A DNA stretch of 63,531 nucleotides, counting the filler, from Octopus bimaculoides (lineage: Eukaryota): the NCBI RefSeq assembly GCF_001194135.2. It is 4 parts of 4 records of this genome, joined end to end, with 100 filler letters (N's around TTAATTAATTAA, not from the genome) between each part and the next. Parts side by side here need not be neighbours in the genome. Positions count along the whole stretch, not along the records: positions 16,986 to 46,752 come from NC_069007.1; 3 more parts are not named here. One strand, 5' to 3'. The notes under the pieces are model-generated. The model searched no databases. It was not told the origin of the DNA and saw nothing but the letters and a program-made list of their open reading frames with translations. Below, in pieces: positions 1 through 63,531 of this stretch. Each line of letters opens with the position of its first letter. Positions within the stretch are counted from its first letter, which is position 1. Both the position numbers and the translations under genes were made by a program.

Positions 1-18
1 AGCCAGGCTATAGTGCTA

Positions 19-19
<1 letters not shown>
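1..19 (+). mobile_element. Probable Helitron 3' terminus cut by the window edge
   Basis: gccaggctatagtgCTAG|t parallels gccgggctatactaCTAG|t at 57735-57753. Confidence 0.45.
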
Positions 20-52
<33 letters not shown>

Positions 53-54
53 AT

Positions 55-1990
55 ACAATATCCCACCGAACTTAAATTTAGACAAATCGTAGCAGGCCCG
101 AACTGTTAAACACACGGACTGAGCAACTGTTTAGATATATTACTGAAATCTATTCTAAAATACATGCAAAGTCTTGTGAGAGACGACCTGGACTTGTTAA
201 ACTACCTCCCAAAATCCATAAACAATGATACCGCTATTGTATCTTTTGATGTGGTAAATCTATATACCACAATCTCAAACTTCTGGCTTGAGAAATTCCC
301 TCATGAAATTCTGGAGAGAATTGAAAAGAGTTTCATCACTGAAGGATTAAAGTTTATCCTCGAAAATAACTTTTTGACTCCGATGGAAATATTTAAGAGC
401 AAATATCAGGGACTGAGATGGTGACAAAAGTTGCTCCGACGTACGCTAATCTAGTCATGGCATACATGGAAGTCCAGATATATGAACAATCTAAATTAAT
501 ATATGGTTTGGACTTCCACAAATATCTACTAGAAAACTGGAAACGTTACTTAGATGATTGCCTAATCCTATGGATGTACACATTTAAAAAGCTTATAGAT
601 TTCAAAAATCTAATCAACAGCATAAACAATAATATTAACTTTACCATGGAATACAGTAAAACTCAACTACCTTTCCTGGATATACTAATCATCAAAAGAG
701 ATAAAATCATTCAAACAGATGTTCACTACAAACAAACAGATTCTAAACGATACTTACTATTCTCCTCATGCCATCCCAAACACACGAAGTTTAATATTCC
801 CTTTAATCTGGCAAGAAGAATCTGCACAATTGTCTCAAACCCTCAAACTTGCAATAAAAGACTCCAGGAACTAAAACAAGTACTACTTTAAAGACAATAT
901 CTATTAATGCTAATAGACAACGAAATAGAACGTGCCAAAGCACTAAATATCGAAGAACTACGAAAAACGCTCCAGATACATCCAATAATCTACCCTTTAT
1001 TACAACACACAGGAGTACTCCGTCGGTTACAACGACAAGGGCCCCAGCTGAAATGATCAGCGGAACAGCTTGCTTGTGAAATTAACGTGAAAGTGGCTGA
1101 GTACTCCACAGACACGTGTACCCTTAACGTAGTTCTCAGGGAGATTCAGCGTGACACACAGTGTGGCAAGGCCGGCCCTTTGAAATATAGGTACTACTCA
1201 TTTTGCCAGCTGAGTGGACTGGAGCAACGTCAAATAAAGTGTCTTGCTCAAGGACACAACGCGTGGCCAGGAATTGAACTCACGACCTTACGATCGTGAG
1301 CCGAATACCCTAACCACTAAGCCACGCGCCTTCACACAACTCACAACCCAAGAAACATAGAGGTTTACAATATTATCCACCAGAACAACCCACCACTAAA
1401 ACAAGATCTAAGAGTGAAACAAGCATTTGAAATACACAAAATAATCAAAAGTAAAAGACAATCAAGGTCCCTCAAAAATTTCCTCACAAGTGCTGAATTA
1501 CATTCCACAATTCCTACACCAACAGTCAAGAAATGTGGNNNNNNNNNNTCACAAGTGCTGAATTACATTCCACAATTCCTACACCAACAGTCAAGAAATG
1601 TGGTCGCCCCAATTGCGGGACTTGCATCAATCTTATTGAAGACACAACATACAAATTCAAATCAGGACAGACTTTTACCATAAAAAATCATTTTACATGT
1701 TCTTCAAGGAATTTAATATACGCTATCAAATGTCAACGATGTAATTAAAATTACATAGGCCAAACAAAGCTTACTCTAAGAAATAGACTAACCATTCACC
1801 GACAACAAATACGACACCTCAGTACTAGACAGATCCCACTGAGTGGTCACATGGACATATTTGCAAAAACTAAGTCTCCCAAATTCCAGGTCTTCCCACT
1901 CTACCTATGTTCAGCGAATACCACAGATGACGCACGGATAAACAAAGGAAATACTTTCATACAAACCAAGACTTAACAAACTTTAACAGA
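55..1990 (+). mobile_element. Decayed Penelope-like retroelement (RT, Zn-finger linker, GIY-YIG endonuclease; probably Neptune-type)
   Basis: FRQIVAGP, SFDVVNLYT, RYLDDC, LPFLDI, SSCHPKH, KCGRPNCGTC and LIYAIKCQRCN*NYIGQT, with frameshifts and stops. Confidence 0.88.
1011..1335 (-). mobile_element. tRNA-derived SINE (family B) nested in the Penelope element
   Basis: tRNA-like head at the right end; body shared with 19862, 42690, 45060 and 50170; 9-bp TSD acaacacac/acaactcac. Confidence 0.85.
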
Positions 1991-2699
1991 GTACTTACAC
2001 AAATAACTATTCACACACAAAATTCATTGTGCCACTTATCATGAAGAATCTACACAGCTAACAACCTAAATTTTAACCATTAGACTACATACAAACGACT
2101 CCTGTCCACTCTCCCACTAGACAGATTAATTTTGGTCTATCTTGATTACAACTAAACATGTTCACTCAACCGTGTCGGCCCTCTTTTTAGGCGCAAAATA
2201 TACTGTCACGTGACACTAACGCACGGACAAAGTGGAAACGTACAAAAGGTTATAAACTTAATCATGTGTTCACTCTCTACAAACACTTGATAGAAAACAT
2301 TCAGAGCATTGATTGTTTGAACTTGTTCAGTCAACCGTGTTAGCCTTAACTTACGACACCAAACATTGTCATTTGATACTAATACACGGACATAGCGGGG
2401 AACCGACACAAATTTCTAAGACCAGTCATGTGACTATCCTCTATCAATCAAATCCTATTAAAAACATATATTGATTTGAGCCATGAACTCCTTATAAAAA
2501 CAGGCTAAACTTCAAACACTAGTCAGAAGCAAGACAGCTGCGACATAAGCCATATCTTTTTATTTGAACTTTTTGAAAATCAGCGTAAAATGTAAAACCG
2601 GTTAAAGCTTCAAATATTTTGATAAAAAATATTCTAACTATTCTCAGTGCATTTTCAACTTCTATTTTATATATATATATATATATATTTCATATGCAC

Positions 2700-3330
2700 T
2701 TTACCAAGATGGCAGCAAAGTGCAGACAACTAGCAGGATGGATACTAAGGCTCTTCAAGACAAGAGACCAAGAGGACATTTGATTTCAGCCGCCTAGACT
2801 TCTGCTCTCAGCTATGGTCACCACATGGAGACAAACTAACAGCGGAGCTTGAAGCAGTCCAACGTCACAACACTAAAAAGATTGAAATACTGCTGCGGAT
2901 GAGCTACAGGAAGAGGCGGAAAACACTGCGACTTTACTCCTTGGAGCGAAGGAGCGACAGATATGTAATAATCTACATATGGAAAATAGTAGAAGGGCAT
3001 TGAATGTTATACAAATGTCAGAACTAGACACCATTGTATTGTACTAAAAGTACCATCCACTCCATCCAAATTCAACTAGATACTGCAATAGCCTAGGGTT
3101 CAAAGGCCTGCAGCTCTTCAATGCCCTGCCACAAAAATTAAGAAATCTACATAATGTAGATGTAGATGTCTTCAAAAAGGAACTAGACATCCTCCTCTCC
3201 ACAATACTAGATGAACCGATGGCCTGACATGAGGTACAAACGAGGACGGCGGAATCAAACTCTCTCATACACCAAATGAGCCAACAGGAAGGACAAAGGC
3301 ACATACAGGAGTGGTGATTTGATACCCTCC
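2700..3330 (+). mobile_element. CR1/L2-type LINE 3' RT fragment
   Basis: LYSLERRRDRY and NSLGFKGLQLFNALPQKLRN...FKKELDILL. Confidence 0.65.
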
Positions 3331-4099
3331 CCCACCCCACCCCCAGCCTGAGGAAATCAATCAGCAAAATCACTGTGGTGCATCAGCAGGGCCGCAGTTG
3401 CATGGCTGAAACGAATAAGATAATAAAAGAATATATACGTGTGTGTGTGTGTGTGTGTGTGTGTGNNNNNNNNNNNNNNNNNNNNNNNNNNNNNNNNNNN
3501 NNNNNNNNNNNNNNNNNNNNNNNNNNNNNNNNNNNNNNNNNNNNNNNNNNNNNNNNNNNNNNNNNNNNNNNNNNNNNNNNNNNNNNNNNNNNNNNNNNNN
3601 NNNNNNNNNNNNNNNNNNNNNNNNNNNNNNNNNNNNNNNNNNNNNNNNNNNNNNNNNNNNNNNNNNNNNNNNNNNNNNNNNNNNNNNNNNNNNNNNNNNN
3701 NNNNNNNNNNNNNNNNNNNNNNNNNNNNNNNNNNNNNNNNNNNNNNNNNNNNNNNNNNNNNNNNNNNNNNNNNNNNNNNNNNNNNNNNNNNNNNNNNNNN
3801 NNNNNNNNNNNNNNNNNNNNNNNNNNNNNNNNNNNNNNNNNNNNNNNNNNNNNNNNNNNNNNNNNNNNNNNNNNNNNNNNNNNNNNNNNNNNNNNNNNNN
3901 NNNNNNNNNNNNNNNNNNNNNNNNNNNNNNNNNNNNNNNNNNNNNNNNNNNNNNNNNNNNNNNNNNNNNNNNNNNNNNNNNNNNNNNNNNNNNNNNNNNN
4001 NNNNNNNNNNNNNNNNNNNNNNNNNNNNNTATATATATATATATATATATAAACAGAAGCTAGACAAAAAAAAACGGATGATATAGCTCTCTGTTTCAT

Positions 4100-5130
4100 C
4101 TTTTTCTCTTTTAGATATTTACATTTAAATAAGTTAAAATACGCGACCTGACTGATTTCCAAACGAGGACAAATTGTTAGACGGCGGATGAATGGGGCCG
4201 AAGACACTAAAACTGCAGAAAATATTCAATGTTTCAAGAGGCACACTCGCTAAAATCATGTTAGCATTCCCAAACCAAGGTAAAATCAACTCAGCAAACA
4301 TAATCCTGGACGGAAGCAAAGCCAGCAGAGAGGAACCGCAAACAGTGAAATGCTTATTGTCAAGAAACAATCGTAAAAGTAAAAGTGACATCAGAGTTAA
4401 ACCAACACTTTGCTAACCCCATGTCAACCAAAGCTGTTTGTCGGGAATTCCATAAAGCTGGATACCGTGAGAGGACTGCACTTGTTAAAACTCTCCAATC
4501 TTTATCAAGAGTGGACAATATCTCAATGAAACAATGTCCTCTTCTCTGATGAATCATCATTCGCCCTTTTCCCCGTCTCAGAGCGAGTTTATGGCTGGAG
4601 ACAACCCAGAGAAGCCTTCAATTGACGATTTGGCTCACACCGTAAAGCATTGTTGACGGCTCTGATGATTTTAGCAGTCAATTCTTTTGGCCCTTTAGTT
4701 GTTCTATATGTGAGACTTGACGCCAAGGATTTGAATATTGTGGCTAATCATATTCATCCTATGATACAAACAATGTTCCCTGATGGTAGCACAATCTTCC
4801 GAGATGATAACGTGCCGATTCACAAGGCTAACGTTAGTCAAAATTGGTATGAAAAGCACAAAAGTGAAGTAGACCACATCCACCAAATTTCAATATAACT
4901 GAATATTTATGCTGCACTTTGAAGCAGCAAGTGAGAAGCCGATTCCCTCTACCAGCGTCTCTGAAAAAGCTGGTTTTGTTTGAAGAATGGCTCAAAATTC
5001 TCCTAACAACCTGTACGAGTCAATTCCTCGATGTACTAAAGCTGTGATTGTTGTCAAAGGTAGATCAACTCCGTATAAAATAACAAAATTTTCATGTAAC
5101 AAGGACGATATTACTACTGTTTAACCCATG
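4100..5130 (+). mobile_element. Decayed Tc1-like transposon
   Basis: Remnants LTDF.RGQIV, FSDESSF (first D), FRDDNVPIH (second D) and an NxxE region. Confidence 0.75.
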
Positions 5131-5440
5131 GAAATTTCTTTTCCAGCTTGCTACTGACATAGTTTGTGTCCGTATAGTATGAGCAAGGGGCGGGGTGTTA
5201 TCGCTACCATGTCTAGCCTTCGTGATACTCACAAACCTAAGTTTCTGGGTTGTTTCCCGTCTTCGATGTGAGACAATCACAAGCTACTGATGAAAGCTTA
5301 TTCGACTTGCTCATACTATATATTTTTTAAAGCGATACACAGTCACTGATCTCGTAAAAAGAGATCAATTAGTTTTAAATCTTTGAACGAGAGATAAGCA
5401 TTACCAGTACCGAATAGTAAAGTTTATTTGCCAGCAAAAT

Positions 5441-5651
5441 GTGTATTTATGTATGTGTGTGTCTGTGTTTGTCGCCCCTCCATCGCTTGACAACTGATAC
5501 TGGTGTGTTTATGTCCCCACAACCTAGCGGTTCGGCCAAACATTGATAGAATAAGTATAAGTCCTGGGTTCGATTTTTTCTACTAAAACCCTTTGAGGCG
5601 GTGCTCCATCATAGCCGCAGTCAAATGACTGAAACTAGTAAAAGAATAAAA

Positions 5652-5652
<1 letters not shown>
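5441..5652 (+). mobile_element. SINE family A, 3' half
   Basis: Matches the 3' part of the full copy at 40550-40965. Confidence 0.8.
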
Positions 5653-5711
<59 letters not shown>

Positions 5712-8700
5712 TAGGGTGATGCAAAAAAGAGGGTCAAAAATTACTTTTTTCAATTTTCAGGGAGACACCCTCCTCTTTTATTCATATTCCTAAGAAAGCA
5801 TTGTATGCGAAATTTGGGGTTGAAAGAGAGAAAATTAGAGGTTGCTACCAAGCTTTAAAAATAAATGTATATCAGTTTGTGTTCAAAAATATTGTTTTGT
5901 TGATATTTTCGCCAGAACCGGTTTGATACGTACCTAGTTAACCTAGTTTGAAGAAATACGATGACATTCTAGGCTATAGTACGTAGTGAGGTACAGCGTA
6001 TAGCGCGTTAAATATTTTTCTATGTGGGAGTTTCCCCAGTAGGCATATCATAACCACTTATGTTAGTTTATTTTTGTTTTTTGTGAAGCAAGAGTAATGT
6101 TTTCTTGCTTTTGTTTGAGAGTGAATGACCTGTAACTTTCAATAATTTGAAGAAGGTATTGTTTCTGCTCTTCATCATTGATTATCAGTTTGTTGTATTC
6201 CTCCATCAGTAGTACACCTCTTTCTGCAATGTCGTTTACCTTACCACTTTGAGTCCATATGCGATATCTCTTGCATTCGCATAACCTTCATCATCATTCC
6301 ATTCTTCAGCATCTTTTTCAGGAACAGTGCAAGGCACTTCTAGGATTTCAAAGAATCTTTATGTGTTGGCAGTAACGAAATCCTGCAGTTACTTCTGCCC
6401 AGCTGATTCGGGATTTATTGATGCTCGTTTGCTCAGTTTTGAGTCAACTGTTTTCTGCAAAGCATGCTTCATTTTGTTTTTTGTCTCATGCGAAACAGCT
6501 GAGTCAAAAAATGCAAGCGCCACAAGCTCCTCAGAGAGGTACCAGAAATGTCTCAAAGACTTATTGAGTGCAGCACTAGCAATTTTCTAGTCCTTCTGCT
6601 TGTAGAGCTGCAGACTTTGCACAAAATGCAAATCAGAAGGGGGGCGCGCATGAAGGTATGGATGCCAGGTACCACGATCTGATGTGCATCGCAGCTGAAA
6701 AGCAGCAAACATCTCTCAGTCCTTTTCCCTCTCTTTCAGTTAGTTTAAACTGAGATTTAAACATCCAAATTTTAATGCAGTAAATTAGCTTGGCCATCCA
6801 TCGTGTTCTGTGATAAGCTCCGGGTGATAAGCTCCGGGTGATAAGCTCTGTAATAAGCTCCTGACTTGGTGGTACTACCGAGGAAAATGAGCGCTAGCTC
6901 GAGCAATTCCTTGTAGTCATCACGAGGCTGCTGTTTATCAAGCTGAGCTTGAGCAAACTGAATGATTTCTTCAGCATCTGAGATTTTCTCTGCAATGTTA
7001 GGGTCATATGTTGCTGTTTGGTAATTGTTCTTGTCAATTTCCACCCACTTTGCTTTGAATCCCTTAAACAGTTGTATGTCAGGGCCAGTAGAAGATGGCA
7101 AGGAGACAGAAACTACAGCTTCTAACACTATTTCGAAAATATGATGTCGGCAAGCCGGCCACAGCATATCTTTATCCAGTCTTTGCTCTAGTAACATATA
7201 AACACCACTCTTAGAACCTGTGTTGGAGGCAGTGGTGCCAAAACACATGTCCTTCACTTGGTCAGATATATTCCACTCCAGTACTAACTGATGGACAGCA
7301 TTTGCAATGTTTTGACCAGTTCCTCTGGCGAGTTTCGGAATACCAAGAAGCTGATCAACTCCTTGGCCGGAAATTAGAACCGACAGTCGTTCAACATTTT
7401 CATGACCAGTAATATCTTCTGTTAGATTGCCGTCCCAATGTATTTTGAGAGGGCAATTTGTTTCAAAATCCTGCTTCAAATTTTCTGCCATTGTCTTGCG
7501 GATCCTTTGTCTTGCTCTCCGTATCGATGAATAACTAACACTGTACTCTTTAGGGTTTTGACAAAGAGCATTGATTGTTGGGCTCAAGATTGCCGAAGCA
7601 GCTCCATCACTTACTTTTGCAGCATCAAGAGATACAAACACTGAAGAATCCACAAGCTTTGCAATCTTAGACTTTGATCTACTTTGTCTCGGAGTTGATG
7701 GCTGCTGAGGGTCAGCAACAAATTCTTCTTCTTACGTTAAACTATCTTGATTCAAATTTGAAGGACTTGAACTTGAGAGCACTACTGTTTCGAAAACGGC
7801 TGTTTCCCTCTTTCTTTTCTTTTCAAGCAATGTTTCCTTTTCTCTAACAACCTCTTCCATTCGTGAAAAAACTTTATCCCCTCCAGCCATCTTGCCTTTT
7901 CTCCCTTTTTGTCGTTGCAGCATCAAAAACTCACGATCTTCATCTATCTTTATCATGTCTAGAGCACTTGCATATGCAAAGTCAAACAGATCTTCCAAGT
8001 CATTTTGCCAACCTCTCTTGTTTTTGAAATATTGTAGTCGATTGCTTCTTCTTATTACTTCGGTTCTTCTTTAGTTTCTCCCACTCGTTGATAAGTTACT
8101 TTACTTCCTCCACGACATGATATTTCAATACTGTTGGGATGCGTGCCTTTTCCCGCATCTCCATAACATCTCTCGCAGTCGACAAAACCGCTGTTTTCAT
8201 TTGTTGCTTTCTTTTGTTCTTGTAGTTCATAAACAAAGCTAATGTTTCCCTCTTAGATGGAAGCTGGGTTTCCCTGAAGGATTCTATAGGATGTCTTATG
8301 AGCCAAACAACTGTTTTGTGACGTGTATGCCGCTCCATGAGTGCAACTCAGCAACAGCTATAGTTCTATACAACCACTCTCAGCGAAAGCAGCAAAGATA
8401 CTGAGTCAGTGACACCGCACTTAGACTAACGCGACCGCTACAGTGACATCACAGCAAAGAAATGATTCTAGAATGTTCGGCCACGGCGTCTATAGCAATG
8501 AAAGGGATGAAAAGGTTTATGGAAAGAGGTTCAGAGTCTGTTATGACTGCTACATGTTGCTGACTACCATTTTTGCTGAAATCTACAAAATAAATAAATG
8601 TATAATAAATACAAACTGAAAAATAACTATATATAAAATGTTCAGTGGATGGTAGCAATCGAATGGGTTCAGTTGTGCTGAAATTTTGCATGTTGAGTTT

Positions 8701-8772
8701 TTGCACTAAATTAAATAAGATTAGAGGCTGTCTTCAAGTTTTTGGAATGATAAGTTATTTTGCATCCCCCTA
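5712..8772 (-). mobile_element. Full-length decayed hAT-superfamily (hATm-like) DNA transposon, 3061 bp
   Basis: TIRs tagggtgatgcaaaa / revcomp tagggggatgcaaaa; minus-strand transposase pieces HWDG, CFGTTASNTG, WPACRHH (CxxH) and GAYHRTRWMAK; flanked by (TA)n. Confidence 0.8.
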
Positions 8773-8814
<42 letters not shown>

Positions 8815-8910
8815 CAAATAGCCTCATGAATGATCGATTTTTGCTGATACTAAACACTTATTAATTTCAATATCTCCATTTTCTTATTATTCATGTATAT
8901 GTATGTATAA

Positions 8911-9515
8911 CGAGGTCTGATCAATAAGTATCCGGAGTGTTGCCATAGTATTGAAGCTAGAGCACACAGAGTGAAGCCGCTAGGCAAAGATTGACTTTGA
9001 ACTCAGTTGTACATGTGCACTAAGTTTTAACGTTCTAGTTTATTTTCGCTGTTTACAGCAGTGCTTGGAAGGAAGGTGTGTAGCGTGTGATCGTCGCATT
9101 AACCATGTCAAAGAGAGTTGTCATGGCGATATTTGCTCAGAGGCCTACGCAAAGTTGTAGAAAGTATATGGAGAAGAGTGTATGAGCCGCACACATGTGT
9201 ACGAGTGATTCAGACGTTCCCAGGATGACCGAAAAAATGTCGATAATGACGAACGTTCTGGGAGACCCGTAACCAGCAGAACTGAAAAAAACATCATTGT
9301 GCAGCTGGGAGGGGAAATCGTTGAATTAATCCGTGAGTTATCTGAGGGTGTGCAGATTAGTTACGGTTCAGTTCAGTCCATTATCACTGAAGATTTGGGT
9401 ATGAGACACGTGTCTGTCAAGTTTGTACCAAAACTGCTTTCAGCTGACCAAAAAGACACTCGGATTTCAGTTGTACAAGATCTCCTTGATTGTGTCGAGA
9501 ACGATGAGAACTTTT
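8911..9515 (+). mobile_element. Mariner transposon 5' part, cut by a gap
   Basis: TIR-like cgaggtctgatcaataagtatccgga after TA; HTH ...SYGSVQSIITEDLGMRHVSVKFVPKLLS (WVP-like motif). Confidence 0.8.
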
Positions 9516-10199
9516 NNNNNNNNNNNNNNNNNNNNNNNNNNNNNNNNNNNNNNNNNNNNNNNNNNNNNNNNNNNNNNNNNNNNNNNNNNNNNNNNNNNNN
9601 NNNNNNNNNNNNNNNNNNNNNNNNNNNNNNNNNNNNNNNNNNNNNNNNNNNNNNNNNNNNNNNNNNNNNNNNNNNNNNNNNNNNNNNNNNNNNNNNNNNN
9701 NNNNNNNNNNNNNNNNNNNNNNNNNNNNNNNNNNNNNNNNNNNNNNNNNNNNNNNNNNNNNNNNNNNNNNNNNNNNNNNNNNNNNNNNNNNNNNNNNNNN
9801 NNNNNNNNNNNNNNNNNNNNNNNNNNNNNNNNNNNNNNNNNNNNNNNNNNNNNNNNNNNNNNNNNNNNNNNNNNNNNNNNNNNNNNNNNNNNNNNNNNNN
9901 NNNNNNNNNNNNNNNNNNNNNNNNNNNNNNNNNNNNNNNNNNNNNNNNNNNNNNNNNNNNNNNNNNNNNNNNNNNNNNNNNNNNNNNNNNNNNNNNNNNN
10001 NNNNNNNNNNNNNNNNNNNNNNNNNNNNNNNNNNNNNNNNNNNNNNNNNNNNNNNNNNNNNNNNNAAGTATACACATTCATATATATATGTGTGTGTGTG
10101 TGTGCGTGTGTATGTATGTATACATATGTGTGTATATATATATATATACATATACATCTTGTGTGTGTATGGGTGTACGTCTACTGTGTAGGCTGCGTG

Positions 10200-13040
10200 C
10201 TCCGTTGACAAGCCTCTACTATTTCGTCAAAAAGTTCTGAAAATGGTTCATCTGATCACCAACAAAAGTATTGCCACTTTTGGATCAACTATTTGTCATA
10301 TGTACACTATTGAATGACAAAAGAGACGCCTTCCTCATGCACACATGCTGTTTTGGTTACGTGAAAGAGATCCGGAACTATTCGAAACTGTGGACCATGA
10401 ACATGGACCATGAACATGGACCATGAACAGATGGTTCATGGTCCATGTGATATAATGAATTTCAATTCTATTTGTATAAGGGATGGTAAATACACCAAAC
10501 ACTATCCAAAGGAATTTTTAGATGAAACTCAAACGGGTTGTAATGGTTATCCACTTTACAGATGTCGTAAACCATGCCAGGGAGGCAGGGAAGATTCAGA
10601 GCAAGCATTAGAGTACGACAGAATTGTCAATCAGAAATTGATAACAAGTGAATTATTCCATATATCCAATACTGTGCAAAATTTTCAACGCGCACATCAA
10701 TGAGGAATTTTGCAATTCTTTCAAATCAATCAAGTATGTTTGTAAGTATATAAATAAGGGATCTGATATGGCAATGATTGGGCTAAAAGATATAGATAAA
10801 AATGATGAGCTAACATGTTACCAGATGACTCGATATATTAGCAGCAATGAGGCAGTATGGAGACTTTTCAATTTTCCAATTCATGAAAGGTATCAGCAGT
10901 AATTCATCTTGCCGTACATTTAGAAAATGGGCGGCGTGTAATCTTTAATCCTGAAAATCCCCAGCAAATTATGCAGCAAATACAAACTCCTCCAGAAAAA
11001 AACACTTGCTGCTTTCTTTAAACTTTGTAACCAGGACTCATTTGCTGCAATATTACTCTACCAAACAAGTCCCAAACTTCTATCCATGGATTCAAACTAA
11101 TAATATGTGGAAGAGAAGGGCAAGAGGGAGAGATGTTGAAGGATGGCCTGGAATTAAGAAAGATGATGTACTCGGAAGGGTCTATACTGTACATCCAAAC
11201 AACTTTGAATGCTATTTTCTTCGCATGTTACTTTATGTGGCTAGAGGACCAAAGTCTTTTCAAGATCTGAGAATGGTTAATAGTTAACTATGTGAAACTT
11301 ATCGTGAATCATGTCACAGACAAGAACTGTTAGAAAGTGATTCTCACTGGTATAACACGTTAACTGAAGCAGCTGTTTCAAGTTCTCCCATTCAGCTGAG
11401 GAATTTATTTGCAATTATGCATCACACATGTGACCTGTCCAATCCTAAACGGCTATGGGAGAATCACAAGCATGAACTAAGTGAGGATGTTCTCAATCAT
11501 GCTCAAAGGGAAAATCCAAACCTTGACCTTCAATTAAATGATTATATTCTCAATGAGACTTCGATAAAGCTTGAGAATAAACTCCATCATTTGGGAAGGA
11601 AAGTTCTAAATGAGTATGGATTGCCATCTACTAACAAACCACAACAAAATTTGTGCCGTGAAATTCTCGAAGAAACGTCCTACAATTTAGATGCTCTAGC
11701 ACAGTTTGTCACAGAAAATGAGTTTAAGCTTCAACAATTGCAAAGGTATGCATATGATACAATCACGATGCAGTCAAGCATGAAAGAGGGGGTGGTATTT
11801 TTGGATGCTCCTCGTGGTACAGGAAAGACATTCCTAATTAATTTACTTCTTGCTACAGTAAGCCAGCAGAATCAAATTCCTTAGCTGTTGCATCTTCTGG
11901 TATTGCAGCTACCCTCCTCAAGGAGGTGGGGGAGAACTGCTCATTCCATGTTCAAGCTCCCTCTAAGCCTTGCAATGAAAGAATTTCAAATGTGCAACAT
12001 TTCCAAAAGCTCTGCAATAGCAACAGTTCTCCAACAAACTCGCTTCATTGTTTGGGATGAGTGCACTATGTCACATCGTGAAGCTCTAGTACCCTCCAAG
12101 ACATAAAAAACAATAGCACGTTCATGGGAGGATAAACAGTTCTTCTTGCAGGAGATTTTCGTCAAACATTGCCAGTTATCCACAAAGGATCAAAAGCTGA
12201 TGAGATCAATGCGTGCTTAAAAAAGTCGTACCTTTGAAAAAATGTGAAAAACTTCATCTTACAAGCAACATGACAGTATTTCTACGAGGTAATCATACAG
12301 CTGGTGAATTCTCAGAGGAGCTTCTTAAGATTGGTCTTGAGATATTAACATTCAACCCAAGACTTCAGCTGCATGAAATTACATACTGTCAAATGGTACT
12401 TTCTCTTATGGATCCTATGGATAAAGTATTTCCTAATTTAACTGTTAATTACACTGATGTAAACTGGCTATGTGAAAGACTTATACTGGCTCCAACTAAT
12501 GAAATGGTTGATAAACTCAATCATGAACTTCTTCAAAAGTTAACAGATACATCAGAAATGACTTTTTGATCAATTGACACAACAATCGATCAAGATCAGT
12601 CTGTTCAATACCCTGAACACACACAAACCCACTGGGATGCCACTGCATAACTTAACACTAAAGCTAGGTGCTCCCATTATTTTGCTTAGGAATCTTGACT
12701 CACTTCACCTGTGTAATGGAACTCGCTTAATTTTTACTTCCATGAAGCTCCATGTCCTAGAGGCAACAATCATAACAGGTAGTCACAAAGGAGAAAATGT
12801 TTTTATTCCAAAGATTCCTCTCATACCAACAGATGCTCCATTTGAATTTAAGAGGCATCAGTTTTCAATCGAACTAAGTTTTGCTATTTCAATCAACAAA
12901 TCTCAGGGTCGATCCCTCAAGGTAGTTGCACTTGATCTCTTTACTACATGCTTCTCCCACGGCCAACTCTATGTTACTTGCTCACAAGTTGAAAGCAGCA
13001 ACAATTTGCTTTCAATTATTCATTTGGACACCATAAATAT
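10200..13040 (+). mobile_element. Decayed Helitron RepHel (Rep plus PIF1-like helicase)
   Basis: HUH motif E*QKRRLPHAHML, MVHGPC, YVCKYINKG, Walker A DAPRGTGKT, Walker B WDEC, GDFRQ and SINKSQG; many stops and frameshifts. Confidence 0.92.
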
Positions 13041-13156
13041 TGTTTACCCTGCTTCAAGATTAACAAATTTTCAGTTCAAAATTCTATTAGCATTACAATT
13101 TGGATTTTTAAAAATAAAATATAGATATTTTAAAATAATAATGAGAAAAAAATATA

Positions 13157-13367
13157 TACTCTTTTACTTGTTTCAGTCATTTGCCTGTGACCATGCTGGA
13201 GCACCGCTTTTAGTCGAGCAAATCGGCCCCAGGACTTATTCTTTGTAAGCCTAGTACTTATTCTATCGGTCTCTTTTGCCGAACCGCTAGCTTACGGCGA
13301 CGTAAACACACCAGTATCGGTTGTCAAGCGATGTTGGGGGGACAAACACAGACAAACACAACCATAT

Positions 13368-13400
<33 letters not shown>
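13157..13400 (-). mobile_element. SINE family A, 3' half
   Basis: tactcttttacttgtttcagtc tail; body identical in plan to other copies. Confidence 0.8.
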
Positions 13401-13401
<1 letters not shown>

Positions 13402-13499
13402 GCGAGCAGATTTGTATGTTTTGTTTTATGTATGCATTCTCATGCATATACTTGCATATCTAGGCATGTTCATATATACTTAAATGATAAACTTCTGCA

Positions 13500-13665
13500 A
13501 AGTCTTATAGATTTTTACAGTTCCAGTGGTGGATTGTAGCTGTAGTCTACGAATCAGCTTTTCCTTTTCTAGTTTTGAGAAGCCTAATTTCTCAAAATTG
13601 GTATTTAGACAGTATGTTACATATCCCAGTATTCCAATAATTACTGGTATAAACCTGAACTTGTA
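13500..13665 (-). mobile_element. R4/Dong-like LINE C-terminal (RLE) fragment
   Basis: [16 protein letters not shown]...RRLQLQSTTGTVKI; related to 14400 and 25190. Confidence 0.55.
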
Positions 13666-13696
<31 letters not shown>

Positions 13697-14399
13697 TGTA
13701 TGTATGTATGTATGTATGTATGCATGTATAAGAGTGCATACATATATGTGTATATGTGTATATGTGTATATGTGTGTATGTATCTATGTGCATAAATGTG
13801 TATGTATATTGTTAGTATACACACACAGATGCTATTCATCTACTAACTAGCCAGTGGTCATATAACAGCCAAGATTAACGGTTGAATGAATTTATGGTAC
13901 CCAACTTCGGCGACGGAATGCGAAATCAACGATGAGAAATTCAGTTCACACAATGACAGCTTCTGTCATTGATGATACTTTATCTCTCATGGACACACAA
14001 AAACTGATCACTTGCCTTAAATAACTGCCTTTCTGTCGTTTTAAGGATAACATTTTTGCTGACCATAAATAATTTTTATTTTTTTTGCTGGAATTTCACG
14101 CAGACCTCTTGTTCATCTATCTCTTAGCCAAACCAAAATATATTATTGTTGCAAACATGTTTCAATGACTTGATCCCATACCTTTTCAGTACAGCGATAG
14201 ATGTACTGCAGAGCTGAGTGATTAACTCTTTGGAACCTGTGTATATACAAAGGTACAAAAATATCAAAAATATTAGGCGGAATTAGAAATTTATAATTGA
14301 AAATTAAAGAATTATAAGGACAAAGATGCATAGAATTCACGTATTTTTTCACATATTAAAAAAAAGATTAAATATGTAAATTTTGTGCATTCTTCCTGA

Positions 14400-14700
14400 T
14401 AATTCCCATCAAAACATTTGTCGGATATTGTTGTTTGAGACAGACAAGAAAAAGTATGCGCCATCATAGAGGTTAGCTGCCCTGCTGATGTGAATATCTC
14501 TTTGAAAATCAAAGAGAAAGAAGATACCTATGGACAACTACTTCGAAACCTCCTGCTTCTAGATCCAGATAACAAATTTACATTTATACCAGTAATAATT
14601 GGAGCGCTTAGTTTTGTAAGTAAATGCCTAACCGTCAGGATAAGCTTGGATTTTCAGGAAAAACAATGGTTATGTTATGAACTTCATTAGCTTACAACTG
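14400..14700 (+). mobile_element. R4/Dong-like LINE RLE fragment
   Basis: EVSCPADVNISLKIKEKEDTYGQLLRNL...FIPVIIGAL. Confidence 0.6.
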
Positions 14701-14929
14701 TTTCGGCTATAAGATGCAGTGGACACTTAGTTGAGTGATTGAATAACAGCCTATAGCTTCATCGGAACCTCGAATATGAAATGCAGTTTATTTGAGATAA
14801 AATATTTTTGCAGTATACAGGGAAGGCATTACCAGTGAGAAATTAGTAAATCTAATTGCCTTTTAGACATACACGTTTTTATATATCAACAATGACTTTC
14901 TCAATGGTAATACCAGTGAACAATTATTA

Positions 14930-14954
14930 TTAATAATAATAGTAATAATAATGA

Positions 14955-15016
<62 letters not shown>

Positions 15017-15020
15017 ATGA
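14930..15020. repeat. (TAA)/(TAG)n trinucleotide microsatellite
   Basis: Direct reading. Confidence 0.95.
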
Positions 15021-15799
15021 TAGGGATGGTAACAACAATAACATCATCATACACTAAGTAACCTGATACAAAATATACTACCATTCACCACTCGAAGGAT
15101 AAAATACATTTGCTGACTACTGACCCATTCTTGAATAGCTAGTCACTTGTTTTTCTTACCAGCAGATTTGAAAAGGTCAGAATTTAGGCTATTTTTAGAA
15201 TACTAACACCACGTGTGTGAAATATTTTGGCTGGACCTCCATTTAGTTCAGATGGGATCTGAAACGCTGTTAATAGCACCCTGAAGAAGTGGCAATTAAC
15301 ACCAAAATGCACACCAAGGGGCAAAATTTTGCGGTGTGCTCAAAATTGCAGCAGAAAGGAAAGACGTGGTTGACAGCAGAAAAAAAAACTGGATATATAA
15401 ATCTCTGTTCTCATTATTATTAATTTATTATATCTTCTCTACCGACAGCATGCAGTCTCTATAGAGACATGGATTTACCGATGTGATAATCTACTGAGGA
15501 CAGTAAACTAAACAAACTAGAGGTTTTTTTACATTCACAGAGGTTAGCCAGAATTATTAATTGGTAAAAGTGAATACGGTACCAGCTAGGACTGTATATC
15601 CCTACCAACCTAATTTGGAAATATAACTTTATGTGTATATACATATATATATATATATATATANNNNNNNNNNNNNNNNNNNNNNNNNNNNNNNNNNNNN
15701 NNNNNNNNNNNNNNNNNNNNNNNNNNNNNNNNNNNNNNNNNNNNNNNNNNNNNNNNNNNNNNNNNNNNNNNNNNNNNNNNNTGTATGTATGTATGTATA

Positions 15800-16885
15800 G
15801 GGGAGAATTCACAAAAAAACAAAAGACGAAGACAGGTGGTGTAGACAACAAACAGATGTTTTAGTTTAACGCTCGGGAAGTGAAAAAATTTTACGTTTCG
15901 AGCCTACGCTCTTCCACAGAAAAGAACACAGAAAGAAACAAGGAGAGAAAATAAAGAATGTGTAGTGGCGAATGCCGGACAGAGGGGTCACACAGGAGAG
16001 CTAGGAAGAAGGGGAGATAATAAAGTACTGATGATCCCAAAACGAAGGTGCGCGTGCGTGTGTATGCGAGAGGACGTATGTGCGTGTGGAAGAGGGCTGG
16101 TGACCTTGACGTGTGTGTGTGTGTGTATTTGTAGGTGTGTGGATGATGGTGTGGAGCTGGGAAGTGGTCAGTGCTAGTGTGTGCGTGGTGGTGTGATGTG
16201 ATGTGGTGTTGTATGGTGTGGTGGTGTTGCGATGTGGGGGAAGCAAGGATTGGGTGTGGGTTAGGCTGAGGGAGGGGGTAGAGGTGGTGGTATGTGGGAG
16301 TGGGTGTAAGGGATGGGATGGATAGGGAAGGTGGAGTTGGATTGTATAGGGATAGTTACGAGGGAGGGGTGACGATGAAGGGAGAGGGGGAGGGAGAAGG
16401 TGAGTAGGAGTGAAGAGAAGTAGGAGTCGAAGCAAGAGAGGAGAGGTGGGTAGGAGGAAGTAGGTGTGAGAGGCAGAGGGGAGAGGGGATAGGGGAGGAG
16501 GGTTAGGTGAAGAGAGGAGGAGAGTTCAGCCCATGTGCCGCAAAAGAGCAAAGAGAGAAGATTAATCCCTGTTCACGGCGAAAACGGGAGACCGGATGGC
16601 CCCTGTGCAAGGACAATCCGAACACAGATAGGTGTTGCAAAGAGTGACCAGTAGATCGGAAATGGCGCGAGACCGGGGTGTCATTGCCGAGTCGGATATC
16701 TCGGAGGTGTTCCGCGAACTGGTCAGCCAACGGCGTCCCGTTAGCCCGATGTATAGAGAAGGGCACAGAGAGAGCAGGAGATTCAGTAGATGACATTGGT
16801 AGAAGTGCAGATGAAGGAGTCGGTGATATGATAGAGTCGATGATGGGTGCCGGTGAGGAGGGTGGTGTTGGAGAGGTAAATGTAA
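15800..16885 (-). mobile_element. Penelope-like element 3' part (GIY-YIG C-terminus plus low-complexity tail), cut by a gap
   Basis: LADQFAEHLRDIR..PVSRHF..GHSLQHLSVFGL...RFRREQGLIFSL...GLN. Confidence 0.8.
15886..15925 (-). ncRNA. Minimal hammerhead-ribozyme-like motif at the Penelope 3' end
   Basis: Minus strand reads TTTT-CTGTGGA-A-GAGC-gtag-GCTC-GAAA-CGTA-AAA; the core deviates from CUGANGA. Confidence 0.45.
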
Positions 16886-17033
16886 NNNNNNNNNNNNNNN
16901 NNNNNNNNNNNNNNNNNNNNNNNNNNNNNTTAATTAATTAANNNNNNNNNNNNNNNNNNNNNNNNNNNNNNNNNNNNNNNNNNNNATATACATACATATA
17001 TATATATATATGCATATTATTGTTATCATACAG

Positions 17034-17070
17034 CATGTTGTTGGCAATACAAAGATTATTCAGTTGTCAG
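17034..17070 (+). CDS. Candidate upstream micro-exon of the PTHR-like gene (c-MLLAIQRLFSCQ)
   Basis: Flanked by a catacag acceptor and a cag|gtaata donor; ends in phase 0, compatible with exon 20570; no homology support. Confidence 0.35.
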
Positions 17071-17439
17071 GTAATAACACTAATCACAAGCAGAATAAGT
17101 GATCTTTAGGACAGAAGGATTTATTTAATTACTTCAGCTCATCTAGCAAAATGAATGCTTATCGCTTTGAAAGACTCACCTGTTTCCGGTCAATGTAATT
17201 AGTTCCGTAGAACTAAGAAAGACAATCTTACCACAAAATTGGATTGTTTTATCTTGTAACAGCACGTGTTCTCAGAAAGGTACGAGTTATAAATATATAT
17301 ATATATATATATATANNNNNNNNNNNNNNNNNNNNNNNNNNNNNNNNNNNNNNNNNNNNNNNNGATTTATTATTAGTGTTGCTTAATATGTTTTGCAAAA
17401 ATTGCTGTTTCGTTTCAGATATCATCAGAAAAAGGTAAT

Positions 17440-18160
17440 TAAAATTCATTAAAATGACAGAACTATCGGACTTTCAAAGAAGTCAAATTATTGGTGCTTG
17501 TATGGCAGGCACTAGTGTGTCTCGAAAGTAATGACAGCCTTTGAGAAAGAGGGAACAATCTCCTCATCGAAACAAACCTCCGGAAGAAAACCAAAACTTT
17601 CAGATAGGGACCATCGGACTCTTACACGAATTGTTAGAAAGGATCACAAAGTACAGCTCCCAAAATTACTGCAGAGCTTAATGACCACCTCGAGAATCCA
17701 GTTTACACAAAAACTGTTTGCTGGGAGCTGCACAAAGCTGGATTTCACGGGAGGGCTGCAAACCACTATTTTCAAAAACAAACATTGCAAAGGGTTTAGA
17801 GTGGAATAAAAACCCTAGAGAAGTGGAAGAATGTTATTTTCTCGGACAAGTCATCCTTTTCTTTATTTTCAACCACCGGCCGAGTATACGTGTGGAGACA
17901 GTCAAAAGAAGGATTTGACCCAGACTGTCTTCTTCCAACTGTTAAACATGGAGAAGGATCTGTGATGATCGNNNNNNNNNNACAGTCAAAAGAAGGATTT
18001 GACCCAGACTGTCTTCTTCCAACTGTTAAACATGGAGAAGGATCTGTGATGATCGGGGGAGGGGGGCTATATCTTGGAAATCCGCCAGCCCAATGGTTTC
18101 CCTTCATGGCGGAATTAATAGTCAAGATTATTTAAGCATTTTATCTGATCAAATTCATCC
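17440..18160 (+). mobile_element. Decayed Tc1-like transposon
   Basis: MTELSDFQRSQIIGA, SGRKPKLSDRD and DCLLPTVKHGEGSVMI. Confidence 0.8.
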
Positions 18161-18164
18161 CAAG

Positions 18165-18354
18165 CCCGTCGTATATATGTATATATATATTTATGTGTGT
18201 GTGTGTGTCTGTGTTTGTCCCCCACAACATCGCTTGACAACCGATGCTGGTGTGTTTACGTCCTCCGTAACTTAGCTGTTCAGCAAAAGAGACTGATAGA
18301 ATAAGTACTAGGCTTACAACGAATAAGTCCTGGGGTCGATTTGCCAAAGGGCTT
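18165..18354 (+). mobile_element. SINE family A fragment
   Basis: Matches the central-3' part of family A. Confidence 0.75.
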
Positions 18355-18479
18355 AATCCAATTTTTTTATGCAATTTCGAAAAAAAGGTTTTTGTAGTCT
18401 TTATTTATTGTAATCGATAAAAAAATATTCGATGTAAATTGGATTAATAAATTTATACATTTTATTTATTTATATCTGG

Positions 18480-19690
18480 ATTTGTGAAATTCTGTCCATT
18501 TTTCGTTCTAATGGATCTACCCATATGCATGTAATGACACGTTCCACATTTGTTATCATTACACTTGGATACTGTGAATATTTTATCTTGTTTGTTCATG
18601 TTGAATTTACCTTTCTTAATTAGTTTCTTTAAGTTATGTGGTTACCTTTTGCTGAAGATAAGTGTTTGATTAGTTATTATGTTTTTTTTAATTTTTCACT
18701 TTGTTTCATGATTGGCAAGTTTGTTTCGGTGTTTTGGTGATGCGGATTGTGTGTTGCTAGAAATGGTATTGTGTACCATGGATGGGTTCGTCTTTATCGT
18801 GTTGCTCTAAGTTGTTCTATAAGTATCTCTTTTGCTCGTTGTATACTATTTTCTATAAGTAGGAGAGGGTAATTTTGCTTGAGCAGAAATCCTTTGAGTT
18901 CTATAAGTTTATAAGACATGTGTTTCTGGCATTTGGATCATTGACTAGAGTAGGGGTTTTCAATCTTTTTGACTTGCAGACCCCTTTATATTTCAGGCTT
19001 TACCTTAGGGACCCCCTTATAAACACTTATGAAATTTATACATATATATTTGCTTAAAATAACATATATTTTTACATTTATTTATTTAACAGTATTTAAA
19101 AATAGGTTTATTGTCAATTAAAAGATTTCGATTAAAAAACATATATAAAATCAAATTGCCCATAAAAAGTATTTGCTGTCCACGGACCCCGTATCTTGTC
19201 CTTGCGGACCACAGTTTGAAAACCCCTGAACTAGAGTACAAATTTTCCTGGCTAGACAGTACAGGATATTGCGTTTTGTGCGTGTTGGGTGGCAAGATTT
19301 GAAATTTAGGTACTGGTGTGTGTCTGAGCTTTTCTAATTAATATCAGTTGTGATTATGGTGTTATTTTTAATTACTATTATGTCAAGAAATGGTAATTGT
19401 GTGTTGCTCATTTCTCTTGTGAATTTGAGACTAGGGTGTCGATTGTTGAGGAGGAGGCTGAATGCTTCCAGATTTTCTAGGGATTTTGTCCAAATTAGGA
19501 AACAATCATCAAGGTATCTTTTCCATGTGCCCTCTATATGTCTTCTAAAGGTCATGCCGTAGTTTTCTTTAATTTTTTTTATATAGGTTTCGTTCCAAGT
19601 GTCCCAATACTGAGTTCGCGAAAACTGGAGCAAACCGCATTCATTCGCCACCACCATTTTCTCAACACTTCGTACGAAATTTTTTGAATA
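18480..19690 (-). mobile_element. Penelope-like RT/linker fragment interrupted by a MITE
   Basis: WKRYLDDCFLIW...LKFT...LPFLDI (19334-19657) and KCNDNKCGTC near 18550. Confidence 0.8.
18951..19228. mobile_element. hAT (Charlie-like) MITE, 278 bp
   Basis: TIRs (t/c)aggggttttcaa; 8-bp TSD gactagag/aactagag. Confidence 0.8.
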
Positions 19691-19861
19691 TTTGTTAAGT
19701 ACTGGATATGTATAATCGACTGTTGCCTTCTCCCCAGATTTTACCGACTGGTACCTTTATATAAATCGAACCTGGAAGAACAAAAGCCAAAGTAGGGTCC
19801 TTGGTAAATTTGAACCCAAAGCATAGAGAGAAGCACCATTTTGTCCAATATTGTTGTTGTT

Positions 19862-20226
19862 GTTGGCACTCTGTCGCTTACGACGGCGAGGGTTCCAGTT
19901 GATCCGATCAACGGAACAGCCTGCTCGTGAAATTAACGTGCAAGTGGCTGAGCACTCCACAGACACGTGTACCCTTAACATAGTTCTCAGGGATATTCAG
20001 CATGAAACAGTGTGACAAGGCTGACCCTTTGAATTACAGGCACAACAAAAACAGGAAGTAAGAGTGAGAGAAAGTTGTGGTGAAGGAGTACAGCAGGGTT
20101 CGCCACCATCCCCTGTCGGAGCCTCGTGGAGCTTTGGGTGTTTTCTCTCAATAAACACTCACAACGCCCGGTCTGGGAATCGAAACCGCGAGTCCGCTGC
20201 CCTAACCACTGGACCATTGCGCCTCC
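19862..20226 (-). mobile_element. SINE family B
   Basis: gatccgatcaacggaacagcctgctcgtgaaattaacgtg body; tRNA-like head at right. Confidence 0.85.
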
Positions 20227-20569
20227 TGTCCAATATTATACCAGTTTTATCAACCAGTACTATATTTTATCGCTCCCTGAGTTTGAAAAGCCAAACCAAC
20301 TGTACTTTTCCCATCAAAATATGTATTCATTATTGAAATCAATGGATAAAACACATAGGTAAAAAAATGTCTTGCTGATTTAATTACATCAATCTATATC
20401 CTGAATTCAAATCATGTCAGTGATCCACGACATCATTAATCCTTTCTGGATTAATAAATTAAAGCATCTGACACATTATTATCTATTTAATTGAAAGCAT
20501 CCTTTTTCCTAATATTTTCGGCCTTGCAAACCAGTATAAACCATAGATGTCTATGTTTGATAGTTTCAG

Positions 20570-20666
20570 GTGAAAGTCTCAAAGGAGGAGCAAAGAAAAT
20601 ATTTATATGAAGCCCACCGCCAATGTAACATTTCAAGTGACGAGGTTTCAAGTTCGAATCCAGAAG
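20570..20666 (+). CDS. PTHR: PTHR-like exon: N-terminal ECD helix VKVSKEEQRKYLYEAHRQCNISSDEVSSSNPE
   Basis: tttcag acceptor, gttggt donor, 97 nt, phase 0 to 1; contains the first ECD Cys. Confidence 0.85.
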
Positions 20667-23600
20667 GTTGGTACAGTTATCTGCTTTGTTCCCGAATACT
20701 ATCAATTTTAAATTTTGTCAGTATATATATGTGTGTGTGTGTGTCTTTTGGGATATAAGTATGAATATATACTCTTATGTATACATGCATATATTCTTTT
20801 ACTCTTTAAATTGTTTCAGTCATTTGACTGTGACCATGCTGGAGCACCACCTTTAGTCGAGCAAATCGACCCCAGGACTTATTCTTTGTAAGCCTAGTAC
20901 TTATTCTATCGGCCTCTTTTGCCGAACCGCTAAGTCACGGGGACGTAAACACACCAGCATCGGTTGTCAAGCGATGTTGGGGGGACAAACACAGACACAC
21001 AAACATGTACACACACATATATATATATAAGCATATATACGACAGGCTTATTTCAGTCTCCGTCAACCAAATCCACTCACAAGGCTTTGGACAGCCCGAG
21101 GCTATAGTAGAAGACACTTGCCCTAGGTGCCACGCAGTGGGAATGAACCCAGAACTATGTGGTTGGTAAGCAAGCTACTTACCACACAGCCACTCCTGAT
21201 ATTTATATTTCATGATTTTCTCATTCAGTCTTATATGTAAAATCCTAAACTCCATGTCTAATTTTGTAATTGTTCCCCATCATCCTTCACACTGTGTTAG
21301 CGCATCGAGAAAAATGCTCTGTGATGATTCAAACAGTTATGTTCTAAGTTCAGATCCTACCGAGGCCTGCTTTACTTTTCAACATTGGTAAAATAAAGTG
21401 AAGTATTGGAGTCAATGGTGAAGGCTAAGCCTTTTCAAAAAAGGTAATTTTAGACATTAAGCCTAAAATTAGAAACAGTGTTTTGTAGTTGTTGTAGTTG
21501 TTGCAGTTATTGTTGTTGTTGTTATTTCGCAGGTGCACGTTGCAGTAGTATCTGGGATGGTATCCTATGTTGGCCACAGACCTTAGCTGGCACAGTAGCT
21601 GAACTTCAGTGTCCTTCCTATATTAACAATTTCTACACAAACGGTAACTGATATCTCTTACTACTACTACTACTACTACATAGATATAAATATTTATATA
21701 ACATTTGCACATATATATATATCTTCCCTTTTTTTCTCTTCCTCTATATCTATAAAATAAACCCCGTTTTGGTCGTTTGTTTGTTTGTAATTTTAGGTCT
21801 GGTAAGCAGAAAATGCATGGAAAATGGTCAGTGGTATGTACTTGAACGCTATAACCGAAGCTGGACAAACTACAGTCAGTGTTTTGGAGAAACTAATCGT
21901 TGGGTTAAGGTAATTGATTCATATTGGAAATCATGCTTACATATACACATGCATACATGTTAGCTCATCAGGCAAAAACAGTAAAAATATATATACCAGT
22001 TATTCACACGTATAGGCCTCAGACATCCAGTCCCTTCAAAGACAGGCAGACTCCACATTCGACTTACCTCTATTTCCAGATCTTTATATTTTGAAAGCTT
22101 CTCTGTTTCTTTTAGAGAAACATTATCATCTGTTGGTATTGATATATTGATTAGAAGGCATTTTTTTCTTGGTGATCTTTGACAACTATGTCCGACCTAT
22201 TAGCCTCAATTTCTCTATCTCTGTATATTGGCATATCCCAGAGTATGGTTGCTTTCTCGTTTTCTGTGACCTTTTCTGGCGTGTGTTTACACCATCTTTA
22301 TTCTGTTGTTACTCCATCGTGTTGGCATAGCATCCAGTGTATATAAGTCCCAACTCTGTCCTGTCTGAATATATCCCTTCTTAGCCTGGACTGGGCAGCC
22401 AGAGAATATGACTTATTGTTTCTTCTCCACCTCCACATATTCTGCAGTTACTTGTATTTCTTTCCATTATATGTTTTTGGTAATTTCTGGTGGGAAGGCT
22501 TTGGTCTTGTGCTGCAATTAAAAATCCTTCAGTCTCTGCTTTGAGTCCTGAGCTTCTCAGCCATTGTTGGGATTTTGCTTTGTCTATTTCTTTTGTGTTT
22601 AGTTTACCCAGTATTTGCCATGAAGGGGCCTTTCTTGCCATCGTTTTATCATGATCTGCTGCTGTTCCAGTTTTAGTTTTGATTTCAGTTGTTTTACAGT
22701 TTTCGTTGTTTCTTCTTTTCCTTCATAGTTGTTAGGAAACTTTTTTTGTATTTGTCAGCTTCATTAAAGACTGAAAACAGTTTTTTTTAATTTTCTTCAT
22801 ATTTTGTGGCTATTTGTATTAGTTTTCCTTGCTTCTGAAGTAGGTATTTCTGTCGTCCTATGGTGGTTATTTTGTAATAGTTTTCTCGCTGTATAAGGCC
22901 TCTACCACCTTCTATACATTGTATATATTACCTTTCTATGTCAGATTTTGGGTGGTGCATCCTAAATCCTGTCATTATTTTTCTTGTTTCCCTGTCTATT
23001 TTCATTAGTTCATTTAGAATTTGTCTCTTTTAAAGAAAACAAAAAAAGCAGACACTTCACTGTGATCAGATGAGGCACAGGTAAGGCACAACAATCAGGC
23101 AATAGTATATTACAGGTGTAAAGTAGACATTCATCATCTCTACCTGACCATTCAGAGATATTCAATGATCAAGTGGTAGTGGTCTACTGAACTGATATAG
23201 AAAGTTACCACCACTGTCCAACCATCTTGTGAGGCTACCTGAAGCAAGAGTCAATGGTCAGTTGATAGTATCCCACTGAATCGATTGTCACCTGGATCTC
23301 ACCCTAACTTTATAGATGAATGATATTAACCACTCTTCCTGGAAATCTGAACCAAACCAGATCGCACACACTTTACACAAACTCTAAACTCAAATGGCAT
23401 AAGCAAGAAGAGAATATTTCCTGTTTTTCTCTTGCAGGTGCATTTATCACATATTCCAATTATTTATACCATTGGCTATGGAATATCACTGGTATCACTA
23501 TGTGGTGCAGTTCTTGTAATGCTCTATTTTCGGTAAGTTCATCATTCTGCCATTTCTTTGCTGCCATATTTTTTTTAATATTTACTTTTATGAGATTTCA

Positions 23601-26600
23601 TCAAAAAACATATATTACAAGACCAGTAAGCTTTCTTGGAGGCACTGGCACTACTAGAAAGAAATGGCGGAGCGGGGTGTTATCCTCAGACTGGATACTT
23701 GTCCAAATACATGAAAAGGGACAATTTAATCGACTTTTCTTCTCCTCAACACCAAAAAGAGACCCTCGTGTTGATGTTAGAAATCCTTACTGACAGATAT
23801 AGTTAGAAATATATCACCATATTTGTATTACTGTTGGGCAAGTAGATTTACAGTATCATAAGAACACAGAATAAAATGCCTTGTGGTATTTGATCCAACT
23901 CTTTGTGCTCTGAGTTTATATTTTGCCTAAGTCAAAATTGCCTGTCATCCTTCCAGATAGGACCATAAAATAATATACCACCCAAAGACAGATGATTTAA
24001 TCATTTAGCCCCTATCTCTAAATAGGTGAATTTATTCACTTATGTTAGAAATTATTATTATTGAGTGAGGGAGCAGCCATGAGAGCCACATGCTTTAATA
24101 TGAGAATGCATGGCCTAGTGGTTAGGGTGTTACACTCACGATCACACTCATACATTGTCTGCGACAGGATAGTCAACCATCATCATTATTGAGTGAGAGA
24201 GTAGTGCAGGCCATCAAAGTGACAATGAGGTACAAATATACAAAGCCCAATATACCCATCATGACTACCCATCTGATTAGGGAACACCAGGCACATGGAT
24301 CACAACATTATGTGCACGACATGGTGATCTCATGTCAAGATAAACAGCGCATTACCTTGCAAGCGGGTCTTGGTTAGAATTCTTTTCAGTTCGAGTAGCC
24401 CATCCTGCTCAAAAGGTCTCTGAATAAGGTTTGTTTAAGGATATTGAACGAAATACCCATATTTCCAGGGGTGAATTATTCAAACACCAAGGAATCCCTC
24501 TCAACACATGGCTATGATGTTCCCTCACTACTTCTTTTTGCTACATTTACTGAATGTCAAGGTAATATATTCCAGGTGTACGTCCTTTGGACATCTGTTG
24601 TTTTGTTATTTGTTCTTTTTAAAATGCAATTTGCCTATGTGTGCATGCGCGCATACATACATGCATCATACGCACACAAACATTTGCTTTCTATTACCTG
24701 CAGGCGTCTTCACTGTTCTCGCAACATGCTGCACATCAATATGTTTATGTCATTTATTCTGAGGGCAGCTGTTTGTCTAATCAAGGAGCAACTCCTCGTG
24801 GATGGGTTCGGTCTGCCAGATGATCTCCAAACACATTCGAATGGCCAGTTCTATTTTAGAGATGACAGTTCGGTGAGTATGACAACTGGTTGATACCTAA
24901 ATCGATAGATTTATCAATCAAGCAATCTAGGTAGCTACACAAATACACACACGACGGGAAGATGCACACATACACATGTACAAACCCATACACAGACACA
25001 CACATGTGATAGCTAGGTGCTATGCATGGCCACGAAGAAACTTGTAAGAGCCTCTCTCGAGTGGAAGTAAGAGATGAAGCAAGGTAGATCTGTCGAGATC
25101 TGGCTGAGGGTTATGAAGGAAGACCTGTCAGATATGGGCCTGTCTTTCAAATAGTTTAGCACAATGCAACCATTGCAGACTGTGGGTAAAGGTATGTACC
25201 ATCATAGTGGCTAGCTGCCCTGCAGATATAAATATCTCTTTGAAAATCAAAGAAAAAGAGGATATCTGTGGACAACTGCTTCGAAACCTCCAGCTTCTAT
25301 ATTCAGACTATGAATTCATATTCATACCAATAATAATTGGAGCATTACGTTTTGTTAGGCTTAAAGGAAAATCTGGATAAACTGGGATTTTCAGAAAGAG
25401 AAATTGACCGGCTGATTCGTACATTACAAGTTCAATCTCTGATTGGAACGGTAAAGATATACAAGAATTTTCTTAAGTTCCAAATGTGAATTTGTCTGTG
25501 TTAACTACAACCCAAAGATGGAGCCTTGTATCTTGGTTGGAAACCAGCTCCCTCCTCAGTGGAAGATTTATAATAATTAAAAAAATAGAACGAACAAACG
25601 AACATACATACATACATCACAGACAGGCACACACACATAAATTCACATTCAACAGAAAATCAATTTATTAATCAATGAATTAGATTTTTAAAAAAAAGGA
25701 AAAATAAATTAACCAATCAAATTCAGCTTTTTCCCACCCATTTTCACTTGCTCTGATACAAGACACCGCTATTAGCATTCGGACAAATTTGTTTTGTTAC
25801 TATAAATTTTTGATGACGATATTCTGTCCAGCTATGTCCGCATTATCCTTTGTTTTGTTGTCTCCTGACAACTGAGTTTGACTTCTTTTTTTACAGGATT
25901 TTTAATACTATTAAAATATGAGAGGACCCCTTCATTCTCTTTCCTCTTTCTTTCATAATGGGTCTCCTCTGAAAATGGAATCTTGTAACCACAATGCTTC
26001 ATAAAGATGAAACACGAGGTCCATTTTCATCATTCTCATTTTCTTAATGTTTTATTTTCATTATTCACAGAAATATTAGTTCACCTTCTTTAATCTGCTT
26101 GCTGGCTTTCTTCCCCTTCCATCTTCTCGTTTTTGTAATCAACAAAATTTTAAATAATACCCGTTAAAGTGAGGAGAGTTTTTCACAAATAACTCAGTGA
26201 CAGACGCACCAAGTTATCTGCTTAAAAATTTCGTTTTGAAGAGCAAGCATAAATTCAGCCGGACTTTGTAGGTGTGAATCATAGAGGCTGAACAATGAAA
26301 ACAAAAAACAATAACTTGTGGCTTTTGAAATGAATTGTGATAGAAAGATTTACGATATTCCATATACTGAACATCGAACTAACAAGAGTGTTAAAACAAA
26401 GATAGTGAGCCCTTCTGTCAATTGAAAAAAAAAGTAGAAAATGAAATTGCTCATGTAACCCAATGTAACTGTGATGTCTTAACAAATAAAGTTATTCATA
26501 CTCTTTTACTTGTTTCAGTCATTTGACTGCGGCCATGCTGGAGCACCGCCTTTAGTCGAGCAAATCGACCCCAGGACTTATTCTTTGTAAGCCTAGTACT

Positions 26601-29600
26601 TATTTTATTGATCTCTTTTGCCGAACCGCTAAGTTACGGGGACATAAATACACCAGCATTGGTTGTCAAGCAATGTTGGGGAGACACAGACACACAAATA
26701 TATATATATACATATAAATATATACGACGGGCTTCTTTCAGTTTCCGTCTACCAAATCCACTCACAAGGCTTTGGCCAGCTGGAGGCTATAGTAGAAGAC
26801 ACTTGCCCAAGGTGCCACGCAGTTGGACTGAACCCGGAACCATGTGGTTGGTAAGCAAGCTACTTACCACACAGCCACTCCTGCACCATAGAGAACAAAC
26901 CTTTGGTAAAAAGAGTTTAGGAAGACTTAAAAGACAGCTATAGCACAACATGAAGGAATAAATACACACACACATTTAATATGTATACGATGTGTATATT
27001 TGACAGCACTGGCAATGCAAAGTATTGTTCTCTTTGTTCCACTACACACTGGCTGCCAACTACATATGGATTTTGATGGAAGGGCTCTATCTACACAACC
27101 TCGTCACGGTGGCCATGTTTTCTCAGAAGAGCGGAGTCAGACCATATATTGTCGTTGGCTGGTGTAAGTTGATAACTAATAACTTCTTAGGTGATCTTTC
27201 GATACTAGTCCACCACAACTTCCGGTCGTTGCGCGTACGCATACTGATTACATGATCGTATAGTGTGTTTGTTTTTAAATGACTTGAAAATATGAAAAGA
27301 CAACATTAAATAGAAACTCAAACCTTCTCCCCCTCAGATGCATACAGTTCTCAAACTTTAAACACATAAACACACTATACGATCATGTAATCAGTATAGG
27401 AAGGAGATACGCCACTGTGGAGGTGCGCTTCACAACGGAGGAGGAAGCAAATAAAGCACTCTGCAGAGGCAATAAGGACAGAGGAATGGGTGCTCTTGCC
27501 TTCGTACTGCGGCAAACGTGTGGCCAAGGTGCGAGTGAGTAAGGTGCCATCCGAACTGAAACTTTAAACACATAAACACACTATACGATCATGTAATCAG
27601 TATGCGTATGCGCAACGACCGGAAGTTGTGGTGGACTAGTATCGAAAGATCGCCACTTCTTTTCTTTTTTTCCTATTACTGTCACATTACTGTATCGTTG
27701 TTTGTTTTTTTGCATCTAACATTTGACTAGGTAGAGCATGAAGTTTTCCTTCGTTTATTATATAAGGAAAAGGAGATGGTGCAATGGTCACAAGATTGGA
27801 AGGACTTTTGTCGTTTACTCTTTAAGAATAGAACATATCTTCATCAAATTCTTCAAAGAAAGAGGCGCTGTGGTTATCCCCTTAAGTTTCTAAAATTTTT
27901 TGTAAAAATGACTAGAATTCCCTCTCTCACTCTCTGGGAGAGAGGCACAAGCACAAGGGGAATACATCTACTCCCAGCATATGACCATACACCAGAGACA
28001 ACAAGTAGAGGGCTGTTGATTGTTACTCTTTTACTTGTTTCAGTCATTTGACTGTGGCCATGCTGGAGCACCGCCTTTTAGTCAAGCTAATCGACCCCAG
28101 GACTTATTCTTTGTAAGCCTAGAACTTATTCTATCGGCCTCTCTGCCAAACTGCTAAGTTACGGGGACGTAAACACATCAGCATCGGTTGTCAAGCGATA
28201 TTGGGGGACAAACACAGACTCACACACACACACACATACATACATATATATATANNNNNNNNNNNNNNNNNNNNNNNNNNNNNNNNNNNNNNNNNNNNNN
28301 NNNNNNNNNNNNNNNNNNNNNNNNNNNNNNNNNNNNNNNNNNNNNNNNNNNNNNNNNNNNNNNNNNNNNNNNNNNNNNNNNNNNNNNNNNNNNNNNNNNN
28401 NNNNNNNNNNNNNNNNNNNNNNNNNNNNNNNNNNNNNNNNNNNNNNNNNNNNNNNNNNNTATATATATGTACATATATATGACAGGCTTCTTTCAGTTTC
28501 TGTCTCCCAAATCCACTCACAAAGCTTTGGTCGGCCCGAGACTATAGTAGAAGACACTTGCCCAAGGTGCCACGCAGTGGGACTGAACCCGAAACCATGT
28601 GGTTTGTAAGCAAGCTACTTACCACACACCCACTCCTACGCCTTTATTCGTGATTTAAAATTTGTTTAATAACATTTTGAGTGAGTGTTTTTGTTTTGTA
28701 AACCTTTGTGAAATAATGACAGACAATAATGTGTCCAAAAAAGAGGAAGTGGTACACCCAAAATGTCAAGAAGTCATGGTTGAAGAATGCTGAGCTTAAA
28801 GATTGGTTACAGCATGATAAAAATCTTGTCACTTGTTACTGTGTTTGTTGCAACATTGTGTTGAAAATTGCTAACAAATCAATGCTGTTAGCTCATAAAA
28901 ACACTGCCAAACACAAAGAAGCTTTAGATTGTGCGAAATCTGCTATTAAATTAGATTCATTTATTGTTAAAACGAACAGATGACACATTAAAGGAAAAAG
29001 TAGCTAAGGCAGACATGCTTACTAACAGGCTATGTTGCCAAACATCACGTACCTTTCATCCATATAAATCACTAAGCTGAAATTTGTTGAAAGGCCTTTC
29101 CCGATAGTGAAATAGCTAAAAATCTACAAATGAAAAAAAACAAAATTAACATACATTATGCAAGACGGAATTGCACATTTTGAACAAAATGAAATCTTGG
29201 AAATTCTCAAGAAACAAGTTTTCATTATTGATAGATGAGAGTACGGGATATCTCAGTGACACAAATTTTAGCAATGGTTGTTTGCTTTTTTGATGAACAA
29301 TCGCTTAATAAGGGCAAGGTTATCGCAACACATTTTCACAGAGAGGATTAAAGCACCGTGAAATGAAGAGCCTTGCATAATGCCCCATTCGACCTGAGAA
29401 TTGAACCCACGCACTAACAATCATGAACCTAAACACAGATGTCTCGTGGCTTCACCCGGATCATATACTACTCTTTTACTTGTTTCAGTCTTTTGACTGC
29501 GGCCATGCTGGAGCACCGCCTTTAGTCGAGCAAATCGACCCTAGGACTTATTCTTTGTAAGCCTAGTGCTTATTCTATCGGCCTCTTTTGCCGAACCGCT

Positions 29601-29663
29601 AAGTTACGGGGATGTAAACACACCAGCATCGGTTGTTAAGCGATGTTGGGGGGACAAACACAG

Positions 29664-29700
<37 letters not shown>

Positions 29701-31822
29701 TACGACGGGCTTCTTTCAGTTTCCGTCTACCAAATCCACTCACAAGGTTTTGGTCGGCCCGAGGCTATAGTAGAAGACACTTGCCCAAGGTGCCACGCAG
29801 CGGGGAATGAACCCGGAACCATGTGGTTGGTAAGCAAGCTACTTACCACACAGCCACTCCTGCGCCTATGATAATGTTACTATTGTTGTAAACCGCATTA
29901 TCGATAATGGTATATGCTTGGCAGTAAACAACCTGTCAGAAAGATCAAACACCGGAAGCAGACAGTAATTTTAGGTTCCATATTACAATTGCTGTTGTTA
30001 TTGTCATTGTTGTTGTTGATGATGATGATGATGATGTGTTTATTGCAAATGTTGTTGTCATTCTACTTTTAGTTTCATTTTTGAAATTTCCAACATTACC
30101 TTTTTTTTCCCCGTGATTGCTTTTATATTTTTTTGTAGATTAGTTTTATTGTCGTTACCATTACAATTTTCTGTTATTATATTTCATCTTTTTTTTTTTG
30201 AGTGATTGTTTTTTTCTTCATTGTCATCTGTTTTTTGTTTTATTTCGTTCCGTTGCCATTTTTGTCTATATAATTTTTAAAATGTTTTTTTGTAAACACT
30301 AATAAGGTTTCCATGATGTTTGTAACAACAAAAACAAACATAACCATTCTTGGGTCGATGGCATGACAAAGAAATATAGTAGTAGTAGTAGTGGTGGTGG
30401 TGGTATTAGTAGTAGTAGTGGTGGTGGTGGTATTAGTAGTAGTAGTGGTGGTGGTGGTGGTGGTAGTATCAGTAATAGTAGTAATGTAGTGGTGGTGAAG
30501 GTGGTTGTGGTGGTATTAGTAGTAGTAGTGGTGGTGATAGTAGTAGTAGTAGTAGTAGTGGTAGTCGCAGTGGTTGTGGTGGTAGTGGTAGTATTAGTAA
30601 TAGTAGTAATGTAGTAGTGGTGAGGGTGGTATTTTTAGTGATGGTGGTGGTAGTAGTAGTAGTAGTGGTGGTGGTGGTATTAGTAATAGTGGTAGTCGCG
30701 GTGGTGGTGGTGGTGGTAGTGGTGATATTTGTAGTAGCAGTGTGCTGGTAGTATTATAGTAGTAATGTAGTAGTGGTGAAGGTGGTGGTGGCATTTGTTG
30801 TAGTAGTAGTAGTAGTGGCGGAAGCAGTAGTGGTGGTGGCGGCGGTGGCAGTGGTAGTGGTTTTGGTGGTGGTGGTGGTGGTGGTGGTTGTGTTGGTAAT
30901 CGTTGTAGTTATCATTGTGATGGGATGGTTGTGGTAGTCGTGGTGGCATAAGAAAACGCTGCTCTAAATTCTACTGAAGTGTCATTTTCTACTTGCAGGT
31001 TTTCCGTTTAGTTTTGTGATTCCATGGGTTGTTGTGAGGCTGTTTCTAGAAGATACATAGTAAGTACTACAATTATAGCTGTTGTATAGCCCAAGGTCAG
31101 CCCTGATCCAGCACCACACCTATGATCAAAACGAATTTTAGTCATAATCACATCTTACTTTCAAGCCTGGTGCATCTAGCACTATATTAAATCATTAAAT
31201 ATGTAAACTGATCAGGTATATATGTATGTAGGAATATCTGTACATACACACAGATACATACACAAGTATATATATAAATGTGTGTGTGTGTGTGTTTGTA
31301 AGCCGTCTAAGAGTTCATAAGTCAGGAAAAAATGCAAGTGTATATCTGGCAGTAGAGTGGGTATGCTAATTGAAGTATTATATATCCATTACGACCGAAC
31401 TTACCAATTGGTTTTGCACCAGTGGTTCAATGGAGTGTTAGTTAACAGTCTGGTTATGTAACCCTGTGCTCTTCAGAGGAATCCGTTATGGAATGAAATA
31501 TGGCAACTGTTCTCCATTGTTGGAGATGAATAGAAAGTTGACCTCAGTTGAATTTGAACTCAGAACATAAAGACGGATAGAATGCTACTGAGCTTTTTGC
31601 CCGGCCTGCTAACGATTCTGCCAGCTCACCACCTCAATAATAATAATAATGATAATAATGATTTCTTGTTTATCATTTCAGCTGCTGGTACACTCATTCA
31701 AACAAGGCATATTTTTGGATTATGAAGGGCCCCATTATGGGATCAGTTATGGTAAATACCAGTCTTCTATGGACAATATACATGTCTGTGTGTGTGTGTG
31801 TGAGTGTATACATGTATGTTTG

Positions 31823-31853
<31 letters not shown>

Positions 31854-31874
31854 GTGTGTGTATGTGTGTGTGTG

Positions 31875-31913
<39 letters not shown>

Positions 31914-34900
31914 GTATATATATGGGGGGAGAGAGAGAGAGAGAATGATGAACATAAAGAGATAAAAGTCTTTGGTTTTATATATAGAATATTTATACAT
32001 GTAAATAAAAAAATAGGCAAAGAGGGGGCAGATATGATTACAAATCCGACAGCTGTTTCTGGGGGCTCAGAGTTACTTCATAATGTTGGCAGATGTAGTT
32101 CAGCAAAGAATTGCAACCAGTAATGGAAGGAAACAAACATTATCAAGCCTCCTTCTTCTGCGTGGCACCTTGGGCAAGTGTCTTCTACTATTGCGATTGG
32201 GCTGACCAAAGCCTTGAGAGTGGATTTGGTAGACGGAAACTGAAAGAAGCCCATCATATATCTGTGTTTGTCATCCTTCCACCACTTGACAACTGTTCTT
32301 GGTGTGTTTACATCCTCATAACTTAGTGGGTTGGCAAGAGAGACCAATAGAATAATTACTAGGCTTAGAAAAATAAGTCCTGGTGTCAATTTGTTTGACT
32401 AAAAAAACCCTTCAAGACAGTGCCCCAGCATGATCACAATCAAAGTAAAAGGAAATCAATATTTTGAAGAAACTTGAAATCCCAGTCACTAATCAAGATA
32501 TTTTGATTTTAATAGATAGATATATAATACTCTGTTATATTATAAAATGCTATTGAGTTATTTATTGAAGTTTGTGTTGTTTTTTTTATTCTAATGAACA
32601 CTTTCCCGTATATACTCCACACATACATGCATACAAGGGGTTACTGAAAAGTTCCTGGCTTTAAGGGTCACATGAACGGCCTGTCTGGAGGCCCAACCTT
32701 CTGAGTTCTTTTACAGAGGTTAGAAAAACTGAAGGACTGCTGCAATAAGTGTGTAAATCTGAGAGGAATATGTTGAATAAAATCACAAACTGATCCTCCA
32801 TTTTCTTTTATATGTGTGTGTGTACACTATATTTCTGTACTTCACAGATTAACTTCTTGTTGTTCCTCAACATTATTCGAGTGCTATTCAGCAAGTTTGA
32901 TATGAACCGGCCAAAGAAAAGAGCCAGAAATAACCGCTACAGGTCAGTATTTGTGACACTGAGAAGTCCTTTTGGCGATCTTACGGTACAAGTCCTAAAT
33001 ATCAGCCTTTTCTGTAAAAAGTGTTGGTGAGAAACAGGGTAACGACATCATAACAGCAAAAGACATACAGAGAGCGCGATTTATTTTGAAGGGTTTAAGG
33101 TTAGGGTTTTAGGGTTTGGGTTAGGGAATTCCGTCCCTAACCGTAACCCTAAAACCCTAACCCTGACACTAAAACCCTAACCCTAACACCGTAGTGAAGA
33201 TCGTGCAGGTGTTACGGAAAAGGCCGATCTTTGGTAAAGATCGCCGAAGACACTTTTTATGGAAAAGACCGATATTTAGGACTCATACTGTAAGATCGCC
33301 GTCCTTTTTAAATCACATATCTTTCTCATTACCATCATCTAACCAAACCACTTTTACTTCTCTCTCATTTTATCTTCATTTTCTCACTTTATATACTTAT
33401 ATATGCGTTTATGCAAGTTTGTATTTATTTACTCAAGCATATCATCATCATCATCATCGTCGTTTAATGCCCACTTTCCATGCATGGGTTGGACGATTTG
33501 ACTGAGGACTGGTGGACCAGGTGGCTACACCAGGCTCCAATCTGATTTGGCAGAGTTTCTACAGTTGGATGCCCTTCCTAACGCCAACCACTCTGAGAGT
33601 GTAGTGAGTGCTTTTACGCACCACTGGCACGAAGGCCAGAGAGGCGGTACTGGCAACGGCCACGCTTGAAATGGTATATTTTACGTGCCACCTGCACAGG
33701 AGCCAGTCCAGCGGTACAGGCAACAACCTCGCTCGAATGTCTTTTTACGTGCCAGGAAGGTGACAGATTGAATTGGCATAAATTTGAGAGTATTAAACTT
33801 TTCCATTTACCAACTGAAAAAGTTTTCAGTAATTCTAAGACTACTTTTAGTTTCAAGAATTGCATTGCATGTCCTAATAATTCTTTCTAATTTTTGCAAA
33901 ATTTTGCAATGAACAGAAGTGACGGGGACGTAAACACACCAGGAAGGCCAATATTCCATGATCCAGGTTACACATAGACTTCACAGGACCATTAAACCGA
34001 TCATATTATCAAATAGTGGTAAGATAGCTTTAAAAAAAATGGCCAGAAATGTGTAAATGTAGAAAACCAACATCAATGGTAATAGTAGAATTTCTACGCC
34101 AACTTACATCCATATTTTCTTTCCACCTCCTCTTCTTTTTCTTTCTGCGCTTCTCCCAACTTCTTAATGTTTCTTCTATCAATTCACAGACGATTGGCAA
34201 AATCGACACTGGTTCTAATCCCATTATTTGGCATCCATTACATGGTCTTCCTCTGGCTCCCAGATGACATTGGCAAGAAAGCAGAACTGGTGAAACTATA
34301 TTTCGAGATGCTGTTTAATTCATTCCAGGTGAGACTCTAATCTGTTTGTCAGAAAATAGCCCTACTAAGTATTGTGAACATTACAATAGAGTACTTTCCA
34401 AAACAATATAACATCATCATCACCATCATCATTTAACATCTGTTTTCCATGCTGGCATGGGTTGGATGACTTGACAGCAACTGGCAAGGCCAGGGGCCTC
34501 ACCTGGTTTCATAGTCTGTTTTGGTTTGGTTTCTACAACTGGATGCCCTTCCTAATGACCACCACTTCACAGAGTGTACTGGGTGCTTTTTATGAGTAAT
34601 CAACACAGGTACTTCTTTTCCATGGGTCCCACTAGCAATAAAAATGATAATACAAACACTAACACATGTAGCTTGTTCAATTTATCATTCTTTGTCTTTC
34701 CAGGGACTATTTGTTGGGATCTTGTTTTGTTATATGAATGCAGAGGTAAGTTTCCGAATGGCCAATGAAATCTTTAAGTTCTTGATTACTAACTTTTCCC
34801 TACATACACCCCTAATCTGATTATTGTATCACCACTGTGCTGTTGTTGTTGTTGTTGTAGTTGCTTAGCTTTCTGCTTAACCCTCATTAAACAGATCTTA

Positions 34901-36040
34901 TCTTTCCAGTCGTTACTAGACTATCTTCAGAAGTCTGGGTCAACATTGTTCAATGCAGACTTCTTATTTAAAATGGCGTGTGATTTGAAAATTCAACTGT
35001 TATTTCTAGCAAAGTAGAGACTCACCCATTGACTCATGATATGTCCTGTGTTTCACCATGAACACTCTCACTAATTTTCATTGCGTACTCAAGGGATCAA
35101 GGCAAATTTGCAAGTTCAAATGACCCTTGAAGATCACAAAGCCACACCGCAGTTGTGACTATTTGGGGATACTCATCATCACACTCAACATCACCATCAT
35201 CATCACCATCATCACACTCATCCTCACACTCATCTTCACCATCATCACCATCACCATCACCATCACACTCATCATCATCACCATCACCATCATCACACTC
35301 ACCATCACCACACTCATCTTCACCATCACCATCACCATCACACTCATAATCATCATCACTATCATCATCACCATCACCATCACCATCACCATCATCATCA
35401 CCATCACCACACTCATCACCATCATTGTCATTATTATTGTCTTCTTCTTTAGGTCCAGTCAGAATTACGCAAAATGTGGATGCGCAAGAAACAAGGTCGG
35501 CTTGACTCAGCCTCTTTACCACGCAGCCAGTGGCAGACATTCTTCTCTTCTTCGATCATGCGCAACCGCAGTTCCGTGCGTTGCACCAACTCCCCTTCTC
35601 ACTGCCATTATCAAATGCAAACGGCCACACCATCGCCACCCACAAGGCAGACGGCAAGGTCGAATTTGCCAACAGTGCTACAACCATCGCCACCACTACC
35701 AGCATCACCACTGCTAACCCTGCGAGCGATGCAGACTCGCTCCCACCCTCAAATGCAGACCCTGGTGCAGTTGCATCCTTCGTCAACATCAATGCAGAAA
35801 CACCAAGACCTACCTAAGAAATGGCCGGGCAAAAGTGATGTGGTCGTCTTGACGAAAGGACTGAACAGTTCCAACTTTGGCATCGTTACTACAATAACCC
35901 CTACCAACACCATCATTACAAGCACCAACAGCATAATTCGTAACACCAACATTGCAGATACTAACATCGACCCCGACACCATCACTGCCAACAGAAGTAA
36001 AACAGACAAAAACGGCAGTGTTACAGAAAGCCCTGTATAA
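20570..36040 (+). CDS. PTHR: Parathyroid hormone receptor-like class B1 GPCR, 12 coding exons: 20570-20666, 21533-21643, 21797-21909, 23438-23532, 24704-24872, 27007-27163, 30999-31059, 31682-31751, 32848-32942, 34190-34328, 34704-34745, 35453-36040 (5' signal-peptide exon(s) not secured)
   Basis: All introns are GT-AG and phases chain 0-1-1-0-2-0-1-2-0-2-0-0, giving 1737 nt in frame. The six-Cys hormone-binding domain has WDG and CWP motifs. Seven TMs carry class B motifs RLHCSRN, HINMF, WILMEGLYLH, KSTLVLIPLFG and EMLFNSFQG. SKEEQ..A..QC and EMLFNSFQG match PTH1R as I recall it. Confidence 0.93.
20794..21198 (-). mobile_element. SINE family A, full length
   Basis: Pol III A/B-box-like head (tggctgtgtgg / ggttc..tccc) and gagtaaaa tail. 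Confidence 0.88.
21533..21643 (+). CDS. PTHR: PTHR-like exon: GARCSSIWDGILCWPQTLAGTVAELQCPSYINNFYTN
   Basis: ttcgcag acceptor, gtaact donor; class B CxxxWDGxxCWP...CP motif. Confidence 0.95.
21797..21909 (+). CDS. PTHR: PTHR-like exon: GLVSRKCMENGQWYVLERYNRSWTNYSQCFGETNRWVK
   Basis: ttttag acceptor, gtaatt donor; RxCxxNGxW...WTNYSQC motif. Confidence 0.95.
22050..23030 (-). mobile_element. R4/Dong-like non-LTR retrotransposon fragment (RT end, CCHC knuckle, RLE)
   Basis: WLRSSGLKAETEGFLIAAQDQSLPTRNY, CRIC...ETISHI and LWDMPIYTDREIEANR.DIVV. Confidence 0.75.
23438..23532 (+). CDS. PTHR: PTHR-like exon, TM1: VHLSHIPIIYTIGYGISLVSLCGAVLVMLYFR
   Basis: ttgcag acceptor, gtaagt donor; YTIGYxxSLxSL motif. 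Confidence 0.95.
24704..24872 (+). CDS. PTHR: PTHR-like exon, ICL1/TM2/ECL1: RLHCSRNMLHINMFMSFILRAAVCLIKEQLLVDGFGLPDDLQTHSNGQFYFRDDSS
   Basis: ctgcag acceptor, gtgagt donor; RLHCxRNxxHxNxFxSFILRA motif. Confidence 0.95.
25190..25490 (+). mobile_element. R4/Dong-like LINE RLE 3' fragment
   Basis: Similar to 14400-14700 (SCPADINISLKIKEKED..QLLRNL). Confidence 0.6.
26499..26887 (-). mobile_element. SINE family A, full length
   Basis: Same head, body and tail as the other copies. Confidence 0.88.
27007..27163 (+). CDS. PTHR: PTHR-like exon, TM3/ICL2: HWQCKVLFSLFHYTLAANYIWILMEGLYLHNLVTVAMFSQKSGVRPYIVVGW
   Basis: tgacag acceptor, gtaagt donor; WILxEGLYLH motif. Confidence 0.95.
27190..27654. mobile_element. 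Non-autonomous TIR element (465 bp, about 90-bp TIRs, GG(T/C)GATCT ends) carrying a captured fragment
   Basis: 27190-27280 is the reverse complement of about 27565-27654; TSD acttctta/acttcttt. Confidence 0.85.
28024..28643 (-). mobile_element. SINE family A with an internal gap at its microsatellite
   Basis: Both halves match family A. Confidence 0.85.
28700..29310 (+). mobile_element. hAT transposase 5' fragment (Zn finger plus first catalytic D)
   Basis: WL..KDWL...CYCVCCN...HKNTAKH, then FSLLIDEST.ISVTQILAMVVCFF. Confidence 0.7.
29466..29867 (-). mobile_element. SINE family A, full length
   Basis: Same head, body and tail as the other copies. Confidence 0.88.
30375..30950. repeat. Compound (TAG)/(TGG) trinucleotide low-complexity tract
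   Basis: Direct reading; ends about 50 bp before the receptor exon at 30999. Confidence 0.95.
30999..31059 (+). CDS. PTHR: PTHR-like exon, TM4: (C)FPFSFVIPWVVVRLFLEDT
   Basis: ttgcag acceptor, gtaagt donor, 61 nt, phase 1 to 2. Confidence 0.92.
31682..31751 (+). CDS. PTHR: PTHR-like exon, ECL2/TM5: (Y)CWYTHSNKAYFWIMKGPIMGSVM
   Basis: tttcag acceptor, gtaaat donor; CW and WIxxGP motifs. Confidence 0.92.
32153..32450 (+). mobile_element. SINE family A, 5'-truncated and diverged
   Basis: ctgcgtggcaccttgggcaagtgtcttc...ggaaactgaaagaagccc. Confidence 0.8.
32848..32942 (+). CDS. PTHR: PTHR-like exon, TM5/ICL3: INFLLFLNIIRVLFSKFDMNRPKKRARNNRYR
   Basis: tcacag acceptor, gtcagt donor; NFxxFxNIIRVLxxK motif. 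Confidence 0.93.
32974..33300. mobile_element. MITE (327 bp) with GGCGATCT TIRs and internal back-to-back telomere-like repeats
   Basis: Perfect 8-bp TSD gtcctttt (32966-32973 and 33301-33308); about 50-bp TIRs; (TTAGGG-like)n-gaattc-(CCCTAA-like)n core. Confidence 0.9.
33440..33770 (-). mobile_element. SINE-like family D with (CAT)n/(TGA)n tail; related copies at 34410-34600 (-) and 36655-36855 (+)
   Basis: Shared ccatgctggcatgggttgga...ggatgcccttccta sequence. Confidence 0.7.
34190..34328 (+). CDS. PTHR: PTHR-like exon, TM6/TM7: RLAKSTLVLIPLFGIHYMVFLWLPDDIGKKAELVKLYFEMLFNSFQ
   Basis: tcacag acceptor, gtgaga donor; PxxG motif. Confidence 0.95.
34704..34745 (+). CDS. PTHR: PTHR-like 42-nt TM7 exon: GLFVGILFCYMNAE
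   Basis: ttccag acceptor, gtaagt donor; phase 0/0, same size as the 14-codon TM7 exon of vertebrate class B1 receptors. Confidence 0.95.
35170..35440. repeat. (CAT)/(CAC) trinucleotide tract at the 3' end of the last receptor intron
   Basis: Direct reading. Confidence 0.95.
35453..36040 (+). CDS. PTHR: PTHR-like last exon: helix 8 (VQSELRKMW) and long S/T-rich C-tail ending TESPV*
   Basis: ctttag acceptor, 588 nt to TAA; joins the ORF-track ORF 35474-36040. Confidence 0.85.
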   Translation, partial: VQSELRKMWMRKKQGRLDSASLPRSQWQTFFSSSIMRNRSSVRCTNSPSHCHYQMQTATPSPPTRQTARSNLPTVLQPSPPLPASPLLTLRAMQTRSHPQMQTLVQLHPSSTSMQKHQDLPKKWPGKSDVVVLTKGLNSSNFGIVTTITPTNTIITSTNSIIRNTNIADTNIDPDTITANRSKTDKNGSVTESPV

Positions 36041-36057
36041 AGACACAAAGTTAGTCA

Positions 36058-36140
36058 CGTAGGAGTGGCTGTGTGGTAAGTAGCTTGCTTACCAACCACA
36101 TGGTTCCGGGTTCAGTCTCACTGCGTGGCATCTTGGGCAA
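36058..36140 (+). mobile_element. SINE family A head only, in the receptor 3' UTR
   Basis: gtaggagtggctgtgtggtaag...ggttcagtctcactgcgtggca. Confidence 0.8.
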
Positions 36141-37330
36141 CATAGACATACCTGATTCTGTAGTATTGCTTTACAAAGTATTGGATAAATGTCCTACATA
36201 ACTTCCATATCTTTTTCTGAAAATTTCTTTGTATTTTTTATATTTTAAACACTGGTTTTGCCTAATTGCAAGAGTTTACCATTTTTGTTCCATTCATTTC
36301 AAGTATGTGCCTGGTGGTATTTCCCATTTGCATTTTTTTTTTCATAGGTGCAGGGGTGGCTGTGTGGTAAAACTATCGAAAATCAATTCTATTCAAAAAT
36401 ATAGCTAATCTTTAGGTCAAAATACAACAATAATAAAAATAAAAGAATGCATATATCAACCAACAATAAATAACAAATGAATGCATATAAAATACTTATA
36501 ATATTAAGATAGAAAAATATTAAAAATATCAAAATTATAAACGTTCGATAATTAACTTTATGTTTATTATAATATAAGCTAACAGGAATATTATATGCAA
36601 AAACTAATTTTAGCAAATCTTTCGTTTAAAATACAATTTGAAGATTTTAATTGCTGGTGCCATGTAAAAAGCACTGGTGATGGTGCCACATAAAAGGCAC
36701 CCAGTACACTCTGGAGTGGTTGGCACTAGAGACCAAGCCGAAACAGACTATGAAATCTGATACAGCCTCTGGTCTTACCAGTTCCTGTCAAGCCATCCAA
36801 CCCATGCCAGCATGGAAAACAGACATTAAATGATGATGATGATGGTGATGATGATAATGAATAATAGAAGGAAGCGGAGGTGGAGGATACCTCATCACCA
36901 TTCTTTTTTATGACATCATCAATAGAAACCCAATCACCAATAGACATCTTTAACAGAAACCTAAGTGTTTGTGTTCTAAATAAAAGAAATCCTTCCTCCA
37001 ACAATAACAGAATGAAATAAACAAAGTATATTTTGTAACATGTTTATAAAATATACATTCATTCATGCATACGTGTGTATATACACACACACACATCTGC
37101 GCACACTCACACACATATGCATACACCCACACACATATGCATACAATAAAGAATATTGGTGGCTTGCAGTGTGTCAAATGGGATAAATAAACTCCATCTC
37201 TGACACAACAACAACAACATTAACTGCTGTTGTTAACACTACAACAAATACTACTATTAATAATAATAATAATAATATTCCTTTCTACAACAATAGTAAC
37301 TGGATCTTTTATTTACCGCAAAGTCAACAA

Positions 37331-38167
37331 ATGGGCACCATTAGGAAGAGCAGAAATGAAAATAATAATAATGTTGATACCGTCACCTCATCTACCAGAG
37401 TTATTTCCTCTAACCTCAGCCATGTCATTATTCTAATAAGCATTTTAATAGTCCAGCTGCAGCAAAAAGGCATCATGGCATTTCGCGTCAATATCTCAGC
37501 CAGACACCGACATGTGTTCAAAGCACATTTGTTCCGAGAACATGCATCAATCCAGTTACATGGTCAGATATCAGCAGGAGAAAGAGCGTTTCTCCTCCAT
37601 CAGGCAGCAGCCATTGGGGCCAATCGAACCAAACCCAACAACACGTCGCTTGCGACCCCTGGTGGTATGATGAATGATAATGTTCATGACGGTGATGATA
37701 GTGCTGAAGGGGAATCAATGACCTTGACCCAAACTTACGACGATAACAGCAAAGTTCCGAAAGATTTAAATGTGGTGGATGAAATCCGCACCCTTCTGAA
37801 TTTACCAAACGAAATGAGGGACCCAGCAGCGGGGGAAGCCACTTCAAAAGAACAGGAGCAGTACCAAATGAACCAACAAGAGTCGGAGATGGGTGCAGAG
37901 GGAGAAGATAGTGATGACGATGAACTGGAATATGAAGATTATAATTATGAAGAGAACAATAACCAAATCTACATCTTTGACAACAACAACGAAACCAATG
38001 ATAATTATTATGGGTATAAGATACCAAGTGTTCTCTTCATTTTCGTCATATCCATGAATGTCACAATGACAATATTGTACCTTGGCATCTTTGCAATGGC
38101 ATTATTCTTGTCATCAGAGAAAAGAGTCCAAAAGATTAAATTAACAGACATCTGTACTAAAATATGA
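37331..38167 (+). CDS. Intronless 278-aa orphan ORF, predicted single-pass membrane glycoprotein
   Basis: 837-nt stop-free frame in unique, non-repetitive sequence; caaATGG context; hydrophobic VIILISILIV segment; several N-x-S/T sequons; acidic D/E tract; C-terminal hydrophobic segment followed by a basic tail. Confidence 0.6.
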   Translation: MGTIRKSRNENNNNVDTVTSSTRVISSNLSHVIILISILIVQLQQKGIMAFRVNISARHRHVFKAHLFREHASIQLHGQISAGERAFLLHQAAAIGANRTKPNNTSLATPGGMMNDNVHDGDDSAEGESMTLTQTYDDNSKVPKDLNVVDEIRTLLNLPNEMRDPAAGEATSKEQEQYQMNQQESEMGAEGEDSDDDELEYEDYNYEENNNQIYIFDNNNETNDNYYGYKIPSVLFIFVISMNVTMTILYLGIFAMALFLSSEKRVQKIKLTDICTKI

Positions 38168-38748
38168 TTTTATACACACATACACACACACATATATATA
38201 TATATATATATCATCCCACCAAAATACAATATTATTTGCAAGTTTCTATAAATTGTTTTTGTAGTTTTTAATGCTTTTATTATTAGAATCGGATTCTTTT
38301 GTATTCCATATTGCATTTATTTAGAACATAAGTCTACAACTATGCCTTACAGGTCAAAGTGGTTTGCAACCTCATTTCATCCAGCCCACCATTTTATTGA
38401 AAATGTGATGTTGCACAGACAAATCCTTTGTTGTCTTAATCCATCTTTCTTCAGCAAACAATAAAAATCTCATTTTTGTAATGGGCTCAAATGAATCAGT
38501 TTCATAGTTAAAAAAAAAAAAACAAAGAAGAAAAAGGCAAGATCCTTTCGCATGGTAAAAATGTAAGTTTCCACTGGATAAGATACAGTAATACCTCGGT
38601 TTTTGAACACCTCTGAACATGACTAAATCATGCTTTATATATATATATATATATAAAGCACGATTTATTCGTGATCAGAGCTGTTCGAAAACCGGGGTAC
38701 TATACTGTATTATACATTTTTTACTTTCCTAATAATCAGGACAACAGA

Positions 38749-38947
38749 TACTCTCTTTACTCTTTTACTTGTTTCAGTCATTTGACTGTGGCCATGCTGG
38801 AGCACCGCCTTTTAGTCGAGCAAATCGACCCCAGGACATATTCTTTGTAAACCTAATACTTATTCTATCGGTCTCTTTTGCCGAACCGCTAAGCTACGGG
38901 GACATAAACACACCAGCATCGATTGTCAAGCGATGTTGGGGGTACAA

Positions 38948-38980
<33 letters not shown>

Positions 38981-39158
38981 CATATACATATATACGACGG
39001 GCTTCTTTCAGTTTCCATCTACCAAATCCACTCACAAAGCTTTGGTCAGCCCGAGGCTATAGTAGAAGACACTTGCCCAAGGTGCCACGCAGTGGGACTG
39101 AACCCAGAACCATGTGGTTGGTAAGCAAGCTACTTACCACACAGCCACTCCTACGCCT
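38749..39158 (-). mobile_element. SINE family A, full length
   Basis: Same head, body and tail as the other copies. Confidence 0.88.
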
Positions 39159-39565
39159 ATACTGGGAGCATCTCATAAATTATCATAATATAAATTGCAT
39201 GGGATAAGGTGGTGAGCAAGCAGAAGTGTTACTGAGCAAGGCAAAATGCTTTGCAGCATTTCAATAGTCTTTACATTAAGAGTTCAAATTCCGCCTTTGT
39301 TTAAGAAAAAATATAGACTACAGGTAGTCTTGACATGTCTGTGTAGTAAGGTCGGTGGTGTCTCGACAAAAAATCATCACCCAGTTTGCACTTTTGAAGA
39401 CACACAGAATAAGAAACCTACTTGAAAAGCTGTAGGAAGAGAAAGGCCATTTGGCTCTTAAAAAAAAATGTGTCAGTAACATATTCATCTAACCAATGCA
39501 AACATGGAAAAACACATGAAAACAAACAAAAGAAAGAAAATACATAATTCATATATATATATATC

Positions 39566-39935
39566 TTTTACCTTTTACTTGTTTCAGTCATTAGACTGCA
39601 GCCATACTGGGATACTACTTCAAAGACTTTTAGTCAAACAAATCGATCTCAGTACGTAAATTGCTTTATGCCTGGTATTTATTTTATTGGTTTCATTCGT
39701 TGAACTGCTAGGTTAAGGGGTTGTAAACACATGGACACTGGTTGTCAAGTGGTGGTAGGGAGAAAACACACTAACACACACACACACACATATATATATA
39801 CATACACACACATAAGGTTTTATTCAGCCTGAGGCTATAGTCAAAGACACTTGCCCAAGGTGCCAAGCAGTAGAACTGAACCTGGAACCATGTGGTTGGG
39901 AAGCAAATTTGTTACCACACAGCCATGCCTGCACC
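39566..39935 (-). mobile_element. SINE family A, older and diverged
   Basis: Same plan with many substitutions. Confidence 0.75.
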
Positions 39936-39966
39936 TGTCTATCTATAGATATGCATATACATATAC

Positions 39967-40041
<75 letters not shown>

Positions 40042-40165
40042 TATATATATATGTACATTATGTAATACATAATATATACATGCAAACACACATATATACA
40101 AACATATAATTGCACGCATGCACACACACATAATATACAGGTATGAATAGGTCTGTATTTGAAGG

Positions 40166-40303
40166 CTAAACTTGTGAAGATTCATCTTTGACCTGGACAG
40201 GCAGTATGATGGGTTGCTGTAGAGTGTTGTGGTTCTCCTCCGTAGAAGATACTGAGGGGAGACAGCCGTTCATGTCAAAGCAGACACTTGCTTCTTTCAG
40301 CAC
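40166..40303 (-). CDS. TMEM98: TMEM98 last exon (VLKEASVCFDMNGCLPSVSSTEENHNTLQQPIILPVQVKDESSQV*)
   Basis: ctgtag acceptor, phase 0; VLKEA matches vertebrate VLREA; ends at TAG. Confidence 0.85.
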   Translation of the reverse strand: MLKEASVCFDMNGCLPSVSSTEENHNTLQQPIILPVQVKDESSQV

Positions 40304-43300
40304 CTACAGTGACAGGAAGAAACAACAATGACAAAAACAATGTTTAGTAACATTGAACATGAAACAGCAACAAGAACAAGAACAAGAACAACTTCAATAG
40401 CAACAATACCAATAGAAGACAAAACAAAAAAACACCAAAGTGGTAGACTTAGTCATGCACCGAGGTTAACACAACCATAATGCCCACCACCACTGGTTTG
40501 GGTCCTGGCGTGTTTTTTATGAATTGCACACAGTCGCAATTGCACACATAGGCGCAGAAGTGGCTGTGTGGTAAGTAGCTTGCTTACCAACCACATGGTT
40601 CCGGGTTCAGTCCCACTGCGTGGCACCTTGGGCAAGTGTCCTCTACTATAGCCTCGGGCCGACCAAAGCCTTGTGAGTGGATTTGGTAGACGGAAACTGA
40701 AAGAAGCCCGTCATATATATGTATATATATATATATGTATATGTGTGTGTGGTATGTTTGTGTGTCTGTGTTTGTCCCCCTAGCATTGCTTGACAACTAA
40801 TGCTGGTTTGTTTATGTCCCCGTCACTTAGCGGTTCAGCAAAAAGAGACCGATAGAATAAGTACCAGGCTTACAAAAGAATAAGTCCCAGGGTCGATTTG
40901 CTCGACTAAAAGCGGTGCTCCAGCATGGCCGCAGTCAAATGACTGAAACAAGTAAAAGAGTAAAGTCGTGGTAACTTTCAGATCAGGTCTTCTTGTCCAG
41001 GAGTAAACAATTCAGTAGCTAGATACACTGCTTCCAACAACAGCAACCACCCGTGTGTTTATAGGCTCTCTTTCTATTTCTTCTCAGTCATCTCATGTTT
41101 GTTTTGGCGACTTTGTTTTAAACTAATTTAAAACAAGTCCTCTCACTGGTTGAAAAGATTTCAGCTGAAATCATTCTAGATTTTAGCTAGAATTGTTCTA
41201 AAAAGTATTTCAGAACGAACACTTCTAGAAACTTCCATGGGAAGTTATAAAAGTCTGGATTTTTTCCGATTTTAGCTANNNNNNNNNNNNNNNNNNNNNN
41301 NNNNNNNNNNNNNNNNNNNNNNNNNNNNNNNNNNNNNNNNNNNNNNNNNNNNNNNNNNNNNNNNNNNNNNNNNNNNNNNNNNNNNNNNNNNNNNNNNNNN
41401 NNNNNNNNNNNNNNNNNNNNNNNNNNNNNNNNNNNNNNNNNNNNNNNNNNNNNNNNNNNNNNNNNNNNNNNNNNNNNNNNNNNNNNNNNNNNNNNNNNNN
41501 NNNNNNNNNNNNNNNNNNNNNNNNNNNNNNNNNNNNNNNNNNNNNNNNNNNNNNNNNNNNNNNNNNNNNNNNNNNNNNNNNNNNNNNNNNNNNNNNNNNN
41601 NNNNNNNNNNNNNNNNNNNNNNNNNNNNNNNNNNNNNNNNNNNNNNNNNNNNNNNNNNNNNNNNNNNNNNNNNNNNNNNNNNNNNNNNNNNNNNNNNNNN
41701 NNNNNNNNNNNNNNNNNNNNNNNNNNNNNNNNNNNNNNNNNNNNNNNNNNNNNNNNNNNNNNNNNNNNNNNNNNNNNNNNNNNNNNNNNNNNNNNNNNNN
41801 NNNNNNNNNNNNNNNNNNNNNNNNNNNNNNNNNNNNNNNNNNNNNNNNNNNNNNNNNNNNNNNNNNNNNNNNNNNNNNNNNNNNNNNNNNNNNNNNNNNN
41901 NNNNNNNNNNNNNNNNNNNNNNNNNNNNNNNNNNNNNNNNNNNNNNNNNNNNNNNNNNAGATTTCAGCTGAAATCATTCTAGATTTTAGCTAGAATTGTT
42001 CTAAAAAGTATTTCAGAACGAACACTTCTAGAAACTTCCATGGGAAGTTATAAAAGTCTGGATTTTTTCCGATTTTAGCTGAAATCATTCTAGATTTTAG
42101 CTAGAATTGTTCTAAAAAGTATTTCAGAATGAACACTTCTAGAAACTTCCATGGGAAGTTATAAAAGTCTGGATTTTTTCCGATTTTAGCTAGTGGATAT
42201 CTAGTCTTCTGGAAGCTATGTCACTGACTCACTCTCACATACATTTTGTTGTATTCAATCGTTCTTGCTATGTTGATACAACATGCTTGCTTTCCTCCAC
42301 AATGGCCTTAAATCATATATCTTATTTATCTTTAGATCAGTTGAAAGGAACTAGATAAGAGATTCAGCTCTTGTCATCTCTCTACATGAAAGATAACTTT
42401 TAGACCAAAAAGAATTAGATTCGATTTCCGGCTATGCTCTTGTGGCTTACACTTGTCTCTATTGACGAAGGGAGATTACTCTAGGCTGCTTAAACGAGAA
42501 TCCAATGGAAATATTTTGGAATTGATGTTTTAGCATTTCTCCACAAATGTATTTTGACGATGCTTGACATTTTACCAACAGCAAGTATGAAAGAATTTAG
42601 TTTTAATGAAAGGCACATTCATGTCACTCGCAACACATTGTGTCAATTTGAAGATATTATCTCCGGAGGAATATATTATTGACCACATAATGATGATGGC
42701 ACTCCGTTGCTTACGACGTCGAGGGTTCCAGTTGATCCGATCAACGGAACAGCCTGCTCGTGAAATTAACGTGCAAGTGGCTGAGCACTCCACAGACACG
42801 TGTACCCTTAACGTAGCTCTCGGGGATATTCAGCGTGACACAGAGTGTGACAAGGCTGACCCTTTGAAATACAGGCACAACAGAAACAGGAAGTAAGAGT
42901 GAGAGAAAGTTGTGGTGGAAGAGTACAGCAGGGTTCGCCACCATCCCCTGCCGGAGCCTCGAGGAGCTTTTAGGTGTTTTCGCTCAATAAACACTCACAA
43001 CGCCCGGTCTGGGAATCGAAACCGCGATCCTATGACCGCGAGTCCGCTGCCCTACCACTGGGCCATTGCGCTTCCACTTGACCACAGAATAAGTTGAAGA
43101 CAACCAAATAGAAAATGTAGAACGGAATACAACACTAAAGTATATAATGTCTGGCATGGTAATGGCTGGAACACAACAGATAACACTAATTAATACAAGC
43201 TAAGGAGAGGGCCTACTATAAAATACAATTGCTTTTCTGTCTTAAAAAGATCTAAAGACCAAACTTAAGGTAAGATAATAAAAACAGCAGCAGCAGTCAA

Positions 43301-46286
43301 ATTCTTACAACTTTGTTCTGACTTCAAATCCCACCATGAGGTATTTGACTTCTAAACTTGATGCATGATTTAATACCACTACCTGGCACCCTGGGTGCCT
43401 TTAATGACGTCAACTTTATTACAAGCATTTGAGCCATGTCTGTAGATTGAGGATATCCTCTTCTCACCTCCCTATCAGTCTTGGTGGCCCTGTAAAGGGC
43501 CATGGTACAGCCCTTTCCACCTGACTGAAAATATGAAAAAAATAATACAATTTTAACTGTGGAGTTCTGCAGAAGACAATCTTACCTTCAAATGGTCCTC
43601 AACATCAGCTAAGGACTGATCAGTCCAATCAAGGGTTCCAGCCAAGCTGTAGGCATTCTTCACAACACAGACAAGGTGATTCAGGGATAATACAAGGGCT
43701 GTACACCTATAAACATAAATTTGAAGAATTCGACTTTCAGCAGGTTGCAAAGTAAGAGAGGCTATGAATAATCTATGTAAACCTACATAGACTAGCTCAT
43801 GGAGGTTTGGTTTTCATACAAGCATTCAAATGATAGGCAGAGATTTTGACATTTTTTCAAGGCCATCAAAGGCTTGTGAAAGAGAAGGAAGGAAAAGCGG
43901 TTATTGTTAAACTCAACACCTAGCCTGAATTCATGCAACAGAGGCATCAAGGTGACTTGTTCGTGCTACCCATCACAGCCCTAAAGATAATTTAGGAGGT
44001 CACTGGGGCAACATCCTGTGTCTGTATGGAGCTGGTTAATTAAGGTTATTGTTGGATGACCAATCTGTGTATATTCCTGTTGAGACATCCATCCAAGTGT
44101 CTCACTAATGAATTCTTGCTTACCTCTCCAACAATGTTCTATAAAAAATGTCTCTCTCTAGTAAAACCAGTAATGACAAGAATATCTTAGTTTTTGATCA
44201 GATGCTTTTTCTAGAAGATATTCGAAACATCTGTAACATTCAGGTGTACGTGCAATGAAACATTTCCTCCAGGTGTTTGGTGGGTATCCAAGTAGTGGAC
44301 TTATACAGAAGCACCGATTGTGAGAGTGAACCAGAGCTTAAAAAAGTTAACTTCAATTAAAAAAAACCCCAACAGTTAGGTATGGTGTTTTACTAAATGA
44401 TGGATTGATGTTGTACAGACAGGTTAGTCAAGGGTAGTAAATCTGTTTGATCACACCTGGACTGGGGCCAAACAAAAATAACATTAAAAATAATTAAGGA
44501 ACAGAGAAAAGAACAAGAAATTCACAGACCTGGCTTCAAGGAGACGGGGATCAAGTGGTGGGTACATGGAACGAACAACATCATCGACCCTTGGGCAAAT
44601 CCGTTTTGTCACAGCCACTATGTCATTCATTGATTCTGCAGTGTGAATCTGCTGAGAGCTGCTCATTGCCATAGCAACCAGTTTGTTTGTGAGGTAATGG
44701 CATGTCTTCAGTATGGCAATGCAGTGTGGCACCAAACCACTGGCAAAGGCAACAACCGGAACCATGATAAAAGTAGAAGAAAAGTGAAAGGGTTACCTGT
44801 ATGCTTCATACCTTCTATGTTGATATGTATTTCAACACACATTTAATCTAACATTATTTGTAATGTCTGAAACAAGTATAGGGTGGCCCAAAGGTAGGTT
44901 TACAGTTATCACGTTGGCACTTTAAATTTCTTTTAAAACATTCTATTACACTTAAATATCTATCTTACAATTAACTAAATTAGAACAGAATAATGGTTTA
45001 ATATTTTCTTATAATTATGCGAAAATAGGTGGGGTAGATTTGATGGGACAGCTTTTACCACAACTTTCTCTTACTCTTACTTGTAATTGAAAGGGTCAGC
45101 CCTGTCACAGTCTGTGTCACGCTGAATATCCCCGAGAACTACGTTAAGGGTACACATGTCTGTATAGTGCTCAGCCACTTGTACGTTAATTTCGCGAGCA
45201 GGCTGTTCCGTTGATCGGATCAACTGGAACCCTCGACATCGTAAGCGACGGAGTGCCAACATATATATATATATATCCTCTCTTAATTTCCTTATTGAAA
45301 TTCTTACTTTTTCACTCCTGTCTCTCTCTCTGTCGCCTCACCTGTTATATCTTATACCTAACTTCTCTCTGTCTCTCTCTCTCTCTCTTTCTCTTTGCAT
45401 TATACTTACGTAGCATCTTCAATATAATGTTCATCTCGTAGAACCTCCTCCAGCTTGGTATTGAGGAAATCAATGTCATCCAGTTCCACCGTGTTGGCTT
45501 CTGGATCCATCTGATCACCACCACCACCACCACCACTGCCCAATGTCCGAAGTAGCTGGACACTGGGGCTGCAAACAACAGAGAATGGACAATATTAACA
45601 TAGGAAGAAAAGAAGAGAAAAAAAGAATTAAAAAAATAGAGAAAGGAAAGAAAATACAAGAGGGAGAAAGAGTAATATCTTCATCACCAGCCATATCAGG
45701 ACAATTACCCCCTAGGACAAATTCCTCCTAGGACAATTACCCCGCTTGGTTAATTACCCCCTCTCCAATATATTGAGAAGTTTTAAATCATCATCTGTTG
45801 TCCTCAGGGGTAATTGTTCTTGGGGAGGTTATTGTCCATGGGAGGGGGTAAATGTCAGACTTCCACCATCACCATATTCCTTGTATGGCGTAAGAGGCAA
45901 CTAAAAGGGGCAGGAGGGGCAGGTGCAAGGGGACTGGGAATCCTCTCCTCCTAGTAAATCCATATTCCTAAAAAGGCAGTAAGTAGCTCTTGATGCCTAC
46001 TAAAACGAAGGGATGGTCCAGCTGGAATGAATTTGATCAGAACTTTACCAATTTAGAGTTAACCTTGGGCTAAACAAGAACATCTCATTCCTGGTCCCAA
46101 ATCCCAACAAAAACAAAAAAAAAAAAAAAGAAAAACAAACCTGCTTTCTTTGTGCATCATGGTAATAAGATCAACATGTCTGCAATGACAGTTTTTGCAA
46201 ATCACTACCAATGCAACAACTGCTGCAATGGTGATTGCAGCTAAAATACCAATGGCTAGTGCTACCACTGTATTTAAACTCTCCAT
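40166..46286 (-). CDS. TMEM98: Transmembrane protein 98, 5 coding exons: 46286-46141, 45568-45410, 44739-44530, 43706-43586, 40303-40166 (257 aa)
   Basis: GT-AG introns, phases 2-2-2-0, 774 nt. The translation has an N-terminal TM (VVALAIGILAAI..VALVVIC), ELDD, EDATGLVPHCIAILK, PRVDDVVRSMYPPLDPRLLEAR and LDWTDQSL...HLKVLKEA, matching the TMEM98 family from memory. Confidence 0.95.
40550..40965 (+). mobile_element. SINE family A, full length, in the last TMEM98 intron
   Basis: aggcgcagaagtggctgtgtgg head, ggttcagtccc B-box, gaaacaagtaaaagagta tail. Confidence 0.9.
41159..42191. repeat. 111-bp direct repeat units flanking a gap
   Basis: gctgaaatc recurs at 41967 and 42078; one more unit lies left of the gap. 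Confidence 0.85.
42690..43077 (-). mobile_element. SINE family B, full length
   Basis: Closely matches 19862-20226. Confidence 0.88.
43586..43706 (-). CDS. TMEM98: TMEM98 exon (CTALVLSLNHLVCVVKNAYSLAGTLDWTDQSLADVEDHLK)
   Basis: ttatag acceptor, gtaaga donor, 121 nt. Confidence 0.93.
44530..44739 (-). CDS. TMEM98: TMEM98 exon (GLVPHCIAILKTCHYLTNKLVAM...PPLDPRLLEA)
   Basis: tgccag acceptor, gtctgt donor, 210 nt; most conserved block. Confidence 0.95.
45060..45260 (+). mobile_element. SINE family B, 3' half
   Basis: Reverse complement of the family B body. Confidence 0.8.
45410..45568 (-). CDS. TMEM98: TMEM98 exon (PSVQLLRTLGSGGGGGGDQMDPEANTVELDDIDFLNTKLEEVLRDEHYIEDA)
   Basis: ttgcag acceptor, gtaagt donor, 159 nt. 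Confidence 0.92.
45695..45860. mobile_element. Small MITE-like element with repeated ggacaattacccc / ggggtaattgtt subterminal motifs
   Basis: Three left motifs face three inverted right motifs; TSD not resolved. Confidence 0.55.
46141..46286 (-). CDS. TMEM98: TMEM98 first coding exon (MESLNTVVALAIGILAAITIAAVVALVVICKNCHCRHVDLITMMHKES); exon extends 5' to an acceptor at 46384
   Basis: ATG at 46286, ag|gtttgt donor; upstream tttcag acceptor implies a non-coding exon further 5'. Confidence 0.92.
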
Positions 46287-49200
46287 TCTTGTTTGATTCG
46301 GTGGAACTACCTGGAACCTCTCTCTCTGAAGCTATCAATGACTTGGGAACTGGTAAAGTCCACAGCGCAATGAGTAAGTCATATCTGAAATAGAAACAAT
46401 AATATATATGTATATAAATATAAATATATATATATATAAATATAACTTACTTCGTCCCCACTTTCAAGTTCGTGCCTCACAGCGTTCATATACACATAAT
46501 TTTTTATGTCTGGCTGCATAGCTTTTTCCGTTTGTTTTCCTGTCTTGTTTCTTGTCCGCCACTACATTCCTCCATGGCACAGGTTTAATTTGTGCATACA
46601 AATTTAATTTGCGGTCCATGGGAAGAGCTGTTTTAACGATGCGTCCTGCCCAACTCTTCGAAACGCCGGTGTTAAAACGGGGGTAGCTGATGAAGGAAAA
46701 TGTTCTCTATGTGGCTTGTGTGTTTTCTGTACTCTGGTTATAATTATTTTCTNNNNNNNNNNNNNNNNNNNNNNNNNNNNNNNNNNNNNNNNNNNNTTAA
46801 TTAATTAANNNNNNNNNNNNNNNNNNNNNNNNNNNNNNNNNNNNNNNNNNNNGAAAAACTTCTCACTGGATTTTGAAATATATTTTTGAATTATATAAAA
46901 TTTTAACAATACTTTAAATGTAAAACAGTTTGTCCTTGTTTTCGCGTCTCCGTACAACTCTAAAAGGAATCAGAGTTGTAATCTTTGCAGCTCGAGAACT
47001 TCAACAGATAGAATGACACAAAATGTTGTTTGCATAGCTTGAAAAGGTCATTGTGTAATTTACTAAAAGCAGACCCACCCAACAGGTATTCACAACAGGA
47101 ACTTTTTGACAGAGTATTTTTATTTTCCCAGATTAAGCTACAGCTTTCTCAGTTTTAATCTCGTATTCTTGATCAGTTTCGTAAACTCCATTGATAATTG
47201 CCAGGATCCTGATCATTTTTTTTTTGTCTTTTTGATTTCAGCACTTAAGTTATGCCTCCAGGCAGTAAAATACTTTACTTTTAATTTTTTTCCCTTTTCT
47301 TTTGTTGTTGATGTTGCTGTTGTTTGTGTGTGTGTGTATTGTGTGTGTGCGCATGTGTGTGTGTTTATGTGTGTATGTGTATGTGTGTACTCGCCAACTA
47401 GAAGAAACATCGCTCACAATATTCGACATGTTGCGCTCTCCTTTCGGTTTTTTATGGGAAAGACCCCTAACAGCATCAGTTCAGCATTTTAAGGATTTTC
47501 TCACAAAGTGAGAACCTCTTGCAAAAATTATAATCGAATTATAGCAATAACATTATCATATGTTTACTTTATGTTTACTCTGAACTAACTGTGAGCAACT
47601 AAATATCATGTGAGCTATTGTCTCATGCTTCATCACACATCCGGTTTAACTTCAGAGCTTGTCTCTGTGCTGCTAATGATCAATCACTTCTCTCTCTTCA
47701 ATATTCTTTTCTTTAACCAAAGCCAGCAATATTTGTCATCCCTTATCTCGTTTATCCTTTTCAACACAACAAAAATTAAGTTTCACTAATTTTTTTAATC
47801 ACATTTTGTTGAGGATTTTCTTTTTCCTTTCTTTTTTTTTTTTTTTTTTTTTTTTTAGACTCTACTAACTCTGCAAATATCCTTCATTGTGTATAATTTA
47901 TTATTTTTTTAATGGCCGTAAGTATGAAAGCCACACTGGTTTTAAGTTTGTAAACCTTTTGAAAAATTTTCACATCTGCTATGTTTTTGTTTTCAAAGGT
48001 GGCAGAGCAACTGTTATAACAGTTATCCTCACCTGTTGAACGTGGAACGAGCTTTATGCTCATCTTTTAAAATCTGCTTCGTATCACATTGAATCAATTT
48101 CGGCTTTGCATTCTGAGTTGAAATTTCGCCGAAGTCGACTTTGCCTTTCATCTTTTCGAGGTCGATAAAATAGGTATTAGTTGAGCACTGTGGTCGATGT
48201 AATCGATTAGATCCACTACAAATTGTGTCTCAAGCAGAAAGGATTATTTCGGTTTAATTTTCCAGCATAGCTAAATTATTTTTAAACAAGGGAGTTTTGG
48301 TAGCAGATGTATCTATAATATATCCTACCCCATCTTGAAACAATTTCAGGTTTCCCTCCTGCTTGCAAAGAATGCGACATTATAGCTACCTAAGTAGATA
48401 GCCACTGAGTCTCACCAAGCTTCAACAACAATATCGACAGCCCACTAAAATGAAAACAAACGCAACTACGACAATAACAACAAAATATTGATTAAACTTC
48501 GTTATCATCTCCAACAACAACGGCGCCGACGATGACAATATGGCAACAAAGCCACAATACGGACCAGAACGGAGTACGTCCTCGTCCTGCTCTGTCAAAG
48601 ATATATACGGTTTTCCAGCACAAACCTTCGAGACAAGTGATTCGATAAGTCAGGCTTCGTTGCCATGCCGTCATCGTCGTTGTTGAGCTCGGAATTTATT
48701 GAAAGGTGGGTGAAAGTTGTAAGGAAAGCTAGGACGGATGACACCAAGATAAGAACAGACCTGTGAATAGGAGAAAAGAAATTAGAGCAGGCATTTCTCC
48801 TTTGTGTTCAGAGCGATCTTGGTTAGTGGGTTTCCTCGATTGCCCCTAGAGTTCATCTTGTATCAAGATTACACTACAATCAACTGTACTTTTCAACTGA
48901 TGTATATTATATGTACTTCATGTCTTTTGTTTATATTGTATAGCGCATATATTTTTTCATACCATTTTATGTAAATCCCACACTTTAAGTCCTTCTTTGT
49001 ATTGTCCCCCTCACTTGTCGCAAATAAAAGAGGCAAATGAAAGAAATCAGTAGTGGTGGTGGTAGTGGTGCTGCTGCTGCTGCTGTTGCTGCTACTGTAG
49101 AATGTTATCCTATTAAAAAAACCGTCAAGCCTCTCCAGTGAGATTTGTTTCTTTATTTGGTTTCTTTTTCGATGAAATTAGATTTATTGGGATTTTTTTA

Positions 49201-49399
49201 TTGCATTGCCCTTACATAACACACAATCAGAGGAAACATGTTTATTAGTCGCTAATTTATTCCAGCATCATATTGAAAGTTCCCTTACAGCAACATAGCA
49301 ACTACTGTGACGACTGGAGGAGGGTGGTCTCAAGAGAAGGGAATATTCTGAGGCAGGGAAAAGTAAAAGAAACTGACATTGTTGTTGTCCTTTACGGTA

Positions 49400-49960
49400 G
49401 GAAATAGCTTTAGTAATTACTATGACAACACATAAATAATGTCAATACCCATAAATAAATATGTTAATGTTGAACTCACTTTAGAAGATGGCTGAAAATA
49501 TTAAAGCAAAACAAATACAGCAATAAATTAACAGCAACAACGATAATAATGCTGTCAACAGTAACGACGACAAAAGATATATTGTCAACAACAGCAAGAC
49601 GGGTATTAACGTCAACAACTACAACAACAATAGCAACAGTAAATGGCAACAACAATGACAGAAATTATACTGTCAGCACCATCAATAATAGCATTGATAT
49701 TGCTGGTAACAACAATTACAGCAATTATACTGTCAATGAGAAAAATGAGTTACAATACTTTCAAAAGAACAACGGCATCAATAATACAGTCAACAGCAAC
49801 AACAATGAAAGCAATTATACAGTCAACATGAACAATAACAACAATAATAGTCAACAGCAATAACAGTAATGAACAACAACAACGACAATAATGACAGCAA
49901 TATTACTGTCAACAAAAGTAACAGCAATAATGATGTCAACAACAACAATGGAAATGAAAA
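49400..49960. repeat. AAC/AAT-rich degenerate trinucleotide tract
   Basis: Direct reading. Confidence 0.85.
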
Positions 49961-49974
49961 ATGAATGTCTAACA

Positions 49975-50800
49975 GGTAAAACGAGGTTGCTCAACTAAAC
50001 GATGAAATTATGAATAAACTTCCAGGAAATACGATTCTAATGTCAGAAGAAAATGATTTTGTTGCTTATACCACAGAATTTTACACTTCCTTACTGAAAG
50101 AAAGGTGCTCCAGTAATAATTCTCAGAAGCTTAGGCTACATAAATAGCTATTGCAAAACATTCGATACTCAGTCCTCGCTTACGATGAGGAGTGTTGCAG
50201 CTGATTCGATCCAAGGAACATCCTGTTCTTGGAATTAACGTGCAAGTGACTGAGCTCTCTATAGACATGTGTACCGTTTGCGTACTTCTTAAGGAGATTC
50301 AGCGTGACGCAGAATGTGACAAGGCTGATCCTTTGAAATGCTACTACAACTCATTTTTTCCACTTGAGTGGACTGGAGCAACGCGAAATAAAGTGTCTTG
50401 CTCAAGGACACAATACTTTGCCGGGAATCGAATTCATGACATTATTATCGCGAACCGAATGCCCTGACCACCGAGCTACGCGCCTTCACCCAATGCTACT
50501 AATAATCTACTGACTATCAGCAAACTTAACAGCGTTGACGCTGGATGGGTTCTTATGATTCACTGTATTTCTGTTCCACCGTCTGCACGGACTTACCGTT
50601 AACTCTAAAAGGATTCAATTTCCTATTAGAGCTGCTTTTGTTATGTCGATAAGTAAGAGTCAAGGAAAAATTTTAAAGAGGTGCAGATGGTATTTTCGGA
50701 CTCTTACATTTACGCGAAGACAATTGTATTTCTATCAACAGAAGGGGCAATCCAACGAACCTAAGTATTTTGCGGATGAAAGAGAATTCAGCATTGCAAC
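49975..50800 (+). mobile_element. Old Helitron helicase remnant split by a family B SINE (about 50170-50490, -)
   Basis: NEVAQLNDEIMNKLPG, LKxGAPVIILR and RIQFPIRAAFVMSISKSQG. Confidence 0.65.
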
Positions 50801-51466
50801 TACTAAGTTAAATAAAAGTAAAATATTGTACAACATATATTCAAAGGGTGTGGAATACGAAATAAAATATGTTCTAAATAAATACTTTTAGTTAAACAGT
50901 ATTAAAACATTATTTATTTAGAAATATAACCTAAATTTCAATAGTTTATCCAATAAAAAAACATTTCATGTAACATTTATTTTTCTGAAAATGAAAATAA
51001 AGGTAAAGTTAATAAATAACTAATGCTTTCAACGACTCTTTACATTTAAACTAAATATATTTTGTACTACAGGTAGCATTTTAAATGATCAAACAATTCA
51101 AATTTAAATTTTGCATTTTTGCAGTCATCAAAGCTACCGGTATCGAACCAGTGTTATCAAGAACAATGCTAGTGATAGTGTTAACACCAACGATGGCAGT
51201 AATACACTCAACAACAACAATTATAGCGGTTATACTGTCAACAAAATAATTAGAGTAATACGAGCAACAACAACAGTAATTTGACTTAAAATTTTGGCAC
51301 TACGTCAGCAATTTCGAGGGGAAGAGTAAGCTGATGACAGCGACCCCTGTGTTCAACTGGTGCTTATTTTATCGACCCCGAAGGGGACGTAAAGTAAAGT
51401 CGACCTCACAATATAAAGAAGGGAGCAATACTGCTAAGCATTTTTACCTGGCATGCTAACGATTCT

Positions 51467-51700
51467 TATTTCTTTACTGCCCACAAGGAACTACACAAAG
51501 AGGGGACAAACAAGGACAGACAAACGGATTAAGTCGATTATATTCACCCCAGTGCGTAACTAGTACTTAATTTATCGAACCCGAAAGGATGAAAGGCAAA
51601 GTCGACCTCGGCGGAATTTGAACTCAGAACGTAACGGCAGACGAAATACCACTAAGCATTTCGCCCGGCGGGCTAACGTTTCTGCTATCTCGCCGCCTTA
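51467..51700 (-). mobile_element. tRNA-derived SINE family C, full length
   Basis: Reverse complement of 52261-52494; B-box gagttcaaattc. Confidence 0.88.
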
Positions 51701-52260
51701 GCAACTACCATAATTTGACAACACAAATAACAATTGTTTAATAACACTTACAATACTCCAGTAATATTTTAAACAGCAAAAAAGGAATGGGACTAGTTGT
51801 GCATCCCTATCATAATGATTTCAAATTTTGCCATAAGGGTGAGGGGACTAGTCGATTACATGAACCCCCAGTGTTCAACTGGTACTCATTGCATATCTAT
51901 CATAATGAGGAGAAAAGAATAAAATCTTTTTTTTTTTAAAAACATTTTTGATCAAAAGGTTTATCGTCGTAGGTCCACAACCATGGAATTTCAGGTTCTA
52001 TCTCACTGAATGGCAGCTTGAGCAAGCGATTTCTACTACAGTCCAGTGTCAATCCAAGCTGGGGAATAGAATTAAAAAGATTAAATCAGTATTGGGTGGA
52101 ATCTAAGTTTTGTAGATTTTATCCACTTAATCCGGGTTAAAATTCCAACATTTTACGTTCTGAGCACAAATCACATTTTCTTTTAACCCCTCCAGGGTCG
52201 ATAAAGCATAAAACAAGTCCAGTACTGCGTTTGTTAGTATCGACTAAAATATCGACTAAA

Positions 52261-52494
52261 AGGCGGCGAGCTGGCAGAAACGTTAGCCCGCCGGGCGAAA
52301 TGCTTAGCAGTATTTCGTCTGCCGCTACGTTCTGAGTTCAAATTCCGCCGAGGTTGACTTTGCCTTCCAACCTTTCGGGGTCGATTAAATAAGTACCAGT
52401 TACGCGCTGGGGTCGATGTAATCGACTTATTCCGTTTGTCTGTCCTTGTTTGTCCCCTCTGTGTGTAGCCCTTTGTGGGCAGTAAAGATATAAG
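52261..52494 (+). mobile_element. tRNA-derived SINE family C, full length; fragments also near 31540, 48110, 51300 and 53610
   Basis: aggcggcgagctggcagaa head; TSD tatcgactaaa (52250-52260 and 52495-52505). Confidence 0.9.
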
Positions 52495-55387
52495 TATCGA
52501 CTAAAATATCCCTTCAAAACATTTGGCCTTCTGCTTAAATTAAACAGTTTAATCTGATTCCAATTTTCCTTCTCTTTCTCTACTAGTCTCAGAGACCTAT
52601 AAAATGGTCACTGGTGCCCTACTATCAAAACATTAAGAAAACATGTTCAATATTACAAAGAAATTATGAAAGACATCACTCCAAATGTTAGCGGTGTGAA
52701 AAAAGGTGTCACTTTATTTTTCGTTTAATGAATGTACTTTTGTAGTTGTTAGACTGGCGAAAAATACCACTGCTATGCGTACGTTTGAGAAATTCATGCT
52801 AGTGCTTTCCTATGTAACTCATTGTTAATTCTGTAACTTCTTTTCTCCATTAATCTTGTATCCTATTTTCTATCCACTTTGCTCTGCAATTGATTTCGTA
52901 TCTTATTTTCTCCAAAATTTATCCTCTTATCAGCTTTTCTTTGAAGATATTCCATATCATATTTTCTTCCCGGTTAATCTTGAATACTACTTCCTCCTTT
53001 TTATTCGCAATTAATCCAATATTTCATATTCTTCCAAACTGATCCCATACATTATTTTCTCCAAAATAAATCTTGTATCCTATATTCTCCCTTATTTATA
53101 CCAAGTTCTATTCTCTCCCTAATTGATACAGTATTCTATTCTATTTCCTCCTCATTTTATCCCATACACGCTTGTCTCCCCAGTTAATCATATATTCTGT
53201 TTCTACCATTTAATCCTGAATCGTATTTTTCCTCTTATAAATCATGTATCAGCACTAAATGCTGTATCCTTGTATTTCTCCATTAAATCTGTTATCCTCG
53301 TAATCCCCCAATAATCCTGAATACTTCTTTCTTTTAGAAAATCTTGTAGCATAGCTTCTTTCTATCTTTTCTTCGTAGTTACTCTAGTATCTTTTTTTCT
53401 CCCGAATAAATGTAAGATTTATCTTCCTTATTTCGAGATTCATGCTGCAGAAAGTATAGGATTTCTTCAGTCATACATACTATCACAGACATACATCTGA
53501 ACTCTACAGAGATTAACAACAAATCGTAAATCATGTCTTCTTTCCCTTGTTCAACCACATGTGCTTGTAAATACTAAATATAGAATTTAAATAATAGTTT
53601 CAAAATTTTGGCACAAGGCCAGCGAGTTCGAGGTGAGACAGTAAGTCGATTGTATCATCCCAATGATCGACTAGTACTTATTTTATCGACCCCGAAAGGA
53701 TGAATGGCAAATTCGATCCCCCATAAATACATTTATATACTAAAGAAAAGAAAATTTGAAAAATTATGAATTTTTTACAATCCCATTCTCTGACCCCAGA
53801 TGTTTCTGTTTATAAATTAAAATACTGGAGAGCCTGAGAAAGTCATTGCTGGTATTTATCTACAGAGATCTAAAAAAAGAGTTAGGGAAAGGTTAATTCA
53901 TTTTAATAGCATACCTTTATTGTTATAAAAGGTTTTTTTTCTTACACACACGCGCACGCGCGGTTTCACTCGATTGATGTGGGAAAAAAATTTAGATTAC
54001 AATTTTCTTTGTTGCTTATATTCCACCAATGGACCGCGCGTTTGTTACTTCGGCATCATCATTCTATAAAACGTGTTTAATGGGAGAAAAATATTGAATA
54101 AACAACAATACATGTGAGAGTGAAAACGGAGAGTGATTTGTGTTGTGCTAGAAACGACAGCCAAGCCTCCCTGGAATTGTTCACCTTTTCCTCTGAAAAT
54201 ATTTACAATTTTTTTTTTTTACTGAAAAGGCTCCTCTGGATAGTTATCATTGTAAGGCTTATAGCGTTCCAAACATCCATAACAACAAAATCACTTCTTT
54301 TAAAAAAAAAAATTATGCTGGTATATCAAAAACAACCAAAGATCTCTTGAATTGGTCACCTTTTCCTCTGAAAATATTTACATTTTTTTTTACCAAAAAT
54401 GCTCCTCCCATGAGTTTTAAGTTTTAAAAAATGGCGAAAATCGGTCCGGTTAGTTACTATTGTAAGGCTTATAGCGTTCCAAACAGCCATAACAACAAAA
54501 CCACTTTTAATTTTTTTTTTTTTTTTCTAATTATACTGGTATATTAAAAAATCCTTTTATCTAAAATATTCATTTAAGAAATTCCAGAAACTGATAGTAT
54601 TCTTGAAATTGTGCCACGTATCAAAATTATATAGCTATTATTAAATTATCGTAAAGGAAAACAGAGGCGAGAGAGAGTGAGAGACTGTTGCAAATGAAAA
54701 CGGAAATTAAGTACCAGTGAAACACTGCAGCCGGTGTAATCGATTTGTCCCCTCCCCCAAAACATTTCCATGCCTTATACCTCTAGTAGCAACGATTACA
54801 ATAATAATAATATATACTCCAATCAGGGTAACATGATATAAACACATGACTGAAAAATGATGAGTTGAACACGTTGGGGACTGAACGCCAGAATCAACGC
54901 TAACACGACTCTGCGCACATCCGATAGACCAAAAGGTTCAGCCATCAATTTTAGTCAAATTTAATGTATAGATACTTACTGTCTAGTATTTATATATAAA
55001 TTCGTAAACAAACCTGAAGGCTGGTAAATTACCTTGTGGTCGCTCTTCTCCATATTTTATCAGCTTTCGGGTTTGTTTTCGAATTTACATATATATATAT
55101 ATATATANNNNNNNNNNNNNNNNNNNNNNNNNNNNNNNNNNNNNNNNNNNNNNNNNNNNNNNNNNNNNNNNNNNNNNNNNNNNNNNNNNNNNNNNNNNNN
55201 NNNNNNNNNNNNNNNNNNNNNNNNNNNNNNNNNNNNNNNNNNNNNNNNNNNNNNNNNNNNNNNNNNNNNNNNNNNNNNNNNNNNNNNNNNNNNNNNNNNN
55301 NNNNNNNNNNNNNNNNNNNNNNNNNNNNNNNNNNNNNNNNNNNNNNNNNNNNNNNNNNNNNNNNNNNNNNNNNNNNNNNNNNNNNNN

Positions 55388-57752
55388 GCTTCCGCGATAT
55401 CAGAACTGTTGACAATGTGTGTTATGACACATTTCGGGCAGCCTGCTTTCAGCGTGGGCTTTTGGAGGATGACTCACAATGGGATTCTACTTTGGCTGAA
55501 GGGGCTTTGCTAAACTCACCCAAAAGCCTACGGCAAGTCTTCGCTATTTTGCTCCAAAAATGTGGGTTGTCCGATCCAGTTTCTTTGTGGGTGAAGTACA
55601 GGGAACCTATGTCCGAGGACTTCCTTTGGATGGCAAAGCAACAGTGCCCTAATGCTGACATTGGATACAATGACCTGATCTACAATAATGCGCTGATTGA
55701 AATTGAGGATGCCCTGCTCAAAATGGGTGGGGCGGCATTGAACACATTTGGTTTGCCTTCCTCATTGCAACAGGACGTTAACACACTCGCACCAAAGTTA
55801 CTTCTGGAGTTGTCGTATGACGCTGATGGCCTTGCGGAGTACCTGAGAGTAAATGAACCGAAATTGCTCGCTGATCAGAGGCTGGCGTACGAAACTGTCG
55901 TCAGTGCTGTTGAAAAACAAGTGGGCGGTATTTTTTTCCTTGATGCTCCTGGAGGTACCGGCAAATCCTTTGTAACACGATTAATACTTACTAAGATTCG
56001 TCGAGAGAAACAAATTGCGCTAGCTGTTGCATCCTCGGGAATCGCTGCTACGTTATTGCCAGGAGGTAGGACGGCGCACTCGGCATTCAAGCTGCCTTTG
56101 GATTTGGTGAGGGCCGAGGTTCCTACTTGCAATATTAGCAAAAATTCAGAGGAAGCTGAAGTTCTTAGACAGTGCCGTCTCATTGTATGGGACGAATGCA
56201 CAATGGCCAAAAGGGGTGCCCTTGAGGCACTGGACCTGTCACAGAAAGATATCAGGGATTCTACAGCTTCTATAGGTGGTGTAACTCTATTGCTTTCATG
56301 AGATTTCCGACAAACCCTTCCTGTCATCCCTAAAGGAACCAGGGCTGATGAAGTGCGTGCATGCCTTAAGTCATCCACGTTGTGGCCCCAGGTTAAGATG
56401 TTAAGCCTAAGCACAAACATGCATGTGCACTTGCTTGGTGATAGCACGTCTGCAGCATTTGCTGAAGACATTTTAGCCCTTGGAGAAGGGAAGGTTCCTA
56501 AGAATGATAAGGGCAACATAGCCATCTCTGAACTGTGCAACACAGTGGACAGCCCTTCTGATCTTTTGGAAACAGTGTTCCCCAATCTGGAAAGTAACTA
56601 TGCAGACATCAATTGACTCAGTGAAAGAACCAACCCGGCCCCCCCAAAAATGTAGCTGTCAGTGCTATCAATGACCAGCTCATAAGCCGAATTCCGGGTG
56701 AGGAGTGCATCTACAAATCGATTGACCGGACCTGTGACCCCCAAGACATTGTCAATTACTCTATCGAGTTTCTCAACTCATTGGAGCCAGCAGGGCTTCC
56801 ACCTCACATTCTTAGGCGAAGGGTTGGATGCCCAATTATACTAATCAGAAACTTGCTTCCGCCTAAACAGTGCAACGGGACCCGCTTAGTAGTTAAGTCC
56901 CTGATGCCCCACTTGATTGAGGCCACCATTGTTACAGAGTGCGGGAGGGGTGAAAATGTTTTCATTTCAAGGATGCACCTTTATCCCTCGGGGTCAGACA
57001 TACCATTTCACTTCCGCAGATCGCAGTTCCCGGTGAGACCATGCTTTGCCATGTCCATCAACAAATCCCAAGGCCAAACACTATCGGTGGCAGGCATCCA
57101 TTTTGGAGAGCCATGCTTTTCACATGGGCAACTTTATGTGGCCTGCTCCCGTGTGGGTAGTAGAAACGTTCTTTTTGTGTATGCTCCTCATGGCAGAACA
57201 CGCAATGTTGTCTATAGCGAAGTTTTATAGACAAGTTGTCATTGCAGCCGATGTGGTTATAGACAGTGATCCGGAAGCATTGGCCAGACATATTCTCAAA
57301 CCATGGCAACATGACTGATGGACTCTTCCTCTTTTTTGTTGGACAATGCTGACTTCTCCAACAACAATGCTCACTCGGCTGATATCAGTGATTGGCTAAG
57401 TTGCTCATAGACGTAACCTAGAGGGACAGGCCCCTTATTTTTTGGTTAAGGCTGTGATAAGTTTTCCTAAGCTGCTCCAATCCAGATCCCCAATGCAAAC
57501 ATTCAGATCAACCTTCTCTTATGCAGATCTCTAATGCAACTTAAAAAAGCAGTCAACGAGTGGAAATAACCAATAAACTGATTCCTTATGGGATTTCACA
57601 ATCAAATTGCCAGCAAACCATTTTCAGCCAACCAATTTCAACGGATTCAGCGCAAATCTGATGTCAATGTTACTTATTTTGGTTTGAAATAAAGCACTTG
57701 ATCACTTCATAATCCTAGCTTAATCCCGGGCAACGCCGGGCTATACTACTAG
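55388..57752 (+). mobile_element. Helitron helicase half with an intact 3' terminus (5' end lost in the gap)
   Basis: DAPGGTGKS, ASSGIAATLLPGGRTAHS, WDECTM, *DFRQ, SINKSQGQT and GQLYVACSRV; hairpin cccgggcaacgccggg then CTAG|T at 57749-57753. Confidence 0.93.
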
Positions 57753-57919
57753 TTATTATTATTTCTCACCTAACACCCTATACTTCGGTTTCACACTGAT
57801 TAACGCTAACATTAGGATATTAATATATAACGGTAATGATATTTCTTTTATAATGTTTATGCTCTTCGCTTTAAATCAGTGTGGTATTAATCGTATTATT
57901 TTTTATAGCCTTAAACAAA

Positions 57920-58396
57920 ACACATGTGTGTGTTTTTGGGTACATATATGCATACGTGTGTTTGTGAGTGCATGTGAGGGTGGGCGTGTGTGGGTGTGTG
58001 AATGGGCACATGTGTGTGTATATGTGTGAGTATGTTTATGAGTGTATACTTATGCATGCATACATGTGTCTACAAATATATACAAATGTGTGTACGTGTG
58101 TGTATGTGCATGCGTGCATTTGTAGGTATGTGTGCGTGTGTGAGTATTGACACGTCTATATATATATACAGGAATGTATGTATATGGACAGGCATGCAAG
58201 CTAAGGTGCGCGTGTGTGAGCACATGTATTTGCGAAGGTTTCGTTATGTGGTGGGGGTGTGCTTGTGTTTGTGTGTATGTGCGAGAACGGGTAGGTACAC
58301 ATAAGCAAATGTATGTATGGGTATAAATGGGCGCACACACACGAGCACGGGGCATGTGTGTGGGTGCGTTAGGATGTAGGTGCGTGGGTGTATGTT

Positions 58397-58439
<43 letters not shown>

Positions 58440-58760
58440 AAATATATGAGCATATGGAGGTGTACATGCATATAAACATGCATGTGTGTGTGTGCGTGTA
58501 CACGTATGTATGAGTGTGCGGATACTTGCATGTTTGTACATATACAGGGAAGTAGGTATAGATACAGGCACGTATGTATAGGTGAGCGTGTATGTACATA
58601 TGTACATGTGGAGGTTTCTGTGTGGGTGTGTGGGTGTATGGGTATGGGTGCATGTGGGTGTGTGGGTATGTACACATGGGTGTGCGCATGTGTATGTGCG
58701 TATATGTGTACACGCACATGTTTGTTAATGGGTGTCTGCACGCTAGCAGACACATATGTA
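57920..58760. repeat. Degenerate (GT)/(AT) dinucleotide low-complexity tract
   Basis: Direct reading. Confidence 0.9.
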
Positions 58761-59539
58761 AACACTCACTTTAATTATCTCCCCTCACCCACCCGAATAA
58801 CTCCTTGACCACAACCTTTAGCTTCACATCAATAACACCCTCCCTTTGTATTTCTATGTAAACTGGCGTTCTCATGCCTAAAGCCCGTGGAATAATATCG
58901 GTGACCCCGTCATAATTCTATGTAAACAAACTTTCTAACGGTCACTGACCATGTAACAACTCAGCTCGTAAGTTACCCCATCATTTCGGTTTTGTCTTGC
59001 TACTAAATGTTTTATTATGTTCTCCCTGATGAGAAACAAGTGAGGATACCAGCAACCCTTTCCTTTTTTTTTTTTTTNNNNNNNNNNNNNNNNNNNNNNN
59101 NNNNNNNNNNNNNNNNNNNNNNNNNNNNNNNNNNNNNNNNNNNNNNNNNNNNNNNNNNNNNNNNNNNNNNNNNNNNNNNNNNNNNNNNNNNNNNNNNNNN
59201 NNNNNNNNNNNNNNNNNNNNNNNNNNNNNNNNNNNNNNNNNNNNNNNNNNNNNNNNNNNNNNNNNNNNNNNNNNNNNNNNNNNNNNNNNNNNNNNNNNNN
59301 NNNNNNNNNNNNNNNNNNNNNNNNNNNNNNNNNNNNNNNNNNNNNNNNNNNNNNNNNNNNNNNNNNNNNNNNNNNNNNNNNNNNNNNNNNNNNNNNNNNN
59401 NNNNNNNNNNNNNNNNNNNATATATATATATATGTATATATAATATATATACACACATATATATAAATACATACACACACATATATATATGGTGGTTGTC
59501 TACTGCTTATGCAGCATTTGACCATCTCCTGTACCTACA

Positions 59540-63531: not shown

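What the first reader, a model, noticed from the sequence alone, without database searches (positions are those of the whole stretch)
37331..38167. Orphan intronless membrane-protein ORF wedged between the receptor and TMEM98
This is a 278-codon ORF in unique DNA, 1.3 kb downstream of and co-oriented with the receptor. It has a long n-region, a hydrophobic signal-like segment ending IMA|FRV, a His-rich stretch (RHRHVFKAHLFREH), several N-glycosylation sequons, a D/E/Y-rich acidic stalk, a C-terminal TM and a short basic tail. I recognise no family. His and acidic tracts could bind metal or Ca2+, which is intriguing beside a PTH-type receptor. It could be a lineage-specific gene, a read-through/bicistronic product or a receptor accessory protein; that functional link is speculation.
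Basis: partly seen in the sequence, partly recalled or inferred. Interest (0 to 1): 0.72.

Follow-up and report, generated by a model that had tools for sequence, protein, structure and literature searches.

The report
Octopus-only membrane protein gene beside receptor
The open reading frame is a real, selectively maintained protein-coding gene found so far only in octopuses; it most likely encodes a small acidic membrane glycoprotein of unknown function, and gene catalogues disagree on whether it stands alone or is an alternative last exon of the neighbouring hormone receptor.

Summary
The 278-codon ORF (37331-38167, +) exists exactly as described. It is not chance: the frame is open from the same ATG in five sequences from three octopus lineages, every indel is a multiple of three, and dN/dS is 0.22-0.32 against about 1 in control frames. 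Synteny (PTH-type class B receptor, ORF, TMEM98) holds in O. sinensis and O. vulgaris. No relative outside Octopus turned up in 1.84 billion representative proteins, Pfam or the PDB. AlphaFold gives a disordered chain with two hydrophobic helices. It is not repeated in the loci read.

Best reading: an octopus-restricted gene for a type I membrane glycoprotein, with a long signal peptide, a basic His-rich block, an acidic Tyr-rich stalk, a TM helix and a basic tail ending in TKI.

It is already catalogued inconsistently. O. sinensis has 'uncharacterized LOC118768334', started at Met49. O. vulgaris has it fused as the last exon of 'PTH2 receptor-like', skipping an intact canonical exon. O. bimaculoides, the source of this window, has no protein entry for it.

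No RNA data were available, so the transcript structure and any functional link to the receptor are unresolved. Resemblance to PTH ligands or RAMPs was tested and rejected. Interest is modest.

The parts
37331..38167 (+). Complete ORF (278 codons plus stop) of the octopus-restricted gene. Orthologue of O. sinensis LOC118768334.
   Evidence: Open in all five orthologous sequences. dN/dS is 0.22-0.32.
37331..37480 (+). Residues 1-50: a variable N/S/T-rich n-region (1-30), a hydrophobic h-region HVIILISILIVQL (31-43), and a c-region QQKGIMA with a putative cleavage site IMA|FRV. Probable long signal peptide.
   Evidence: Hydropathy. The ATG and about 30 nt upstream are near-invariant in five sequences. 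dN/dS of these codons is 0.26-0.35 with upper CI below 0.76. There is a third-position excess of substitutions. No dedicated signal-peptide predictor was available.
37455..37457 (+). AG|C: a putative internal 3' splice site, with the exon starting at 37457 (codon 43, LQQKGIMAFRV...). The O. vulgaris model CAI9741683.1 uses it to join the receptor TM7 exon to this ORF in frame.
   Evidence: It is phase-0 compatible. The pyrimidine fraction is 0.56, against 0.50-0.89 for the 11 real acceptors, and a competing AG lies 5 nt upstream in the window.
37481..37630 (+). Residues 51-100: the most conserved block, basic and His-rich, with two predicted helices. It contains RHRHVFKAHLFREH (37502-37543), which arose from a 15-nt tandem duplication, and conserved sequons at N54 and N98.
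   Evidence: 40 of 50 residues are invariant in three lineages.
37631..38023 (+). Residues 101-231: a disordered acidic stalk (net charge -26). It includes the conserved helix PKDLNVVDEI.TLLNLP and a juxtamembrane Tyr-rich acidic cluster ELEYEDYNYEE...NDNYYGYK (37898-38023).
38024..38110 (+). Residues 232-260: a transmembrane helix with an invariant polar face (M-N-x-T-M).
   Evidence: KD19 hydropathy reaches up to 2.09. AlphaFold predicts a helix at 233-277.
38111..38167 (+). Residues 261-278 plus stop: a basic tail SSEKRVQKIKLTDICTKI (+3). The C-terminal T-K-I is invariant and fits a class I PDZ-ligand pattern.
36650..37330 (+). Conserved non-coding block upstream of the ORF, 86-100% identical to O. 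vulgaris and with no codon periodicity. It contains AATAAA at 37145 and 37186 and a (CA)n tract at 37083-37145. It could be the promoter and 5' UTR of the ORF gene, or the distal 3' UTR and poly(A) site of the receptor.
34704..34745 (+). Receptor TM7 exon (GLFVGILFCYMNAE) with donor GAG|gtaagt, phase 0.
35453..36040 (+). Canonical last coding exon of the receptor (helix 8 VQSELRKMW... to ...TESPV, then stop). It is intact, 88-90% conserved in O. vulgaris and O. sinensis, and recognisable in cuttlefish.

Best explanation
The ORF is a genuine protein-coding gene, known so far only from Octopus, lying between a PTH-type class B receptor gene and TMEM98. The most likely product is translated from the conserved ATG at 37331.

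Its first ~50 residues would act as a long signal peptide. These comprise a variable N/S/T-rich n-region, a 13-residue hydrophobic core, and a small-residue site IMA|FRV.

The mature protein would then be a type I single-pass membrane glycoprotein with:
- an N-terminal basic, His-rich helical block;
- a long, intrinsically disordered, strongly acidic stalk that carries conserved N-glycosylation sequons and a juxtamembrane Tyr-in-acid cluster, the kind of context that tyrosine sulfation uses;
- one TM helix with a conserved polar Asn/Thr face;
- an 18-residue basic cytoplasmic tail ending in T-K-I, which fits a PDZ-ligand pattern.

Inferred mechanism, not shown: the acidic, possibly sulfated ectodomain binds cations or basic partners at the cell surface or in the secretory pathway. 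The polar TM face and PDZ-type tail would couple it to other membrane or scaffold proteins.

Shown: coding status, conservation, synteny, sequence features and absence of relatives. Inferred: start codon, cleavage, topology, modifications and function.
For: Coding status:
- The frame is open from the same ATG in the window, O. sinensis, O. vulgaris and two Logan contigs. All indels are multiples of three.
- Nei-Gojobori dN/dS is 0.22-0.32 with bootstrap upper bound at or below 0.50. The three other sense and antisense control frames give 0.96-1.41. The one wobble-sharing antisense frame carries 9-10 stops.
- Substitutions by codon position are 18/17/54.

Upstream start:
- The ATG sits in an A(-3)/G(+4) context, and about 30 nt upstream are near-invariant.
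- The 47-71 codons before Met49 have dN/dS 0.26-0.35 with upper CI 0.55-0.75, and a third-position excess of 16/35, 15/32 and 19/34.
- The hydrophobic core changes only by I/L/V/F/A swaps.

Topology:
- The tail after the TM carries +3 and the flank before it about 0.
- Four sequons are positionally conserved in the putative ectodomain.
- The EYEDY/GYEEY cluster and the C-terminal TKI are conserved.

Other points:
- Synteny holds in O. sinensis and O. vulgaris.
- NCBI annotates a separate gene in O. sinensis with two protein accessions.
- No homologue was found in Pfam, the PDB or 1.84 billion representatives.
- AlphaFold mean pLDDT is 35, with only the two hydrophobic helices above 50.
Against: - No transcript, ribosome or peptide evidence could be consulted.
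- NCBI's O. sinensis CDS starts at Met49, not at the upstream ATG. The O. vulgaris model enters the ORF through an internal acceptor at codon 43. Two pipelines therefore did not use the upstream start.
- No protein for the ORF is on record for O. bimaculoides.
- A 30-55-residue n-region is unusual for a signal peptide.
- The N-terminal region contains AAT/ACT trinucleotide repeats. These keep a frame open without selection, and a protein-guided alignment there biases dN/dS downward.
- The upstream conserved block with AATAAA at 37186 could be the receptor's poly(A) region rather than a promoter.
- Sulfation, glycosylation, PDZ binding and cation binding are pattern-based inferences only.
Confidence: 0.55

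Rival explanations
1. Alternative last exon of the receptor. Transcripts from the receptor promoter skip the canonical last exon and splice the TM7 exon (34745, phase 0) to the acceptor at 37457. The result is a receptor isoform whose helix 8 and PDZ-ending tail are replaced by a 236-residue acidic tail ending in an extra hydrophobic helix. This may coexist with an independent transcript.
For: - O. vulgaris CAI9741683.1 (655 aa, 'parathyroid hormone 2 receptor-like') has exactly this structure.
- The acceptor CAG|CT is conserved in all five sequences and is in frame.
- NCBI's choice of Met49 in O. sinensis would fit a transcript whose exon begins at that acceptor (inference).
- The ORF starts only 1.3 kb after the receptor stop and about 145 nt after an AATAAA.
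Against: - The skipped canonical exon is intact, 88-90% conserved in octopuses, recognisable in cuttlefish, and ends in ESPV in both.
- The two O. bimaculoides RefSeq isoforms retrieved here (X2 and X3) and the O. sinensis receptor all use the canonical exon.
- The O. vulgaris annotation merges ab initio, protein and transcript evidence, so the model need not reflect an RNA (PMC10700109).
- The acceptor is weak (pyrimidine fraction 0.56). In the window it is preceded by a competing out-of-frame AG 5 nt upstream.
- Codons upstream of the acceptor show dN/dS below 1.
- The topology would place the basic tail outside and the conserved sequons in the cytoplasm.
Confidence: 0.15
2. Independent gene translated from Met49 (37475), as annotated in O. 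sinensis. This gives a 230-residue tail-anchored protein with a cytosolic basic/acidic disordered domain, a TM inserted post-translationally, and an 18-residue basic lumenal tail. The upstream 48 codons would be 5' UTR.
For: - NCBI XP_036370481.1 and XP_036370483.1 start at this Met.
- Met49 has an A(-3)/G(+4) context and is invariant.
- The TM lies 18 residues from the C-terminus, which fits the tail-anchor geometry.
- Conservation rises sharply from about 37441.
Against: - The upstream ATG, its context and the hydrophobic segment are conserved, with coding-type substitution patterns.
- With the upstream ATG in the mRNA, scanning ribosomes would initiate there first.
- Conserved sequons and the sulfation-type Tyr cluster would be cytosolic and meaningless.
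- A conserved PDZ-type C-terminus would be lumenal.
Confidence: 0.15
3. Not a protein-coding gene. Under this reading it is a fortuitous ORF in the receptor's 3' UTR or in intergenic DNA, in a lncRNA, or in a transposable-element remnant.
For: - No protein is annotated in O. bimaculoides.
- The flanks are low-complexity and AT-rich.
- Flanking non-coding DNA is as conserved as the ORF at nucleotide level.
Against: - dN/dS is 0.22-0.32 against about 1 in control frames, with strong three-base periodicity.
- Five out of five frames are open across dS up to 0.69.
- It is single copy, with no TE domain or repeat match.
Confidence: 0.04

Closest known systems
Octopus sinensis uncharacterized protein LOC118768334 (XP_036370481.1 / XP_036370483.1)
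   Same: Orthologue. It is 83% identical over 230 residues and sits in the same position between the PTH-type receptor and TMEM98.
   Different: It is annotated from the internal Met49. The genomic frame there is open for 301 codons from the same conserved ATG as in the window. O. sinensis also carries a fourfold tandem duplication of the start-codon region and a minisatellite at the stop.
Octopus vulgaris CAI9741683.1 'parathyroid hormone 2 receptor-like' (655 aa)
   Same: Its last 237 residues are the orthologue of ORF residues 43-278.
   Different: The gene model fuses them to the receptor after TM7 and omits the intact canonical last exon. The model is probably chimeric, or a minor isoform.
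Syndecan-type type I membrane proteins (disordered acidic ectodomain, conserved TM, short tail with a PDZ-binding C-terminus)
   Same: The overall architecture is alike, as is the pattern of conservation: the TM and tail are more conserved than most of the ectodomain.
   Different: There is no Pfam Syndecan match, no Ser-Gly glycosaminoglycan sites and no sequence similarity. The resemblance is architectural only.
RAMPs (single-pass accessory proteins of class B GPCRs)
   Same: A single-pass membrane protein that could in principle partner a class B receptor. It lies next to one.
   Different: There is no RAMP domain hit. It lacks the Cys-stabilised three-helix ectodomain: the only Cys is in the tail. 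The ectodomain is predicted to be disordered.
PTH-family and protostome PXXXamide/iPTH ligands
   Same: Proximity to a PTH-type receptor, and short motifs (SIQLH, ERAFLL) that recall PTH/PTHrP.
   Different: Similarity to PTH, PTHrP and TIP39 is at chance level: 5-55% of shuffles score as high. The ectodomain has no dibasic cleavage or amidation sites. The known protostome ligand is a conventional amidated neuropeptide (PMC7224569).

Membership tests
Taxonomically restricted (orphan) protein-coding gene | Evidence of coding selection among close relatives | tested here: met
   dN/dS is 0.22-0.32, the control frames are about 1, and the frame is open in 5 of 5 sequences.
Taxonomically restricted (orphan) protein-coding gene | No detectable homologue outside the lineage | tested here: met
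   Only octopus sequences were found in 5.8 billion clustered proteins and in a profile HMM search of 1.84 billion representatives. Pfam and the PDB gave nothing. No match lies within 10 kb of cuttlefish TMEM98 or the cuttlefish receptor orthologue. Unannotated ORFs in other cephalopod genomes could not be searched.
Type I membrane protein with cleavable signal peptide | N-terminal hydrophobic core followed by small residues at -3/-1 | tested here: inconclusive
   The h-region at residues 31-43 has KD11 up to 3.14, and I-M-A|F is conserved. The n-region is 30-55 residues long, and no SignalP-type predictor was available.
Type I membrane protein with cleavable signal peptide | Single downstream TM with a positive-inside cytoplasmic flank | tested here: met
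   The TM is at 232-260. The tail carries +3 and the preceding flank about 0.
Tail-anchored protein | Single TM within about 30 residues of the C-terminus and no N-terminal signal sequence | tested here: inconclusive
   The TM position fits. Absence of a signal holds only if translation starts at Met49, and the upstream codons look coding.
RAMP (PF04901) | RAMP domain with conserved cysteines forming a three-helix ectodomain | tested here: not met
   hmmscan gave no hit at E up to 10. The protein has one Cys, located in the tail.
PTH family (PF01279) or PXXXamide/iPTH precursor | Sequence similarity to the hormone; signal peptide followed by dibasic cleavage and, for iPTH, a G-basic-basic amidation signal | tested here: not met
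   No Pfam hit. Shuffle tests are non-significant. The ectodomain sequence has no KR/RR/GRR. Precursor features are taken from PMC7224569.
Transposable element or repeat | Multiple copies, or TE protein domains | tested here: not met
   Single copy in the window and in the 73-kb and 21-kb orthologous loci. No Pfam TE domain. A genome-wide copy count was not possible.
Alternative terminal exon of the class B receptor gene | Conserved in-frame 3' splice site, with transcripts joining it to an upstream receptor exon | tested here: inconclusive
   An in-frame conserved AG is present but weak. The junction exists only in one automated gene model. RNA evidence was not available.

The most novel reading that the evidence does not exclude
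The ORF is functionally coupled to the adjacent PTH-type receptor in one of two ways. It could be an octopus-specific single-pass accessory subunit, co-scaffolded through PDZ-type C-termini (TKI on the ORF product, ESPV on the receptor). Or it could be a genuine alternative 3' exon that gives a receptor isoform with an acidic tail and an eighth membrane helix. Either would be a lineage-specific innovation in class B GPCR signalling.
Probability: 0.12. Interest if true: 0.7.

Novelty: new member of a known kind. Interest (0 to 1): 0.33.

Why it matters
This is a clean example of a lineage-restricted gene under purifying selection in a cephalopod, a group whose innovations are often attributed to novel genes. 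It also exposes three mutually inconsistent annotations of one locus: absent in O. bimaculoides, truncated in O. sinensis, and fused to a GPCR in O. vulgaris. That inconsistency matters for anyone using these gene sets, for example when counting or classifying class B receptors. If the product turned out to partner the neighbouring PTH-type receptor, it would be a new kind of GPCR accessory protein. Nothing found here shows that.

Tried and rejected
- PTH-like ligand idea. The motifs SIQLH and ERAFLL looked like PTH/PTHrP. Local alignment against PTH(1-34), PTHrP(1-36) and TIP39 (sequences recalled from memory) was matched or beaten by 5-55% of shuffles. The idea was rejected.
- RAMP, syndecan, HRC or any other Pfam family: no hit, with the best E-values at 0.035 and far below the cut-offs.
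- PDB sequence search with the three-species profile: nothing at E up to 10.
- AlphaFold2 with the three-sequence alignment gave mean pLDDT 35 and pTM 0.18. The model was too poor for a fold search, so none was run.
- Antisense 169-aa ORF (37518-38027, minus strand): its frame has dN/dS of about 1 or more and shrinks to 116-122 codons in O. sinensis and the SRR contigs. It is a by-product.
- Rfam scan of 36000-38600: only sub-threshold hits on the (CA)n tract.
- Deeper conservation: cuttlefish loci around TMEM98 and around the receptor orthologue, with 10-kb flanks, show no ORF homologue. This is inconclusive because the flanks are short and the two genes lie on different scaffolds.
- Transcript evidence: exact look-ups of the 278-aa and 230-aa products found nothing. 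SRR11869390 and LOC118768334 appear in no searchable paper or in the octopus brain atlas supplements. The two Logan contigs are bounded by microsatellites and are collinear with genomic DNA. Whether they come from RNA or DNA runs is unknown, so they say nothing about transcription.

Full report
**Observation**

The ORF is at 37331-38167 on the plus strand, with an ATG start and 278 codons.
- a hydrophobic core HVIILISILIVQL at residues 31-43, followed by QQKGIMA|FRV;
- RHRHVFKAHLFREH at residues 58-71, inside a block (49-100) with net charge +5 and six His;
- a region 101-231 with net charge -26;
- a hydrophobic helix at 232-260;
- a basic 18-residue tail;
- sequons at N54, N98, N103/104 and N220.

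I rebuilt the upstream receptor gene exon by exon. The window exons from 20666 to 36040 translate exactly to Octopus bimaculoides RefSeq isoforms, so the window is O. bimaculoides. The receptor's canonical last exon is 35453-36040. The ORF therefore starts 1,290 nt after the receptor stop, on the same strand. TMEM98 exons lie downstream on the minus strand. Among solved structures the receptor is closest to PTH1R and PTH2R (E about 4e-49, against 1e-42 for the secretin receptor). Automated names for it vary between secretin receptor, PTH2R-like and PTH/PTHrP receptor.

**Is it a gene?**

A search of 5.8 billion clustered proteins gave two clusters. One is O. sinensis 'uncharacterized protein LOC118768334' (230 aa, 83% identical). 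The other is a 303-aa ORF on Logan contigs from runs SRR11869390 and SRR11869394. The O. sinensis and O. vulgaris loci show the same gene order: class B receptor, ORF, TMEM98 on the opposite strand.

In all five sequences the frame is open from the same ATG, giving 278, 301, 301, 303 and 303 codons. Every indel is a multiple of three. Nei-Gojobori dN/dS is 0.22, 0.32 and 0.24 for the three lineage pairs, with dS of 0.43-0.69 and bootstrap upper bounds at or below 0.50.

The same calculation in the other frames gives 0.96-1.41, with one exception. The antisense frame that shares wobble positions gives a low value, but that frame carries 9-10 stops. Substitutions fall 18/17/54 on codon positions 1/2/3 between the window and O. 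vulgaris.

The DNA is single copy in all loci read and has no TE domain. Transcription could not be tested.

**Relatives**

A profile HMM of the three lineages, scanned against 1.84 billion representative proteins, found only the two octopus clusters. Pfam gave nothing near threshold and the PDB gave nothing at E up to 10. AlphaFold2 gave mean pLDDT 35, with only the two hydrophobic helices above 50. That fits a largely disordered protein and made a fold search pointless.

In the cuttlefish Acanthosepion pharaonis, neither the 10 kb beyond TMEM98 nor the 10 kb beyond the receptor orthologue contains a detectable homologue. The receptor's canonical last exon is readily found there. This supports an octopod-restricted gene but does not prove it.

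**Gene structure: three annotations disagree**

The 90% cluster of the O. sinensis protein also holds O. vulgaris CAI9741683.1, 'parathyroid hormone 2 receptor-like', 655 aa. That model joins the receptor TM7 exon (...FCYMNAE; window 34704-34745, donor GAG|gtaagt, phase 0) directly to LQQQQGIMAFRV.... The corresponding acceptor in the window is at 37457, inside the ORF at codon 43.

The model skips the canonical last exon. Yet that exon is intact and 88-90% conserved in O. vulgaris and O. sinensis. It encodes the class B helix 8 motif (EVQSELRKMW) and ends in ESPV in both octopus and cuttlefish. The two O. bimaculoides RefSeq isoforms retrieved (X2 and X3) and the O. sinensis receptor use the canonical exon.

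The O. vulgaris annotation is an EVidenceModeler merge of Iso-Seq and RNA-seq models, protein alignments and ab initio predictions (PMC10700109). The fusion is therefore not proof of a transcript. NCBI's O. sinensis model is a separate gene but starts at Met49. In O. bimaculoides no protein with either the 278-aa or the 230-aa sequence is on record.

**Which start?**

Several lines favour the upstream ATG:
- The ATG and about 30 nt before it (TCTTTTATTTACCNCNAAGTCAACAAATGG) are nearly invariant in all five sequences. The context is A at -3 and G at +4.
- The codons before Met49 have dN/dS of 0.26-0.35, with upper bootstrap limits of 0.55-0.75.
- Those codons show a third-position excess of substitutions, while the 170 nt upstream of the ATG show none.
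- The hydrophobic core changes only among I, L, V, F and A.
- The putative internal acceptor is weak. Its pyrimidine fraction is 0.56, against a range of 0.50-0.89 and a median near 0.78 for the gene's 11 real acceptors. In the window it has a competing, frame-shifting AG 5 nt upstream.

There are caveats. The N-terminal region contains AAT and ACT trinucleotide repeats, which keep a frame open without selection. The frame is also open for 10-55 codons upstream of the ATG. Protein-guided alignment lowers dN/dS. Two annotation pipelines avoided this start.

I therefore favour an independent gene translated from 37331 (about 0.55). A Met49 tail-anchored form and the receptor alternative-exon form each get about 0.15.

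**Topology and likely mode of action (inferred)**

With the upstream start, residues 1-50 form a long signal peptide. The mature chain is then type I.

Three observations fit a luminal or extracellular central domain and a cytoplasmic tail:
- the tail after the TM is +3 while the preceding flank is neutral;
- four sequons are positionally conserved in the three lineages;
- an EYEDY/GYEEY cluster with 4-6 acidic neighbours and no basic ones is conserved next to the membrane. This is the kind of context that tyrosine sulfation uses (general knowledge).

The TM has an invariant M-N-x-T-M polar face. The C-terminus T-K-I is invariant and matches the class I PDZ-ligand pattern.

The best-conserved parts are the basic His-rich block (40/50 invariant), a short helix PKDLNVVDEI.TLLNLP (17/19) and the tail (14/18). 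The His-rich stretch arose from a 15-nt tandem duplication.

My working mechanism is a cell-surface or secretory-pathway glycoprotein. Its acidic, possibly sulfated stalk would bind cations or basic partners. It would be held in complexes through its polar TM face and PDZ-type tail. None of this is shown.

**Link to the receptor**

Adjacency is conserved, but only among close relatives whose synteny is conserved anyway.

A ligand role is rejected. Similarity to PTH, PTHrP and TIP39 is at chance level. There are no dibasic or amidation sites. The protostome PTH-receptor ligand is the conventional amidated PXXXamide/iPTH peptide, first described in cuttlefish (PMC7224569).

RAMP membership is rejected: there is no domain hit, no ectodomain cysteines and a disordered ectodomain.

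An accessory role remains possible but unsupported. The only hint is that both proteins end in PDZ-type motifs.

**Flanks**

The 680 nt upstream (36650-37330) are 86-100% identical to O. vulgaris. That is more conserved than the ORF's third codon positions (77%), and there is no periodicity. The block holds AATAAA at 37145 and 37186, followed by a GU-rich run. It could be the ORF's promoter and 5' UTR, or the receptor's distal 3' UTR and poly(A) site. I could not decide between these.

**Verdict**

This is a real, conserved, octopus-restricted gene of unknown function. It is already present in databases as an uncharacterised or mis-joined model. It is ordinary in kind (a lineage-specific single-pass membrane protein) but a useful annotation correction. 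Interest is modest unless RNA or interaction data tie it to the receptor.

Noticed in passing
L001 9176-9847 (O. sinensis), matching window 37207-37368: O. sinensis carries four tandem copies of a ~170-bp unit that includes the ORF's start codon and first ~12 codons. The extra copies read as 18-codon upstream ORFs ending in TAA. O. vulgaris and the window have one copy.
   Followed up: partly
L001 10690-11115 and L004 63061-63470; window 38160-38192 is single copy: In O. sinensis and O. vulgaris the last codons, the stop and the following CA tract (ATATGATTTTATACACACAC...) are expanded into a ~20-copy, ~22-bp minisatellite immediately after the ORF. The first unit keeps the stop in place.
   Followed up: partly
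window 36650-37330: This non-coding block is 86-100% identical to O. vulgaris, more conserved than the ORF's synonymous sites. It contains AATAAA at 37145 and 37186 and a segment (36757-36856) that also matches dispersed repeats. Promoter/5' UTR or receptor distal 3' UTR was not resolved.
   Followed up: partly
window 34704-34745: O. bimaculoides RefSeq 'secretin receptor isoform X2' (P0125, 599 aa) lacks this 42-nt TM7 exon, which would give a six-TM product. Isoform X3 (P0127) lacks the TM1-TM2 exons (23438-23532, 24704-24872).
   Followed up: no
window 36026-36040; L007 about 49800: The receptor's canonical tail ends in ESPV in both octopus and cuttlefish. This is a class I PDZ-ligand pattern, reminiscent of the ETVM end of vertebrate PTH1R (from memory).
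   Followed up: no
window 37518-38027 (-): A 169-aa antisense ORF overlaps the gene. Its frame has dN/dS of about 1 or more. The longest open stretch in that frame is 171-172 codons in the window and O. vulgaris but 116-122 in O. sinensis and the SRR contigs, so it is a by-product of the sense codon composition.
   Followed up: yes
window 35160-35440: An intronic CATCAC/CACTCA minisatellite lies directly upstream of the last-exon acceptor. It produces long spurious ORFs on both strands, for example a 147-aa D/G-rich ORF at 35097-35540 (-).
   Followed up: no
window 29986-31485: A strongly G-over-C skewed low-complexity tract (GC skew up to 0.62) produces poly-Val/Gly/Ser ORFs. It ends just before the receptor exon at 30999-31059.
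   Followed up: no
window 20786-21198, 26498-26887, 28023-28647, 29463-29869, 38758-39161, 39560-39950, 40548-40965: There are many copies, in both orientations, of a ~400-bp SINE-like element with an internal microsatellite. The same element is also abundant in the O. sinensis and O. vulgaris loci.
   Followed up: no
window 37510-37544: A 15-nt unit repeated 2.3 times encodes H-V-F-K-A / H-L-F-R-E. This small tandem duplication created the His-rich stretch.
   Followed up: partly
window 17316-17363, 17972-17981, 28255-28459, 41279-41958: Assembly gaps (runs of N) lie inside the piece, two of them inside SINE or microsatellite copies.
   Followed up: no
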